Positions 1-64,000 of a stretch of DNA of 64,000 nt are shown one piece after another (positions within the stretch are counted from its first letter, which is position 1; every line of letters begins with the position of its first letter). The stretch is from Trypanosoma brucei (taxonomy: Eukaryota): positions 1,024,001-1,088,000 of the forward strand of contig CP000066.1 in NCBI GenBank assembly GCA_000002445.1, written 5' to 3'. Both the position numbers and the translations under genes were made by a program. The notes below the pieces were generated by a model that made no database searches, was not told the DNA's origin, and was given only the letters and a program-made list of their open reading frames with translations.

Positions 1-2
1 GC

Positions 3-569
3 GTGCCTCCACTGCAGGAATTTCTGGAGGAGGGCATGCTAAACATGGAGGCCGAACGGCGAGCGGTTGTGGATGAATGTGAAACGCTGCTCAGGAGTAT
101 CTTTGAAGAGGAGTTCATGAAGCCCATACGTGAGCTCGAGCAATATCGAAATGAGGCTTTGAGGGTTTCAATTGAAAAGGAGCGGAAAGAGTTCGAGGAT
201 AACATGAAAAATGTGTTGGATACCTCAAATTACCGGAGGGTTTCTAGAGCATTTGAGCTGCGCTTGGAAAAGCGGCTCGAACGGAGCGAACTGGCGGCCC
301 CCGAGGTGGCACCTCCGCCCGTAATGGAGCAGCCCGCTGCCGTTTCCTCGAGGCGCGAGAGCATGAGGAGGAAGTCTAGAGTGGCTCACCGTCCGCGCCT
401 GGATTCCCTCGTGGGGAGCCCCGGCATATCGACTACGGCGGCAGCGGCGGTGGCTGCAGAAGCTCAGGTTGATGTGGTCTTTTCTTTGGAGGATGTGGAA
501 GCCCGCATGTCAACACTGGAACACGCCGTGGCGGGAGTCTCCAAAGGGAGGTCAAGAAAGGGTCGTTAG
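3..569 (+). CDS. 3' end of an upstream gene entering the window; hypothetical protein C-terminus
   Basis: Open frame runs from the window edge to the stop at 567-569. It is charged and helix-prone (EEEFMKPIRELEQYRNEALRVSIEKERKEFEDNMK), with an Ala/Pro-rich tail. Same strand as every other gene. No family recognised. Confidence 0.4.
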   Translation: MPPLQEFLEEGMLNMEAERRAVVDECETLLRSIFEEEFMKPIRELEQYRNEALRVSIEKERKEFEDNMKNVLDTSNYRRVSRAFELRLEKRLERSELAAPEVAPPPVMEQPAAVSSRRESMRRKSRVAHRPRLDSLVGSPGISTTAAAAVAAEAQVDVVFSLEDVEARMSTLEHAVAGVSKGRSRKGR

Positions 570-1517
570 GGGTTTATTTCCTCCTTTCCCTCTTTACCTC
601 TTTTCGTCCTTTCTTTGCTTGATTTATTTTGGCAAGAGGAGTGACCCCGACATGTGTGTGCGTGTGGTCCTGCAATGGTGTGAGAGTCGGAAGTGCGGAC
701 GGGGTTGAAGCTTTCTGGCCTTCATAGTTTTGTGTTGCGCTGTGTTTAGTTTCCCTTTATCGTTCCCTTCAAACGGTTCGTTTTTGTGTTAACTTGTCGC
801 GCTCGCCACAGCGGCGCGTGGTTATGCGTTTCCGCGTGTATTTGTTTCTGTGTGCACGTTCTAGCAATGTAGATTATACCAACAGCGCATGCTTTGTTTG
901 TTTAACCCCTCTCTGTTTGGATATTTTGTTCCCTTCCTGCGTTTTTCTTTCTCCGCTCATTGGTGTTTTTTTCTTTTTCGCGGGCAATGCTAACCGATAT
1001 GTGTATCGCTTGCCTCGCCGTACTTGGGTCGCTGGATGTTGGAGGTTGTCGCGTGGGACAGGGGGAGGGATAGAGGAAGTGGGGATGGGATGAACAGAGG
1101 TAGACGAAGGTACGATAAATGGTGTGCGCGCATATCGAGGGTGAGGAACGGCTTCATAGAACTCACAAAATGGGAGGCTGATATCTCTCCGTATGCACAC
1201 GCATGTCTGTATGTATATGTATATATATATGTGTGTGTATGCGCGTGGAAGTGCTTGTGTTCTGTGTGTTTCCCGGCCCCTTTTTCTTTTTCTTTCCCCC
1301 TCTTACATCCCCAGCTTCAGTTGGCGTGGATTTGTACATGCAGGTTAAGTAACTCCTTTTCTTGTCATTCGTCATTATTGCTCGCAATGTGACCACCATG
1401 CAGTGCAGACATTGAGGCTTCTCTTATTTGTCTTACCTCTCGCACTTACGTGCCCACAAGGTGCCCACTTAGTTTCCTATTCGCTGACCCTTAGGGTGTT
1501 TCTGCTACAGCAGCCCC

Positions 1518-2312
1518 ATGCTGACTTTACGCAAGCAAACACTGCCTGTTGCAACAGCAACACTTCTCTTGCAGCGTCGGGGCGTGGAGTACTGGGGTTC
1601 CTCTGTAACGGGACGAACACAACCTTATGCACAGGGTGACTTGATCCCTCGTGTAGACAACATGCGTCATGTTGTAAGCAAATCATCCAGCGCTGCGGCA
1701 AATCTTACGGGCAGCAATTTGGGTGTTGCGTACGACAGTGACACTATCTTTTCTGTTGCCGGTTACAGTCGGGCGGAGAAGGAGCACTATCGGCCGCTTC
1801 GTGGAATCGCGCGGTATAAAATAGAACCCATGGCAGAGAGCGACACAGTGGCGGCCCAGGGTTTGTTAGAGCAGGCAGAAATGAGCAAAAGTATAAGCTT
1901 TGTTGTGTCATGGTGGGGCGGTGTGCTAAAGGATTTTCCTTCTTTGAAGAAAGTATGTGATGATACGTTCAAGGAAGAGTTCACCAGCTTCTATAAGAGC
2001 GCCCTGTCGGTGGCGCACGATGATGCCGCCGTGAAGGCTCTGGCGGTGCCGTTTGTGCGGCGCCAGATGCAGGAGCACTACATTAGCTTTCCTATGTTTT
2101 GGCGTATAGCAGAGAAGTTAGCGGATGCCATTGAAAAGGTTCCCCAAATGCAGAAACCCGCAAGGAGTGTCTCCCGCATAGCGGTGGAGCGCGTAACGAA
2201 AATTGCGCTAAACACAATTGCAGATGAGCCGTGGGCTCTTGATGAGATGACAAGTCCACTGCTTTTTGATGTGTCAAACTTCCGCGCCTGGCATGAGGCG
2301 GGAAACTGGTAG
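1518..2312 (+). CDS. hypothetical protein, 264 aa; possible mitochondrial presequence
   Basis: ATG at 1518 confirmed. N-terminus MLTLRKQTLPVATATLLLQRRG is basic and hydroxylated with no acidic residues, as in a mitochondrial presequence. Clean 795-nt ORF on the common strand. No recognisable domain. Confidence 0.45.
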   Translation: MLTLRKQTLPVATATLLLQRRGVEYWGSSVTGRTQPYAQGDLIPRVDNMRHVVSKSSSAAANLTGSNLGVAYDSDTIFSVAGYSRAEKEHYRPLRGIARYKIEPMAESDTVAAQGLLEQAEMSKSISFVVSWWGGVLKDFPSLKKVCDDTFKEEFTSFYKSALSVAHDDAAVKALAVPFVRRQMQEHYISFPMFWRIAEKLADAIEKVPQMQKPARSVSRIAVERVTKIALNTIADEPWALDEMTSPLLFDVSNFRAWHEAGNW

Positions 2313-3143
2313 AAAATGTGTGTATGAAAGTGACCCCTTTGTTGACGGGCGTAAGGAGATACGTGTGCAAGAGTGCATGGGGCGTCTACTCTTTTCGTGC
2401 CTTTTCGTGTTTCTTTTTTTTTTTCAGTGCGCGTGCACAGCAGTTTACACGGAGGCTGTGGGTGTGTGGGATTCCACAGCACTGAAATAAAAATCCAACG
2501 TGACTATACCGCAATATCACTGGTGTCGGGAATATTGATGTTGGGAAGGTGGGTAAAGTAGAAGTGATAAATATGGGTGATGATGATAGTAGTATTTATA
2601 GCTCGTGATGTGCGCCAGCGTATGTGCATTTTTAAAAATTGAATTCATAGTGTATTTCGAGGCGGGGTAATATAAATCCCTTCCTTTTTTTCCAGAGATG
2701 GGCGTAGAAGACGAGCGGTCGTGTGGTGGATGTTTGAACGCATAGGCATCTGGGAGAGTGAGTGGGGATTTGATGTCGTTGGTAAAATTTGCGGGACGGA
2801 GATCTCTTAACGAAGGACGCGGCTGGTGAATCTTCCATGTTTTTTTCTCTTTTTGCTACCCGGTACATACATTTGCGTGTGTTTACAACAAGCTGGTGTA
2901 ATTATCGACGTTGTTGCGTTTCCCCACTTTACGGCACATTCTGCCTTACCTTCTTCTGTACTTGGGGTCACCCACTTTTCTCCCTCATTCTTGAAAACTT
3001 GCTTCACCGTGGTATCTCTTTTCTTCGTACACTACTACCACGCCCTCTGTTATTCCTTGTGCCGTTGCTTTATTTGCAACATAAAACCATTTAATCACTT
3101 TTACAGAGTGAGGAAAAGGGGAGAAGGGAGGATTTAGTTAAGA

Positions 3144-5015
3144 ATGCGAGGAAGAGGGAGAGGTTCAATGCGGTTCTTTGGTGACCGAGGCGGGATGGAG
3201 CGCGGGGCGGGATCGTTTCGTGGGAGAGGCGGCAGCCGCAGTATGGGGGGAAGAGGATTTTCACGTGGTGCTGGCACAAGCAGAGGAGGCAATAACACGG
3301 GTTATACGGCCACAAAGCACAACGAACCATTGGATGGTAGTGGTCGTAACAGCAAAACTGACAACAATAAATTCAGCACTAACGACAAAAGCATCGCCGG
3401 AAAGGCAGTTGACAAGCGCCCTGTGCCGAGTCAGACCCAGCGCGTTGTAACCACGGTGACAGAAAATGGTACGGAGTTACCGAAAAAACTCAACACCAAG
3501 GTGTTTGTTGATGGTCTGCCATACGAAAACGAGGTGAAGTCGAGCTCGCTGAGTGTGGAGGAGGAGTTGATGCAGTTTGTGATTGCATGGAAGGTGGGAA
3601 AGCCACTGCGCCTCATCAAGAAGGACGGACAGGGTTTTGGGTTCCTTGTTTTCCAATCTCCGCACAGCGTGGATGTTGCAGTGCGGGTTTTGAATGGCCG
3701 CAAATTCCTTGGGCGTTCACTGCGAGTGGAGGTGCCGAAACCGAGGGATATGGAAGGTGCTGGGGGATCTTATGGTGCCAATGATTCCGGGAAGTGCAGT
3801 TATGCCCGACAAGTTCTTCTTTCAGACTTAGCTAAGGTAGCACAACCGGAGATTATCCGAGAGATTCTGAGGGACGTGGCACCCCAGTTAGAGAAGCGCT
3901 TGGATTCAATAAAGATGACCTCCAAGAATCGGAAAGCTTTCTTGACCTTCCAGTCCTCCGAGGACGTCGAGGCTGCCGTGAAGTTCCTTGATGGGTTTTC
4001 TATGTTCGGTCGTCGTATCAGCGCAGCGCAGGCTGCAGCGCCGGGGTCATTACCGTATTCCAAGGCCCCCATTCGCAGTACCGCACTTCATGCCGCCGAA
4101 GGTGTGCTGGTGGGAGACGGTGACGCCGATATGGTTGCGGCCGCCGGGCCCAATCACGGGGATGAGGGTGAATTAGTCGTGCCTTTGGGCCTCGATGTTC
4201 CTCCGGCAAACAGACCAGTGAAGGGAATGGAGAAGCGGAAGCCTGCGCCCGCCGCAGCTGCAAAGCCCAATGCGCTTCCCAGCAACATCACTGGTGTGAC
4301 GGAAAAATATAACTTACTTGACAATGGTCCTGCAGAGGTGTTTGTTGGAAATTTAGGTGAAGACGTGACGGAAGAACAACTGAAGGCCCACTTTTCGGTC
4401 TGTGGGAAAATAAACAGCTGCAAAATTATCGTGAATAAGAACACCAGGTTGCCCACGGGTATTGCAAGTATCGTATTCGCTATCCCTGCTTATGCTGCAT
4501 ATGCGCAGAAACATATGCATGGCTCCTGCCTCCGTGGGCACGTTCTTCGGGTGGATCGTGGTGAAGAGGCCAGCGCCCCACTCGTCTCGGAGTTGCCGCC
4601 GCGGGATGATGAGGAAACAATTGACGAGGACGGTTACATGGAGCATTTCGGTGTTACAAACAAGAAAGAGTACTTCAAGGGCACGTCATTCGAAGAGAAA
4701 CCCGGCTGTGGGAAGAAGAGGGCGAGGGACAGCGAAGCAGGCGGTGAGAAGCGAAAGGGCAAGGGTAAGAAGAATAAAGGTGAACCTCCGAAAAAAGCAT
4801 CGTCGCCGAAAACCTCACATGGCTGCGGCACAAATGGGAGTCACCACTCTCGCGGTGATGATGACGACGACGACGACGAGGAGCATTTCTTCGATGTTGA
4901 TGAGGGTGATAACGTTCGGGCAAAGCCCACAGGGAAACAAAAGAACACCAAGAAGGGAGCTCCCGTTCCCCGGAAGGGAGTGAAAAAAAAGGGGAAGGGG
5001 AAGAAATCTTCTTAG
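3144..5015 (+). CDS. RNA-binding protein: N-terminal RGG/RG-rich box, two RRM domains, Lys-rich C-terminal tail with a poly-Asp run
   Basis: ATG at 3144. N-terminus is MRGRGRGSMRFFGDRGGMERGAGSFRGRGGSRSMGGRGFSRGAG. RRM-like blocks are KVFVDGLPYENE ... GFGFLVF (RNP1-like) and EVFVGNLGEDVTEEQLKAHFSVCGKINSCKI. C-terminus is KKGKGKKNKG ... DDDDDDDEE ... KKKGKGKKSS. Confidence 0.75.
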   Translation: MRGRGRGSMRFFGDRGGMERGAGSFRGRGGSRSMGGRGFSRGAGTSRGGNNTGYTATKHNEPLDGSGRNSKTDNNKFSTNDKSIAGKAVDKRPVPSQTQRVVTTVTENGTELPKKLNTKVFVDGLPYENEVKSSSLSVEEELMQFVIAWKVGKPLRLIKKDGQGFGFLVFQSPHSVDVAVRVLNGRKFLGRSLRVEVPKPRDMEGAGGSYGANDSGKCSYARQVLLSDLAKVAQPEIIREILRDVAPQLEKRLDSIKMTSKNRKAFLTFQSSEDVEAAVKFLDGFSMFGRRISAAQAAAPGSLPYSKAPIRSTALHAAEGVLVGDGDADMVAAAGPNHGDEGELVVPLGLDVPPANRPVKGMEKRKPAPAAAAKPNALPSNITGVTEKYNLLDNGPAEVFVGNLGEDVTEEQLKAHFSVCGKINSCKIIVNKNTRLPTGIASIVFAIPAYAAYAQKHMHGSCLRGHVLRVDRGEEASAPLVSELPPRDDEETIDEDGYMEHFGVTNKKEYFKGTSFEEKPGCGKKRARDSEAGGEKRKGKGKKNKGEPPKKASSPKTSHGCGTNGSHHSRGDDDDDDDEEHFFDVDEGDNVRAKPTGKQKNTKKGAPVPRKGVKKKGKGKKSS

Positions 5016-5506
5016 CGGAATGCATGTGAGGCGATAACCGTTTCGTATTTACTCTTCAAGGACTTCCTGCTGCAACCCTCGTGGTGAGTGGGGAGTGGTG
5101 GTGGTGGTGGTTGGGCCACTTATTTGGGTGCGCGCCGTATTCATAAGCGCACTTATGCCTACGTGTAAACTCGCGCCTCTGTTTGTGCTCCTTGACTGAG
5201 GTGACCATAATATAAAGCGACTAAGGAAGGGAACGAAGATGAACTAGTTCTTTCACTAAAAATTTAAACAATATCGTCGGGTGTTATGTCTTCCGACTAG
5301 TCACCACTTGTCACTTTGATTTTACTGTTGCTAACATTTTTGTCTTTGCGCTCCTCACATTTGGAAACGATACGTTTCCCGTCTCCGCTTTCGTTGTATT
5401 TCTTTTATCGCGTCAGGTATCGGATAATTTGATTTGCTTTTTTTTTTTTTTTAGTAGCCCCTTCATCGGCAAATTATTTGAGAGGTGGGTTTGCATCACG
5501 TGTTGA

Positions 5507-5920
5507 ATGCCGCCGGTTACGGGCCGCCCCATCGGACGCGCCCCCGCCCCGCATCCCGTCATACGCCGCACTCGCAGTTGGAGGGGCATCATGCAGGTGC
5601 GTTTTAATGATACCCGCGCTGACCGTAACCGGATTCTCAAACATGCGTTTCTATGGGCACCAGTGCGTATCTTTGGAATATGTTTCGTTACCACCACAAT
5701 GATATACTTCACCATTGGTCACGACCGCTTTATGCATACGCTATTTGGCTATGAGTCGGAAATGCACTATGAGGCCCGTGTTAATCCCGACGCCAGTATC
5801 TTAATTGGGGACACACTCTTAGACAAGGATCGTGCTTGGAAATCACCCCTTCGAAATTTAGAGAAACCACTTCATCCACGCCGTGAATTCGACGTCCTGC
5901 GCGACCCCAAATCGACATAA
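5507..5920 (+). CDS. possible small single-pass membrane protein, ~110-137 aa; weak
   Basis: ATG at 5507 and an in-frame ATG at 5591 (MQVRFND...). One hydrophobic segment, VRIFGICFVTTTMIYFTI. A T16 run followed by AG lies upstream at 5440-5460. No homology recognised. Confidence 0.2.
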   Translation: MPPVTGRPIGRAPAPHPVIRRTRSWRGIMQVRFNDTRADRNRILKHAFLWAPVRIFGICFVTTTMIYFTIGHDRFMHTLFGYESEMHYEARVNPDASILIGDTLLDKDRAWKSPLRNLEKPLHPRREFDVLRDPKST

Positions 5921-6635
5921 TGCCCCCGACCTTGTTATATCTCTGACAATGTCCGGGCTGCGTTGCGGAGTTGGAGATGGTGCCCAGCATGCCTTCCCTT
6001 TTGTCGTTGTTGTTGTTGAGTGTCTGAGGTTTGGGTTGTTATTCGCAGTCTAGGAATTATCGCATGTCTTTCTTTTCACCCTTTGTTTCGCTTATATTCC
6101 CTTCGCAGCTGCTTTGTTGTATTGTTGCATGTTGTATTTTCGGGACATGTTTGTGGAACACACCCGTGGGCCGGCATGTGGGTGCGTATCTGTACGTTCA
6201 ATTCCTTGTGGCGTGCCATCTTTTCGCCCGTTGGTTCCATAAACTTCGTGTCATTGACCAGAGCTGTCTCTTGTGACCGGTATTCCACCCCCCCCCCACA
6301 CGTAAAGACAGCTATTCATTTTTGTTTTGTCAATAGCGATCTTCCGTTTCTAACTGGTAATGCCTTTACATGGGCACCCCCTTGCGGATAAATTGCTGGT
6401 TCGCTGCACGTTATGTAATACTGGTGGGAGATAACTTTGTCTCTGCGTGTGTGAACACCTTTCTTTCTTTCTTTTCCCCTACCCTTTTAATTGCACTCTC
6501 GTTCTCTCTAATATATGCTAAATTCGTAGAGCCGCGAGGAGAAGGGTTCCCCACACCTTCATTAGTCAGTGTTTTATCAAATATTAACATTTAGATAATT
6601 GTGGCTTGCGGGCTCAATCCTACAGTATCCACACT

Positions 6636-8282
6636 ATGGCTAGTCTCACAGATGATGACATCCGGGTATCGCCATTATGGGAACATATGAAGAAGGTTCT
6701 GCTGCAAGTTGTTCAGCAGCAGCCGAGTTGTGCATTGGAGGCGGTTGTCCCGGCATCGCTAACTGTACAAACGGGTACCTCCGTGCCACCTCGAGTTACC
6801 ACAGAATTTGGTGACCACAGACCCAAAGTTGTGAACACCGTCCCGCCTGATGCTTTGGAGAATCTCCGATGGGCCTCAAGTTTTGGGACAGCGTTGGTGC
6901 CGCCGAAGCCACGCCGTAAGCCACAAGAAGATGAGGAAGACATGATTCCGGAAGACATCGAGGAGGAGGAGGAGGAAGTGCTCGGAGAGGTTGGGGACGT
7001 GGTGGCAGAGCAGGCGATATTTAATTCGGTTGGCGAGGGTTTACCTCCTGAAGAGGCCTTCCGACTAGTTGTTGGCATGAAGCAGCTGATGCGCACGGAG
7101 CCGCTTGCAAACGTACGCTTCTGGGGTAAATTTTACGGCAGCGTTGGGGATTATTACATCGTGGAGACGAAGATTGACCCCAACCGTATCCCTGAGGAGG
7201 GTGATGAGGACGGGTTCGATGAGGTGGATGAGGAGGAGGACGGTGAGCCAGTCGAGAATATTGCCGATGTATTGTTTGCCCATGGGCCTAAGGCTCATGC
7301 CGACACCGGCGTGGAATCTTCGGGAACCGGTTTGAACGAGTTTGTATACTATGCTGCCAACACCACTGACCCTACACGATGGGCTCGGCTTCCTGACGTG
7401 ACCCCAACACAAATCATCGCCGCCCGTCTTATCCGCCGCGGGTTCACAGGTGATCTAGAGGCCACTGTTGACACACACCCGCGGTTCCCTGGCTGCGAGA
7501 AACACTATGTTCGTGCTCAGATCGCCCGCATCAACTGCACTTGCAGAGTTGCGCCAATTGATATGTACACAACGGAGGGTGCCGTACCGGTTGAAGAGGA
7601 TGAAGACGGCAACTTGCTGCCTCCGCCGGCTACCGTACCGGCGTACTCCGTGCTTCCCCCTTTAATTCCGCAGGAAGTTCCTGATGAGGAGGATGCCGAA
7701 GCTATTGAGCCCGTGAAGTCATGGTTTTATGGTTACCGTGACGATGAGTTGCTTCAGGGAAAATATTGGGTTCACATCGCGCCCACATTACTTCTGAATG
7801 GTCGCACTGTTGCATCTGAGCAGGAGACGGCTGGCGACGATGATGGGAGAGGAGGGGAGGTTGACCACAGTGAGAAGATTCATCCATTTCTGTGTGAGGT
7901 GAGTCGTGATGAACCCCTGCGATACACGTGTCACAGTCGTAGCCAACTCCCTGCATGGTCTTTCCGCAAAGCATTTCACGATGAAAGCAGTAAGAAGCGA
8001 ACATACGTAGCCCGCTCATGTCTGTGGCCTGGCGCCTACACATATGTTGTTACGGAGCTGGGGAAGCCTGGTAGTAGTTTCCAGAGCGTTTATATTGGTT
8101 CTGGATTGAAGAGTCTGCAGGGTGTCAATTACGCCCCGAAACTTCCCCCGCGCTGCCTTGTCGAGTACCCGGAGGTCGATTTGCTCCTACAGCGCGATGG
8201 CACGTTGGATGATGAGCTCGAATATGCACCACCACCACCAAAGCCTGAAGATGCTGGGGAAGATGAAGAAGAATATGATTAG
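6636..8282 (+). CDS. radial spoke head protein family (RSP4/6/9-like, Radial_spoke domain), with acidic insertions
   Basis: The track start at 6606 is TTG; the first in-frame ATG is 6636 (MASLTDDD...). VRFWGKFYGSVGDYYIVETK matches the conserved hLFWGrIlGlxADYYIAQG block of RSPH9 and RSP4/6 that I recall. C-terminal LWPGAYTYVV ... VYIGSGLKS resembles RSPH9 LWPGLTFYH ... YVYVGTGEKN. There are several Glu/Asp runs. Confidence 0.6.
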   Translation: MASLTDDDIRVSPLWEHMKKVLLQVVQQQPSCALEAVVPASLTVQTGTSVPPRVTTEFGDHRPKVVNTVPPDALENLRWASSFGTALVPPKPRRKPQEDEEDMIPEDIEEEEEEVLGEVGDVVAEQAIFNSVGEGLPPEEAFRLVVGMKQLMRTEPLANVRFWGKFYGSVGDYYIVETKIDPNRIPEEGDEDGFDEVDEEEDGEPVENIADVLFAHGPKAHADTGVESSGTGLNEFVYYAANTTDPTRWARLPDVTPTQIIAARLIRRGFTGDLEATVDTHPRFPGCEKHYVRAQIARINCTCRVAPIDMYTTEGAVPVEEDEDGNLLPPPATVPAYSVLPPLIPQEVPDEEDAEAIEPVKSWFYGYRDDELLQGKYWVHIAPTLLLNGRTVASEQETAGDDDGRGGEVDHSEKIHPFLCEVSRDEPLRYTCHSRSQLPAWSFRKAFHDESSKKRTYVARSCLWPGAYTYVVTELGKPGSSFQSVYIGSGLKSLQGVNYAPKLPPRCLVEYPEVDLLLQRDGTLDDELEYAPPPPKPEDAGEDEEEYD

Positions 8283-8841
8283 AGAGGAAGAGAAGAAGTA
8301 CATGCATATGAGCCTGCATGAGAGTAAGATGGAAGGAGTTTGTAGAGCTGGATATGCTGCAAAAAGATTACCGCCTGCACTCCCTTTTTGACGTGGTTGT
8401 TCGTTTTTTTTTTCGCCATTGGCATGCGCTGGCTTTACTCTTTTTCTTTCTTGTTTTTGCATGTTCGCCTTTGATGTATAAAAAACGGTTACCTCCTACA
8501 AAAACGGAAAAAAAAAGGAAGAGAAACAAAGAAGAAAGAAAAGAGGAAAAGTGGGGAACTGAGTTATAGAAGTGTTTGTATGAGGGTGAAAAGGGGAGAG
8601 ATGCACTATGGGGACCAGAAAAGAAACGGAATGTTATAAAAAAAAGGACAGTGAGGAGTGTATAAAGGGTTAGAAAAAAATATTTCGCTCCATGTGAGAA
8701 AGGAGTGAAGCTTGTGTGGGCATTATTAACATTGTAGAATACCCACAGGTAAATGTAGGGAAAAGGAAAGAGGGAAAGAGAAAACAAAAAGGGGAGAGTG
8801 AAAGAGAAGGAGAGTCATTATGAAAAGTAAATGGGAAAAAG

Positions 8842-8873
8842 TATATATATATATATATATATATACGGGTCTT
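8842..8873. repeat. (TA)n microsatellite in intergenic spacer
   Basis: gtatatatatatatatatatatatatatacggg read directly from the sequence. Confidence 0.9.
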
Positions 8874-10039
8874 GATGTTTTGTTGTCAAACGACCATCAC
8901 TTTTTCTCATCGGTTCCTCTTTTTCGAAATGTGGTGCACATGTAAATGCAACCGTTCCCTTTTCTGACTTCCTTTTCTTTTTGTGACACTTAATCATCGC
9001 TCCCTGGCGCTTTTCTCGCCTTATCATTTGGTTAACTTCTATTACCCTTTTTTCTTTTGGTTTTGTAACTTCCCCTTATTGTTGTTATTATTATTCTCTT
9101 TCCTCTTTCCTCCCTCCTCCCTTTCTCTTTATTTTATCTCCAAGATATTCTTAAGATATTTTTTCGCACAGGACAAGAAATTATTGCATATAGGTTGCGT
9201 TAGTTCGTTGCATATAACAAAGCAGTAGTTCTCCCATACAATGAACATTCCTTAGTCATGAAGAGTTGTGTAGGTGAATCATTAACTCTTATGTGAAGGT
9301 GCCATATTTTTCTTTAAGAGGGGAATGAGAAAGTAGATGGTTTGCTCCCTTCTCGCCTTCCATATGGGTGTCTCTTCTTTTTTTTTTTGTGGGGGGGGGG
9401 TGGAGAAGGGACGCCACAGCGAGGCGTGAAATGTCAACTGGTCACTCAGGTGTCAGACATCATGTTGAAATAGCGATAGTAATAACAATAATAATAATAA
9501 TGACAGTTGATGTTGGTATAACCTCTGGGAAAGAGAGTGGATTGCATGTACCACTCGGCTATACATTCAACTGGATTATTGATAGAATTTATTGTTGTGC
9601 GCGGCTGCAAGTTTTGCATAAGTGTCGTGGGAAATATTCTCCAACTGTTTGCTCAAAAATGGGAGTGGTGTGCAGGTTTCCTATTTGCTCATACATCCTT
9701 ATTGGTATTTCTCTCGGCCAATTTCCCCGACGGTACGGTATTGCGTTGTGTGTCGCGATGTTTGTGTACTTTGTTTTTGATAGAGCGCTAACATCTTGTG
9801 TTTGTTTCATTTATCGTCTTCAGAAGCGGCAGTGGCACGTGAGCGTACCGCTATCACATAGGTTTACTATACCATTTAATATGAGTAACCGCACATAGTG
9901 TCTTTCCTGCAATTGCTGCTACGATTACAGTACTCGCTTCAGGGTCGCCGCTTACATATCGCATGCAGTTGCGTATATAAGACAAGACACCGCAAAAGCA
10001 TTTTTTTCCTTTGTTTTTTGTTCTTCCTTCACAAAGTAG

Positions 10040-10816
10040 ATGAAGCGGGCGGTTGCAGCTCAGAAGGCGGTTGGTGGCGCTGTGGCAAAGCGCTCAGTGG
10101 CAAACGCTAACGCCCCTCGCACTCGGTTGCCATTTCTTCGCAATGTCGCACAGAACGCACGGCGTTCACCCGACACTTATCGTACGGCAACACCCTTCAC
10201 GTCATATCCGCCGCATGTCAGCGGCCAGCAGCAGAAGAAACCGACAAGCCACGTGCTTTACAAGGATCCGCAGTGCATAATAGTGAATGATGCATATCCC
10301 AAATCGCGGTTGCATTGTCTTGTCATACCACTTGATCTTTCTCTTGACTCGCTTAGCGCCTTACGCCCCAATCACGTGCCATTGCTGCAGCACTTAATGG
10401 AAGTAGCGGAGCAATACGTGCAGTTTACACGCGAGGATGCGGCTTCAAATGAGGCAGGGATTCAGGCGCTTTCATTCATGACGGGATTTCATTCCCTCCC
10501 GTCGTTGCCGCAACTCCACATGCACCTTATCTCACGCGACCTCGACGGTCCCTGCATGAAGACCAAGAAACATTACAACAGCTTTGCCACACCGTTTTTC
10601 TTGCCAGCTGACCAGGTGGTGAATGACTTACGGAAGAATGGATGCGTGACCCTTAATCGAAATGTGGAGGAACTGAACCGGTTTGAACATGAGGAACCGC
10701 GATGCCTGTGGTGTGGGCTAAACCCTGGTGGTTTTCAGCAGCTGCGCGTCCACCTCCGCACCTGTAAGGGTAACCGTGCGTATGTAGCATCATCTACGGC
10801 TCCAGTGCAACAGTAG
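10040..10816 (+). CDS. APTX: aprataxin-like protein: HIT-superfamily nucleotide hydrolase domain plus C-terminal zinc finger, no FHA domain
   Basis: ATG at 10040. HCLVIPLD parallels HWLVLPW; LHMHLISRDLDGPCMKTKKHYNSFATPFFL parallels human aprataxin [31 protein letters not shown]; the zinc finger is EPRCLWCG ... LRVHLRTC. The first His of the triad is Q here; the second and third are conserved. Confidence 0.8.
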   Translation: MKRAVAAQKAVGGAVAKRSVANANAPRTRLPFLRNVAQNARRSPDTYRTATPFTSYPPHVSGQQQKKPTSHVLYKDPQCIIVNDAYPKSRLHCLVIPLDLSLDSLSALRPNHVPLLQHLMEVAEQYVQFTREDAASNEAGIQALSFMTGFHSLPSLPQLHMHLISRDLDGPCMKTKKHYNSFATPFFLPADQVVNDLRKNGCVTLNRNVEELNRFEHEEPRCLWCGLNPGGFQQLRVHLRTCKGNRAYVASSTAPVQQ

Positions 10817-11274
10817 GCAATGTTGTAAACACAGGGGTATGCGTGTATGTATGTACGTGCTTGTGTGTGCGCGTTTGGCGCCGTTTTACAATTTTCATTG
10901 GAACTCTGCTTTGGCTCTCCGCTGTTGCTTTAACTGTTGTTGCTGACTGCACGGTCCATACAACTATTACCTACTCGCCTGCATAGAGAGTTTAAATCCT
11001 TTCGCCTTTCCTATGTTTCCTTTGTTTTCTCCGTGTGGCTTGAGTGACGTTAGCCTTTAGGGGGCTGGATAACCGAGGTGGAGACAAACCCGCGTTTTCT
11101 TAAGCTTCCCCCCCCGCACGCGCGTGCCCATACGATATTTTACTCTTTTAAGCACTTAGCGTGTATACAAGTACGGACGGACGCACAATAATTCGAAAAA
11201 AATAAAGCTGCGGTTTCTGGTTGTTTAGCTACTATTTTGTCCGTCGCTGCCATTAGTGTTTACTTCTGCGTGTG

Positions 11275-11634
11275 ATGCAGCCGCAGAGCTCCCTTTTCCG
11301 CGCGCGGGCCCAAGCGCATGGCGAGGCCCGTCCAAATGGTACTGGCGCACTGACTGAAAATGCCGTGGCGGAGAATGATCAGATTATGTCCGCATTGCTT
11401 AGTGACGTGAGGGCTGTAAAGAAAAACTTCACCTCCATGGGCGTCGAGGTGCGGCGACAGAATTCTTTTTTAGACTCACTTCAAGATACATTTGGACGTA
11501 CGCGCGCGCGCTTAAACCGTACGATGAGGTACTTGAACCTGCCGGAACTCACAAGTGCGAAACATATGTGGGTGCTTTTCGTGTTCGTGTTCGTCGTCCT
11601 TGTGCTGATATATATAATGCTGAAGTCCCGGTGA
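11275..11634 (+). CDS. tail-anchored Q-SNARE, Bet1-like (Qc), ~119 aa
   Basis: The track start at 11272 is GTG; the real ATG is 11275. The heptad SNARE motif IMSALLSDVRAVKKNFTSMGVEVRRQNSFLDSLQDTFGRTRARLNRTMRYL has a central Gln (VRRQNSF). A single C-terminal TM (HMWVLFVFVFVVLVLIYIML) is followed by 3 residues. Size and topology are typical of Bet1/Sft1. Confidence 0.65.
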   Translation: MQPQSSLFRARAQAHGEARPNGTGALTENAVAENDQIMSALLSDVRAVKKNFTSMGVEVRRQNSFLDSLQDTFGRTRARLNRTMRYLNLPELTSAKHMWVLFVFVFVVLVLIYIMLKSR

Positions 11635-13619
11635 GGCCGCTCCGCGTGTTGTTGACGGCAGTGGATGTTGTTGTGACTTTCCTTCCTTCCCTTCCACCTT
11701 AAAATTATTGCACTTGCCGTTGCGTCGTTTGCATTTCTACGCCTCACTGCCATTGCTTTGTATGTGTGCGTGCGTAGTGTCTCTTTGTCTCTTTCTTTCT
11801 GTTTCTCTTTGTTGTCGTTGTTGTTTGCGTGTCACCGTCATTTTTTCCCTTCTCCTCCCTTCATTTTTTTTTTGATGGCTGTAGACATTAATTTACTGAG
11901 GTACTCCGCCTTGTTATGATATGTTTGGGAGGATGGAGGGGGGCAGCATGTGGCTTACTCCGTTCAGTCAATCACTTTTCTTGGATATGTCTGATATAAA
12001 AATAAGTAAGTAAATATATATGTGTTTATTTGTAACTGTATTCGCTTGTGTTCGTGAATGCATCTGTTCTCCTCTTGCTTTGTTGTGTTATCTTCTGCTA
12101 TTTCTCTTTTCTTCTTTTTGTTTCTTTCTCCGTCCCCCTCTATCATACTTCTCGTAACGGATAATATTATTAACCTCCTGATTTTCGCTGTCTCTTTTTG
12201 GCAGACAAATCGAGCATAATTATTTTTTCTTTTTGTTTTACTTTTGGTGTATCCAATCCGAAAGCATCTACACTAGTATTTGCTACGCGTTTATCCTTTA
12301 CTATTTTACTTTTTCCCCCTAATTTATTGGGAGAACTGGCGCCACTGACGTGAGTTCTCCGCACCCCTTCACTTTAATTCAACTGCCACTTTATCGTTAT
12401 TTTCTTACTAATATTAGTTTTAATATCCTTCAACTGACTAGAAGTTTCTGGTGGTCTTTTTAAAGTTTTGACTAATCTTGTTTTATTTCGTGTTGTTTAA
12501 TTTTTTTTTGTTGCTTGCGCCACCGCTCGTTGGCAAACCCAATAGACAGTTATTGGAAGCTTTTATTTCTTACCAGAGGGGGGGGGGAAACAAAGAGAGA
12601 GCAGTGGTGTGGGAGTATAAAAATACGGAAAAAGTTAGGAAAAAATATTCTGAAGTAAGAAATTGAGGAAAGGAGGGAGAGGAGTAAAAATAAGAAAAAA
12701 AAGATTTTATTTTTGCTGTATTTTTGTTTTTAACAACCAAAAGGAAACGGAGGGTGAAACTAAAACCCCAAACAAAAAGGGCTAATATTTATAACTCTTT
12801 GCAGACTTCGGCTTTTCAGTCAGTTTACTCACAAGAAGAGCAAATACACGCGTGTGTGAAGGCTTTATAAGGCCCACTGGTGTGTCATCGTCAGCGATTG
12901 TCTTACTTAAGAAACACTTGACGTGTAGACATCGCAAGTAAAGTAGAAGGGGGAAAAAGTGGATTACGCCATTGACTTCCATCGTACTAATCAAAAGATT
13001 AAAGAATAAAAGAAAAGGAAACAATAGTAAAACAGAATAAGAACGAATACAGTGAACAAAGGGTGTGTGTGTTTGTGTGCGCCTGAGAACAATAGAGAGG
13101 CACAGCTGAAAGTTAGGCTACATAAAGTCATATCAAAATACGAAAAGAACGGAAAGCATAAAGTCACATAAACATAAAGCTAAGGAATAAGGGAGAGAAA
13201 AGCCAAAAAGAAAGAAAAAGGTTAATAGGCGCACAACCGTCATTTGACTGGTGCTGCAATCGCTTCAGAGGAGTTTCTAGAACAAGAATTAGTAGTGACG
13301 TGATATTTCTTACAGCGTAAAGGGAAATAAGGAAACAACAAAGGGGAAGAAGGCCGGGCAGGAGCCCAGCAGTTATTCGAACAAATAATAGGAAGGGTAC
13401 CACCAAATAAAAACAACCAACCAACCAGTTCCCTCCTAAAAAGGCCACGCAACTCACTTTTTGTTTGTGCGTGGTGGCATAGTAAATACCTTTTTTTGTT
13501 TTATTTTAGTGCCTTGAGGCACGAGGAATTTTACCAACAGGAGGATTTGCAGAAAACTGTACGTAACCCTGCTGAAGTTGCAGTGAAGAGAGGTGAGTAC
13601 TAAGGACGGAAGCAGGGAA

Positions 13620-16600
13620 ATGGCATCGGCGTGGTGCATTCAGTTCAGGGCATTCCTGTGCAAGGTGCTCCTGCAACTCAAGTCAGCATTATTTACCACT
13701 ATTTTTATGTTGCTACTTCCAACCCTCGTAATGCTTGTGCTGGTTGCAGGATACCGCTCAACCGCCATCATTCACGTGCCGGAAATGCAATATGATGAGA
13801 ATCCTCTTATAAATTCTTCAAAGATTTTCGAGAACCACTTTTGCACGAATCGTGATGCCCCGTTTTCGTTTCGTAGGCGTTTGCCTGTTCCGATGTGCTA
13901 CCCACCGTCGGAAGAGTTTGAGTGCCTTCCTTCCGTGCGTGGAGGTTCATTGTGTGTTCTCGATGCCACGTTGGCACGTGAGGCACTCGCGCAGCTGTTT
14001 GTAGCGGCTGGCCCCGTTGTTATTCCAACACTCGATGCCTATTTGGGACTGTCAGCGTTTGTGACACATGAGTTACGGCGCGAGAACCCGAGTCTGTTCG
14101 CCCGCTCCGCAAAAGAGGGCATGGGCCACTACGGTAAACTATTACTTGTGGATACGAAATCTGCCAATCATGGTGCTGCAGCGCGTTTCAGGACATTTTG
14201 TTCCAATGTAAGCGTTCTTTGCAATGAGGTGTTAGGCGATTTGCCCATTTTTGCATCTATGGCCGATGCCCGCCGGTATGCCATGGAGAACGATGGGGAG
14301 GTATGGGCTATTGCGGATATCACTGACGACCACCGGGGCGTTGGAAATTTCGTGGGGCGCGGGAATCACTTCACTATTAGCATGAATTACTCCGCAACCC
14401 CGTGGACGACGGAGGCGGCCATACCAACAACCAAAGCGATGGAGGAAGGTAACAATCTGCTGTACATCACTAGCGGGTTTCTTACTTTGCAGAACGCCAT
14501 CCAACAATTTTATGTGCGGGAACGTTTGGGGGGTAGGCTTAATTCCTCCGCGATTTTTCAGTACACTAATCTGTATGGACCTACGACTGTGGCAATGCCG
14601 TCTCCACCGCAATTCAAAAGCACATTTTATAAGTGGGGACATTACATGCCCTTGCTCGCAATTATCGCTGCTCTTTTATCCGGCATGGTGTTTGCGCGTT
14701 TAATTGTGAATGAGAAAGCTCGAATGATTCGGGGGTGTATGGAAGTAATGGGACTTCGGTGGTCCGCTATGGCATTGGGGTGGCTCATCATTGCGTTCTT
14801 GATGGACTTCATTGCTGTATGTGTGCCCGTCTTATTGGTAGGGTTCACCTTTTTCCACTACGTGAACTTGGCAGTACTGTTCGTATTATACTGGAGTTTC
14901 TTGTGCCAAATAAGAGCGTTGTGCCTCTTCTTGAGTACCTTTTTCACGAAGCCACGGTACGTGAAATTGGCTATATGTGTTGTTACAGTGTGTTGCATCA
15001 TGTCGTACTATCGCACACCGGAAAGTTACCATGCACCAAAGGTGAAGTTCATGAGTCTACTCCCTTGTGTCGGCTACCTTGCGTCATTTGACCAGCTGAT
15101 CCAGCATGCGAGCACGAGCCAAAAGTTCCATTGGAGGGATACCGTTGAAGGGTGCAACTCTGTGGCACTTCTTGTTGGTATGACATGGGTTTCCACGTTC
15201 ATTATGTTGGTACTGTGGAGTTACTTGGACCAAGTGCTTCCTACTTCATCGTGCTGTCGTAAACACCCGCTTTTTTTCCTTCAGGCGTTTCGTCGCTTTC
15301 TGTGCCACCCTCGGGACGAAAACACAGATGTTATTTCCTTTCCATGGAGGGAACTGGGAAAGGATGAGATACCGCCGTCCATGAAGTCTGTGCTGGATCA
15401 GCATCCAGAGTGCCGGGATACAGAGAATCAGACGATAGCTGCGGTACTTTATGGGCTGTGTAAGCAGAAGAAAAGGCAGAACTGGTTCTGTTGGAAGCGC
15501 GGCTCTAGTGCAGGCATCTCATTCGGAACCAGCGGTAGTGCGGCTGTAGATGACGTTTCGTGCGCGCTCGAGTTCGGAAAGGTGAATATGCTTATTGGAC
15601 CCAGCGGGTGCGGCAAGTCCACGCTCATAGGCATGGCTGTTGGTGCTGTGAGGCCCGATGCTGGTGCCGTCTACATTTGTGGCCACTCTACAGTAACTGA
15701 GCCCGAGAAGTGCCGCAGGAACATTGGATACTGCCCACAATCAGACGTTTTGTGGGAGGATCTTACTGTGGAGCAGCACCTTACCTTCTATGCTCGACTA
15801 AAGTGTGGCGGTGTTTGGGATGTGCGAGAGATTGTGAATGACATTATTGACACCCTAAATTTGGAGGCACAGTGGCTTACAAAGGCGCGGAATCTATCGA
15901 GGGGTCAGCGCCGTCGCTTATGCGTCGGTATTGCATTGATTGGTGACCCTGCCGTGCTATTTCTTGATGATCCAACGGCAGGGATGGACGTTAAGGGGCG
16001 AAGGGCGGTGTGTGAGGCGCTGAGCAAGGGGCGTGAAGGGCGTGCCGTGCTGATAGCCACCCACGAAATTGATGACGCGGAACGTATCGGGGATTACATC
16101 CACGTCATGCAGGGTTGTACTGTACGTGACTCGGGCTCGCCGCTCGTTTTAAAATCAAAGGCAAGTGCTGGGTACGTTTTAAAATGTGTCGTTAGCCCTG
16201 GCCTGACGATTGAAGAGGAGGATGACTGCATCAACCGACTTGTAGATTTCGTACGGGCTATTGCCCCTGGCGATTACGGCAGTCGTCCCGCGCGGGAGAG
16301 TCACGGTACGGTTTGTGGTGTTGGGCTCCTTGGTGTAGAGCGGCGGGGGCGTCAGGTTTCATTCCGCTTTCCGCTCGCCCTGCTCTCGTCTGAAGGCGTC
16401 TCCGTTGTTGGCGAAATAGAGGCTCGTCGCAGCGAGTTCCACCTGCAAAGTATTGGACTGAGCATCGCAACGCTACAGGATGTTTTGGATTACCTGACGG
16501 TTCAGCATCAACCAACGGCCGGTGCAAATGGAGACAGTGGGCTGTGTGGACTGTCGTTGGATGAAACGAATACGCCGCGCCGCGCTGGTGGCAATGGTTC

Positions 16601-19157
16601 CACTGTTTCCGTGGAATTTACCCCGTCTGGGACGATTCGAGACGATGAAAAGTTCTCTGCTACTTCCGGCCTCGGTCGAGCGGACACGAATGCCACACGA
16701 GACGGGGGGCTTCAGTGGACGTTCTTCTCGCATTTCGCTGCTCTTTTTGTGAAGCGGCTACATTCGGCGAAGTGGGATGCACAGCTCATGTTTTACTACA
16801 TTGTGATGCCTCTCGCATTCGCTCTTCTTTCGCTTCCCGTTGGTAAGGTTAAGCCAACTGTTCAGCCAGCGTTAACACTCGACTCTTCAATGTACCGCGC
16901 CGGCCAGAAGTCTCCCAACTCTACTCTTGTTTGGACTTACTCCAGTGTTCTTGATGACGCGTTTGGTGTTGCAAAATCTGATCTGCGTAATGTTTTCGGG
17001 CCCTATTATACGCCGGTGATGGTTGAATGTCACAGAGCGGGTTGTACCGAAGCCTTGTCTGACGTTCTTTATCAGTACTTGAATGGTAACAACTCTCATG
17101 CCGATGTTGCTATCGCACTTACCGGTGCGATGTATGGGGTTGCCACTTCTGTAACGATGCACAACCTCTCTTCACCCCATGCAGCGGCCCAGTCCCTCAA
17201 CATGCTGTACGATGTGGTGAACAATCAGCTATTTGGCGAAGGATCTTTTGTGACAGCACGTAATGAACCAATGCCAATGGGCCCGCACGAGGAGGAAATG
17301 TTTGCCGCGTTCCACCGCATTATTGCTGCTCTCTTTGTTATATTGGCCTTTATTCTCATTCCGGCTAACGTCGTTGGTCGTATTGTGAAGGAGGTGCAGT
17401 GTGGCGCGTATCATCTCCAATGTTTGGCTGGTGCTAATGCATTCTCCTTCTGGCTTAGTGCCATGCTCTTCGATTTCTTATGCTACGTTGTGGCTGAGAT
17501 TCTCGTGTTGATCGTGTTGTTTGCGTCTGGGTGCGATGAACTCGTTGGCGATGGCCATACAATTCTTGCCGCACTAGCTCTTTTTACGATGTTCGGCCTT
17601 TGCCACATTCCGTTCTCCTACGTTCTGAGCTTTCTGTTCAAATCCTCACGAAGAGCGCAAAGCACCGTTCTTGTTGGGAGCCTCGTGCTTGGAATTATGT
17701 GGATTCTGATTGAGCCTTTGGCCGTTAAAAACAACCGTGTGGCAGGCATTGTTATGGGCGTGACAAGTTTTCTGCGCGTCACACCGTGCCTTGCTTTCAG
17801 TGAGGCCCTCATGGCTATGGTGTGTACGAGGTTGGCGAATATACGAAAGCCGCTGAGGGAGCGACCAAGTCTCTTCAGCCCGCTAGGTTACAGTAGGGGT
17901 GGTTTAACCGGTGGTACCGGAACGGGTCTCCTGTACATGGTAGGTACCTTTTTCGTTTGCCTGTTGTTATTTGCCCTACTAGAGCTGCTGAGGCGTCGGG
18001 GAGCGGTGTGTTGCCTCGGACCGTGCTCGGAAGGGGATGGTGATGGGAAGCTAAACGCTGCTGCGCATCGAGGCAACCGTAAGAGAATGAAGAGACGGGG
18101 AAAAGGCACCCCCGAAGATTGGTGCGCCAACGAAGAGATGACCTCTTACCGTAATGGGGAGTTGGAGGAGGGGCGGGGTGCCGCGGCAGTGGGCCTCTCA
18201 CTTCAACACGTCACCAAGAGATACGCGGGAGTCTCCACTTTGGCCCTTCGAGACATTTCAATATCTGTGTACAAGGGGGAGACGCTGACGGTTTTGGGTC
18301 TTAATGATTCCGGTAAGTCAACAATTCTTTCTATCCTTGCAGGCAGGGTACCACCAACAACTGGGTTTGCTGGCGTCGGTGAAACCATCGTACGTCCCAA
18401 CGCCGCCCAAAGTAAGGTTGGTTACTGCCCACAAAAAGATGCGCTGATGGACAACTTAACACCATATGATCATCTTCTCTTGTTCTCTAGGCTGCGTGGT
18501 AGCACTGAGGAGCAAATCCACAGTGAGGTACCGCGGCTTCTTTGCGTGTTGGGTTTGGAGGACGTGAAGAACTGCCTCGTGCGCACACTAACTCCGGCTC
18601 AGAAGAGGCGGTTGTCGCTCGCTGTAGCCTTCGTCGGTGGGACCACGTATCTTCTGCTGGATGAGCCAACCGCCGATATGGACTTCATGTCACGAAGGCA
18701 AGTTTTCGCTGCTGTACAGGGATTAGGCAGGGCAAAGTCCGTCATTCTTGCGTCACGCCACCTGGAGGAGATGGAGGTGCTTGTGGATCGTGCCGCTTTT
18801 ATTGAGTACGGACGCTTGCGATACATTGGCACTCCTCAGGAATTGATGTCGCACTTTACCTGCGACGTCATGTACACTGTGAGGGTGGCGTTTGGCAACA
18901 CTGTCGCCCCACAGCTGGACCCGCTGGGGGAAACCGTGCGAAACCTTTGTAAGTGCTTTGACAAGGCGCAGGGTTCGCGGGGTTGTCGCATAAAGAGTGT
19001 TGTTGGTCGCACCGTTACGCTGGCGGTGACCTGCGATCTCTTGTTTGTGTGCCAGCAAAGTGCCGCGATTAGTGAAGGGGCAATCCCCGGTCTATCGCCA
19101 GTGGTACAGGTGAGCGCCACACAACCGCAGTTGGACGACATCTTGTTGGATTTTTAA
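13620..19157 (+). CDS. full-size ABC transporter, ABCA subfamily architecture (TMD1-NBD1-TMD2-NBD2)
   Basis: The track start at 13593 is GTG; the first ATG, 13620 (MASAWCIQFRAFLCKVLLQLK...), gives the typical ABCA N-terminus. NBD1 has Walker A LIGPSGCGKSTL, signature LSRGQRRRL and Walker B VLFLDDPTAGMD. NBD2 has Walker A VLGLNDSGKSTI, signature LTPAQKRRL and Walker B LLLDEPTADMD. A large hydrophilic loop follows the first TM, and two sets of about 6 TM helices are present. Confidence 0.9.
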   Translation: MASAWCIQFRAFLCKVLLQLKSALFTTIFMLLLPTLVMLVLVAGYRSTAIIHVPEMQYDENPLINSSKIFENHFCTNRDAPFSFRRRLPVPMCYPPSEEFECLPSVRGGSLCVLDATLAREALAQLFVAAGPVVIPTLDAYLGLSAFVTHELRRENPSLFARSAKEGMGHYGKLLLVDTKSANHGAAARFRTFCSNVSVLCNEVLGDLPIFASMADARRYAMENDGEVWAIADITDDHRGVGNFVGRGNHFTISMNYSATPWTTEAAIPTTKAMEEGNNLLYITSGFLTLQNAIQQFYVRERLGGRLNSSAIFQYTNLYGPTTVAMPSPPQFKSTFYKWGHYMPLLAIIAALLSGMVFARLIVNEKARMIRGCMEVMGLRWSAMALGWLIIAFLMDFIAVCVPVLLVGFTFFHYVNLAVLFVLYWSFLCQIRALCLFLSTFFTKPRYVKLAICVVTVCCIMSYYRTPESYHAPKVKFMSLLPCVGYLASFDQLIQHASTSQKFHWRDTVEGCNSVALLVGMTWVSTFIMLVLWSYLDQVLPTSSCCRKHPLFFLQAFRRFLCHPRDENTDVISFPWRELGKDEIPPSMKSVLDQHPECRDTENQTIAAVLYGLCKQKKRQNWFCWKRGSSAGISFGTSGSAAVDDVSCALEFGKVNMLIGPSGCGKSTLIGMAVGAVRPDAGAVYICGHSTVTEPEKCRRNIGYCPQSDVLWEDLTVEQHLTFYARLKCGGVWDVREIVNDIIDTLNLEAQWLTKARNLSRGQRRRLCVGIALIGDPAVLFLDDPTAGMDVKGRRAVCEALSKGREGRAVLIATHEIDDAERIGDYIHVMQGCTVRDSGSPLVLKSKASAGYVLKCVVSPGLTIEEEDDCINRLVDFVRAIAPGDYGSRPARESHGTVCGVGLLGVERRGRQVSFRFPLALLSSEGVSVVGEIEARRSEFHLQSIGLSIATLQDVLDYLTVQHQPTAGANGDSGLCGLSLDETNTPRRAGGNGSTVSVEFTPSGTIRDDEKFSATSGLGRADTNATRDGGLQWTFFSHFAALFVKRLHSAKWDAQLMFYYIVMPLAFALLSLPVGKVKPTVQPALTLDSSMYRAGQKSPNSTLVWTYSSVLDDAFGVAKSDLRNVFGPYYTPVMVECHRAGCTEALSDVLYQYLNGNNSHADVAIALTGAMYGVATSVTMHNLSSPHAAAQSLNMLYDVVNNQLFGEGSFVTARNEPMPMGPHEEEMFAAFHRIIAALFVILAFILIPANVVGRIVKEVQCGAYHLQCLAGANAFSFWLSAMLFDFLCYVVAEILVLIVLFASGCDELVGDGHTILAALALFTMFGLCHIPFSYVLSFLFKSSRRAQSTVLVGSLVLGIMWILIEPLAVKNNRVAGIVMGVTSFLRVTPCLAFSEALMAMVCTRLANIRKPLRERPSLFSPLGYSRGGLTGGTGTGLLYMVGTFFVCLLLFALLELLRRRGAVCCLGPCSEGDGDGKLNAAAHRGNRKRMKRRGKGTPEDWCANEEMTSYRNGELEEGRGAAAVGLSLQHVTKRYAGVSTLALRDISISVYKGETLTVLGLNDSGKSTILSILAGRVPPTTGFAGVGETIVRPNAAQSKVGYCPQKDALMDNLTPYDHLLLFSRLRGSTEEQIHSEVPRLLCVLGLEDVKNCLVRTLTPAQKRRLSLAVAFVGGTTYLLLDEPTADMDFMSRRQVFAAVQGLGRAKSVILASRHLEEMEVLVDRAAFIEYGRLRYIGTPQELMSHFTCDVMYTVRVAFGNTVAPQLDPLGETVRNLCKCFDKAQGSRGCRIKSVVGRTVTLAVTCDLLFVCQQSAAISEGAIPGLSPVVQVSATQPQLDDILLDF

Positions 19158-20182
19158 CATAATTATGGACTGGTGTCCGTGAGAAAGGTGTAGGTTGTGC
19201 CGTTTCCCGTGTTTGCGTCTGGCGGAAGAGAGTGCTTGCGTGTTCCTTTTTGTTACTCACACACACCTCGTTCCCCCTTTTCATTCGAAGTGTGAGGTTG
19301 AATATGTGAAGAGGGAGGTGAAAAGGAGCAAGAAGGACAATTGTCTAACTGGCGCAAATTCAGGTAGACATCTCAGGAGTGAACAAATATGGGGTTCAAA
19401 GGCGCGCGCGCTGGGGGAGGGGAGGGAGCGGTTCCCACTTCCTAACACAATGAGACCAACGTACTTTTCTTACTTTATTATTATTAATTTATTTTCTTAG
19501 TCTTACGTAAGTCAAGGGCATCCAGTGGTTGTGCTGTATTTGTTGACTGCGCGAGTGTTTGAGTGGATGGAAGAGAGGAAAGAGGTGCTGGTTCGCTAAT
19601 GAAGAGTTAGTGGAAGGGAAATATTGTAACATCGCGTTTTCATCTTGTTGTACACCTATTGGAGGAGATGCGAGTAAGCTTGTGGTAATATTTAAAAGAA
19701 AGTTATTCCAAGGAAGTTAAGTTATAAATTTATTTATTCGTGTATGTAGTTTCCTTTTCTATTTCCCTTATTCCTTTTAGCAGATCGAAGGAGTGCATAC
19801 TGCAGTAGCACAGCATATAGAATTTTCTTCTCTGCCATTGTCTAATACTGCTATTTTTTTTTCTTTTGTTGGCTCATCTATTTTTAAATATTTTCCGTTA
19901 GTCCCCTTTCTTACTGCTGGTTAGTAGAGCTTTTGGGAGGTAGGTGTCCGGAGACATCTTCCACTCTTTCTTTCCTTTTCATTTTCCTTTGCTTCGCTCT
20001 CCACCATTTGTTTTCGCTTTCTTTTTCTTCACGTCCTTTCTTAGTTGTCTCATCAAACATCTGGTTGACAAGGTCTCGCCATAGCTGCAGTGAGGCGGTG
20101 AAGGACACAACAAAGGCAGTAGCAAAGGGCTGCGCCTCTCAACCTTCGCACAGCGCTCTCGGTTCTACAGAACTTGCAGAAA

Positions 20183-22048
20183 ATGAGAAACATCTGGGTT
20201 TCTGTTCCCAACGGCCACGGACACGGACAAGGCGCAGCTGTCCCGGCCACGGATAATTCGTCGATATCTGCAGATTCCTCCCCGCCGTGTACCAAACGGA
20301 TGCGGCGTTATATAGCTCCAACCAGCGTAGACCTGCAACGCTGCCGAAAGGAAGAGCCGATTCCGATGCCGATGCCAGCGCCGTCACCTTCGACTATGCT
20401 TTCAGCTAAACAGTGGCCCCAACACATGCTTCAGGGCCGCGTGCATGTGGCAGCGACCTGTGGGCAACCCACAGTGACCGTTGGCTCCAAGTTAATTCCG
20501 CCATTTTCCACAGCGACCGTAAGAGTTGGCGGGCCGACTTTCAGAGCTGGTGTTACTGTTAGTGCGCCTCTGCAGCCTGTCCCTTTTCAAGGGCATCAAA
20601 GCCAGGAGCCGCGAGGGAAACATTTGTGCGTGCGGATGTATCTCCCACAGTCGGATCCTCCTCTGCAGTCGTGGTGTGACGTGCACCCAAACCCATTAAT
20701 AGGACTTCCAGGCCGAGTGACTAACGCACCCCCGATGGAGCGTGAGCCACCCAAATACTTCTGCGACCCGTGCCAGAAAGGGTACAACACACAAGAGCAG
20801 TATGACCGTCACATGAAGACTCACATTTGGTGCTCATTTCCCGGCTGCAAGTTCACCTGCCTGCGAAGCCGCGAGTGGAAGATGGAAGCGCACATTGAGA
20901 CTCTCCACAATAGGCCCGACGCGCCTAATCTCAGTGATGTGGGGGCCTACCTGGCGCAGCGCAGGGGCCGTTTTCCCACCCAGGATTCCGTCAAGGCTAA
21001 AATGGAGGAGCTCTTCTATAAGGCTTCAAGGGGAGTTGTGCTCCCGGATGATCGTAGACGGTGGCTTCGTCAACATGGTATTTTGGTGGGGAAGCGCCCG
21101 CGAACAGGGGAGAGTTACATTGTAACTAGTGCGTCACGAAATGCAAAGAAAGTGGTTTGCTCCGAGTCAGAAGATGTAAAGGCCAATGAGGGACGTGCCG
21201 ACACATCTGATGCACCGGAAACTCAACGGGTATGTGAAGAGGGATGTAGTGGTGCCAGTGACAGTTCTCAGTGCGACGGTAACCGTCTGCGTAATAAGGA
21301 GGATCCATCCGTTTCCGTTGGTCGAGGCGGTGAATGTGAGTCCGCCGACTGCACCGGGAGTGCGATTGAGCACCGTCAGCACAAACAGAAGGATCACAGT
21401 CGGCCAAGGAGGATTATACCCTGTGGTCCTAATGGTTCCCTTTCGAACGCTCAAAAGGTTCAACTTATACGCGAGCGTTACCGCGAGGCAAAAACTGTGC
21501 CACGGTTTTACGTATGTAGTTGCTGTGGCGAGAAGGGGCAGCATTGGGTAACTGACTGCCCAAAAAGGAGTGATCAAGTGTTTGAGCGGCGTATCGTATG
21601 GGGTGAGGAGCGACGGGACCCTCCGAAACCGAAACTCCGTGATGACAATATCGTACCAGCAATGACATCATGCAGTGAAGGGAATGCTGTTGTTGATGAG
21701 ACCGCTGCCGGACCGAGTAGCGGTGATGTTGGGGTTACCAGCGATGTGGCTGAGCCTTGGGTTGAGGATGTGGGCCCTCCGCCTGAGCTGCCGGCTAGAA
21801 GGGCATGTAACGAAGAGGACAGCCGCGTGCCCAACAACGCCGCGGAGGGAAGAGGAGGTGCAACTCACAAGTGTGGCGTCAAAGAGGAGAGAAGGCAACG
21901 GGCGCAGCGCCGTGATCATCGACGTGTCCCGCCTCCGCCACCCACATTGTTTGAGCGGCTTACGGAGGATCGGAACTCGGTGGAACACGGGCTTCTTCTG
22001 CAGGCGATACGTTTTTTTGTGAAGAGTAATTTCTTTGAGCCTCGTTAA
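20183..22048 (+). CDS. zinc-finger protein (two C2H2 fingers plus a CCHC-like knuckle), otherwise low-complexity
   Basis: The track start at 20174 is TTG; the first ATG is 20183. C2H2 fingers are YFCDPCQKGYNTQEQYDRHMKTH and CSFPGCKFTCLRSREWKMEAHIETLH. The knuckle-like element is YVCSCCGEKGQHWVTDCPK. The rest is Pro/Ser/Arg-rich. Confidence 0.6.
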   Translation: MRNIWVSVPNGHGHGQGAAVPATDNSSISADSSPPCTKRMRRYIAPTSVDLQRCRKEEPIPMPMPAPSPSTMLSAKQWPQHMLQGRVHVAATCGQPTVTVGSKLIPPFSTATVRVGGPTFRAGVTVSAPLQPVPFQGHQSQEPRGKHLCVRMYLPQSDPPLQSWCDVHPNPLIGLPGRVTNAPPMEREPPKYFCDPCQKGYNTQEQYDRHMKTHIWCSFPGCKFTCLRSREWKMEAHIETLHNRPDAPNLSDVGAYLAQRRGRFPTQDSVKAKMEELFYKASRGVVLPDDRRRWLRQHGILVGKRPRTGESYIVTSASRNAKKVVCSESEDVKANEGRADTSDAPETQRVCEEGCSGASDSSQCDGNRLRNKEDPSVSVGRGGECESADCTGSAIEHRQHKQKDHSRPRRIIPCGPNGSLSNAQKVQLIRERYREAKTVPRFYVCSCCGEKGQHWVTDCPKRSDQVFERRIVWGEERRDPPKPKLRDDNIVPAMTSCSEGNAVVDETAAGPSSGDVGVTSDVAEPWVEDVGPPPELPARRACNEEDSRVPNNAAEGRGGATHKCGVKEERRQRAQRRDHRRVPPPPPTLFERLTEDRNSVEHGLLLQAIRFFVKSNFFEPR

Positions 22049-23550
22049 GGCGTGAGCGGTACCGTAGGCTCCCCTTTCATGTGTTCCCACTGACACATCA
22101 TCTATGCCTGCATATGCATTTCTTTGTGGAGTGTAAAGTTTGAGAAAAAAGTATGCAATAATAAAAGGAAATGGGTGCGTGAGCGACTATGTGATGAGTT
22201 GCGGCGAAGTCCCCTTTTCCCTTTCTCTTTTTTTGTTCTTTTTTTTGTTCTCACGGTTGTTGAAGGGACTAATTTCTATACCTTTGTGTGTGTGTGTGTT
22301 TTCGTGCCGCTGGGAAGGGAACGAGTAAGATCAACGAAATAATAATAACACAAAAGTACTTTCGTCTGGCCCTTTTAATTCCTTATCTCCTTCTGCGTTT
22401 GCCACACTTTCCCAGTTCTTGTTTTTTTTTCGTGTTTTGTGGCTTCCATTGGGGTTTCTCAAGCGTATCGAGCGCATTGGATAGTGTTTGTTGAAATACC
22501 AGTGAGCTAACAACTGCAGTGGCGACGATAGTTGACGAGTGGTGCCGTGTTTGATGCCTTTCCTCATTTTTCCCTCATGTTGGGAAAGGGGATAATCTTA
22601 GTGCACATTTCATTCGCGTCGGTTCCCTAATTGTTCTCTCTTTTGTTATTTTCTTTTTAAATTGCAAATACTCTTTTTCTGCTTTTGGTGCAATATATGC
22701 TACTCCTCTCCACATTTTTTTAAAAAATAAAATATGCTTCGATTACCATAGGAACTGGGACAAGGTGGTGACATCGACGAGTAGCTGACGTAACATGTCC
22801 TCCTTTCATTCCATTATGTTCGCACATTTACACATGTGAATATCAATGACATGAAAATAGGAGAGTGTGGGGGGAATGATCTATAAGGAAAGGAAGGGGA
22901 AAAGCATTTCTGAGCGGGGTGTTACGCTTCTGATTTCCCTTTTGTTTTGTTTCTTTTCCGATACTCCCTCATTCGGAAGGCAAAAGAAAAATAGAAAAAA
23001 AATAGGGTCGCACAGAAATTAACGATGGCCATTCAACATTACCTCAGGGAAATGCACGGGGAACACTGGGACACAATAAAAAAACAAGACAAAAACAAAA
23101 AACAAATGCCGACGGGGATGACATCGCCAGCGGGAAGAGGAAGGTCGGGGTGCAGCATTGTTTTTTTTTCTTCTGTGTTAGCGCTTTCTCTCTTTCTCTT
23201 TATTTTTTTTCGCTTTGAAACTCTTCGCTAATATGGAGCTGTAAGTTTTACACATGGGTTTCTTTTGATTAATCATCTTTTGTGTGTAAACCACCATTTT
23301 GTGCTTTCCCCCCCTTTCCCATTCTTGGCGCTAAACACTGTTAATTGCCTCATTTGTTTCTTCCTCTTTTCCCCCTGCTTTTGTTTCTTTTCCCACCACC
23401 TGTTTCATAAATTAGAGACTTGAAGGGAGCACCAAAGTACGAACAGAAGTGTTTATTTTTTTTAATTTTTTTTTTTCGTTTTGCGAGTGAAGAGAAAAGA
23501 AGGAAAGAAAGAAAGAACGAAAAAAAAAAGAAAGCAAAACCAAGAGGAAT

Positions 23551-24081
23551 ATGTCGACTCAACTTATTTCCGGTGGTGAAGATGGGAGCCACTCCCAACT
23601 GATGGATTTGGTTCTAACGAATTGCAGCCGACCTCAAAGCCGCGCCTCCGACAATAAACAATCCACAGATGGTGTTGTACGTCTCACATCATATGTGGAT
23701 TTACCCAATCGTGACACGCTTCTGCCACCAATTGCAGAACCCAAAGGTGGTGTACCCGAAACTTCAGAGACACTTTTCCCTCGCCGTCTTGGATTTGATA
23801 TGATTGGCGTCAGCAGCGTTTCGGAGGAGATGTTACGCGACCTTTACGAAGTGTTTGATGTGCATCAAAGCGGTGGTGTTGAGCGCGGTGTTTTGCGGGA
23901 GATGATGCGCAGCGGCTTTTCACATTTTGGTGCGCCATGCAGTGATCGGGATCTCGATCGCTTTTTTGAGAATGTGACGCCGTTTCGTGTCCGCCGCCGC
24001 CGCACTCCAAAGGAAGGAGAGGTGGATGTTGTGCCTTTTAATGAATTCTGCGTGGCTTTTCTTTCGTGGCTGCGTCGGTAA
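23551..24081 (+). CDS. hypothetical protein, 176 aa; possible degenerate EF-hand-like region
   Basis: ATG at 23551. LRDLYEVFDVHQSGGVERGVLREMM and VDVVPFNEFCVAFL look like degenerate EF-hand helix-loop-helix units. No confident family assignment. Confidence 0.4.
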   Translation: MSTQLISGGEDGSHSQLMDLVLTNCSRPQSRASDNKQSTDGVVRLTSYVDLPNRDTLLPPIAEPKGGVPETSETLFPRRLGFDMIGVSSVSEEMLRDLYEVFDVHQSGGVERGVLREMMRSGFSHFGAPCSDRDLDRFFENVTPFRVRRRRTPKEGEVDVVPFNEFCVAFLSWLRR

Positions 24082-24454
24082 TTACCATATATTTGCTGTC
24101 TAATAAAACAACGAGTGAAAAGGGACGGAAATCAGAATTGAAAAGAAAAAAGAAAAGAGAAGAGAAAATAAAAATGAAAGAAAGGGAGAAAGTAAACGAA
24201 AAAGAGGATAGTGATGTGGAGAGTCCAAACTCTGCACTCGGCTCTTTGTGTCGTTGTTTGTACGAATTCCGTATTGGAGAAAGCAAATGGTGGCAATTAG
24301 TGGCAAACAGACAAACAAACAAACGAGCAGGAAAAATAAAGAGAAGAGTGAAGGGCATTTGGGCGAGTTGAAAACATGTTGACTTCATTAGCGGAAGCTA
24401 ATGACGTGCAATTCTCAAACGCATTTTTAAATGTGCTTGACGTTTGACATACGC

Positions 24455-24482
24455 ACAAACATATATATATATATATATATAT
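24455..24482. repeat. (AT)n microsatellite in intergenic spacer
   Basis: acatatatatatatatatatatatgt read directly from the sequence. Confidence 0.9.
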
Positions 24483-26340
24483 GTTTATGTATATGTATTT
24501 TTAATATATCTTTCTAATTTCTTCTTTTCTTCAGCGCATATATGTATATAATACATGTGTCTACGTGTGTTCGGCGCGGGCTCGAATTGACCCAACGAAA
24601 GCAACGGGGAAAAATGGGGGAAAAGCAATTGAAAAAGAAAGTAGGGAGGAAACGAAGCAGACAATGAAAAGAAGGAAAACAAAATAAAGCCAACGAAAAA
24701 AGGAAGAGAGGTGAACATGAGGGGATTTCATGGTGGGGAGGGGGAAAAAAGGAATACGCGGCGTAACACCTTCTCTATGAGATCTGCAACGGCAAAAAAA
24801 AAAAAGAAATGGCGCGGAAAAAAAGAAGGGACTGTGACGGATTTGAGTCGTTCGGTTTATTCCTCTATTTTTTTTCTCTCCTCTTCTTATTTTGTTTAAA
24901 GTCTCTTTCTCTCTCTTACTCTCTCTTACTCCTCTCTTCCCCTCTTATTCTTTTTTGTTTTTTTACTTTATATATATTTTCTTGTATCGCATCTCCGCAT
25001 TTCAAAGAGGGTGGAGATGAGCATTTTTTCAGTGATAAACGGAAATAAACGAGGATTATGAACACGGATGATTACAACAAGAGAATAATAAAGAAAACAG
25101 TACGTACCAAAAAGAAAAAAAACAAAAGGCAAAGAGTTGAAAGGAAGAGGAAAGGAGCAGGGATGAGCGGGGAAGGAAAGGAAAAGAAGAAGAGAAGTGC
25201 ACTCATTTGTTGTTAAATTCTTTTAGGCACGAACTGAGCTGATGTTCGGTTTTTTTTTCTACTTTTACATGTTTGTTTCAACATTTTGTTTCGATTTTGA
25301 CTTATAAGTAATTATGTATTTGTGAAGGTTTAGTTGGGCGTGATACGTAAATAAATAAATATATATATATTCGTTTATGTATATATGTATGCGTGTACAC
25401 GTTTATGTGTGTGCACGTAACGCAACAAGTAAAGGAAAAGGGTTGCATTTCATGCGGCTCTCCGGGGGTTCCCCCATTTTCCTTCTTTCTTTCCTCTTGT
25501 ATTTTTTATTTGTTTTTTTCTCTTTTTTTTTCTTTCTCTTTATACCCTCTACTTCATTTCTTTATTTTTATTTATTTACCTATTTTATTTTTACTTTTTC
25601 CAGCCGTATTGTCCGTGCGTCCAAGTCACTTTTCGTTCGGTTCCTGCATCACTGCTTGTGTTATTTCATGAGTGTCTGTTTCTGTTTTCATCCTGTTTAG
25701 TATCATACACTAACCAAATATTTTCTTTCTCATATTTTCATGTATCTATGCATATTCCTACATATATGTCAGCTGCTGGTGGCAACGGGTGGAAGTACCG
25801 AAGACAAATTATGTATCAGAAGTTGTAGTAATGTGAAAAAAAAACAATGATTAGGTAAACACATATCAAAGGAAAAGCGTGTGTGCATGTGCTTCACAAA
25901 CCGTCGCATTTGTGATGATCGCAATTACGCATCACCTCCCCTCTCTACTCAAGCACTTCTTAAGGAGATTTTTTTTTTGTGAGGTTTTCACAAAATGCTA
26001 CTGCGAGAGTTACCGTTGTGCCGCTGCTGTTGTGCAACCTGTCGATATTGCAGCTTTAAATTATACCGTCACATGTGCAAAAATAAACCGGGCATACGCA
26101 TGGGAAGGTTATATGCACTTGGTGGAATGCAACGTGACCGAAGGCTCAAAGCTTTCGTAAATGAAACCATTATCGGTGCGTATATAATTGTATACATATA
26201 TATATATATATATACATACGTGTGTACGAGAGGTGTGTGTGTATCAGTGTGACGAGAGGAATCACTTGCTTCATAGCTATGGTAGCAAGGTGGTGTGTTT
26301 GCAACAGCTGCTACTGTTACTGCTCATGTGACCCGTGTGT

Positions 26341-26396
26341 TCACCTTTACCCTCTCTTTCATTACTCCTTGTTATCTTTCCTATATGAACCACGAG
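26341..26396 (+). promoter_or_regulatory. polypyrimidine tract plus first downstream AG: candidate spliced-leader trans-splice acceptor for tryparedoxin copy 1 (equivalent at 29460..29515 for copy 2)
   Basis: The tract tcacctttaccctctctttcattactccttgttatctttcctatatg is followed by ...cacgAG, about 70 nt upstream of the ATG. This is the arrangement kinetoplastids use for mRNA 5' processing. Confidence 0.4.
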
Positions 26397-26463
26397 GTTC
26401 AAGACAAGCGCACTGCTAAACCGAAAGAACAAACAAGACATTCAACTCATATTGTAATTGACG

Positions 26464-26898
26464 ATGTCTGGCCTCACTAAGTATCTTCCTGGCGCAACCA
26501 ACCTGCTGTCCAAGTCGGGTGAAGTTTCACTGGGATCCCTCGTTGGGAAAACTGTGTTTCTTTACTTTTCTGCCTCCTGGTGCCCCCCATGCCGGGGTTT
26601 TACACCGGTCCTCGCCGAGTTCTACGAGAAGCATCATGTGGCGAAAAACTTCGAAGTCGTGCTGATTTCCTGGGATGAAAACGAGAGCGACTTCCATGAT
26701 TACTACGGCAAGATGCCATGGCTCGCTCTCCCATTTGACCAACGCTCGACAGTTTCGGAATTGGGCAAGACATTTGGCGTGGAATCCATTCCGACTCTTA
26801 TCACAATCAATGCTGATACCGGTGCCATCATTGGCACTCAGGCCCGTACCCGTGTCATTGAGGATCCCGATGGTGCCAACTTTCCGTGGCCCAACTGA
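26464..26898 (+). CDS. TXN: tryparedoxin (thioredoxin-fold oxidoreductase of the trypanothione system), tandem copy 1
   Basis: The track start at 26458 is TTG; the real ATG is 26464 ([10 protein letters not shown]...). The WCPPC active site sits in [24 protein letters not shown]. The full-length 144-aa product matches the T. brucei tryparedoxin sequence I recall. Confidence 0.95.
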   Translation: [144 protein letters not shown]

Positions 26899-27542
26899 GA
26901 TGCCATGCTGTCTGTGAAGGAAGTGATAAGTATTGATGAAGTACGGTATGGTGTGGGGCATCTGGTGTGGAAGCACTAGTTATTCGGGAGCAAGAAAATA
27001 AGTAAGTGAAAAGTACAGAGCGAACAGGAGGGAGGGAATGAAAGTGAAAATGCTACGGAACTGAGCAGTAAGCGAAAATGGAAAATATGCTTTTGTGCCA
27101 GGGGAACATTTGTCATGCGGTCCTGCGTGTGTTTTTGTCGGATATCTCGTCATCCATCTTGCGGAGTTTTGTTTATTGCTCTTTGTTTCGGGGTTGGATT
27201 CCTGTTGTGCAGGGGTCCTGTTCCTCACACTTTTGTCATTACATATGTTCTGACCGGCACGCGCCATAATCTTCTGTGGCGTGGTTTGAATCGGTGTGGG
27301 GATATGAGCAGGAGCGGTAAGATATTGAGATATGACGAAATATTGCCTTTACAAATGCTTTCCCACCAGTTTCTTGGTATAGCTGTGTGATTACATATCC
27401 TTTGCGTGTGGGATTGAATTTCACTACGGTCAGTGGAAGCACACGCGTAACTGTTTATTCGCCATCTCTTTCCCTTCCTTCTTCACGTGACGAAGTTGAT
27501 TGATACAAGCAATAACAGGATTCAGAGAGCAGTTTTGTAACC

Positions 27543-28403
27543 ATGAGTGCAACAGAGGCGGTTGTTGAGCCGAAGGCTCCCGATGTATGCACAGAAGCGA
27601 ATGAGAGACCCCCCACGGAGAGTGGTGTGGCTGCTCCTGTGAAGCGCCTGTTCGACCTTCTTCAGGAAGACTCCAAGGAGCGTGTGGTTCGGTTGCTGAC
27701 GGCCTTTCGTGAACTCACATTGCTGGAGCAGGAGTCACTGGCGCAGGAGATGGGCGTAACACTCCCAAAGGAGGAGAAATGGCGGGCACCGTGTCCTCTG
27801 ATTGCACGGCAGCCGTCTGGTCCGTCGCTGGAAGTGCGGCGCCGGGATCCCAGTTATGTGGCATTGTGTCCGTCTGTATCTTCCGCCCTCCGTGAGTTAG
27901 GATCGAAAGAGGCTGCCCGTCGCCTCCCGGATGCGGACTTGCGGAAGTTGGTGGAGGGGGCTCTGGGAGAGGACGGCGTGTACTTGACGGTTCCCGAGTC
28001 TGATGGAGAAGGGTGTGCTGCTGCTTCCGAGCGGGTGGGAGTGGTGGATGACGGCAAGCCACCGCTGCTGGTGCGCAGCCGCTGTTATCAGGCGCTGCGG
28101 CTTGCACGCGATGAAGAGATCGAGACGGACGCTCAATACACAAGGCCAAGGGTGCTGAATGTCACTGGCATTCCATTGGAAGAAAGTGACGTGTGGGAAT
28201 GGTTTAACTTGCTGGACGTAGCGCGGAACGGTACTGTGGGTGTGGATGCTTTCCTGACGAGTGTCCGTGAGCTTGATCGCGGGTTTGGAACAAGCAGCAA
28301 GGTACAGGAAGCGTTCGAGGATGAATCACGTTCCCTCTCGGTCGATGGGCAGCTCTCTTTTGATAAGTTCGCGTATTTGGTGACACGGTTCTCTAGGTAC
28401 TAA
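27543..28403 (+). CDS. hypothetical protein, 286 aa, first of two identical copies; degenerate EF-hand-like loop near the C-terminus
   Basis: ATG at 27543. An identical 286-aa ORF is present at 30662..31522. The loop-like segment is WEWFNLLDVARNGTVGVDAFLTSV. No other recognisable domain. Confidence 0.6.
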   Translation: MSATEAVVEPKAPDVCTEANERPPTESGVAAPVKRLFDLLQEDSKERVVRLLTAFRELTLLEQESLAQEMGVTLPKEEKWRAPCPLIARQPSGPSLEVRRRDPSYVALCPSVSSALRELGSKEAARRLPDADLRKLVEGALGEDGVYLTVPESDGEGCAAASERVGVVDDGKPPLLVRSRCYQALRLARDEEIETDAQYTRPRVLNVTGIPLEESDVWEWFNLLDVARNGTVGVDAFLTSVRELDRGFGTSSKVQEAFEDESRSLSVDGQLSFDKFAYLVTRFSRY

Positions 28404-29582
28404 GTGATGCTTGTCCGCATGTGAAATGGGAACGGTTGTCCGCAGAATGGATGGGACGGGCTGACAGTTTCCATATCTTCATGCCTTCTGTTAGTCTCAC
28501 GCCCTGCTCAGCGCGCAATGTAAACTGCCGTTTTCTTTATTGTTTCCGAGTTGTCCGGAAGTAGTGAAGGCAACACGATGTATGTACGATATGGAAAGCG
28601 TGGGTAGAGTTTTTTATTTTTACACGTGTAGGAAGTGACACAGTATGGTGAGAGTTTCCAGCCGTGACATTACCGCCCTTTCTTTGGTGATGCATGTAAA
28701 GTTCCCTTTTGATTCATGTAGTTTAGGTGTGTGGGGCTGTGCAACGAGAAGTTATCTAACACGTAGTGTTGTAGCGTATTGTGGGTTTGCACACTGTTGG
28801 AAGTACTGTAAAATCTTTGTTTGTTTCCAATATCCTGTTTGTTAGTAATATTATTCTACTCTGAGCACTTCTTCGCAACTATTACCATTCAATTGATATG
28901 GCAGTCGTGGTGTCACAGCTTTATCTCGGTGTTTGTTCGTTTTTTTCATTTTTCCTTCGATTTCGCATACTGTATCTGTAATTCGGTTAAATGATTTTTT
29001 TGTAGATATGGTGTTTTTCTGCTGTCGGTAGCGATCGGGGACTGGTGGTTACACCGTTGATGGACTGTTCGTGGCATTATGTTGTCGATAACATAAAACT
29101 TCAGCAATAGCACCTGGCACCGCCACGACGTGCGGTGCAATCACCTTACACGCTTAGCTGGCCCAACTGGTCGCCGTAATTTTGGTGTGTGTGGATTTTT
29201 TAAATTTTCTTTTCTCGATATAGTCCTCTCTCAAATGCCACAAAGGTGCTAACCACATGGTAGTGGTGGCTCCCTACTTCTCTTATGTTCATGCGAGTGG
29301 ATGGTGTGCTGTTACAAGGGCTTGGACTGCGTGTGTACGTGTGTACGAGAGGTGTGTGTGTATCAGTGTGACGAGAGGAATCACTTGCTTCATAGCTATG
29401 GTAGCAAGGTGGTGTGTTTGCAACAGCTGCTACTGTTACTGCTCATGTGACCCGTGTGTTCACCTTTACCCTCTCTTTCATTACTCCTTGTTATCTTTCC
29501 TATATGAACCACGAGGTTCAAGACAAGCGCACTGCTAAACCGAAAGAACAAACAAGACATTCAACTCATATTGTAATTGACG

Positions 29583-30017
29583 ATGTCTGGCCTCGCTAAG
29601 TATCTTCCTGGCGCAACCAACCTGCTGTCCAAGTCGGGTGAAGTTTCACTGGGATCCCTCGTTGGGAAAACTGTGTTTCTTTACTTTTCTGCCTCCTGGT
29701 GCCCCCCATGCCGGGGTTTTACACCGGTCCTCGCCGAGTTCTACGAGAAGCATCATGTGGCGAAAAACTTCGAAGTCGTGCTGATTTCCTGGGATGAAAA
29801 CGAGAGCGACTTCCATGATTACTACGGCAAGATGCCATGGCTCGCTCTCCCATTTGACCAACGCTCGACAGTTTCGGAATTGGGCAAGACATTTGGCGTG
29901 GAATCCATTCCGACTCTTATCACAATCAATGCTGATACCGGTGCCATCATTGGCACTCAGGCCCGTACCCGTGTCATTGAGGATCCCGATGGTGCCAACT
30001 TTCCGTGGCCCAACTGA
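29583..30017 (+). CDS. TXN: tryparedoxin, tandem copy 2
   Basis: Identical to copy 1 except residue 5 ([10 protein letters not shown] versus [10 protein letters not shown]); the WCPPC motif is intact. The real ATG is 29583; the track start 29577 is TTG. Confidence 0.95.
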   Translation: [144 protein letters not shown]

Positions 30018-30661
30018 GATGCCATGCTGTCTGTGAAGGAAGTGATAAGTATTGATGAAGTACGGTATGGTGTGGGGCATCTGGTGTGGAAGCACTAGTT
30101 ATTCGGGAGCAAGAAAATAAGTAAGTGAAAAGTACAGAGCGAACAGGAGGGAGGGAATGAAAGTGAAAATGCTACGGAACTGAGCAGTAAGCGAAAATGG
30201 AAAATATGCTTTTGTGCCAGGGGAACATTTGTCATGCGGTCCTGCGTGTGTTTTTGTCGGATATCTCGTCATCCATCTTGCGGAGTTTTGTTTATTGCTC
30301 TTTGTTTCGGGGTTGGATTCCTGTTGTGCAGGGGTCCTGTTCCTCACACTTTTGTCATTACATATGTTCTGACCGGCACGCGCCATAATCTTCTGTGGCG
30401 TGGTTTGAATCGGTGTGGGGATATGAGCAGGAGCGGTAAGATATTGAGATATGACGAAATATTGCCTTTACAAATGCTTTCCCACCAGTTTCTTGGTATA
30501 GCTGTGTGATTACATATCCTTTGCGTGTGGGATTGAATTTCACTACGGTCAGTGGAAGCACACGCGTAACTGTTTATTCGCCATCTCTTTCCCTTCCTTC
30601 TTCACGTGACGAAGTTGATTGATACAAGCAATAACAGGATTCAGAGAGCAGTTTTGTAACC

Positions 30662-31522
30662 ATGAGTGCAACAGAGGCGGTTGTTGAGCCGAAGGCTCCC
30701 GATGTATGCACAGAAGCGAATGAGAGACCCCCCACGGAGAGTGGTGTGGCTGCTCCTGTGAAGCGCCTGTTCGACCTTCTTCAGGAAGACTCCAAGGAGC
30801 GTGTGGTTCGGTTGCTGACGGCCTTTCGTGAACTCACATTGCTGGAGCAGGAGTCACTGGCGCAGGAGATGGGCGTAACACTCCCAAAGGAGGAGAAATG
30901 GCGGGCACCGTGTCCTCTGATTGCACGGCAGCCGTCTGGTCCGTCGCTGGAAGTGCGGCGCCGGGATCCCAGTTATGTGGCATTGTGTCCGTCTGTATCT
31001 TCCGCCCTCCGTGAGTTAGGATCGAAAGAGGCTGCCCGTCGCCTCCCGGATGCGGACTTGCGGAAGTTGGTGGAGGGGGCTCTGGGAGAGGACGGCGTGT
31101 ACTTGACGGTTCCCGAGTCTGATGGAGAAGGGTGTGCTGCTGCTTCCGAGCGGGTGGGAGTGGTGGATGACGGCAAGCCACCGCTGCTGGTGCGCAGCCG
31201 CTGTTATCAGGCGCTGCGGCTTGCACGCGATGAAGAGATCGAGACGGACGCTCAATACACAAGGCCAAGGGTGCTGAATGTCACTGGCATTCCATTGGAA
31301 GAAAGTGACGTGTGGGAATGGTTTAACTTGCTGGACGTAGCGCGGAACGGTACTGTGGGTGTGGATGCTTTCCTGACGAGTGTCCGTGAGCTTGATCGCG
31401 GGTTTGGAACAAGCAGCAAGGTACAGGAAGCGTTCGAGGATGAATCACGTTCCCTCTCGGTCGATGGGCAGCTCTCTTTTGATAAGTTCGCGTATTTGGT
31501 GACACGGTTCTCTAGGTACTAA
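30662..31522 (+). CDS. hypothetical protein, 286 aa, copy 2 of the duplicated unit
   Basis: 100% amino-acid identity to 27543..28403; it lies inside the second repeat unit. Confidence 0.6.
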   Translation: MSATEAVVEPKAPDVCTEANERPPTESGVAAPVKRLFDLLQEDSKERVVRLLTAFRELTLLEQESLAQEMGVTLPKEEKWRAPCPLIARQPSGPSLEVRRRDPSYVALCPSVSSALRELGSKEAARRLPDADLRKLVEGALGEDGVYLTVPESDGEGCAAASERVGVVDDGKPPLLVRSRCYQALRLARDEEIETDAQYTRPRVLNVTGIPLEESDVWEWFNLLDVARNGTVGVDAFLTSVRELDRGFGTSSKVQEAFEDESRSLSVDGQLSFDKFAYLVTRFSRY

Positions 31523-31999
31523 GTGATGCTTGTCCGCATGTGAAATGGGAACGGTTGTCCGCAGAATGGATGGGACGGGCTGACAGTTTCCATATCTTCA
31601 TGCCTTCTGTTAGTCTCACGCCCTGCTCAGCGCGCAATGTAAACTGCCGTTTTCTTTATTGTTTCCGAGTTGTCCGGAAGTAGTGAAGGCAACACGATGT
31701 ATGTACGATATGGAAAGCGTGGGTAGAGTTTTTTATTTTTACACGTGTAGGAAGTGACACAGTATGGTGAGAGTTTCCAGCCGTGACATTACCGCCCTTT
31801 TTTTGGTGATGTATGCAAAATTGCAAGGATGTGTTTTGCGATTTTTGAAGTGTTGCCGTTGATTTTATGTTAGTTCTTTTGCATGTTGTTGTTGTGTTTT
31901 TTTTATTTTAATTTCCTCTTCCTTTTTTGTTGTTGAATCTAATTGTAAAATATATATATATATATATGAATTTTTGTGGAGATCCAAGTGTGTCTCTGT

Positions 32000-34900
32000 A
32001 TGGATTGCAAGTTGCAACATGTTCTTGCCCCGTATGTTGTGGCTAGGAGGGCCGTGAAGCGATACGGCTGCTGTCGGGGTGCATCAAATAGTATTAATGT
32101 GGACTGTTCAGCGTCAACCTGCCGGGGTCGTTTTGAAGAAGATTTTTGTGGTATTGAGTCCGTGGCAGATGCAGGACCAGCAGGCTTTGGCCACAACGAC
32201 CAGCACACGGAGAGGGGTTTGGACGTTGAGTACTTTCCAGCTTCTCGTTTGAGCGGTAGATACGTTCTGGTTTATTTGACTTCACCGTCTGGGTCTTCGT
32301 TTACCAACCATGGGCCTGATTGTGTGATGCGGACAACAGAAAGCTTATGCTCGCCTTTGCTGACGGCTTCTCCTCGCGTTGGAACGCCTGTGCCGAGTGC
32401 CAGTTCATCAACTGGGAGGGGATCTAGTGCGTCTCTTCCCATTCTGACTCAGGAGAAGACTGGTACTTCACCTTCCGCGCCGCTATGCCCTGTGGCGTCC
32501 TTGCTCTCGCGTTTCTGCATATATTTTGGCTGTCAAACAGAAAGCAGGGATGCTGAGCGTATGTCCCGTTTTGTTGTGTTGGAGGTGCGGCAGGGGATAA
32601 GTGTGGAGCCGAGGTGGGAATCTTTGCACAACATGGAAACTAGAAACAGGGCGTCGGCGTCTTTTGGGGATGCTGGCGCTATATCCTTCTCAAGGGCTGT
32701 TTCGCCGAAGGGAGTCGATGGAGCCGCATTTACTGAAGACTTCAAGGTCAATGATGCGCTTACAGATCTTTCCACTGCGGACCAAAAATTTGGTGGTTGG
32801 TTTTATCTTGAAAACTCAGCGGCATATAGGTGTGTCATTCAGAAATACAATGTTTCTTCTTGGCCGGCGATTTTACTTTTTGATCCGGCGGGGGAGCTTT
32901 TAACGGCACGGGCGTATGACCATATAGAGCGTGAAATCTCTACCCTTAGCACGAGCGACGACCCAAACATATTAGCGGTAGTAGATTCGAGGGCAGAGCA
33001 ACACATGCAAGAAGTGGTGGGGATAGGTCCTTATGCAGGTTTTCGGTCTGGATTTCCCTGGATGACACCAGATGCGGGGCGTGATGAGGACAGGGGATCG
33101 AATGCGGTTGATGACGAGGTAGAGGGGGCACCACTTTTGTCTCTTGTCAGGTGGTTGTTGCGGCACGCACGACGCGTCGGGGAGAGTTGTGAAGTGGGTG
33201 CAACTTACCCGCCGGAAGACTCGTGTAATGTGCCCGAGCAACGTTGTCTTGACTCGTGCATGGATGGAGCCACGCACCTTGCACTGTACTTTGGTGCCGT
33301 CTGGCACCCAGCGACCAAACGTTTCTTACCCAAGCTAAAGCGTTTATGGTCAGCCGCCTGCGAAGGTGGTGATGACTGCTGTGTACTTGACGATGACGCT
33401 GGCCGAAACAGTTCTGACGGTGAGGGGGCTGCCGCTTGGGAAGGGGGAAAAAGGGCGTTGAGTGCGTTTGTCGCCGACACTGGGAGCCTCTATGAGCCTC
33501 TGGGCATCGAATCGTGGAGAAGGGGAATGACAAATGACGTCTGTGCTAGTGTCAGCACAGCGGATAGCGATGCGCCATACATACCATCCCGATGTTCGGC
33601 TGTGGAAACGCCAATGGGTTCACCCAAAGAGCACCCGCCATCCTTTCAGAGCCCTACACCGACAGTCGAAGGCCCGCTGGTTTCACCTAGGGTGTTTCGT
33701 AGTGAGTTAGCAGAGGAGAAACAACCCGAGGGATCTCATCACTTCCAAGTAGTGTTTGTCAGTTGCGATATGGACGTGTCCCAGTTGAAGTCTTCGCTCA
33801 CTTCCATGCCGAGTTCGTGGCTATTCGTCTCGTCCGTCCTGGCACCTCAAGCACAGGGTGTGATCAGGGCCTGCTTGGAGTTTTTCGATGTCCGCGTGTT
33901 TCCACGCCTCGTGGTGCTGGACACGTCGCATCGAGTCGGCTTGCAGCATGATGACGGTGGGTTGTCCAAGGTGTGGTCGCGATATCCAATAGCTTTGAAG
34001 GTTGTACGCTCGCACGGGGAGAGATCTGTTCTGAATGGAAGTGGTTTGAGAGAGTTGCTTTCCGGAGATGATCTTAACGACAACGTGGTTCCACAGAGAG
34101 AGGCGAGCACGGGGGAGTGTGGCATCGATGGCTCCGCCAGGCTGCTTGCCCATGGCATCATCACTAACGAGTTGTTGCACCAAGGCTATTTGCATTCTAT
34201 GATGAGGTCTGTCCTTGGGCAAGGAGGATCTCTTTTTGTGCTTTGCTGCATCGGAAGTATTTGCCCCGATCTCCACCAGGAGTGTGTGGCTTCTTTGCGT
34301 GAAGCGTGCACGTCTTGGGCTCAGGAAACGGGACGGTTCTCTGAAGGGGTGCCGAGGCATACGCTAGGTTCGTTAACACTAGGAAAACCGTCGCAAATGA
34401 CAGTAATGGAGGCATCAACGGTGTGTGCAGGGGATTTAACAGGGCCAGCTACTCTTGCTACTGTTTCCCCACTCTCGTGTTTTATAAGGGCCGATTTGAC
34501 GATTAGCAATAGTGGGAGGTCGAGCGGGGAGGTGGCCTCACCTCCTCTGGAGCGTGTCACGACGAGTGTGGATGACAACCGCTCATCGGCCGTTTATTTT
34601 GTGGATGCCATCAGTCTTGTGCGGGGACATGAAGGCAACAGTGGAGAAGGGGCAGGGGAGGGAATCACCCGAAGTGGGCGTCGAAGCGAACTTTGCACAG
34701 AGGGGGGTTTGTCGCAGGAAGATAAGTCACTGCTTCAAGAATATGTAATCTCAGAAGTTTTGGAAGCCAATGAGCATTTCGTACCACCATTTGAAGGCGA
34801 GCCTTTTCTAGTCTACTTGCAGTGGCCTGAGCGGCGTGTGGATGTACTTCGACGCATCGATGACTCTGAGCCACCCTTGAATACGGGTGGTCCTTCGGCG

Positions 34901-35074
34901 CGGTCCCCATCTGTCACTGCTTCTGCTAACACCTTGATCCCGGCTTCAGGGACTCCATCGCCCGGCGCAGTGGAGGTCGGAGCTCCCGCCGAGGTTCCCC
35001 GCAGGTCGCCGCTATGCTCATCCGCACTGGTGAAATCGTTCATTGTGCGGTGTAACATGAAGCGAACTTGTTAA
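32000..35074 (+). CDS. large nucleoredoxin-like protein with three degenerate tryparedoxin/thioredoxin-fold repeats lacking the CxxC active site
   Basis: The track start at 31976 is GTG; the first ATG is 32000. LALYFGAVWHPATKRFLPKLKRLW aligns to tryparedoxin [24 protein letters not shown], with CPPC replaced by HPAT. WFYLENSAAYRCVIQKYNVSSWPAILLFDPAGELL and FQVVFVSCDMDVSQ ... FFDVRVFPRLVVLDTSHRVG align to [14 protein letters not shown] ... [39 protein letters not shown]. Confidence 0.55.
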   Translation: MDCKLQHVLAPYVVARRAVKRYGCCRGASNSINVDCSASTCRGRFEEDFCGIESVADAGPAGFGHNDQHTERGLDVEYFPASRLSGRYVLVYLTSPSGSSFTNHGPDCVMRTTESLCSPLLTASPRVGTPVPSASSSTGRGSSASLPILTQEKTGTSPSAPLCPVASLLSRFCIYFGCQTESRDAERMSRFVVLEVRQGISVEPRWESLHNMETRNRASASFGDAGAISFSRAVSPKGVDGAAFTEDFKVNDALTDLSTADQKFGGWFYLENSAAYRCVIQKYNVSSWPAILLFDPAGELLTARAYDHIEREISTLSTSDDPNILAVVDSRAEQHMQEVVGIGPYAGFRSGFPWMTPDAGRDEDRGSNAVDDEVEGAPLLSLVRWLLRHARRVGESCEVGATYPPEDSCNVPEQRCLDSCMDGATHLALYFGAVWHPATKRFLPKLKRLWSAACEGGDDCCVLDDDAGRNSSDGEGAAAWEGGKRALSAFVADTGSLYEPLGIESWRRGMTNDVCASVSTADSDAPYIPSRCSAVETPMGSPKEHPPSFQSPTPTVEGPLVSPRVFRSELAEEKQPEGSHHFQVVFVSCDMDVSQLKSSLTSMPSSWLFVSSVLAPQAQGVIRACLEFFDVRVFPRLVVLDTSHRVGLQHDDGGLSKVWSRYPIALKVVRSHGERSVLNGSGLRELLSGDDLNDNVVPQREASTGECGIDGSARLLAHGIITNELLHQGYLHSMMRSVLGQGGSLFVLCCIGSICPDLHQECVASLREACTSWAQETGRFSEGVPRHTLGSLTLGKPSQMTVMEASTVCAGDLTGPATLATVSPLSCFIRADLTISNSGRSSGEVASPPLERVTTSVDDNRSSAVYFVDAISLVRGHEGNSGEGAGEGITRSGRRSELCTEGGLSQEDKSLLQEYVISEVLEANEHFVPPFEGEPFLVYLQWPERRVDVLRRIDDSEPPLNTGGPSARSPSVTASANTLIPASGTPSPGAVEVGAPAEVPRRSPLCSSALVKSFIVRCNMKRTC

Positions 35075-35494
35075 TATTCGACATGTATCCGTTAGCTGTG
35101 AGCAATTCTCACCCCGCTAATTCTTATGTTTTGCTGCGGAGGGCATCCGCACTATGATTACTTCTCTCTTCTTCCGAACACTTTACATGTATGAGAACAA
35201 AACTCCTAAGGTTTCTTTGCCTCCCTTTCTTTCTTTTTGTGTTTCCTCCTTTTCCCAACTGTGGCTTTTGCTCACATATCGCGGAGTGCATTTGACGGTT
35301 GCCTTCCAACTCACAGGTAAGTGCGGTGAAGGGGAGGCGGGGAGCGCAAGCAAAGACAGGTGTGAGCTCAGCACCCAAACGGCCCTGTGGGTAAAAGACG
35401 CTACAGGCAGCCGTAACAAAAAACGTTGAAGTCTGCGCGCATTTAGAGCTTCCAAGTTATTTTTGTTATCATTTAGTTTAGTGGCACTCTGTGT

Positions 35495-36571
35495 ATGTCT
35501 TCTGGTGTCCCTGTTTCATCGCAGTGGCCACCTGTCAGAGGTGGGCTGATCATCTTGCGGGCTGCCTTCTCTGGTGCACGTCAAAGTCTTGATGTCGTGA
35601 AGTTTCTGAGCTACGTGGGGTCGAGTGCCGAGGTGAGTCGTAATCTTCGGTCTTGCACACTTGTCAACTTTCTTTTCTTTTTCGGCATTTGGATTTCTTC
35701 TATCGTATTTTCTCCCTTGTGGAGCCTTGCCGTGACTTTGATGCGGGGGCGCTCGACATTGGCTGGTGACCCGGATGCGATCACAAATTCGGCGTCGTTG
35801 AGTAACGTCAATCGTGTTGCGGGAGGAGCCACAGGGGTCGTGACTATATTGTGGACGTGTGTATTTTATTTTGTGTGGGTTTTCCCTATGTACGGAATTA
35901 CACTTCTCTTTGGTATACGTTGGTACAACGCGCTGTACGCAGCTGCGAATAGTGAGAAGCGAAGGCGTGCCCTTCTGATGGCGGCCGCCAGAAGCCCCGG
36001 CAGGCCGGTGGTGCCCGTTAGGGGAGCTGCGGCCGGTGCCGGTCCCAAGCCAACCGCATCCTCCCTCTCATTTAGTGATGTCGTCGTATCCCTCACTGAA
36101 ACTTTGTTTAAGGTTGTTGCTACCAGCTTGTGCACTGTTGTAATGACGGTGGTAGGGACCATTCTCCCCGTGCCCCTGGGCGCATGTGTAGACGTGGCGA
36201 TGAGAAGTTGGTTGCACGCTTTCTATGTGTTTGACTACCGCGTTTCTTCACAGTACGTGACCGATAGGGTTACACAGCGACGCAACTACGTGGGGCTTTC
36301 ATCTGCTATTGAGTTTTTTGAGGCAAATTGGGCGTACTTTCTCGGGTTTGGAGCGTCGCGCTGCCTCGTTACCGGTGTATTGGATTTGACGGGCATAGTA
36401 ACATCGTGGTTTGCCAAAGAAGCCGCTGTGTCAGTGCTATTTGGGGCCCATGTTGTACTTTCTGTTGAAGCAAAACTTCCCCCGCGCGCGCCATTCAGTA
36501 TTCCCATGTTCACTCCTTTTTTTATACTCTGTGACAAGATTATAAGGGCGGTTGTGCATGTGGCGCAATGA
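35495..36571 (+). CDS. hypothetical multi-pass membrane protein, 358 aa
   Basis: ATG at 35495. Several hydrophobic helices, for example LVNFLFFFGIWISSIVFSPLWSLAV, VVTILWTCVFYFVWVFPMYGITLLFGI and LCTVVMTVVGTILPVPLGACV. Continuous ORF on the common strand. Family not recognised. Confidence 0.5.
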   Translation: MSSGVPVSSQWPPVRGGLIILRAAFSGARQSLDVVKFLSYVGSSAEVSRNLRSCTLVNFLFFFGIWISSIVFSPLWSLAVTLMRGRSTLAGDPDAITNSASLSNVNRVAGGATGVVTILWTCVFYFVWVFPMYGITLLFGIRWYNALYAAANSEKRRRALLMAAARSPGRPVVPVRGAAAGAGPKPTASSLSFSDVVVSLTETLFKVVATSLCTVVMTVVGTILPVPLGACVDVAMRSWLHAFYVFDYRVSSQYVTDRVTQRRNYVGLSSAIEFFEANWAYFLGFGASRCLVTGVLDLTGIVTSWFAKEAAVSVLFGAHVVLSVEAKLPPRAPFSIPMFTPFFILCDKIIRAVVHVAQ

Positions 36572-37366
36572 TGGCCCTTGAACATGGGAGACATCTTCGG
36601 ACTAATGTGTATGGATGGACGAGTGGAAAATATTAGCAATACGTGCATCTACAAATGCAAGCAGACGCCTAACACTGGTTGCATATTTCTACATGTGTGT
36701 ATGTGAACTGTTCAAAAGTCCCCGTGTCTGCCTGCATTTTTATATACGCGTATTGCTAATATTTCTTGAGTGCGATTATTTTTCCCCTCTTTTTTTCACT
36801 TTTTCTTTTTTTTACCTCTTGCTGCCCACCATGCAAATGGGATGAGCGATTCACTTTACTTCTTTCCTCCCCTTTTGTCGAGGTGTGTGATTTCCTCCTG
36901 ATGAGGGAAGAAGGCATTTTTTATGACACCGTTTGTTACATATCAACTGTTGGAGATTCAATATGTGTGTGTGTATCTGGGTGGCAGAAGGGAAATTGGG
37001 GTGTCGCACGGTTTGCCGTGCATTGTTCCCCCGCCATTTTTTGCTCTTGTGCTATATCACTATTATCGTGTTACCCCTTTCTTCATCCTTACCGTTTTTG
37101 GCCCCCCTCTCGTTTGTTTTCCCTCTTGTGTTGTGGAAAAAATAAAAATAAACATGTTAATCTGAGTGGCACGACAAGAAACCGGTGAAAATTTGGCAAC
37201 CCACGTGCGTGTGCGTGTGGGCTTGAGAGTTTGTTGACAAGCACAAAAGGGGAAAAGGAGCGCTGAGGAACTTAGTTAAGGAACAGAACGCTAACATTAG
37301 GAGCGGGAGCAGGTTGTGACCGCCGTAACTTACATCTAAAATTACGTACACACCCATATACATATA

Positions 37367-38587
37367 ATGTACCAAAGCAGAACAATGGTATCTTTTTTGA
37401 TGGCTGCAACTCTTTTTGCGTTGTATTTGTTTCCATTTGGGGCCCGAGGAGACGACCCGAGGCGGAACGATAAATTAGTGGAGGCCCTGAGAGCAGAGTT
37501 TACGTCATCTGGCCTCGCTGCACCACCCGAGCCACCGTCCGATTTGGGTGTGCATGCGACTTGCGTAAAGTTTGGACTCGCGTGCTCCGACGCGTATGTG
37601 GACTTTCTTAAGGATGAAGTCGCAAAACTGCATGGCACTGCCGGTGGGATTCCTCCTTCACAGGCAGAGAAGCCGAAGCGAGTGCCACCAACCAGTGCAG
37701 GTAAGGAACGACGAACTCCGAAGTCCCCAGTGGAGGATAACGATCCCACGCGTGACGTAAAACTGGAGAAGCTACAGCGTTTGCGAAATGTGTATCGTGA
37801 TAAATTGCTGGAGCTACATTCGTCAGAAAAGAGGTGGGAATGTTTCTTCACAAGGATTAGCAGTGTATTGAGTTCTTTATTACTCTCTCATGTTTCCTCG
37901 TTCGTGTTGTGGTTCTGGACTGCCTTTGCGCCTCATGTTCCCGTTGCCATGCTTCTCATGGCGGTACTTACGTGGGTATTTTTCGGCACTCACATCCCCA
38001 ACGAGCACATTTGCTGCCTTCGTGCTGCGAGACCTGCATTCGCAATGGATCAACTCCTTGCCCGCAGTGCCCCTCCGAAATCGGTTGCGAGCCTCGTGAT
38101 TGAGCGGGAGCGGTGCTCTGGTTATGATGATTTCGGTGAATTTAACGACTCCGCTACCGGTGCTTCAGCAGAGGGGGAGGTGCAAGGGCACGAGGTGGAA
38201 CGCCGCGATGAATATTGGGATCTTGTGCGGTTTTCCCTGATTGAAGCGTATGACATGTACCACGCGGAGGTGATAGTCTTGAAGTTGAGATTGGTGCTGA
38301 GTCTGTTGGCATTGCTAATGCTCATTTGGAGCGTTATTTCTCTGCCGCTGCAAACTGTTGATCTGCAGAATGGTGGATTTGTAAAGACTCTGGTGTCCAG
38401 TGTTTTGCCGGAGTGGGTGCCCGCTGTGGCGGGGCTTCACTTTGCGTGGTCATGCGTTGGTGGATTGGTTGCTTTCGCCTGCTGGGAGGTGTTTGCCGCT
38501 GGCGAGATGCTTTGCCGTTTGAATGCGCGTTCCGCCACCATGTGCGACAGCATCCTTAAGGAATGGAGTTGGAAACTTGATGGATAA
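37367..38587 (+). CDS. hypothetical membrane protein with N-terminal signal-peptide-like segment, 406 aa
   Basis: ATG at 37367. MYQSRTMVSFLMAATLFALYLFPFGARGDD resembles a signal peptide. Later TM segments include VLSSLLLSHVSSFVLWFWTAF, VAMLLMAVLTWVFF and LVLSLLALLMLIWSVISL. Confidence 0.5.
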   Translation: MYQSRTMVSFLMAATLFALYLFPFGARGDDPRRNDKLVEALRAEFTSSGLAAPPEPPSDLGVHATCVKFGLACSDAYVDFLKDEVAKLHGTAGGIPPSQAEKPKRVPPTSAGKERRTPKSPVEDNDPTRDVKLEKLQRLRNVYRDKLLELHSSEKRWECFFTRISSVLSSLLLSHVSSFVLWFWTAFAPHVPVAMLLMAVLTWVFFGTHIPNEHICCLRAARPAFAMDQLLARSAPPKSVASLVIERERCSGYDDFGEFNDSATGASAEGEVQGHEVERRDEYWDLVRFSLIEAYDMYHAEVIVLKLRLVLSLLALLMLIWSVISLPLQTVDLQNGGFVKTLVSSVLPEWVPAVAGLHFAWSCVGGLVAFACWEVFAAGEMLCRLNARSATMCDSILKEWSWKLDG

Positions 38588-39643
38588 TAAGGGGGAGGGA
38601 CACCACAATGACGTGACAGTGGTTGAAGGCATCTTCAATTGACGTGGGGGAAGTTGTCAAGTCTTCGCTGCCCCGAATGTAGGAGTTGGTAGAGATCGGT
38701 ATTGTCGCGTTTGTGGGCTGGCGTGAATATTTGAACCTGGGATGTGCCGATTTGTTCGGGGGTTAAATGGCAGCGCACAGAAGTGTTTTTTATTTTACAC
38801 CGCATGTATGAAAGGAGAAGCGAAAACAAACCAGCAAACAGCTTATGGGGAACTAATAGTAGAGTGTCTCCGCTCCCCCCCTTTTCTTCGTCCATTCTTG
38901 TTTTTTTTTTGTTTGCATGCAGCGGGTAGCTGATGATCATACGCGAGTGCGTGGAGGGGTATAGGGGATACCGGGAAACATTATCGAAAACTGTAGAATT
39001 CCCTTTTATGTAAGAATACAGAATGAGCATTTCCTTTTCCTCTTTTACCGACTTTGTCTTCAATCTTCATTTTTCCCTTCTTCCGTTGTTCACTTGTGGT
39101 TAACACACTTGACTTTTGAAACTTCGTTATCTGTCGGCTACCTTTACTCATTATGAAACCTCAGAACAGTTCAACGGGAGGTGTAATGAACAACTTTTTA
39201 CCCACGCGGGCCTTTCCCCCCTCTATTGGCGTGTGAGTTTGCCTCTCTGTAGATGCATGCATATATATCTATATACATGTACGCACACATGTGTGTGTGT
39301 ATCGCCCCCTTTTTATTTTGTTCCGGTTATTATGTTCCGTGCTGCGCGCCCCTCGGGTTCATAATATTTTCACTTTTTCGTACGTGCGTTCCCCATCTCT
39401 TTTCCCTTTGGGTGGTGCTCAAGCGCCTTTTTTTTTAATTCTAAAAGAAAAATAAACGACCTTTTATTTGAAGTGAGAAGGAGGAGACTGTTATTTAAAC
39501 GCTATTCTTTGGAGGCAAGCGGAAGTCATAGAAAGGAAACAATAACAAGGGCCCCCGTGTGAAGGGCAGGAATCATAGAAAGTGGCAGAGGTGCTGAAAA
39601 GAAACTTACTTACGATCATAACCGCTGATTGTAGTAAAAGGAG

Positions 39644-40780
39644 ATGGGCATTATTAAACATGTGGCAGTTATATTGGACGTGTCTGAAGCGAGCTTGGAG
39701 CAACATGTCTTGGAGAGGGTGCGGCAGTTGGACGAAGACACTGTTGTTCGTCGCCTCTCCGAAGAAAAGGCGGGAAAATTGCCTGATTTTATAAAGCTTT
39801 CGGAGGACATTATAGAAAAGAACGATCTCCGGAAGAGCGGGGAAGGTAGTGTTGAGTCCATACAGCGCTTCGTATGTTTCGTTACAGACAATAAGACGAG
39901 ACAAAACGGCATGGTTGCATATGCAATGCACTGCCTGCAGATTCCAGTTCTGTCACTTACGAAAGGCCAGAAGGCGAAAGGTAATGATGATGCTGAGCAC
40001 TGGGTGTCCACTATATTATACAAGGATCTTGACGGGTCGCACACTGACCCCCTCGCTGCCGTCAACGAGTTCTTCACGTTTCCTGATAAAGTGGGAGAAC
40101 TTCTTGCGGTTGAGGGGAGGGACAGCCAATTAACCCTACAATATTGCCGTGAACTGCGTAGTTACCTTCAGCGTGCGTGGAGTGCAGAGGTGAAGCTCGT
40201 GGGGCCCAATGGTTGTGACATGTCTGAGGAAGGTTTGGACGGGACAAAGTGTGGAGAGACGGATAATGTGGAGGAACAGGTGGAAGTGGAGTCTGGAATC
40301 CATGCCCCACTGGTTAAGGAGCTTTTGGGCAACAGCCAGCTTGAGAGCACCCATCAAAATGACCATCTTTTGCACGGGGCCATGTATGCACTCAACCGCC
40401 ATGAAAATCTTCCAATTATTCGATACCGTCTGCAGCGAGGGGTGAATATCATTCTGTGCCGCCCGATGTCCTCTTCCCTTGAGAAGCTGTTTAATAAGTT
40501 TTCCAGGATGCGAGGGGGAGCAGAGGATGTGCGGCGGTCATTTATTGACGCCGTGAAATCGCTTCTGCAGTTTGAGGGTCGATGGCTTGACATGCCGAGG
40601 CGGAGAGTGGTGTTGATACGAGAGGGCGTGGCTCACAGTTGGAGCGCTTGGCTTGGCAATGAGGTGATCCACCCGTTGGTTGATTGGATACCAGTTGACG
40701 TCAAAGCTGGTAATATCGCTGACCATTGCGCCTCCCTAGAGGCGAGTGTAAAGAAGGCGGTGCGACGGCTTTCCCGTTAA
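39644..40780 (+). CDS. hypothetical protein, 378 aa
   Basis: ATG at 39644; a clean 1.1-kb ORF on the common strand with trypanosome-like codon usage. The N-terminus VAVILDVSEAS weakly resembles the start of a vWA-type fold, but this is not convincing. Confidence 0.5.
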   Translation: MGIIKHVAVILDVSEASLEQHVLERVRQLDEDTVVRRLSEEKAGKLPDFIKLSEDIIEKNDLRKSGEGSVESIQRFVCFVTDNKTRQNGMVAYAMHCLQIPVLSLTKGQKAKGNDDAEHWVSTILYKDLDGSHTDPLAAVNEFFTFPDKVGELLAVEGRDSQLTLQYCRELRSYLQRAWSAEVKLVGPNGCDMSEEGLDGTKCGETDNVEEQVEVESGIHAPLVKELLGNSQLESTHQNDHLLHGAMYALNRHENLPIIRYRLQRGVNIILCRPMSSSLEKLFNKFSRMRGGAEDVRRSFIDAVKSLLQFEGRWLDMPRRRVVLIREGVAHSWSAWLGNEVIHPLVDWIPVDVKAGNIADHCASLEASVKKAVRRLSR

Positions 40781-41181
40781 CAGGAATATACTAAGATTAT
40801 GGCAAATAATTTCCCCCTCTTCTCATTTGATGTGTTGTCTTGTTGCTGGTTGCGTCTCTCACAGTCATTTAAGGCAAAGTTCGCGTCCGGCGGGAGGGAT
40901 GCAACAGGAGGAAAGTAGTTTTCTGTTGTATACCCCACTGTGTGTGTCTTTTCTGTCTTTTATTTTTTCAAGCAAAAGAAAAAATGCTATTTTCTTTCCT
41001 TCCTTGTTTTACTTCGATTCTGTTGTATTACTGTTCCAAGCCCTTTACTTATAGTAAACGGGAGGGTAGAGGGCAAGGGGAGTGTCAAAAGGACTGCGGT
41101 TCGGAGGAAGGGTGAAGAAAAGGAAGAAAGGAACTCTTTTGTTTCGTATAGTGTGTGTGTGTCTTTCTGTTTCTGAGGATT

Positions 41182-42234
41182 ATGGCCAAAATTAATGCAA
41201 CTTATGGTTCCGGCTACTACCTCGCGCCTGACGTGGACTACCGCAGGCTTGAGGAACAACAGAGATTAGAGCGCAAGCGGAAAAAGGTGAAGGGCGAAGC
41301 GGTTTCTCCGTCCGAGAGAGACGCCATACGCCAAACGTTTGCAATGCCATTCAACGTTATTTGTCTTCACTGTAACTGTCGGATTGCACGGGGCGCACAC
41401 GGTTATGTGAACCGTAGGGCGACAGATGAAACATACATGGGGATCCGCATATGGGAGCTGGAAATCCGCTGCATGTTCTGTAAGGGTCACATTTATCTCA
41501 AGACAGATTACGAAACCGCCAAACTGACAGGTGGGTATCATTGCAGTCGCAACTGCAGACGCGGCGAGGGCGACTTCTACGGGACAAACCAAATAAATGA
41601 GGAGGTGAAGGCCCAACGGGCAGCTGAAAAAGCGGATGAGGGAACAGTAGATGCACTGGAGCGTGAGAATGAGGTGATGCTTCAGCTACAGGAAAGAGAG
41701 CGTTTGGTGGAGGAGCTCGTGGAGGCCAGAGCTGGCACGGAGGAGGCTCAGACGCGTGATGAGCTCCTGCAGGTGATCCGAGCCAGGAAGCAGCAAGGAG
41801 CTTTGATGGTGGGGGACGGGATTGAAGGTGAGTTTCAGCCGGAAGCAAAGCGCTCAGCTGAGGAAGAAGAAGAGATGTACCAGCGCTTCGAAGCACAGCT
41901 GCGACTTTGGGGTGGTGAAGGCACTTCGTCTTGGCGGGAGCAACATGATCAACAACAGCGGAGCGGGGCAAAGAAGGGTGGTGGAGGTGAGGAGGAGGAA
42001 GTGACAGCAGCCCTCATAGCGAGGTATGCAGGTGCTGAAGGGAAATATGGAAACGTTTTCGTCGACGATTCGGAGGATAGCAACGACGATGATCGCGAAG
42101 GGAAGTCCGTTCCACTGCCCAGTGCTACCACGACGCCTTTAACGACGTCCCCATCTACATCAGCAAATGAGAAAAGCAACTTAGTTTCAGTCTTGCGGAA
42201 AGGGAGTGCATTGGCTTCCTTGCTTGACGATTGA
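41182..42234 (+). CDS. Yju2/CWC16-family splicing factor (CCDC94/CCDC130-like, DUF572)
   Basis: The track start at 41155 is GTG; the real ATG is 41182 (MAKINATYGSGYYLAPDVDY...). PFNVICLHCNCRIARGAHGYVNRRATDETYMGIRIWELEIRCMFCKGHIYLKTDYETAKLTGGYHCSRNC matches the two CxxC pairs and the YY..DFDP-type N-terminus of Yju2/CWC16. The tail is coiled-coil and acidic. Confidence 0.7.
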   Translation: MAKINATYGSGYYLAPDVDYRRLEEQQRLERKRKKVKGEAVSPSERDAIRQTFAMPFNVICLHCNCRIARGAHGYVNRRATDETYMGIRIWELEIRCMFCKGHIYLKTDYETAKLTGGYHCSRNCRRGEGDFYGTNQINEEVKAQRAAEKADEGTVDALERENEVMLQLQERERLVEELVEARAGTEEAQTRDELLQVIRARKQQGALMVGDGIEGEFQPEAKRSAEEEEEMYQRFEAQLRLWGGEGTSSWREQHDQQQRSGAKKGGGGEEEEVTAALIARYAGAEGKYGNVFVDDSEDSNDDDREGKSVPLPSATTTPLTTSPSTSANEKSNLVSVLRKGSALASLLDD

Positions 42235-42555
42235 GATACCTACTGCACCTCTTTTAGTTGTTGCGACGCACGCCATTGCCGTTATTTTAGGCATGATGGC
42301 ATTGTTATTGTCGTTATAGTTCAACAGGAGAAACCTCTTCACCGTGAAGCGATGTTCCTCTTCTTTTTCCCTCTTAACATCGTCAGATTTTTTTTTTTTG
42401 CTCCGCATCACAATAGTGTTTAGGAAGTTTAGCCTCTCCATATTAATTGCTTGACGCAGTCAAACACGCGTTTGAACTTCTGGTGGGTAGAGGTGATAGG
42501 TCCACCGTCCTTTGTTTTTTTGCAGCCTGTAGACAAACCCGTTGCTGCCACGATA

Positions 42556-45500
42556 ATGAATACAAACCGGCCGAACACATCTGGCGTTCCCTCTTCTTCC
42601 TCCACTGCCGGCCCCTTGGCTTTACGGAGCGGAAGCACCGCAGGGGTTGTTGGGGGAACTGACGCTGGTAGAAGCGGCAGCAGATCAATGGATTATAACC
42701 CGTTCTCTCTCATGGATGTTGGGACGGCGAAGATTGGGTTTGAACAATTCCATGGGGTGCCGTCGTCAATGCCGATGCAACAGCAACAGCGCGGGGTGCC
42801 AACAACAGCCACGTCCATGGGCTCTGCTGTTGACTGTCAGCTTCGCAAGTCTTCGGCAGGAACCCAACAAGGAGACCACTCATACTACCAGCAACAGCGG
42901 CAACCTTCTCTGTCCCAACCTCAACAGCGCACGAATCTTTCGCTGGATTTGGCGAGAGTCACCCAGTTGGCATCACAACGCAGCGGCTCAGCCATTACAA
43001 CCACACGACAAGATATCGTGACACCATCCTCCGCGAACCGCTCGGTTTCTCAGAGCTCTGCTCTGGATTTAAAAACCAGGGGGGGCTCTCTAGATACCGT
43101 CACGTCCATGCGCTCTGGAACAGATGGGGAGCCACATGGTAGAGTTGCGAAGCGTTCAGCAATCTTTAGTAACTTCCTCAAAAGGGATCCCCCAGACTTT
43201 TTGAAACCGTCGCCAAACACCTTACTGCGGCGACAAGGGTCAAGCACAGCGGTGACCGCACGTGGGCTTTTTGGTGACCAGTCTCGCTCTGGCAGCACCG
43301 CGACAAACCCAGACGCGCACGTGTCGCGTCCGCAACACCAGGAACAACTACTGGACCCCTCGCCATCGCAAGGGTACTCTCCAGGGTTTGTGCTCTACAC
43401 AGCGAGGGAAAGGGACCGCGTCAAACCTGCATTCTTCAGTCATTCTGCATTGACAGCTCGACCGAGTGCTGAGGATACTTCAACACGGTTTGTTTCATCT
43501 GAGCAGTGTGTTTCCCCCCTCCCGAGCAGCACGAATCAAGCGACAGCTTCGCACCTTCCCCAAGGACCCCCGCTGGGCGTGAACAACCCTGGGGCGACAG
43601 AGCCTCACTTTACTGACAGTGGAAGCGCCTCAACCGTTGTTTCAACGGCCACTGGGACGCATCTGCCCCATGGTTCAGATTCTGTTGTTTCTGCTCCGAA
43701 TGCACTCACCAGTGATTTTCATGTACCCCAAATGGACATAGCCGTGAGAGGTGTGTTGGGAGATACGAGGTTATCTAACGCCACGACATCGTCAGCATCA
43801 CAGAGTCTTGCCTACCTAACTCCAGGTGCTGAGGTTGCTGTCAGCGAAAATTATGCTGAGAAAAACAATATTCTGGTTAGCAGGCCACCTTCAGCTCCTC
43901 ATGCTCACATGCCGTTGCCGGCGGATCCGGGTGTGGGAAGCGTCCTCTCGGCGGACAACGTGGCCATGAATCGGGGTGATGCTCTGGGGCTGCCAATGCC
44001 GCAAGGCATCCCAAATGATGGGTTGAGTCCAAATGGAACCGAAGAAACGGCTTTGGCTCTTCCTCCTCCTCCTTTTCCTGGGTTTGGGCATCCCCATAAG
44101 GTATGCCCCGCTGCTGTTGTGCCTGCCGGTGATGACGTTGCTGCGCCTCATGTAACCTCCGCTACGCACGGCCTTGGTTTCCCGCCCACGGGCCGCCAAC
44201 GGCAGGAGCGGACGGAACACGATACACAGGCTTGTGTGTTTATCGACGGCTTTGACCCGAGCGAAGCCCCCCCAGCTGCGCCGTCCTATGGGGATGCCGT
44301 AGACGGTTCGTCTTCGCAAGAGTGGCACGATGGTTCGCTGCAGGACGCGGTTGCCACAGCGCCTTCTAATGTGGGGTCCGAGGCTTTGCTATTTGAGGGC
44401 CCAACTCAGGCAGGGGAAGTTGGTACTAACATGTGTCCCGTTGAAGAGGGGACATCTCCGGAAGCGCGGCTGCCGGCTTTAGATATGGCTGCTCTCCCTG
44501 TGTCCAGCCGCCGTGAAGGGAAAGGTTGGGGACAACAACATCGTCCACGTGGTGGAGCCCCGTGTTTTGCCGTATTTTCTCCTACGGGCTGTGTTATTGC
44601 AGTGTTTAACGCTCCCAATCCCTCCGTGAAGCCCAGGTTTGTATGCAGTCGTGTCGCGGACATACTTTCTGGGAAGGCGAAAGGTATGAACCCTTCCAAA
44701 GTGGGTGAAGACTATGTAACGACCCTTCGCGTTTCGGCTGCATTCACCCTTAGAAAAATCAATGAAAACAAAGTTCCACTGACGTCTCTCCGCGAAGCCG
44801 TCCAGCAAGTGCCCGACATCCTTCCGCTTCTAAGGGGCGTTTTGTCCTACGCGCTGCGTGACCCGTTGCCTGACTGGCGTAACGGTGGACAGAAGGAGCT
44901 TACCAAAATGCTCTCGGAGGTGGCTGAGCAGGTGCCCCCCTCCAGTGTGATGAACCCTATTCGGCTGTCCGACCCAAATTTGTTGAAGAGGGACCCGGAA
45001 CAGGGTCTGCGGGAGGTGCAACGGTTGTTGCTTATTGGAGAGCGTGAGGCTGCCGTGGGGGTGGCTATGGAGTTTCAGTTATACACGCATGCCATTATTA
45101 TTTCGATGGTGTGCCCCACCAAAGAGCAATACATGGATGTAATCCGTACCGTTGTTGAGAAAGAGTTAAGCCCCCTTTCACCTCTTGCTCACGCCTACTG
45201 TACGTTTAACGAGCTACCGCTTCCTGGATTCGCGAGTTCGCCAACATCTACGTTGCCCAGTGCACCGACGGGAGGGTGTGAGGTTTGCGTTCGGCAGTCC
45301 TGGGTGCAGCACGCGGCACTGTTTGTGTCTAACTTCACTAGGGAAAGTGCGGTGGGCTTGGTACAGCTGGGAGATGCCCTTGTAAAAGAAGGGTTGATTG
45401 ACGAGGCCTATTGTTGTTTTCTGCTCGCTCATCTTACTCCGATGGGAAATGTTGCCCCTCAGCAGCTACCACAACCCCAACAGCAGCACGTCATGAATCT

Positions 45501-46719
45501 TCTTCGTGTGCGACTTGGCGCATTGGGTGGGCACTGCCGTCCTGACGGTGTGCGTGTGGTTCTGACGCCGAAATTGCTGTTTCTAGCTGATGTTGTAGAC
45601 AACATTCGCTGTAACCTTGAAGTGTCTGCACAACCTGCAGCAACGGAAGGGGAGGGTTTAGTGATGCGTCACGGACTTCCCGCTCGCTCGCCTGCCAGCA
45701 AAGTTGTGTTCTGCTATTTGCAAATGTTATGGTTACAGGAGGTGGGTCTGCATGATATGGCGGATCCTTTCATGGCACACACACTCCGGATGGCACCGAC
45801 GTCATCCAAGAACTCGGCACCATTCACTTTGAACCGCCTGCTCGCCTCCGGACCCCCTGTCCCTGCGCCAGCCACTGCAACCGATGCTGCCGTCGCACCT
45901 GTCCCCATTCCCACCCCTGGTACGCCTCAGCCGAAAACGGCTCCACCAGCTCCTGGACTTCTAAACAAAGGGATCGGACCAAGGTTTGGTGCCCAGACGT
46001 CACAAAGAGTACTGCCGCGGATAGGACCAGACGGGTACCGTGTAACCACGATGCCCACTGCCCCGCAGACGTCGCCGCCGGTGCCAATGCTAGCAGGAGC
46101 GTTTACGCCCAACGCACCGGGAGGCGCCCAGACCGCAGGCTCGTCCATACCGCCACCGCCTGCCTCATTCCAGTCAAAAGTAGTGTCTACTGCGCCACCT
46201 CCTCCACCTCTTTCGTGCCAGGTGAAATCAGTCCCTGAAGGCGGTGCGGTAGAGAGTGAACCTACCAACCCGAACTCGGCCAGTTCCTCTTCCACTTCGT
46301 TCCCTGCTGCGCCACCCACTACCGCTCGCGGCCGTCCCGCTGAGCCTGGCCCAACTCAAGATCCCGGAAACAACGAGCGAACACAAGAGCCAACGAAGCA
46401 GCAGAGACAACAGCCGCCCCGCTCAGGCTCTCTTGGTGCCCTCGCCAGTTTCTTGTTCCGGCGCAGCGGCTCCAAAGACAACGAAGCGAAAAAGGACGAA
46501 CCAAAGAAGATGATCATTGACACTGAGAAGCCTCCTAAGTTTGACCCCACGAGGGGTTGCTATCTCTTTCCCGAGTCTGAAGAGGATAAGAAAGTGGCAG
46601 AGATGATCAAGGCGGGTCCTATGATGCGATTTTCCGTGAAGCAGCAAGCCCCGCAGGGACCGGTTAACCGCCGAATGCCCGTAAGGACGAAATATGTGGA
46701 CACATTTAACTCCTCCTGA
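42556..46719 (+). CDS. Sec16-like ER-exit-site scaffold protein (~1387 aa, Pro/Ser/Gln-rich with a central conserved domain)
   Basis: The track start at 42451 is TTG; the first ATG is 42556 (MNTNRPNTSG...), preceded by a T-run and AG. Central blocks APCFAVFSPTGCVIAVFNAP, LLLIGEREAAVGVAMEFQLYTHAIIISMVCP and GDALVKEGLIDEAYCCFLLAH resemble the Sec16 central conserved domain. They parallel the VKFGFGGKL, LLLSGxKEEAL ... LWxHALxLAS and FCYLLA-type motifs as I recall them. Flanks are disordered and proline-rich. Confidence 0.5.
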   Translation: MNTNRPNTSGVPSSSSTAGPLALRSGSTAGVVGGTDAGRSGSRSMDYNPFSLMDVGTAKIGFEQFHGVPSSMPMQQQQRGVPTTATSMGSAVDCQLRKSSAGTQQGDHSYYQQQRQPSLSQPQQRTNLSLDLARVTQLASQRSGSAITTTRQDIVTPSSANRSVSQSSALDLKTRGGSLDTVTSMRSGTDGEPHGRVAKRSAIFSNFLKRDPPDFLKPSPNTLLRRQGSSTAVTARGLFGDQSRSGSTATNPDAHVSRPQHQEQLLDPSPSQGYSPGFVLYTARERDRVKPAFFSHSALTARPSAEDTSTRFVSSEQCVSPLPSSTNQATASHLPQGPPLGVNNPGATEPHFTDSGSASTVVSTATGTHLPHGSDSVVSAPNALTSDFHVPQMDIAVRGVLGDTRLSNATTSSASQSLAYLTPGAEVAVSENYAEKNNILVSRPPSAPHAHMPLPADPGVGSVLSADNVAMNRGDALGLPMPQGIPNDGLSPNGTEETALALPPPPFPGFGHPHKVCPAAVVPAGDDVAAPHVTSATHGLGFPPTGRQRQERTEHDTQACVFIDGFDPSEAPPAAPSYGDAVDGSSSQEWHDGSLQDAVATAPSNVGSEALLFEGPTQAGEVGTNMCPVEEGTSPEARLPALDMAALPVSSRREGKGWGQQHRPRGGAPCFAVFSPTGCVIAVFNAPNPSVKPRFVCSRVADILSGKAKGMNPSKVGEDYVTTLRVSAAFTLRKINENKVPLTSLREAVQQVPDILPLLRGVLSYALRDPLPDWRNGGQKELTKMLSEVAEQVPPSSVMNPIRLSDPNLLKRDPEQGLREVQRLLLIGEREAAVGVAMEFQLYTHAIIISMVCPTKEQYMDVIRTVVEKELSPLSPLAHAYCTFNELPLPGFASSPTSTLPSAPTGGCEVCVRQSWVQHAALFVSNFTRESAVGLVQLGDALVKEGLIDEAYCCFLLAHLTPMGNVAPQQLPQPQQQHVMNLLRVRLGALGGHCRPDGVRVVLTPKLLFLADVVDNIRCNLEVSAQPAATEGEGLVMRHGLPARSPASKVVFCYLQMLWLQEVGLHDMADPFMAHTLRMAPTSSKNSAPFTLNRLLASGPPVPAPATATDAAVAPVPIPTPGTPQPKTAPPAPGLLNKGIGPRFGAQTSQRVLPRIGPDGYRVTTMPTAPQTSPPVPMLAGAFTPNAPGGAQTAGSSIPPPPASFQSKVVSTAPPPPPLSCQVKSVPEGGAVESEPTNPNSASSSSTSFPAAPPTTARGRPAEPGPTQDPGNNERTQEPTKQQRQQPPRSGSLGALASFLFRRSGSKDNEAKKDEPKKMIIDTEKPPKFDPTRGCYLFPESEEDKKVAEMIKAGPMMRFSVKQQAPQGPVNRRMPVRTKYVDTFNSS

Positions 46720-47343
46720 TGCTTGAAAGCATGCTCCGCAGTTAGTTGCACCTGATATTAATCGAGAAAGTCGTGGAAGTGTGTATATGTATGTGCTGTG
46801 CCGAATGATTTTGCATTGATGCCGAATGTAGCGGGTCGATGAATAGATGACTTTGGGACTCCCTTTTCGAGGATGTTCCCCTCCTACTGTGAAGTAGTCG
46901 CATCAAATTGTGTGTGTGAGGCGTGGAAAGGGATGTGCACGTGTGCGTACGTGTGGCTGGCGGCAGGCTCAGAAATGAAGTGATCAGAGGGCATAGTGTT
47001 GTCCTTAGAATGGAGCGGTTAGAATTGTGTTAGGTGGTGGAAAGGCGTCCACAAATCGCGTACGTGGGTGTTGAATAAGTGCGGGATGTGGCCATGGTTC
47101 TCCTTTGTTTTGCTGTCGTCACCTTTCTCCCTACTTTTTCTTCGCATAAGCCGACAATAATGCGCGCATGTTTTAAAATAACGATTCTTCTTTTTGTACT
47201 GCTTACACACTGTTATCATGAATGCGTGATTGTACGGTTAATATCCCTGTTTTAGCACGCATTTGCTGGACGTGCTGCAGAAGAAAACGAAGGTGAAAAA
47301 AGCGGACACATCGCTGTGCCATTTTCTTTTTTAAATCAGAAAC

Positions 47344-50300
47344 ATGATGGTGTGCCTTACAATTTTCCTTGATATCTCTTTCCGTATTTGTTTACCCGTT
47401 TTCAATGCGCACTACAGTAAAAGAAGGAAAGGGGGATCGGGGATGCCTATCCCAACGGTAACCATGGGGCCAGACCCGATTTCTGAGCCACTCCTGCATG
47501 ACGCCGACAGGGACGAGATTCCATTCTGTGTAGCTCGTAATATTGGGCGGGAAATGAGACGTGGGTCCAGCAGCGACAGCGGCAATCGTTGGAGACAGGT
47601 GGAACCCGTGTTGGAGTTACAGATTGAAACGCTCTCTACGACGTCAGCGGGGTGGTTTCTGAACTCGTGGTATGGCGCCCTTGTGGTGGCGCTTGTCCTG
47701 CAATCTTTGGTCTCTTTTCAGTGGGGGATGGTGAATATATGTGACAGCTCATCGGTAAGCATTCGCAACCTGGATTCGTGGAGAAGTTCTTGCGTGGAAA
47801 GGTACGAGTATCAGTCGGCTGACCTTAACTGTTCGGGGACTAAGGTTCTGGTGCAGGCATGTGATCCACCGCCACACTCTTCGCATCGTGCAATGCTCCC
47901 ATCTCTTCTAGGATGCGGAGCGGTACCGTTATCAGCACCATCTTACGCGGAGGACTCACCGGGCCCTAATCACGACGGGATGAGCATGCGGAGTGGAGGC
48001 TATATTCCAAAGCAACAACAGCAGCGTCTTTTCAACCTACGGTGGGTAGACCGAAACGTGATTGATATACCGGCAAGTAAGGCCAACCGCTTTCCGCGCG
48101 TCGTTTTCAGTTTAGCATCGCCGCAGGACGCTATTTCTGGAGATATTCCCTTTAAGACTTATCAGTTGCAGGTTGTTCTGGAAAAGTTTCCGGTGCATGC
48201 GCCTTCGGAAGGAGATATAAATGTTAACAGTGGTACCAGCCGGCCGGCAACCACTGGCGTGTACCGATACAACACAACAACCACGTGTTTTCGGACCACA
48301 CCACGATGCTCTTCAGTGGTGTTGCCGCAGGATGTCGTGGTGGTTGGCGGGAATTCGAGAATCACATTAACCATCATCGGTGCTGTGGAGGAGCTGGCGT
48401 CTGTCGCTTCCATGTCCTCTGTTGGTATTGCGTTTCAGCGTTCTTTCTACACCATCTTTACAATTGCATGTCGCTACACCCTCATTGTGATCTCCGGTGT
48501 TCATTTGATCTTCTTTCTTTACCGAATTCGGCGGACGCAGACAATCTATGAGCATTACTGGGTGACGGCCTTGAACGTGGCACTGATACTTTACCTTGAC
48601 CCATTTTTCGCCGCCGGAGTTGACGACGAAAACGGTGTAGAACTTTATCGCTTCTTTGAGTACCACATGCCGAATTATTTCATTGCCTTTTTGAACTGTT
48701 TTATTTTTGCGCTTGTTGGAGCCTCCATTAACGCTTCTGGGGAGGTAGGAGAGACTAAAAGGAGACTGAAGGGGGAAACCGTTCCAGGGTGTGACGCTCC
48801 TGTGCTTGAGGAACCGTCGCCTCGCCCGGGTCGGCCACTAGCGACCGTTCCTCCCGATATGCCTCCTTCTTCACCTGGTGGCGATCCAAGGGATTTGCAA
48901 CGAAAGGAAAAAAATTCATGGACAAGTGAGGCTCATGACAGTTCTGTATTACTTGCCTCCCCTGATGGGGATCGTGCGGCACTCGTGCGACGACGTGGTA
49001 TGCCTCTGTGGGTTACCGTTTCAATCACTTACTACTTCGTTATTCTCGTAGGTCTTGACGTGGGGAGGGCGTTCGTTGAGAATTGGGATTGGGGAACCGT
49101 TGCGGATTGTGCTACATTCTGTTGCCGTTACCTTGCGTCAATGTTCTACACAATGCTCCTGTTGCTTGTTTTTGCGTCGAACGTGCTACTTTTATGGCTC
49201 AAACGAAATCTGGGCAGACAGCCCTACCTAGAGACACGACCACGGCAGCTGGCATGCCGTGTGTTTATCTTCGTGTTTGCTAGTGCTATGGTCTATTTCG
49301 TTGTCCAGGCTGTTCTTATCGATCTACTCTACCCTCATATTGTGCGGATTGTCGTCTATCAGCCATTCAGTCAGCTCGCCCCCGTGATGGTTTCATCTTG
49401 CTTTGTGAGTCACATAACATTTGTGTACACACCCACCACTGCCTCACGGAGGGTGCCCATACGGCCAAACAACCCCATGTGGCGCCGTGTCGTTTGGTCA
49501 CGGCAGTGGTATCAGTGGCTTCAGTTTCACGGTGGCATATTGTACATATTTCACAACGAAGAGCAGGAACGATACTTCAACTTTTTACAGAACAAGCAGA
49601 GGTTGGCGAAAGTCCTTCACCGTCGGTCGGGTCGCGTCCCTGTCGCCACTGAGCACGAGGGTGTAGGGCCCATTTGCTCCACGGCAGAGTGTGTTTGGAA
49701 TGGTGACGGACCACTAGGGACATACGATGCGGAGAGCTCTGATAGTTCAGACTCCAGTGGCGGCGAAAGCAGCTTTTCTTATAATAGCAGTCACAATGAA
49801 GATGATGATGTTGCGTCAAGCGGACGTGGTTCGCGGCGTCGCAACTGGTCGCGCATTCGGAGGGGTGTTTCGACACTGTTCGAACGTGCGGAGTGTCGGT
49901 TCGTGGAGAAATCTGCTTTGCTTCTGGATTCTCTCGAGGGGGCCATTCTTGACCCTTTGCAGTCTCTCCAACTTGGTGGCAATAGGCGTGTGCCCTTTTT
50001 TAACCTCGAGGCCGCGATTGATTGCCTGAATCTGTCGTGGGAGGCATACGCACCTCTGTGTAGTGATGTAGATGCTTCGAGGCGAGATGCTGATGGCGGG
50101 GGGAATGGCACCTCATCTTATTGCGCTGACTGCACTCCCTGTGCGTTTCCCCCAGAGACAAGGGGAGAAGGCGATAGTGATAAAAGCACCTTAGACGAGC
50201 GGGCATTTTTAGAAGGGGCTGTGGACAGCAGTGCAGTGACGACCGTCGATAACAGGCCCATTGATGGTGATTTGCAATCTTTTACAGTTGCGAGGGAGGG

Positions 50301-51192
50301 GTCGTCCACCAGTGTGGGACCTGCTATGTGTACCAAACAATACGGTTATAAGCCAATCGCTGTGTTTGAGGCACTTGATGTAGTGGCTGTTTGTGCTGTC
50401 ATGGACACTGAATTTTTGCACCATCGTGGCAAGGTCCCTCGAATCGTTATCGCATTCCGAGGAACAGCAAATATGAGCAACGCCAGGGAGAACATTCGTG
50501 TTCGGCAGCGTCCGTGGCGGGAAGTAGACGGTGTCCGGCAGTGGTGGGGCCTCACGAAGCGTGCAAGAGTCCACTCGGGTTTCCTTAACATTTGGATCTC
50601 ACTGAAGCCTGCTGTGCTTCATACACTTCACAGGTTCTTAAAGGAGAATTCTTCCACTGTTTACCGTGTGTTTTGCACGGGCCACAGCATGGGGGGTGCT
50701 GTGGCTTGTCTTTGTGCCTACAGTGTGCGGCGTATGCTGCGGGAGATAGAATACCCCTTGGATGAGGTAACGGTTTACACGTTTGGTCAGCCCCCGATGG
50801 GGAACGCAGCGTTTCAAACCGCTTACGACAAGGCGATTCCCCGAACGTTTCGTGTTGTAAACGAGAGTGACGCGGTGTCCCTCTTTTCCCTGTTCGGGGG
50901 CACGCACGTTGGCACCGAAGTGGATATTGACCGCCATGGCAATTACATCTGTAAGCCCATGTTTATTGAGATGTTATTCAGACCCACGGGAGGGAAGGGA
51001 TTTGCTTTAAAAAATCATACCCTTGCTGCCTATGCCCAATCTCTTAATGCCGTTGCGGATCGGAACAGCGGTAGGGAGTGTAAGGTGCGCTGCCTGCAGC
51101 CGTATGTGCGTGATGTTGTAGACCCATCACTTAGCGCTCTTTCCAGTGCTGCCGCCAACGTCTCTGTTGAACACCAAGCTGCGAACGTGTAA
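47344..51192 (+). CDS. polytopic membrane protein with C-terminal class-3 (fungal-type) lipase domain, paralog 1
   Basis: ATG at 47344. About 8 predicted TM helices precede a Ser/acidic linker. The Lipase_3 core has the GHSMGG nucleophile elbow (VFCTGHSMGGAVACLCAY), a candidate Asp in VVNESD and a candidate His in DIDRHGNYICK. Confidence 0.8.
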   Translation: MMVCLTIFLDISFRICLPVFNAHYSKRRKGGSGMPIPTVTMGPDPISEPLLHDADRDEIPFCVARNIGREMRRGSSSDSGNRWRQVEPVLELQIETLSTTSAGWFLNSWYGALVVALVLQSLVSFQWGMVNICDSSSVSIRNLDSWRSSCVERYEYQSADLNCSGTKVLVQACDPPPHSSHRAMLPSLLGCGAVPLSAPSYAEDSPGPNHDGMSMRSGGYIPKQQQQRLFNLRWVDRNVIDIPASKANRFPRVVFSLASPQDAISGDIPFKTYQLQVVLEKFPVHAPSEGDINVNSGTSRPATTGVYRYNTTTTCFRTTPRCSSVVLPQDVVVVGGNSRITLTIIGAVEELASVASMSSVGIAFQRSFYTIFTIACRYTLIVISGVHLIFFLYRIRRTQTIYEHYWVTALNVALILYLDPFFAAGVDDENGVELYRFFEYHMPNYFIAFLNCFIFALVGASINASGEVGETKRRLKGETVPGCDAPVLEEPSPRPGRPLATVPPDMPPSSPGGDPRDLQRKEKNSWTSEAHDSSVLLASPDGDRAALVRRRGMPLWVTVSITYYFVILVGLDVGRAFVENWDWGTVADCATFCCRYLASMFYTMLLLLVFASNVLLLWLKRNLGRQPYLETRPRQLACRVFIFVFASAMVYFVVQAVLIDLLYPHIVRIVVYQPFSQLAPVMVSSCFVSHITFVYTPTTASRRVPIRPNNPMWRRVVWSRQWYQWLQFHGGILYIFHNEEQERYFNFLQNKQRLAKVLHRRSGRVPVATEHEGVGPICSTAECVWNGDGPLGTYDAESSDSSDSSGGESSFSYNSSHNEDDDVASSGRGSRRRNWSRIRRGVSTLFERAECRFVEKSALLLDSLEGAILDPLQSLQLGGNRRVPFFNLEAAIDCLNLSWEAYAPLCSDVDASRRDADGGGNGTSSYCADCTPCAFPPETRGEGDSDKSTLDERAFLEGAVDSSAVTTVDNRPIDGDLQSFTVAREGSSTSVGPAMCTKQYGYKPIAVFEALDVVAVCAVMDTEFLHHRGKVPRIVIAFRGTANMSNARENIRVRQRPWREVDGVRQWWGLTKRARVHSGFLNIWISLKPAVLHTLHRFLKENSSTVYRVFCTGHSMGGAVACLCAYSVRRMLREIEYPLDEVTVYTFGQPPMGNAAFQTAYDKAIPRTFRVVNESDAVSLFSLFGGTHVGTEVDIDRHGNYICKPMFIEMLFRPTGGKGFALKNHTLAAYAQSLNAVADRNSGRECKVRCLQPYVRDVVDPSLSALSSAAANVSVEHQAANV

Positions 51193-52070
51193 CCAAACAG
51201 TGTATGTGAGACTTGAATTTTGGAAATATCGTATACCTTTCTTTCATAGTCGGTTTTGTGTTCACGAAAAAAAAAAACCGCTTCGTTTACTTCTTCCTTT
51301 ACTGTTGTCTATGTGCACGCATGTTGACTCACCTATAATCTGAGAGGCAGCGCGAGCAAGAGACAGACATGAGACGGTGCAGTTGTTCAAGTACCATTCA
51401 TGGGTTTGGTGGATGATGGGGATGCGGGGTCGCTCTCCACATCGTGTCGTGGGGGAGGGGGAGGGCATTTATTGGTCGGGAGAGTTCGAGAGGTGTCGAC
51501 GGTTATTGCTCCATCTTTGTGTGTGTGCACACTTGCGTATGCAGTCCCTTTTTGCCTTCATTTCGCTCTTTTGATGTCTCGTATTAGCTGTGGACGCGCG
51601 ATGCCGTGGGATCTTATGCGTGATCTCTCTGCTTAGACCGCACTTTACGATTTGGCAGCTCTCTCTTGTTGTTTTCCCTCCTTTCTCTATTTTCCTGTTT
51701 GCCGGTCATTTTTGTCAACCTCCCAACCAAAGCCTGACCACCGGGTGGTGCAGTGCCGTTGGCTGTAAACGTGACTTTGAGTGCAAAAGAGACCTATCTG
51801 TTTCCCCCCTTTACCCAAGTTAAAAAGAGTTGTTTCTTGCACTATCCGACTGTTATTCGTGCCTGTGTTTCCTTCCTGTGCCCCCTTCTTTCGCTCCAGC
51901 TGTCCCATTTACCCCCATCACTTGTGGCATTCAAAACAAAGCAGTGACGCCAACGACACCGACGAAAAACAAACAGGCGTAAAGGGACTTTTGCATTCGG
52001 TCAAGTACTGAGGTTTGTTTTTTTTTTCTTCCGGAGACGGAACTCAGAAGGGAGGCCAGAGCCCATCGAG

Positions 52071-55000
52071 ATGGAGAGGAGACAGGCGGGCGGGAATTTG
52101 CTGGACTCTATGAATTCTGCATCAGTGCACGTGAACGACCTTCCAGCTGAGTTCCCCCGTTTTCCACCGCAAACAATTAGCACGGGCGTTGCTTCTCAGA
52201 GTCACCGCAAAAAGTCACCGGCTTCGGGACCCCCGATGAACGGGAGTCATTCTTTTTCTCGTCATACAAACACAGGAACTGTACCTGCCATACCGCGCGC
52301 CCCACGGCGGTGCCGACTTACAAACAACGCACCATTCCCGGACCCCGCCTGCGTGGACTGCCAAAGGCATAGCTGCTCAAGACATTCAGGCGGCAGCACG
52401 TTGGCGGGGGGAGTGGAGCTGCAGATTGAAGGGCTTACGCGCTTCGTTTGGCGGTGTATTTACTTTTTATGGTTGGCAGCCCTTGTCGCCGGTATAGTTT
52501 TGCAATCCTTGCCCTCTATTACATGGAGGGTGCTGGACATCTGTGGAAGGGATGCGCCTGATATGTGGAAATATGGGACATGGAATAGCAACTGTGCGAC
52601 CATAGAGCTGGAGGACAGACACACCGATACCTACCGTGTTCAGTGGAATGGGCGACCATATTCTGTGGACTTTGGTGACCCGTTGCTGCGGTTCCGTAGC
52701 CTCGTAATTAACCTGGCCAGTCCTGACGACTGGGAGGTTTTCCATCCTGACGAGCGCAGGTTCACACTGAGGGTTGCGATTCCCTTTATGGAGGAGAACA
52801 GCAACTGGTCTACTGCCCCGTTGCCGATAGTGTGCCGTCGTGGGGACGATCGATGCGTTTACATAAACCTGCCGCCGGGTGCGGTTTTGAATGACACTGG
52901 TGGAGGACGCGTGTCTCTATCTCTTAGCGATGTCCCCGGAAGTATCGCTCGAAATATAAATAACTCAGCGGTTGGTATCCTTTTTCAAGGGCGTGCTTAC
53001 GCCCTTACAGTGTTGATTTGGCGCTACATAGCCCTTACAATAACGGTTTTGCATGCTATACGGTTCGTAGTGAACCTGAAATACAACAACAGCCTCTATG
53101 AACAGTGGTGGGTTTTGGTGCTGCTGTTGGCGTCTGTGTTGTATCTCAACCCCCTCACCGCCCTTGCCATATCTCCAGATCGGCTTCCACTGCCGCTGGA
53201 GTTCCTTGAACTTCACGTACCATGGTGGTTTGTAGCGGTGGTGGTGAGCTATATGTTTTCTGTTATTACTGCGTCCATGCCGCGCGCTGCGAATCCCACG
53301 AAACAGGAAGGCGCTAAAAACCTGGGATGCCTTAGCCGCATGAAGGCCTGCTTCTGCCGCAGCCGCAGCATATATGACCCTCCGTTGTGGACGAAGGTAG
53401 TGGGAGTGCTTTTTATCATTATAGCCATTGGGCTTGACATAGCAGTGGCCTGGCGGTGCTGCTCTGCAACGCTACATGGGAGGGGGTCGGGTAAGAAAAT
53501 CTACATTTACCTTCTCTGTTCTCTTTTCGGCTTTGGGTCGCTGGTCTGTTGTATTATGCTCTACCGTCTACGTCGGAGCATGTCAAAGAAATCATACCTG
53601 GATTCGAGACCTCAGCAACTTGCCTGCCGTGTTTTCATGTTTATGTTCTTTACGGCCATCATTTTCAGTATTACACAATTCGCTCTGTTTTACGTGCTCG
53701 ATTTCAGAATCCCGGGTATGTTGGCGTGGCAACCACTTATACAGCTACCGGCGTTGTTGGTATGGCCAGTTTTGGTCAATGTCATGACTCTAATATACAC
53801 TACCCGTCACCGCCCAGAGACGGTTCCCGTTCATCCGCGAGACACGCGCTGGAAAGAAAGTGTCTGGCCTGACGATTGGTACCGATGGCTTGTTCGCCAT
53901 GGCGGCAGCATGTACATTTTTCATACAGAGAAGGAGGAGGCCTCCTTCAATTGGAAACAACTGGAGTACCGCGTACGGCGGTACCTTGTGAGGTTAAAGA
54001 GAAGGGGTAGTGTGCATAACTTATCTCTCCTTCTGCAGAGCATACCCAATGACTCTTCATCTCCACCGGTTGAGGGGCCGAGTGACCCCTCGATAAATTA
54101 TACCATTATGTGCTCCGTTCACTCCCGTCCCCAGGATATAGAGTTCTGGAAGGGTCTGAGAGAGTCGATTTGTAATCGAGGCGCAGCCGAGATTGTCAAC
54201 ATGGACATGACGTCCACGTGCTTCCTACCGTACGTTGAAGCAGGGAGGGAAAACGATTTGGGGCCCGAGAGACCGTCAGGCGCATCCCAAGTGATGAGAC
54301 AAAATGTTGGCAGGGAAGGAGGTGGGTCCCGAGCTCCGCTGCTAGAAAACGATGGGGGAGCTCTCAACGGTTCCGTGGCGTTGAGGTTGAGCTCCACCAC
54401 CGGGGATGCACCTCCCGGTGACGGGGAGCGTCGTCTGGGGTCTGTGGATGATCATTCAGAGGATAGCGGCGACGATGGAGGGTCAACTAATAACCCAAAG
54501 AGTGTGTGGCAAGCACTCCGTGGTGTAATTTCCGCGTCGGTGAGGGGAGCCGGGAGGAACTTATTCGAACGACCTGCTCATGCGTTTGAGCGTGCCGAAA
54601 CCTATCTTTTGGATGCTGTTCAGCAAAGGATGCACGAACCCCTGTACCTCCCGTTTTTCAATCTTGAGACAGCCATTGACTGCTTCAACATAGCGTTTGA
54701 ATCGTACAATTGGAAGGGACAGTCGCACGCCCGGGCCCAAGAAAGAAAGGTTGGAACCTCGGGCCGCTGCCGCGGCTCTTCAAACTACCGTTCAAATGCT
54801 CGCGAATCCGCTGCTTACCCCCGGGAAACGGACCCAGACGCGTGCAGCACGTCGCAAGGTGATGTTGAGATGCGCAAATTTTGCCCTAGTACAGAACAAC
54901 AGTCTGTGGCAGCCACTCCAGACCATAACGGGACGCCCACTATCGATGTGGAACAATACGGTTATAAGCCAATCGCTGTGTTTGAGGCACTTGATGTAGT

Positions 55001-55769
55001 GGCTGTTTGTGCTGTCATGGACACTGAATTTTTGCACCATCGTGGCAAGGCCCCTCGAATCGTTATCGCATTCCGAGGAACAGCAAATATGAGCAACGTG
55101 AGGGAGGACATCAAGATGCGCCGCCGTGCTTGGGATGAAATGAAGACCGATAGGGACAATGCGTCTCTGAAGTCGAGTTGCTGCTGGGAACCAACGGTCC
55201 ACTCCGGATTTTTGGAGATCTGGGAAGCACACCAAACTTCTATTGAAGAAAAACTTGGCGGGTTCTTAAAGGACAATTCTTCCACTGTTTACCGTGTGTT
55301 TTGCACGGGCCACAGCATGGGGGGTGCTGTGGCTTGTCTTTGTGCCTACAGTGTGCGGCGTATGCTGCGGGAGATAGAATACCCCTTGGATGAGGTAACG
55401 GTTTACACGTTTGGTCAGCCCCCGATGGGGAACGCAGCGTTTCAAACCGCTTACGACAAGGCGATTCCCCGAACGTTTCGTGTTGTAAACGAGAGTGACA
55501 CATTTGCAACGTTCCGGCTTTACGGCACGCAAGTTGGCACCGAAGTGGATATTAACCGCCATGGCAATTACATCTGTAAGCCCACGTATATGGAGCAACG
55601 GTGCCACCCAATGAAGAATAAGGTGTTTGGAATCGAGGGCCATCAGGTGAAGTCTTATGCCCGCTCGCTCAATGCCTTGGCGCTCGACACATCCTGCAAG
55701 ATACGTGCTTCCGGCGATCCAGAGGCGTCATATGTGGCCGAGCCTGGACGCGAGCCGGATGCCATGTAA
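52071..55769 (+). CDS. polytopic membrane protein with C-terminal class-3 lipase domain, paralog 2
   Basis: ATG at 52071. Same architecture as 47344..51192. The N-terminal membrane region is about 35-40% identical; examples are QLACRVFMFMF versus QLACRVFIFVF and WYRWLVRHGGSMYIFH versus WYQWLQFHGGILYIFH. The lipase core is identical and contains GHSMGG. Confidence 0.8.
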   Translation: MERRQAGGNLLDSMNSASVHVNDLPAEFPRFPPQTISTGVASQSHRKKSPASGPPMNGSHSFSRHTNTGTVPAIPRAPRRCRLTNNAPFPDPACVDCQRHSCSRHSGGSTLAGGVELQIEGLTRFVWRCIYFLWLAALVAGIVLQSLPSITWRVLDICGRDAPDMWKYGTWNSNCATIELEDRHTDTYRVQWNGRPYSVDFGDPLLRFRSLVINLASPDDWEVFHPDERRFTLRVAIPFMEENSNWSTAPLPIVCRRGDDRCVYINLPPGAVLNDTGGGRVSLSLSDVPGSIARNINNSAVGILFQGRAYALTVLIWRYIALTITVLHAIRFVVNLKYNNSLYEQWWVLVLLLASVLYLNPLTALAISPDRLPLPLEFLELHVPWWFVAVVVSYMFSVITASMPRAANPTKQEGAKNLGCLSRMKACFCRSRSIYDPPLWTKVVGVLFIIIAIGLDIAVAWRCCSATLHGRGSGKKIYIYLLCSLFGFGSLVCCIMLYRLRRSMSKKSYLDSRPQQLACRVFMFMFFTAIIFSITQFALFYVLDFRIPGMLAWQPLIQLPALLVWPVLVNVMTLIYTTRHRPETVPVHPRDTRWKESVWPDDWYRWLVRHGGSMYIFHTEKEEASFNWKQLEYRVRRYLVRLKRRGSVHNLSLLLQSIPNDSSSPPVEGPSDPSINYTIMCSVHSRPQDIEFWKGLRESICNRGAAEIVNMDMTSTCFLPYVEAGRENDLGPERPSGASQVMRQNVGREGGGSRAPLLENDGGALNGSVALRLSSTTGDAPPGDGERRLGSVDDHSEDSGDDGGSTNNPKSVWQALRGVISASVRGAGRNLFERPAHAFERAETYLLDAVQQRMHEPLYLPFFNLETAIDCFNIAFESYNWKGQSHARAQERKVGTSGRCRGSSNYRSNARESAAYPRETDPDACSTSQGDVEMRKFCPSTEQQSVAATPDHNGTPTIDVEQYGYKPIAVFEALDVVAVCAVMDTEFLHHRGKAPRIVIAFRGTANMSNVREDIKMRRRAWDEMKTDRDNASLKSSCCWEPTVHSGFLEIWEAHQTSIEEKLGGFLKDNSSTVYRVFCTGHSMGGAVACLCAYSVRRMLREIEYPLDEVTVYTFGQPPMGNAAFQTAYDKAIPRTFRVVNESDTFATFRLYGTQVGTEVDINRHGNYICKPTYMEQRCHPMKNKVFGIEGHQVKSYARSLNALALDTSCKIRASGDPEASYVAEPGREPDAM

Positions 55770-56872
55770 GTTGTTCCTGGCCTTTGGGTTGCGAATGCAT
55801 TCGCCGTGCGGATGAAAGAAGAGGAAGCGTGGGATAAAAGTGTGCGGCTGTGGGGTATATTTGGGGAGTTCAGGGTGTTGTGAAGCATTTGGGATGGGGA
55901 AAGTGACATCGAAACGGCGCTAATACTTGCTTGCTCGAAGTTGTGTGTTCCCTTCTCACTTAGCTTTACCTCAGATTAGTGACTTCCACATCCCCAGCTG
56001 CTGTGAGGGTGGTTGCACATCCGTAATTCTTCTCCACAATTGCTGAGGATCTTTTGCCTTTTGTTTTTGAGTTGCTTTTTCTTGCCGTTGTTACGTCACT
56101 AATCATTTTGTATGGAAGGTAGTGGGAGCGAAGAGAGCCAAGTGATATATTTACCGCTCCATCCTTCGTTTGTTTAATTTTTTTCGGTTTGTCTTGCTCA
56201 CCATCTTGGGTGTTGGGGCTGCTCGGGATGCTGCGGTGTGGTTGTGTGGCTGGGGCATGGTGTCTCGCGGCTTGCCTCCATTATTGTTTATGTTTATTTG
56301 GCGGTGACGATGCCTGGTCATGCGTGCGTTTTTTCCCCCTTTTGTACGTCTTCACCAAAGTTGTACCGCTTCTCTTTTTTTTCCATTTCGCTGAGGGGGC
56401 TTCTCTTTCATTGGGTGGTAAACCCCATTCGCGCATGTGTGGTTCCCACCGTCGTAACCTCTTTCTTGCTTTATTTTTTTTAAGTTTACTGCAAATGGTC
56501 AAACGCACACGTTGACGTACCGTATTTCATACTGGAAAGGGCTTTCATGGCTTCCTCTTTCATTATTTTATCATCTGTATCTTGAAGATACCCATGCACA
56601 ACTGACATTGTGGTTAAATCACCCATGCCTGAGAATAGTGGCTTGTACCAACTTCATCTGTTCCTTATTTTTCTTCCTTTCCAAACACCGTCCCCAATTC
56701 AGAGAAGGAGAAGCATTTTTTATATTTCTTTTAAAGGAGGGAGCAAAAGGGAGTGCGAGTAAGGGGAAAGTTGACATAGTGGGAAAGTAAATAAATAAAT
56801 AGGGAAAAGGGAAGCAGAGGAGGAGCAAAAAGTGTATTTTGAAGGAGAGAGCGAAACCAGAATACGGCGCTG

Positions 56873-57286
56873 ATGAGCAACCGGGAGCCAATGTCGCCAT
56901 TACCCACGCAACCAACTTCTGTCCCCAGTGTGGCCTCATTGAAGGCAGTTCTCACGCCGCAGGTGGTGCTGCAGACGGCACAGGCCTCACTGGAGCTTCC
57001 CAAGGCAGATGAGATGTGGTCTAATTGGTACAAGGAGTCCGAGGACCGGTTTCTCGACTTTATTTCCTTCGATGCAACGGAGGGTGGTGGTAACGGAGGT
57101 GTTGTCCGCTCTGGAAGCTCACATCGGACGTTGAGTGCACGGCGCATTAGTGGACAATTTGAAGAAGAGGTGATGAAATCATGGGAAGAGGACTGGGAAG
57201 ATGAGGATGTGGAGGATACATTTGATGCCGTCATGGGGCGGATTGGGCGCTATGAGGCTTCAAGGGCCGCTTCGTCACAGAAGTAG
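56873..57286 (+). CDS. small acidic hypothetical protein, 137 aa
   Basis: ATG at 56873; a pyrimidine tract then AG lies upstream at ~56640-56700. The C-terminus is very acidic (SWEEDWEDEDVEDTFD). No family recognised. Confidence 0.35.
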   Translation: MSNREPMSPLPTQPTSVPSVASLKAVLTPQVVLQTAQASLELPKADEMWSNWYKESEDRFLDFISFDATEGGGNGGVVRSGSSHRTLSARRISGQFEEEVMKSWEEDWEDEDVEDTFDAVMGRIGRYEASRAASSQK

Positions 57287-57993
57287 AAGTATGACTTACT
57301 CATCAGCAGCTGTACAAAAGACGTGTATTTGTGTGTGTGTGTTTGTGTGTGTGTGGGAGGCGTGGAAAGGTGTTAAAGCTCTTTTGCTTTAAATTTTATT
57401 GTTTGGTGGGAAGGTGGAGTGGCAGAGTGCAAGCATAAAGCGAGATGGAAGAAAATATGAGTGCATGATGTCGGTAAAAAGTTACTTCATCTTGTTTTCT
57501 GTCTTTATTCTTCTCTTTTTTTCGTTGGCCACCTTCTGTACTATTTACTGGCTTGTGGTGTGTCGAATCACTCTACTGAGGAGCGTGTGGTGCTTCGGTA
57601 TATATATTTGCCTGCTAGTGTGTTTCTTTTTTTTTTTTGTTGGCCTTGTGTGGGGACTTGTGGCGTGTTGAAGAGGTCGTTTTAAATTCCCCCACAGTGG
57701 CGTGCTGGATGTGTTCTCTGTTGGGAGAAGGGGAAATTGAAATCATTTTACCCGTCAAGAGGGCAAATGTGTGGTGTTCCTTTCTTTTTTGTTTTCCGTT
57801 TCTACCGAGGCTGTTTGTTTGTTTCATGCTTCCCTTTCTTCACTTTTGGTTATTCTACGCTTCATTTACGTTCCCCTCCGCTATTCTCTTGATTATGGGT
57901 TAGGTTTTGCACCCCGTAACTGCGCTCAGTAGGAGGAGTTTGACGAGACACACACCTGCACATAAGCGTAAATAGATAAATAATCTTTGTGAA

Positions 57994-58956
57994 ATGTGGG
58001 TGAGGACATTCCTGCGGCTCTGCGGGTGCAAATCACCCAATGCGGCAGCTATAACTTCTGGATCGTCATGGATGACTGCTGCTGCATGGGCCAGTCTTGG
58101 AAGCGAATTTTCCTCTGTGAGTGAGAGCAAATTCCTGCAGCAGGTACCGGATGGATTCCTCACCTCACGGGCAACAACTGACATGATGCCCGCAGAGCAG
58201 CTCCTTCTATCCATGGTGGAGGAAAATGAGGAACGTTACAAGGGCGTGGATGTGAGGGATCCTTCATCTATGGCGGTGTATGAGGGGGAAAGGCCGCGAT
58301 GGATGACACTCGGAGGGCAGGTCCGCGCGGTGTCGGAGTTTGTGTCCGGGCATTTATGCCATCACATTTCATTACCCGCGTGGAAGGAGCTGTTTGACCT
58401 TCAATACGCTGAGATGGACTTGACGTACTGGCTGTATGTGTTGCATGTGCACATGGTTAGTCGCCGCGCCACTAGTGTTCCCATCGAGAAGTTTAACCGC
58501 CGTCGTGAGGTGTTGGAGGAGATTCTTTTGACTATGTTTGACAGTTGGGCTGCGACGTCGGAGGATGTGATGGGACGACCTCCGCTTAACAAAATCCGTT
58601 TCTACATTAAGGACATGTACTATGTTACGGCGGTTAACTTTGAGGAAGCCCTCTTACACGATGGCCCCGGGGCCGATTTGATGCTGTTGGGGTTCTTGAT
58701 GAAGTTCTGTCCGCTGCCGCGTCCCGAAGATGTCCCTCTTTACACCTATTACTCTCTAGTGCATTACATTCGCTTTCATACTGCTTTACTAGATCGGATT
58801 CCCGATGAGTCTATAGCGAAGGGCAACTTCAACTTCCTCTCACCGACTGACCCCCGAATATTTGAGCAGTACAGTGAGGTAACACTTGACCAAGTTATTA
58901 GAAGTTGGACGGTGGAGGCTAGTGAAGAGGAGGTAAAATGCCATGCGGCACCGTGA
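57994..58956 (+). CDS. CBP3/UQCC1-like ubiquinol-cytochrome c reductase assembly chaperone (Ubiq_cyt_C_chap domain), probable mitochondrial protein
   Basis: ATG at 57994. EMDLTYWLYVLHVHMVSRRATSVPIEKFNRRREVLEEILLTMFDSW ... EDVMGR parallels human UQCC1 DTFNSWFLITLLHVWMCLVRMKQEGRSGKYMCRIIVHFMWEDVQQR. FYIKDMYYVTAVNFEEALL parallels HFYAAILGYDEGIL. Confidence 0.55.
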   Translation: MWVRTFLRLCGCKSPNAAAITSGSSWMTAAAWASLGSEFSSVSESKFLQQVPDGFLTSRATTDMMPAEQLLLSMVEENEERYKGVDVRDPSSMAVYEGERPRWMTLGGQVRAVSEFVSGHLCHHISLPAWKELFDLQYAEMDLTYWLYVLHVHMVSRRATSVPIEKFNRRREVLEEILLTMFDSWAATSEDVMGRPPLNKIRFYIKDMYYVTAVNFEEALLHDGPGADLMLLGFLMKFCPLPRPEDVPLYTYYSLVHYIRFHTALLDRIPDESIAKGNFNFLSPTDPRIFEQYSEVTLDQVIRSWTVEASEEEVKCHAAP

Positions 58957-60018
58957 TATGACGAGGGCTGCGGTTGTTGCCTTTGCATGTTGACAAGTGA
59001 GTGAGCCAGTAAGGAGTGTGGTAAAAGCTGTAGGGGTTTGGACGCTGGGAGTCGCAGGTGGTGTAATGTTTTCCATTTTTCCTTTTTTATGTCAGCTCTT
59101 TTGTTTGTTTTGTTTTTGTTCTGTGTGTTGTTGTCGAGCGCCCTCAGTGCACTTTGGTAATGAGGGCTTACGTATAAAAGAAGATTGTCGTTTGGTTCTG
59201 TTTTACATTTTGTGTTTTCCCTATTTTGTTTGGTTGTCATGGAGGGGATGATGAGCGGTGTGTCGACGGAGGTATCGTGAACTCACTCCCGTTAGTGTGG
59301 TATTATTTTCATTATTATTATTATTATTATTTTTCTCCTACACTAAACATTAAAGTTGGTAACGCGATGTATTTTTTTATTTTTTCCACACCAAAGACAT
59401 GTATACATGAATTACATTTATTACTATTATTGTCATTATTATTATTTTCCACCCTTTAACACATGCCCGGGCACCGAGCACTTGGCCCTTGTACGTTGCC
59501 ATCTGGGCCTGCGAGTTGTTCCAGTGCTGTGATTATGAGCAACAACCTCCATCACGTATAAATTCAAATTACATTAATGAGGGAATGGAAAAGGTAAACG
59601 GACTCTGAGCATACACATTACTAACGAGGCACGCGATGTCGTGTTATTTTCCATATCCGGAGAGCTGAGGAAAAGCAAGAAAGAAAGAAAGAAAGGAGAG
59701 GGAGATTGTTTCACACGTTACACCATATCCTCCTCCCCTTTCCGATATTTGTTGGTGGTTGCAGTCGCCGCCGCCGCTCCTCTTCCCCCCTCCACTGGAT
59801 ACGAGTGGCTTATAAGTGAAAGATCGCGATGCCATGTGGGATATCGCATAGCTCCTATCTTGTTCATCAGTGTTTCTCCCTCTTATTCCTCCCTGGTTTC
59901 TCTCTCCTTTTTTTTCTTTTTTAACGATCTAATCCTACGTATGCATCAGAAGTGTTACTGTTGTGTACCTCCGCCAGCGATCTCTTAGTATTTATTTCGC
60001 AGTGCTATCTAAATTATC

Positions 60019-61884
60019 ATGAAGCGCATCCCCGTAAAGGACCTTGCCGTCAACGTTCTGAAGCTCCCTCGATTGCCCATTCCCACACTTGAGGCAACAG
60101 CGGAGCGGTACCGCGCATCCATATGGCCACTGAAGTCCGCCGAGATGGTGAAAAATCACTTGCAGAAGTTTGATACCTTTCTTACTTCCTCCGCTGGGGG
60201 CTTGCAGGCGGCACTTGTGGAGGCAGATACCGCTGCTGCCGCATGTGGCGTATACCCGTATTCGTATATTGAGGCCTTGTGGGAAGACATGTATTTGAGC
60301 AATCGTGAACCCGTATTAGTGAATGTCAACCCCGCCATCACCACCAAGAAACTAAAGAATGCGGGTGATACGCAAGCGGCTGTCGGGGCGGCTGTCGTAC
60401 ACAGCATTGCGCGGTGGGTGTATAACGCCGTGAACAAGGGAGTAGAGGTATTTGACGAAACACGCGATGTGTCCCCGCTACTGCGGCAGTTTGGAGCTTC
60501 GGTCATTCCAGGTGAGAAGAAGGATACGTTTCACACCACACCGATGGAGAAACTTCGTCACATCATTGTGCTTCACGACGGCCACCCGTATGCAGTGCGC
60601 GTGTTTGACGACAAGCAGGTCCCTCTTGACCGTGCGGTGGTCCAAAAGTCAATTGAGTACGTTCTGTCAATCACGCCAGATGCAGACAACACAACACCCG
60701 TGTCAGTTCTTACGGCGGGGAACCGCCAGACTTGGGCAGGCGCTTATGCCGAGTTGGTGAAAACACCGGAGAACGCGGAGAACCTCAAAAAGATTCAAGA
60801 GGGCATTGTGGTTGTTTGCCTCGACACTGAGAGTTGGGGAGGTGACGGCAAATTAGTGGACGGTGCTTCCCTGCACGGCAACAACACGGAGTTTGAGAAC
60901 CGATGGTACGACAAGCATCAAATTATTGTATCTGCAGATGGGCGGGTCGCATTCAACTTCGAGCATTCCGGCAGCGACGGCGTTCAGTGGCTCCGGTGGA
61001 TCAGTGATATTATCAGTGATGTTGAGGGAGGTGATGGAAGTTCTGTTTCCACCTCTGCCACCAGCTTGGATCCTGCGAAGGTTGGCACCTTGGTTCAGCC
61101 CTTGACCTTGACGTTTGGGAAGACATTCGCTGCCCACATTCGCGCGGCACGCGCCGGGGCTCTCGAGCTCATTGCTGGAACGGCGTTGGAAGACGTGACC
61201 ATTCCGTATGGCAAAACTCAGTTGAAGCAGCTTGGTGTGAGCCCCGATGCGTTTGTGCAGATGTGCCTTCAGGTGGCCCACCACAAATGTCGGAATAAAC
61301 TCGCACCAACGTATGAGGCGGCCTCCACCGGTCGTTTCTTTCATGGGCGTACTGAGACGATTCGGTCAGCGACTCGGGAAATGCAGCTCGTGGCGGAGGC
61401 CGTCAACCGTATGACGAAGGCTAATGCCGCATCCGATGAGGAGGGAAGTACAACATATGTGGCGAGTGTTGAGGAGCAGGTGGCACTGCTAAAGGCGGCT
61501 GCAGAGCGTCATGTGAGGTTGGCGAAGGCAGCGGCGAATGGTGAAGGCATCGATCGGCACTTGACAGCTCTGAAGCGGCTGGCAGTTGAGCGCAATGATG
61601 CCGCAGCGCTCGCTTTCTTCAACGACGAAACGTACACTTCGTGCTCCACGTGGAGATTAAGTACAAGTAATTTAACAGCGCCGTGGGTAGAGCGATTCAT
61701 GTTTGGTCCTGTAACCGCTAACGGCTACGGTTTAGGTTACACCATTGATGGAACGGAGGTGCGGCTGACAGTGTCGGCTTTCACCAGAAGCCCATCCACC
61801 GACGCGGGGGATATGAAGCTCGCCGTTTCTGAGGCCGCATCAAATGTTTACGGTTTGCTTAAGGCAGGGACTAAACTAAAATAG
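60019..61884 (+). CDS. carnitine O-acetyltransferase-like (choline/carnitine acyltransferase family), 621 aa, soluble
   Basis: ATG at 60019. The N-terminal hallmark is LPRLPIPTLEATAERY. The catalytic-His block is FNFEHSGSDGVQWLRW. The length matches CrAT, and there is no N-terminal TM as in CPT1. Confidence 0.85.
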   Translation: MKRIPVKDLAVNVLKLPRLPIPTLEATAERYRASIWPLKSAEMVKNHLQKFDTFLTSSAGGLQAALVEADTAAAACGVYPYSYIEALWEDMYLSNREPVLVNVNPAITTKKLKNAGDTQAAVGAAVVHSIARWVYNAVNKGVEVFDETRDVSPLLRQFGASVIPGEKKDTFHTTPMEKLRHIIVLHDGHPYAVRVFDDKQVPLDRAVVQKSIEYVLSITPDADNTTPVSVLTAGNRQTWAGAYAELVKTPENAENLKKIQEGIVVVCLDTESWGGDGKLVDGASLHGNNTEFENRWYDKHQIIVSADGRVAFNFEHSGSDGVQWLRWISDIISDVEGGDGSSVSTSATSLDPAKVGTLVQPLTLTFGKTFAAHIRAARAGALELIAGTALEDVTIPYGKTQLKQLGVSPDAFVQMCLQVAHHKCRNKLAPTYEAASTGRFFHGRTETIRSATREMQLVAEAVNRMTKANAASDEEGSTTYVASVEEQVALLKAAAERHVRLAKAAANGEGIDRHLTALKRLAVERNDAAALAFFNDETYTSCSTWRLSTSNLTAPWVERFMFGPVTANGYGLGYTIDGTEVRLTVSAFTRSPSTDAGDMKLAVSEAASNVYGLLKAGTKLK

Positions 61885-61978
61885 GTGTAGAGTAGCATAT
61901 GGAAGAAATGGATAGTACGGATAGTGGGCTGCTGTAAGTGCGACCGCGGAGAGCACAAGGAGTGAGGCGCTAGTGGCC

Positions 61979-61980
<2 letters not shown>

Positions 61981-62012
<32 letters not shown>
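61981..62012. repeat. (AT)n microsatellite in intergenic spacer
   Basis: catatatatatatatatatatatatatatatgtatatatg read directly from the sequence. Confidence 0.9.
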
Positions 62013-62019
<7 letters not shown>

Positions 62020-64000
62020 GTTTGTTTTAATTCACAAACACGGCAAAGGCAGTTTCAAGGAAAACTCAATCTGAATTTTGTTTGGTTATCATCATTTTCA
62101 TCATGAGATGCGAAGCGTTTTATGCGTGTAAATACCTTCAGTTTGTTTTTTCTTTTACGTTAGTAAAGTCCAGCGAGGAAAAAATAATAATAATTCATAA
62201 GCGGAAAGTATGTACACATATATATATATATATATTTATATACGTGTGTGCGCTTTTGTGTATGTCTACGCGTTGGAGGCGTAGTTTTTTTTTCCTTCTT
62301 TAATGATTTTGTTCTTAGTATTTTGTGTCTGGATGTGTGCTTGTGGTGCATACCGTGACAGTTTCTTTTCCAACCTCCCTTTTCTCTCTGCGTGTCTGCG
62401 TGTGCGTGCTTGTCTTACTGGTGGTGACGAGTTTTGGGTGAGGATAGAGGGACAAAAGGAATGTTTGATGGATTTGTGGGGTTTCAGCTTTCTTCTTTAC
62501 TTGTTTTTTTTTCTTTTCTTCGTTTTTTATTCATTCTATTCCTTTAGTTCATCCATGTCCTCTACTCGTCTCTCCCACAGTTTTCTTCCGCAATGTTTGT
62601 AATCCTTCGCACCTCCCTCTCTTCGAGGCCCACCCCAGTCTCTATCGCATACTTTTTCCCGCTGGTTATCTTAGTTCCCTTTTCTCTCTTTCTTTCTTTC
62701 TTTCTTTTTTTCCCTCCTCCTCCCTCTTCCCTCTCTTTCCTGTCCCTTTCTCTTTTTCTTTTTAGTTTTTTTTATTTTTCGTTTCGTGGTGTCAATGCCG
62801 GTGGTGCAGCTGAGGATTGAGAGGCCCCGGTAGCGCTTGCGGGAGGTGGGATTTCTCTCGTGTGGTGGCGACCCAACATATATATTTATATATACAAAAA
62901 TAAGCTGAGAGGAGGGACACACACGCAAAAAAAAAGATGAAAGATAAAGTGGGGGATTTTACAGATAGCGGAGGAAATGAGTGGGGTGCAATGGTTGGAA
63001 GGGAGAGGGGGGGGGGCGGGGGGAGCGGAGTTGCTTTTCGTAGTACAGTTGTGATTACTTCTGTTGTTATTTCCCTGCCGCTTACTCGCTGGGTATTTTG
63101 ACCATTTTTCTTCTATTGTTTTACCTTTTTTTTTTCATTCTCCTTCCTCGTTTACCGTTTTGTTTCGTTCGTTTCTCCCCCATGTTTTCTGTGTGACTGG
63201 TATCAGTAGTGTTAAATGTTCTTTTTTTTTTCTTTTTGAAATATTGGTTACTGCAGTGACCATCCAAAACGGAGTTATTAGGGAAATCGAGAATAATGGG
63301 GAAGTAGAGGAAAATGACCAGAAAATGGACACAGACACGTACACACGTACACACAGACACATATACATAAATACCTTAAATATAGGTGGTGTGGAAGAAA
63401 ATGAGTGTGAGAAGGAGGAATAGTGAGGTTGTGGGACACGATGGGGATATGGTAGTGAATGGAGAGGTAATGTTTGCGTGGAGGTTGTGAGAGAGGTTAA
63501 AAAGTTTTGGACGTAAGATTGAAGTGGGATAAGTGGCATTTGGTCCATCAGTGGGTGATGGTCACCTTCTTACAACATTGTCACACACAGGTGCTTCTGG
63601 TTATACATGCACACATATATATATGTGTGTGTATGTGGTTGTTTTTGGGTGTTATGCACTTTCGCACTTGTATGTTCTTTGCCTTTATTAAGCATTTTTT
63701 ACTTGTCTATTTTCTTCCGCTACCCTCAGGAGGGAACTATTTAATTAGACTGACGGTTGAGGCGCATCAACCCCTTGCACGCTGGCCGCAGGATTTCGTG
63801 TACCATAGCCCACTTTTTTCCTCCTTTCTTTCCTCTCATCCTGATATGTATTCTCATGCTAGTCCTTCCCGCGACTTCGCTTTCTTTTCCCATCTGGAGC
63901 ACCATGCTCAACCCACCCGTTGCATGTGCATTACCATATTCCCACGCTGTATCAAACTATTGCCCACCTCTCCGTCCCTTTCTTTTTGCTTTCCCCCCAC

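Follow-up and report, generated by a model that had tools for sequence, protein, structure and literature searches.

Mosaic identity in the catalytic core of two tandem Trypanosoma lipase genes and its probable origin in recurrent short-tract gene conversion

INTRODUCTION

Interlocus gene conversion is known classically from the globins, the opsins, RHD/RHCE and CYP21A2/CYP21A1P. The two tandem lipase genes of Trypanosoma brucei considered here, A and B, resemble these systems in their patchy, sharp-edged identity, in the identity of their silent sites, in the clustering of paralogues by species and in polymorphism common to both copies. We see no fundamental difference from classical interlocus conversion (for reviews see PMC3966223 and PMC3924832); what stands out is a duplication older than the genus and a segment of ~126 nt that has been re-converted in every examined lineage.

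Closer comparisons are available within T. brucei itself. Partial gene conversion was reported in 21 of 47 tandem arrays of this organism (Jackson 2007, BMC Evol Biol 7:54; PMC1855330). A and B are array 16 in Table S3 of that study ('lipase domain protein', chromosome 3, 1071344-1079769), which corresponds to positions 47344-55769 of the window, the 64,000-nt stretch of T. brucei TREU927 chromosome 3 to which all positions below refer. Table 1 and Table S1 of the same study deal only with arrays of at least four copies; array 16 is omitted there and the pair was just catalogued. Organism and process are the same, and A and B likewise are tandem polycistronic duplicates with chimaeric copies and partial homogenisation. 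However, they are far more divergent than most of the arrays analysed in that study (saturated dS), their tracts are tiny relative to the gene and confined to part of one domain, and their UTRs are unrelated, with no sequence shared between those of A and B. A further relative is the segmental (mosaic) conversion of VSG genes: it too is short-tract, homology-limited and non-reciprocal, acts on diverged paralogues and uses the homologous-recombination machinery (PMC1904282; see also PMC13233330). VSG mosaics, though, diversify an expressed antigen with sequence from silent donors and are selected by the immune system, whereas in A and B, two housekeeping-type genes of a core chromosome, conversion homogenises a conserved enzymatic core. 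The pair is a clean and genus-recurrent new example of a well-known process, not a new kind of biology.

RESULTS

Gene A (47344-51192, + strand) is an open reading frame of 1282 aa with a 100% match to the TREU927 protein XP_843978 ('lipase, putative'), and gene B (52071-55769, + strand) is one of 1232 aa corresponding to XP_843979 ('lipase domain protein, putative') and protein-cluster members. A is probably Tb927.3.3860, judging from the adjoining Sec16 gene, Tb927.3.3850 (identifier from PMC11858755), and B is probably Tb927.3.3870, which is called 'lipase domain protein' in PMC2771046. The two are tandem paralogues with ~30% protein identity outside the lipase core and saturated silent sites. 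The order Sec16-A-B-carnitine acyltransferase is syntenic in T. cruzi, T. rangeli, T. conorhini, T. grayi and T. theileri. Homologues of both the A type and the B type are also found in Leishmaniinae and Phytomonas, so the duplication is ancient; it predates the diversification of Trypanosoma and probably that of the trypanosomatids. In T. vivax, B alone apparently suffices.

In each protein a long disordered linker joins a Wntless-fold 8-TM module to the class-3 lipase domain at the C-terminus. The N-terminal module of A (47620-49620, + strand) matches Pfam PF06664 (WLS-like_TM, aa 368-460) with 30.4 bits at a curated cutoff of 28.3; B itself does not match this profile, and the B orthologues of T. 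cruzi and T. rangeli match it weakly or faintly. The homologous module of B (52401-54020, + strand) was modelled with AF2 (aa 111-650; moderate quality, pLDDT 71.7, pTM 0.71), and the predicted 8-TM fold agrees with the earlier note, in which the lipases had been called polytopic. Searched with Foldseek, this model had human WLS as its best four PDB matches (E 1.5e-8 to 8e-7, ~550 columns covered, TM-score 0.44-0.56), with TMEM87A next. The module of B is thereby predicted to have the Wntless/GOLD-7TM fold, in which an N-terminal TM helix (TM1) and a luminal beta-sandwich precede a bundle of seven TM helices. Since trypanosomatids are not known to have Wnt ligands, the membership of A and B in the Wntless family is structural only. 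Both modules are paralogue-specific and unconverted; the N-terminal protein identity of A and B, put at 35-40% in the earlier note, was measured at 30% overall and 34% in the transmembrane core.

The assignment to class-3 lipases was confirmed by Pfam PF01764 (Lipase_3), which matches A with 96.5 bits (E 1e-27) and B with 92.3 bits (E 3e-26) at a cutoff of 22. The nearest solved relatives of the domain are the lipase of Rhizomucor miehei and other fungal lipases (E 6e-12). GHSMGG aligns to GHSLGG (S144) and NESD to NERD (D203) of 4TGL, placing the nucleophile Ser at 50686-50688 in A and 55314-55316 in B, and the catalytic Asp at 50869-50871 and 55497-55499 (all + strand). A nearly invariant His (in at least 90% of 13 sequences) stands in an NHxxxxY motif, as KNHTL in A and EGHQV in B. 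From its position in the motif we regard it as the putative catalytic His (51016-51018 in A, 55641-55643 in B); it falls outside the phmmer alignment, in a low-confidence region of the model. Our literature search returned no biochemical account of lipolytic activity for these putative lipases.

Within the lipase domain, A and B share three nearly identical blocks with one mismatch each, as had been observed before; all lie on the + strand. Block 1 spans 147 nt (50336-50482 in A, 54952-55098 in B, offset 4616; mismatch at 50435) and encodes beta strands and the oxyanion-hole motif IVIAFRGT. The block itself had been recognised correctly, but its A coordinates were one base out of register. Block 2 (50633-50871 in A, 55261-55499 in B, offset 4628) has 239 nt with a mismatch at 50646 and a perfect run of 225 nt, and carries the Ser and the Asp in both copies. 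Its second half (2b, 50746-50871, EVTVYTFGQPP...RTFRVVNESD) is the segment of genus-wide conversion. Block 3, VGTEVDIDRHGNYICKP in the A copy, comprises 52 nt (50908-50959 in A, 55533-55584 in B, offset 4625; mismatch at 50929). The motifs of the blocks, FRGT, GHSxGG, TVYTFGQPP, RTFRVVNESD and DIDRHGNYICKP, are nearly invariant across the 13 sequences.

The sequence between the blocks is divergent, again as first reported, and so is the C-terminal tail. The inter-block region 50485-50631 is 50% identical between A and B at the nucleotide level (dS 1.24). It holds a paralogue-specific island (50496-50624 in A, + strand; 55112-55252 in B) with the lid-equivalent segment and the next helix, placed by its position relative to FRGS...VHKGF of the Rhizomucor lipase and by the AF2 model. 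The short island 50872-50907 (+ strand; AVSLFSLFGG in A, TFATFRLY-G at 55500-55532 in B) has 52% identity and a dS of 1.84. The C-terminal tail (50960-51189 in A, + strand; 55585-55766 in B), which bears the putative His, has 47% identity and a dS of 2.6. The spacers contain indels of 12 and 3 nt. Accordingly, the claim that conversion is confined to the catalytic core holds for Ser and Asp but not for the His region (51016) or the lid-equivalent segment, both of which are paralogue-specific.

Along the whole alignment, sliding-window identity is bimodal (~35-55% versus 96-100%) and not uniform, with a non-block background of 43-51%, and dS is 0-0.03 within blocks versus 1.2-2.6 or saturation elsewhere. 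Among codons for the same amino acid, third positions are identical in 147 of 147 cases inside the blocks; the corresponding counts are 12 of 24 elsewhere in the domain and 103 of 253 over the remainder of the gene. Identity at all silent sites rules out constraint at the protein level as its explanation. The recombination test pointed the same way: in a Sawyer-type permutation, which stood in for GENECONV, the observed identical runs of 225, 99 and 47 nt were set against 10,000 column shuffles with maxima of 25 (whole gene) and 66 nt (lipase domain), and the result was significant. GC3 does not rise in the tracts; a signature of GC-biased conversion is thus lacking, but conversion does not require one. 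As for direction, block 1 of T. brucei mixes A-type and B-type diagnostic residues, which suggests exchanges both ways, and in block 2 the diagnostic residues of STVYRV suggest transfer from B to A.

Four T. brucei-group assemblies were compared as consensus sequences rather than phased reads: TREU927, DAL972, T. equiperdum OVI and T. b. equiperdum GCA_003543875.1. Across these four consensus assemblies, both paralogues vary at two sites (50384/55000 T/C and 50737/55365 C/T), and six further variants shift one copy to the state of the other. Two assemblies have a block 2 of 225 nt, the remaining two one of 240 nt; the mismatch of block 1 is absent from T. equiperdum OVI and T. b. equiperdum GCA_003543875.1, and that of block 3 from two of the assemblies besides TREU927. 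Because polymorphisms are common to the paralogues and tract edges differ among the four, conversion in the T. brucei group looks recent or ongoing.

Neighbour-joining trees with bootstrap were built by segment and included orthologues of as many as six further Trypanosoma species. Outside the blocks A groups with A and B with B, with 96-100% bootstrap in the N-terminus and between blocks 1 and 2 (100% for the N-terminal modules, 99-100% for the island between these blocks) and 95-96% in the C-terminal tail. Inside blocks 1 and 2 the two T. brucei genes form a clade with 100% bootstrap, which points to conversion; in block 3 the figure is only 74-79% because informative sites are few. At 50746-50871, A and B pair by species in T. 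brucei (100%), T. theileri (100%), T. cruzi (98%) and T. grayi (89%), while T. rangeli and T. conorhini form only a joint four-gene clade (95%). A and B cluster by species here in every examined lineage with both copies. Supporting this is our observation that most pairs have 0-1 quartet informative sites for orthology versus 6-29 of the species type in this segment. For T. cruzi and T. rangeli the counts are 505 orthology versus 24 species-type sites in the N-terminus and 1 versus 14 in 2b, and even T. rangeli and T. conorhini, which are sister species, have private runs of species-type sites. In the same window, A-B identity within species (0.91-0.99) exceeds A-A identity between species (0.74-0.77), and synonymous codons are species-specific yet common to A and B.

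The remaining segments have other histories. Outside T. brucei, block 1 shows an A-B identity of just 53-60% and no long identical run; it is converted in the T. brucei lineage only, and T. congolense A and T. vivax B bear older chimeric traces. In T. grayi and T. theileri, B-type sequence has replaced the island 50872-50907. The reading frame of T. theileri A is intact after this overwriting; the overwritten copy of T. grayi has a frameshift, which may be a mere sequencing error. Tract ends coincide across species immediately after NESD and after CKP.

DISCUSSION

Recurrent short-tract interlocus gene conversion between A and B very probably explains the block mosaic. The checks proposed in the earlier note, run as suggested or through a close substitute, all pointed to it. 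Conversion recurs in every examined species with both copies, centred on 50746-50871, and is not specific to T. brucei. The earlier note had spoken of repeated conversion; this has been shown across lineages and may also hold for the three T. brucei blocks individually. Homologous recombination in T. brucei has a minimal identical segment of ~31 bp (short-substrate pathway) or ~100 bp, is impeded by mismatches and is accompanied by short-patch mismatch repair (PMC1904282). Under our proposal, short parts of the lipase core in one copy are repeatedly overwritten from the other through non-reciprocal homologous recombination. If either copy suffered a break or a stalled fork, repair would presumably use the other, ~4.6 kb away, as its template, and the short near-identical run needed for strand invasion would be supplied solely by the most conserved core motifs. 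Tracts would end where divergence grows too high or indels occur, and each conversion would renew perfect identity and prime the next round. Selection would probably purge conversions that overwrite the lid-equivalent loop, the His-bearing tail or the membrane module. The outcome is a stable mosaic, in which the oxyanion-hole strands, the Ser elbow and the Asp evolve in concert within each species and the remainder of A and B as two independent orthologue lineages.

Could the core have stayed identical without recombination, under extreme purifying selection at the level of amino acids, codon usage or an embedded RNA? The blocks do encode those motifs that are best conserved in the family, nearly invariant in 13 sequences. 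However, silent sites that are 100% identical within T. brucei differ between orthologues, A-A and B-B identity between species is 0.61-0.78 in the block windows, every species has its own codons common to A and B, and trees group by species inside the tracts only. A fixed element under selection would make all species alike, and we hold this alternative to be extremely improbable. We also considered the tracts as a conserved nucleotide element unchanged in all species; between-species identities and species-specific codons contradict it. Nor is it credible, beyond a negligible chance, that reads of the two copies were collapsed or mis-joined into falsely identical segments. The T. congolense IL3000 models of both genes are interrupted immediately upstream of the lipase domain, in the manner of repeat-induced breaks in draft assemblies, and any T. 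brucei-group assembly guided by TREU927 could copy variants between identical tracts. Yet the blocks (52-240 nt) are shorter than one Sanger read and have unique flanks, the mosaic recurs, with private, strain-specific differences, in four assemblies that come from different projects, and five other species show the phenomenon with sequences of their own; collapse, which had been named as a way in which the observation could fail, is thus excluded.

Two further readings accept conversion and dispute its number or its cause. The three T. brucei blocks might all date from a single recent repair in which the template was switched or a heteroduplex was mended in patches: they are equally close to zero divergence (0-1 mismatch each) and hence equally young, which makes a single multi-patch event possible, and short-patch mismatch repair with discontinuous tracts is seen in T. 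brucei transformation assays (PMC1904282). Against this, a continuous heteroduplex is unlikely across spacers of ~50% identity with indels of 12 and 3 nt, phylogenetic depth differs (2b converted in all species, block 1 in the T. brucei lineage only) and strain-level changes are independent in blocks 1, 2 and 3, so that we judge the single event quite unlikely. Unlikely, too, is adaptive homogeneity, in which identical cores are favoured, for example through a common partner, a heteromer or a common inhibitor or regulator, and selection rather than homology limits sets the tract borders. It would fit the one ~126-nt segment that is concerted in every lineage throughout the history of the genus, the conservation of the islands (lid-equivalent loop, MFIE/TYME, His tail) within each orthologue group and the tract ends at NESD and CKP that match across species. 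But indels and a drop to low identity lie at these borders as well, so that a neutral, homology-limited model predicts them too; moreover, the island 50872-50907 has been overwritten in T. grayi and T. theileri, with an intact frame in T. theileri A, and T. vivax apparently manages with B alone.

Returning to recurrent conversion, one may speculate that selection keeps the Ser-Asp core identical, for example owing to joint action or a common regulator, while lids, tails and membrane modules stay distinct; we hold this to be distinctly improbable. If it were true, the distinct lids, the His-bearing tails and the membrane modules, which bind lipid on this reading, would serve different substrates or compartments, and the locus would be a natural case of modular, selection-bounded conversion persisting since before the radiation of the genus. 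It would also suggest that kinetoplastids have an uncharacterised class of enzymes that process lipids while embedded in the membrane.

By general description, a membrane anchor followed by a Lipase_3 domain, A and B can be likened to the sn-1 diacylglycerol lipases DAGL-alpha and DAGL-beta, in which an N-terminal polytopic anchor precedes a cytosolic Lipase_3 domain. The anchor of DAGL has four TM helices, in contrast to the predicted Wntless-fold module of TM1, luminal beta-sandwich and seven TM helices. Homologues exist in Leishmania: proteins annotated as 'Wnt-binding factor required for Wnt secretion/Lipase (class 3), putative' (for example L. infantum XP_001466652) are homologues of gene A by best match of the N-terminus, and they have the same two-domain architecture but are longer (~1700 aa).

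Gene conversion between two old lipase paralogues

The near-identical blocks shared by the two tandem lipase genes, A and B, are very probably due to gene conversion. This reading, put forward in an earlier note, is supported by silent-site identity, permutation, incongruent trees and strain-level variants. The genes lie head to tail on the forward strand at 47344-51192 (A, 1282 aa) and 52071-55769 (B, 1232 aa), with Sec16 (42451-46719; Pfam TPR_Sec16) directly upstream. The translation of gene A is 100% identical to XP_843978 (T. brucei brucei TREU927 chromosome 3, 1,653,225-bp contig), and the lipase pair catalogued by Jackson 2007 at chr3 1071344-1079769 is exactly 47344-55769 of the window. 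Since the Sec16 gene is Tb927.3.3850 (PMC11858755), A and B are most likely Tb927.3.3860 and Tb927.3.3870, the first of these identifiers following from adjacency.

Direct alignment bore out three near-identical blocks with one mismatch apiece: block 1 (A 50336-50482 and B 54952-55098), block 2 (A 50633-50871 and B 55261-55499) and block 3 (A 50908-50959 and B 55533-55584). The A coordinates proposed earlier for block 1 were one base out of register. A repeat finder run over 46.5-57.5 kb returned only these three block families of substance, and A/B homology in the UTRs and intergenic DNA did not rise above chance 8-18-mers. Overall nucleotide identity in a codon-aware alignment is 51%. It is far from uniform, as 40-codon sliding windows are 33-55% identical outside the blocks and 96-100% identical inside. 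At the protein level the N-terminal regions are 30% identical (34% in the transmembrane core), somewhat lower than the 35-40% estimated earlier.

Block identity exceeds chance, and protein constraint is not its cause. The identical A/B runs measure 225, 99, 47, 30 and 21 nt; in 10,000 column shuffles the longest run was 25 nt for the whole gene and 66 nt for the lipase domain only. The runs of 225 and 99 nt exceed both maxima in this Sawyer-style permutation, which together with quartet site maps stood in for GENECONV and RDP. Among codons for the same amino acid, third positions are identical at all 147 sites in the blocks, at 12 of 24 in the rest of the lipase domain and at 103 of 253 elsewhere. 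Nei-Gojobori dS is 0.03, 0 and 0 in the blocks, 1.24 and 1.84 in the two divergent spacers between them and 2.62 in the tail after block 3; upstream the genes are too saturated for it to be computed. There is no sign of GC-biased conversion, block GC3 (0.44-0.67) not being consistently higher than that of the rest of the gene (0.53-0.57) in any species.

Another possibility raised earlier is that the identical blocks are the product of assembly collapse. We compared the lipase domains of four assemblies, namely TREU927, T. b. gambiense DAL972, T. equiperdum OVI and T. b. equiperdum GCA_003543875.1. Sites 50384/55000 and 50737/55365 are polymorphic in both paralogues, and at six further sites the variant of one strain is the base of the other paralogue. 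The block 1 mismatch at 50435 is found in TREU927 alone, and block 2 has a perfect run of 225 nt in two of the four assemblies and of 240 nt in the remaining two. Because of this strain-level pattern, and because the blocks are short relative to Sanger reads, assembly collapse is untenable. The same variants fit gene conversion on the time scale of strain divergence. In the T. b. equiperdum assembly (L002 7409-8941), gene A is annotated as a 510-aa fragment. This locus is 99.07% identical to the window with 11 gap openings, single-base gaps at window positions 49376 and 50893 among them, and the gaps are probably consensus indel errors and not pseudogenisation.

Conversion across the genus

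A phylogeny of the gene parts with orthologues, proposed earlier as a check, also agrees with conversion. In neighbour-joining trees with bootstrap, built on segments of the codon alignment, orthology clades (A with A and B with B across species) are recovered at 100% for the N-terminus, 100% for the block 1-2 spacer and 96% for the tail, whereas blocks 1 and 2 place T. brucei A as sister to T. brucei B with 100% support. Trees of the second half of block 2 (50746-50871) unite the A and B copies of a species, with support of 100% in T. brucei and in T. theileri, 98% in T. cruzi and 89% in T. grayi; the four T. rangeli and T. conorhini genes fall into one joint clade (95%). Within-species A-B identity in this segment is 0.91-0.99, higher than the between-species A-A or B-B identity of 0.74-0.78, and the codon view reveals species-specific synonymous codons common to A and B. 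Informative sites of the T. cruzi-T. rangeli quartet favour orthology over within-species grouping by 505 to 24 in the N-terminus, but the balance is reversed to 1 against 14 in 50746-50871. Quartet maps of the sister species T. rangeli and T. conorhini contain private runs of species-type sites in each; therefore, conversion went on after their split.

The history of block 1 is different, with homogenisation in T. brucei only and an A-B identity of 53-60% in other species. The T. brucei block is a mix of A-diagnostic and B-diagnostic residues. Because some of these are also present in T. congolense A (protein model P0013) and in T. vivax B, which retains A-type residues (EMDTT..HRNK), the sequences suggest that the African clade saw older exchanges, running both ways.

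The gene order Sec16, A, B, small ORFs and carnitine acyltransferase is kept in T. cruzi, T. rangeli, T. conorhini, T. grayi and T. theileri, and T. brucei A and B each have their own orthologue in these five species (41-46% identity). A single-copy state in T. theileri was considered and rejected, the upstream 1368-aa gene being the A paralogue. By best hit of the N-terminus, proteins of Leishmania, Leptomonas, Lotmaria and Phytomonas also divide into an A-type and a B-type group. Taken together, these comparisons indicate that the duplication predates Trypanosoma and, with best hits as the basis, probably the trypanosomatids. T. vivax (GCA_021307395.1, L008 1962-11876; L009) has only a B-type gene between Sec16 and the downstream genes, and tblastn found no A-like remnant in the 1.9-kb gap. 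Unequal crossing-over would leave a chimera of an A N-terminus and a B C-terminus; the remaining gene is B-like over its whole length, so that A was probably lost, not fused. T. congolense IL3000 was represented by protein models only (P0006, P0012 and P0013), the B lipase domain missing. Its A and B models both end just upstream of the lipase domain, and the A domain is a separate 282-aa model (TCIL3000_3_2480). Such breaks would arise if the draft assembly had been disrupted by near-identical lipase domains.

Tract borders and likely mechanism

Recombination in T. brucei has minimal efficient segments of about 31 bp (a short-substrate pathway) and about 100 bp according to Barnes and McCulloch (PMC1904282); mismatches inhibit it, and short-patch mismatch repair was found in the same work. 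The tracts of 50-240 nt are consistent with these experimental values. In other species, every A/B identical run of at least 18 nt falls within 50666-50959. Only the most conserved lipase motifs supply such runs between otherwise saturated paralogues. Conversion begun in these motifs would halt at the indel-bearing divergent spacers, and each event would renew its own identical substrate. Selection against overwriting paralogue-specific segments may be an added factor. It is not absolute, since B-type sequence has taken the place of the A-type island between blocks 2 and 3 (50872-50907) in T. grayi and T. theileri. The T. grayi gene A model (L005, about 13463) is shortened by a 1-nt frameshift, an extra G that coincides exactly with the left border of an A/B tract about 140 nt long (3 mismatches). 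Without this G, the reading frame is a full 1272 aa; the frameshift may be a sequencing error, or else a genuine lesion that arose at a conversion junction.

That interlocus conversion can be restricted to conserved stretches of old paralogues is textbook knowledge, and the lipase pair is a new, well-resolved example of a known process, with no new mechanism. It stands out for how old the duplicates are, how small the tracts are and how the same segment of roughly 126 nt is converted again in every two-copy lineage. Jackson 2007 found partial conversion in 21 of 47 T. brucei tandem arrays and lists the pair as array 16; Table 1 and Table S1 of that study hold only arrays of at least 4 copies and leave it out. 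The locus offers a clean natural experiment on the minimal homology island for conversion between saturated trypanosome paralogues, shows how tract borders behave across the whole history of the genus and could serve as a convenient endogenous reporter of ectopic recombination outside the VSG system. Since the core groups by species and not by paralogue, trees, orthology tables and dN/dS would be misleading if the C-terminal lipase domain were included. Short-read mapping, CRISPR, RNAi and PCR primers directed at the blocks will match both genes. Expression estimates for A and B could likewise be blurred by reads from the identical blocks; Tb927.3.3870, called 'lipase domain protein', has a value of 3.1, direction unconfirmed, in a table of cultured bloodstream forms versus log-phase procyclic forms (PMC2771046).

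The tracts in the encoded proteins

Each protein has a Pfam Lipase_3 match and can be aligned to Rhizomucor miehei lipase. Block 1 encodes the strands ending in IVIAFRGT, the oxyanion-hole motif, and block 2 starts with the strand that precedes the nucleophile elbow (GHSMGG) and ends at the catalytic Asp (NESD). Thus, the earlier description of the converted region as the catalytic core is apt for the nucleophile Ser (50686-50688 in A, 55314-55316 in B) and the Asp (50869-50871 and 55497-55499), both inside block 2, but not for the whole triad, because the tail, which is not converted, carries the putative His (51016-51018 and 55641-55643). Motif spacing and a moderate AF2 model suggest that the block 1-2 spacer is the counterpart of the fungal-lipase lid region; only parts of the lipase-domain model are confident (pLDDT 60; core 80-97; below 50 for residues 306-352).

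The N-terminal modules (A 47620-49620, B 52401-54020) have a predicted Wntless fold comprising TM1, a luminal beta-sandwich and 7 TM helices. The AF2 membrane-module model has a pTM of 0.71, its top four PDB matches are human WLS, and Pfam WLS-like_TM is above threshold in gene A. The architecture is already in databases, Leishmania orthologues being auto-named 'Wnt-binding factor required for Wnt secretion/Lipase (class 3)'. Literature searches found no functional study, whether of the gene identifiers, of Wntless plus lipase in Trypanosoma or of the Wntless-lipase architecture. The fusion of a Wntless-type lipid-binding module to a lipase, in an organism that lacks Wnt, makes an interesting lead on function. 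The linker between the two parts (A 49618-50330, B 53990-54950) is long, of low complexity and predicted to be disordered (pLDDT 23-37); its length differs between the paralogues, with indels of up to about 90 codons, and it includes a short conserved motif, PFFNLE(T/A)AIDC (A, about 49990).

The only repeat bracketing the lipase pair is a 23-nt direct repeat, TGTGTGTGTGAGGCGTGGAAAGG, at 46909-46931 and 57348-57370 (22/23 identical, spacing 10,439 nt), which probably reflects chance or low-complexity sequence.

Follow-up and report, generated by a model that had tools for sequence, protein, structure and literature searches.

Two tandem Trypanosoma brucei proteins that join a Wntless/TMEM181-like (GOST) membrane module to a class-3 lipase domain

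Two neighboring chromosome 3 genes of T. brucei TREU927 encode proteins that are best read, at a probability of roughly 0.6, as membrane-anchored, cytosol-facing class-3 acyl hydrolases assembled from two known modules, with the GOST module serving localisation and possibly regulation. The two domains are identified, the transmembrane (TM) layout is 1 + 7, the catalytic triad is conserved, and the fusion is conserved across Euglenozoa. In the N-terminal half, of the GOST (GOLD-domain seven-TM) type, a cytosolic N-terminus would lead into TM1, followed by a luminal/extracellular beta-sandwich with disulfide bonds and then by a 7TM bundle resembling that of GPCRs, and the C-terminal half would run from a Trp-rich segment through a variable acidic linker to a cytosol-facing Lipase_3 alpha/beta-hydrolase. 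The window analysed is a stretch of 64,000 nucleotides (CP000066.1:1024001-1088000), in which the two copies announced by an earlier sequence-only reading are found in tandem, the first one (p1) as an ORF without interruption and the second as its paralogue (p2):

47344-51192, plus strand: p1 ORF, a GOST-lipase fusion of 1282 aa (XP_843978.1 / Q57WC2, "lipase, putative").
52071-55769, plus strand: p2 ORF, a paralogous GOST-lipase fusion of 1232 aa (XP_843979.1 / Q57WC3, Tb927.3.3870, "lipase domain protein").
47344-47442, plus strand: doubtful hydrophobic N-terminal extension of p1, aa 1-33.

The extension is doubtful as protein because it is conserved in no orthologue. It contains a pyrimidine tract plus AG, and the T. 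equiperdum member of the cluster has 1249 aa, which is the length expected with a start at Met34. The first 33 hydrophobic codons of p1 are thus probably outside the real protein. The existing database names are uninformative or misleading, namely "lipase, putative" and "Wnt-binding factor required for Wnt secretion". Since Euglenozoa have, to our knowledge, no Wnt, the latter is a misnomer for the fusion proteins. Both domains are already listed in automated Leishmania protein names. Our literature search found no study of a GOST-lipase fusion, and no enzymatic, localisation, or knockout work on p1 or p2; the sole mention concerns the Tb927.3.3870 transcript, which is 3.1-fold higher in cultured bloodstream than in procyclic forms.

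The membrane module of the two proteins consists of the following parts:

47656-47727, plus strand: TM1 of p1 (aa ~105-128), N-in, with an invariant ELQIE motif just before it (hydropathy, AlphaFold2).
47728-48447, plus strand: luminal beta-sandwich of p1, located where WLS/TMEM181 have their GOLD domain (aa 129-368; AlphaFold2, fold comparison).
48448-49431, plus strand: GPCR-like 7TM bundle of p1, TM2-TM8 (aa 369-696; Pfam WLS-like_TM at aa 368-460).
52407-53975, plus strand: GOST module of p2 (aa 113-635), with TM1, a shorter luminal domain, the 7TM bundle, and the Trp-rich segment.

The order of TM1, luminal beta-sandwich, and seven-TM bundle is present in hydropathy and in the AlphaFold2 secondary structure. 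The earlier description of one TM near residue 100, a Cys-bearing loop, and seven further TM helices holds, as Kyte-Doolittle hydropathy and the AlphaFold2 model agree on it, with the single TM at about aa 100-128. The luminal domain of p1 has 240 aa and 7 Cys, including the conserved pairs C133/C150 and C315/C322, and a disordered insert at aa ~159-223. The helices TM2-TM8 lie at aa ~369-392, 405-425, 446-464, 555-575, 597-619, 641-660, and 676-696, with a disordered cytosolic loop at aa 465-554 and a fusion-specific ICL3 motif, PYLETRPRQLACR, at aa 627-639.

The N-terminal half is homologous to Wntless/TMEM181 (GOST), a membership that is assigned mainly from profile and fold evidence. At the sequence level, the WLS-like_TM signal is marginal for the two proteins: p1 scores 30.4 bits against Pfam WLS-like_TM (PF06664; cut-off 28.3) over profile positions 3-96 of 247, and p2 alone gives no match at E<=0.01. 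The same Pfam profile matches 9 of 19 family N-domains, with a best E of 2.7e-13. In 1.84e9 representative sequences, the N-domain profile recovers TMEM181-like proteins at E 6e-8 to 9e-4, and these are bona fide members with WLS-like_TM at E 1e-23 to 1e-60 plus TMEM181_GOLD. Profile-level comparison of the N-domain by hhalign reaches 98.5% probability (E 1.9e-15), and the model of the N-terminal half has a whole-length fold match to a solved GOST family member. The TMEM181_GOLD Pfam profile, present in the stand-alone relatives, matches neither p1 nor p2 nor any of the 19 N-domains; at the GOLD position, a beta-sandwich is predicted and a C..(6)..C motif is aligned by hhalign. As the membrane domain is a WLS/TMEM181 homologue, the "Cys-containing loop" of the sequence-only reading becomes a folded luminal domain.

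The fusion family comprises 61 proteins of at least 400 aa that were retrieved by the N-domain profile and carry a lipase elbow. Trypanosomatids, Papus, diplonemids, and euglenids all contribute members, so that the suggestion of a possibly kinetoplastid-specific enzyme fails. These sequences mark the fusion as an old and obligate one throughout Euglenozoa. We know of no GOST protein described with a C-terminal enzyme domain.

Between the bundle and the lipase, p1 has two segments of very different conservation:

49432-49605, plus strand: juxtamembrane segment on the cytosolic side, Trp-rich and conserved (aa 697-754), VPIRP..W..VW..WYQWL..HGG.LYIF..E.E..F.
49606-49944, plus strand: variable acidic Ser/Asp-rich linker (aa 755-867), poorly aligned between orthologues and outside both structure models.

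The WY(Q/R)WL..HGG.(L/M)YIF motif named earlier is located at aa 722-736 of p1 and aa 603-617 of p2 and is almost invariant among homologues, and the Ser/Asp-rich stretch is found at aa ~786-830 of p1. The Trp-rich segment belongs to the fusion family, and those stand-alone TMEM181-like proteins that were examined lack it. This segment and the ICL3 motif PYLxxRPQQLAxR occur in 45-47 of 61 fusion proteins versus none of 9 true stand-alone TMEM181-like proteins. For most fusion-family hits, the best-conserved stretch lies at profile positions ~430-632, corresponding to TM5-TM8, ICL3, and the juxtamembrane segment, whereas true TMEM181-like proteins match the profile at positions ~135-349 only. 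When compared to the Wnt-secretion receptor Wntless (WLS/GPR177/Evi) and to TMEM181, p1 and p2 are divergent in this region, which carries the fusion-specific motifs.

The lipase is predicted to lie on the cytosolic side. Near-membrane Lys and Arg residues number 24 on the predicted cytosolic side versus 5 on the luminal side, 10 of 12 Cys and both N-x-S/T sites fall in predicted luminal loops, and the WLS fold implies N-in/C-in.

The conservation of TM5-TM8, ICL3, and the juxtamembrane segment, with motifs in 0 of 9 stand-alone proteins, raises the possibility of a ligand-gated receptor-lipase, in which a lipid or lipidated ligand on the luminal/extracellular side would bind to the luminal beta-sandwich and the 7TM cavity, and ICL3 and the Trp-rich segment would relay the resulting conformational change to switch the lipase on or off. 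Such a cavity has precedents, as a lipidated hairpin is bound in the 7TM cavity of WLS (PMC9711517) and the PDB holds a TMEM87A structure with bound PE (8hsi). The ligand is purely hypothetical, however, and GOST proteins studied to date are trafficking factors and not signalling receptors (PMC9711517). The linker is poorly aligned and varies in length across the fusion family, which argues against rigid coupling of the modules. On balance, gating by a ligand is a tentative reading that we consider possible at about a third of the weight given to a membrane-anchored hydrolase.

A receptor-lipase would have an analogue elsewhere in protists. The GPCR-PIPK (RpkA-type) fusions of Dictyostelium and oomycetes join a seven-TM receptor-like module to a cytosolic lipid-modifying enzyme and are a protist precedent for 7TM-enzyme coupling, without implying homology with p1 and p2. 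They differ in having another 7TM class, which lacks a GOLD domain and TM1, and a PIP kinase instead of a lipase.

A further use of the cavity would be substrate channelling, with a lipid caught in the GOST 7TM cavity and passed straight to the fused lipase in one catalytic machine. The cavities of GOST proteins are open to the bilayer and hold acyl chains or phospholipid (PMC9711517), and the ancient, obligate fusion would suit such a machine. On the other hand, the known cavities face the luminal/outer leaflet (PMC9711517), on the side opposite to the predicted cytosolic position of the lipase, so that a direct catalytic role of the 7TM cavity is not obvious; the linker, moreover, is long and poorly conserved. 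Channelling is accordingly very improbable.

The C-terminal half contains the following features:

49993-50049, plus strand: conserved N-terminal helix of the p1 lipase domain (aa 884-902), PFFNLEAAIDCLNLSWEAY.
50050-50331, plus strand: variable disordered insert that separates this helix from the core (aa 903-996; structure model).
50332-51063, plus strand: class-3 lipase alpha/beta-hydrolase core of p1 (aa 997-1240; Pfam Lipase_3 at aa 1035-1180).
54948-55700, plus strand: class-3 lipase core of p2 (aa 960-1210).
50686-50688, plus strand: candidate catalytic Ser1115 of p1 (GHSMGG).
50869-50871, plus strand: candidate catalytic Asp1176 of p1 (VVNESD).
51016-51018, plus strand: candidate catalytic His1225 of p1 (KNHTLAAY).
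55314-55316, 55497-55499, and 55641-55643, plus strand: triad of p2, S1082, D1143, and H1191 (EGHQVKSY).

Both paralogues are far over the Lipase_3 (PF01764) cut-off of 22 bits in Pfam, with 96.5 bits for p1 (aa 1035-1180, E 1.7e-27) and 92.3 bits for p2 (aa 998-1144, E 3.3e-26). The first proposal, a class-3 lipase joined to a polytopic membrane domain, is borne out, and the triad is intact. The predicted lipase model (pLDDT 76 as a whole, >90 in the core) has an alpha/beta-hydrolase fold that fits solved class-3 lipases. Foldseek matches it at E 1e-13 to 1e-9 to fungal class-3 lipases, FaeA, mono/diacylglycerol lipases, and plant PLA1 (3ngm, 6qpp, 4tgl, 1usw, 5ch8, and 7x0d); the nearest solved relatives include TAG lipases, a feruloyl esterase, MAG/DAG lipases, and PLA1.

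Rhizomucor miehei lipase is matched by phmmer at E 1e-11, and S1115 and D1176 align with its Ser144 and Asp203. The Ser is invariant in 61 homologues and the Asp in 59, which upholds both residues as originally picked. The His is a different case: H1198 (50935-50937), taken from DIDRHGNYICK, is rejected as the catalytic residue because His stands there in just 20 of 61 homologues, versus 56 of 56 family members for H1225. The R. miehei pairwise alignment ends before H1225, which is placed by conservation and spacing. The Asp-to-His distance is 49 aa in p1, 48 aa in p2, and 54 in R. miehei lipase. In an alignment including plant and bacterial lipases, the Ser and Asp are invariant and the His nearly so; within the family, 56-61 members show little or no variation in the FRGT oxyanion-hole motif, the GHS(L/M)G(G/A) elbow, D1176, and H1225. 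On this conservation, the triad is S1115-D1176-H1225 in p1 and S1082-D1143-H1191 in p2, and the annotation of the catalytic His should become H1225 and H1191, respectively.

EDS1 and PAD4 are also among the fold matches of the lipase model, and some class-3 lipase folds, including these two, are non-catalytic. The lipase-like domain could then work by binding or scaffolding, in the manner of plant EDS1/PAD4/SAG101, within what is essentially a GOST trafficking receptor, in line with the trafficking work of GOST relatives (PMC9711517). However, the elbow, Asp, His, and FRGT are strictly conserved in kinetoplastids, diplonemids, and euglenids, as expected of an active hydrolase, and a pseudoenzyme is hardly credible.

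The fold of the p1 core, its GHSxGG elbow and FRG(S/T) motif, the placing of Asp and His, and a lid-type segment from FRGT to HxGF are shared with class-3 lipases of fungi (Rhizomucor miehei, Gibberella zeae, Thermomyces) and with DAD1-like PLA1s of plants. Those enzymes consist of a single domain of ~270-420 aa and are soluble, secreted, or plastid-targeted, whereas in p1 a membrane module of 750 aa anchors the core, and a 94-aa disordered insert follows the N-terminal helix.

The sequence-only reading had likened the proteins to the sn-1 diacylglycerol lipases (DAGL alpha/beta), of which they would be divergent relatives with additional TM helices. In DAGLs, the regulatory loop sits between the acid residue and the His; the 49 aa of p1, similar to the fungal lipases, leave no room there for such a loop, and the only long insert of p1 (aa 903-996) precedes the first core strand. 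DAGLs combine a four-TM domain with an intracellular catalytic domain into which the regulatory loop is inserted (bioRxiv 10.1101/2025.04.17.649373). The gross logic is shared, as a polytopic N-terminal anchor precedes an intracellular Lipase_3 with Ser-Asp-His, and this part of the proposal stands, with cytosolic placement predicted for p1 and p2. The four-TM domain and the regulatory loop are absent from both; in place of a 4-TM bundle without luminal domain, the anchor is homologous to WLS/TMEM181, with 8 TM and a luminal domain. Moreover, none of the 32 lipase-core matches is named DAGL (a word-index search that compares DAGLs by name, not sequence), and among named relatives, generic Lipase_3 proteins of plants ("lipase-like"), oomycetes, and bacteria come closest, along with fungal lipases. 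Compared with DAGL by description and names, p1 and p2 are read as an analogous solution and not the same family, and a divergent DAGL is unlikely.

A membrane-anchored class-3 hydrolase would cut acyl esters of glycerolipids at the cytosolic face of its host membrane. The data leave the substrate class unconstrained; the candidates are DAG, phospholipid, or TAG, probably attacked at sn-1 as in other class-3 lipases. The GOST module would set the residence of the enzyme, its relatives being trafficking proteins of the Golgi/endosome/plasma-membrane route, and the ICL3 motif and Trp-rich segment may let it modulate the lipase. Between the paralogues, the catalytic core would be homogenised and the differences would lie in the lid region and the GOST module, a pattern suggestive of distinct regulation or location rather than distinct chemistry.

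For parasitology, p1 and p2 are two uncharacterised membrane lipases, one reportedly higher in bloodstream forms, and they have no close human counterpart with the same architecture. GOST proteins (Wntless, TMEM181, TMEM87, GPR107/108/180) are widespread, and their molecular role is poorly understood beyond Wnt secretion. In organisms that have no Wnt, the union of a Wntless/TMEM181-type module with what looks like an active lipase would tie this fold to lipid metabolism. T. brucei, with its genetics, lipidomics, and activity-based probes, is a tractable system for the function of the 7TM bundle and beta-sandwich. If the proteins were receptor-lipases, they would be, as far as we know, the first enzyme-coupled GOST proteins, and since Euglenozoa lack Wnt, this would hint at lipid sensing or handling as the original task of the Wntless/TMEM181 lineage.

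The window comes from chromosome 3 of Trypanosoma brucei brucei TREU927. Every ORF of at least 250 aa in it lies on the + strand, as is expected for a kinetoplastid polycistronic unit. Both copies of the lipase gene that the sequence-only reading had counted are present:

47344-51192, + strand: p1, 1282 aa, 100% identical to XP_843978.1/Q57WC2, named 'lipase, putative'
52071-55769, + strand: p2, 1232 aa, tandem paralogue of p1, XP_843979.1/Q57WC3, named 'lipase domain protein'

One transcriptome paper gives 'lipase domain protein' the gene ID Tb927.3.3870 and reports a 3.1-fold higher level in cultured bloodstream forms relative to procyclic forms (PMC2771046). The upstream copy, p1, is presumably Tb927.3.3860, and the literature search on either gene returned nothing beyond this table entry for Tb927.3.3870.

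Directly upstream of p1 lies an ORF at 42451-46719 (+), 1422 aa as listed, whose true start is probably further in because the listed one is TTG. It contains a Sec16 Sec23-binding TPR domain (PF12931, E 1.6e-14) and, judged by its sequence, probably represents the Sec16 orthologue of T. brucei. Two ORFs of equal length (286 aa) at 27543-28403 (+) and 30662-31522 (+), 3.1 kb apart, may be another tandem duplication. The AT-rich dips at 8001-10000, 12001-14000, 22001-26000 and 62001-64000 (GC 0.36-0.42 vs ~0.50 elsewhere) are presumably long intergenic or UTR stretches.

The first 33 codons of p1 (MMVCLTIFLDISFRICLPVF...; window 47344-47442) are missing in every orthologue, the cluster member from T. 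equiperdum has the 1249 aa expected from a Met34 start, and a pyrimidine-rich tract with a terminal AG lies inside the 5' end of the ORF at ~47356-47417. The true start may therefore be Met34 (ATG at 47443) or Met41. The hydrophobic aa 2-20 were rejected as a signal peptide or a ninth TM helix, since no orthologue has this stretch and the T. equiperdum length fits Met34.

Hydropathy and an AlphaFold2 model of the p1 membrane half (aa 87-754, pTM 0.71) agree on one TM helix at ~105-128, a 240-aa Cys-rich segment folded in the model as a beta-sandwich, and seven more TM helices (~369-696). This is the arrangement of one helix, a Cys-containing loop and about seven helices proposed from the sequence, and the WY(Q/R)WL..HGG..YIF segment and Ser/Asp-rich linker described with it are also present. 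The membrane half of p1 and p2 is a module of the GOST (GOLD-domain seven-TM) family, of the Wntless (WLS)/TMEM181 type (family as defined in PMC9711517), and not an elaborated DAGL (sn-1 diacylglycerol lipase) four-helix anchor as had been suggested. This assignment is based on the following evidence. The Pfam WLS-like_TM (Wntless-like transmembrane domain) model matches p1, barely over the cut-off. When 1.84 billion representative proteins were searched with a profile built on the N-terminal half (alignment A2), 81 matched. Nearly all of the longer matches also have a homologous lipase domain, and the weakest significant matches, 450-500 aa long, are stand-alone proteins; they belong to Amoebozoa, Diphylleia and a stramenopile. 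By sequence, the stand-alone proteins are unambiguous TMEM181/Wntless-family members, with WLS-like_TM matches at E 1e-23 to 1e-60 and TMEM181_GOLD in most. Profile-profile comparison of the fusion family with this group gave 98.5% probability (E 1.9e-15) over a region that starts at the end of the luminal domain, contains a C-x6-C motif common to both groups and continues through TM2-TM4, and 9 of 19 fusion-family N-domains match WLS-like_TM individually. Used as query in a word-index search for homologues, the N-domain profile returned one protein, against 81 in the exhaustive representative search. Searched by sequence against the PDB, the same profile hit only spurious cytochrome-oxidase-subunit-4 entries in a low-complexity loop; WLS in the PDB was recovered by fold only.

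The proposed Lipase_3 domain is confirmed in both proteins by Pfam matches far over threshold (p1 aa 1035-1180, E 1.7e-27; p2 aa 998-1144, E 3.3e-26). The p1 lipase model (aa 868-1262) has pLDDT >90 throughout the core, and its fold matches are fungal class-3 lipases, feruloyl esterase A, mono/diacylglycerol lipases and plant PLA1s. The only long insert of this half (p1 aa 903-996) is disordered and precedes the first core strand. Two members of the triad proposed earlier stand: Ser of GHSMGG and Asp of VVNESD fall on Ser144 and Asp203 in the alignment with Rhizomucor miehei lipase; in the established numbering these are triad residues of that enzyme. The third, H1198 of DIDRHGNY, is ruled out, as just 20 of the 61 family members have His there. 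The invariant His (56/56) is H1225 of KNHTLAAY (p2 H1191); with plant and bacterial Lipase_3 proteins in the alignment it is nearly invariant, and it lies 49 residues after the Asp, compared with 54 in the Rhizomucor enzyme. Strict conservation of the FRGT oxyanion-hole motif, elbow, Asp and His argues for an active hydrolase at the level of sequence, and a pseudoenzyme is unlikely.

DAGL enzymes have a regulatory loop between Asp and His, whereas p1 and p2 have no insertion at this place. Outside the family, the closest sequence relatives with a name are 'lipase-like' proteins of plants and Lipase_3 proteins of oomycetes and bacteria (~30-38% identity), and none of the 32 homologues that a word-index search retrieved with the lipase core is named DAGL. 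Membership of p1 and p2 in the DAGL family is thus unlikely, judged by the anchor homology, the absent loop and these nearest named relatives. The original observation itself was largely correct.

Predicted cytosolic loops contain 24 membrane-proximal basic residues, compared with 5 in luminal loops, while predicted luminal segments hold 10 of 12 Cys and both N-x-S/T sequons. Together with the Wntless fold, this distribution points to an N-in/C-in topology, which would place the Trp-rich juxtamembrane segment (p1 aa 697-754), linker and lipase in the cytosol; the inverted topology is unlikely. TM5-TM8 and the juxtamembrane segment form the best-conserved stretch in most family members, and true TMEM181-like proteins match the luminal-domain/TM2-4 part only. 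In a crude motif scan, 45 of the 61 fusion proteins have the ICL3 motif R-P-Q-Q-L-A (from the longer p1 motif at aa 627-639, within the 7TM bundle) and 47 have WYxWL..HGG, with neither in the nine stand-alone TMEM181-like proteins. As both co-occur with the lipase, they appear to be the likeliest places for a functional interface with it.

The GOST modules of p1 and p2 are only ~27-33% identical in protein sequence. The p2 module shares 46-58% identity with p2-type proteins found elsewhere in the representative library (P0009-P0011), so that sequence comparison dates the duplication as old. The lipase cores share identical nucleotide runs:

p1 50336-50482 and p2 54952-55098, + strand: 99+47 nt, FRGT strand region
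p1 50647-50871 and p2 55275-55499, + strand: 225 nt, Ser1115 to Asp1176

The FRGT and Ser-to-Asp stretches are separated by ~165 nt of strong divergence in the lid region (aa ~1048-1101). The sequence pattern is that of patchy, mosaic gene conversion between p1 and p2, which homogenises the catalytic core and leaves the lid and GOST module distinct.

The members of the fusion family that were sampled belong to trypanosomatids (Trypanosoma, Leishmania, Phytomonas), Papus, diplonemids (Diplonema, Lacrimia, Namystynia, Artemidia, Rhynchopus, a Hemistasia-type transcript) and euglenids (Entosiphon, Euglena longa). The fusion is therefore ancient within Euglenozoa and not kinetoplastid-specific, as had been thought possible. 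Leishmania and several unnamed members (P0014, P0016, P0018-P0020, P0045, P0047) are far longer (1700-2700 aa); their luminal domain and the stretch between the modules contain large insertions, and the N-terminus is extended by 220-300 aa in some. The T. congolense IL3000 orthologue is in two records (P0006 and P0102): a protein of 992 aa has the GOST module and no lipase core, and TCIL3000_3_2480 (282 aa) is lipase-only, with 73% identity to the core of p1. The split is probably an assembly or annotation break and not a real fission. The automated UniRef/NCBI names of Leishmania orthologues, 'Wnt-binding factor required for Wnt secretion/Lipase (Class 3), putative', carry both domains, so the pair is already visible in databases; no paper discussing the combination was found in the literature.

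The 7TM cavity is unlikely to pass lipid directly to the lipase, since known GOST cavities open toward the luminal or outer leaflet (PMC9711517) and the lipase lies on the opposite side, behind a linker that is long and little conserved. Of the readings that remain, a ligand-gated receptor-lipase is the most interesting, though a rather improbable one. A phospholipase role in GPI fatty-acid remodelling was considered, as we know of no identified enzymes for this step in T. brucei, but the family also occurs in free-living diplonemids and euglenids and the present data contain no link to GPI. The GOST-lipase fusion is a new, apparently unstudied combination of two known kinds. Related GOST proteins travel in a cycle between Golgi, endosomes and plasma membrane. 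As a membrane-anchored class-3 acyl hydrolase facing the cytosol, p1 or p2 would hydrolyse glycerolipids at the cytosolic leaflet of the compartment where the GOST module resides, and this module would provide placement and possibly regulation.
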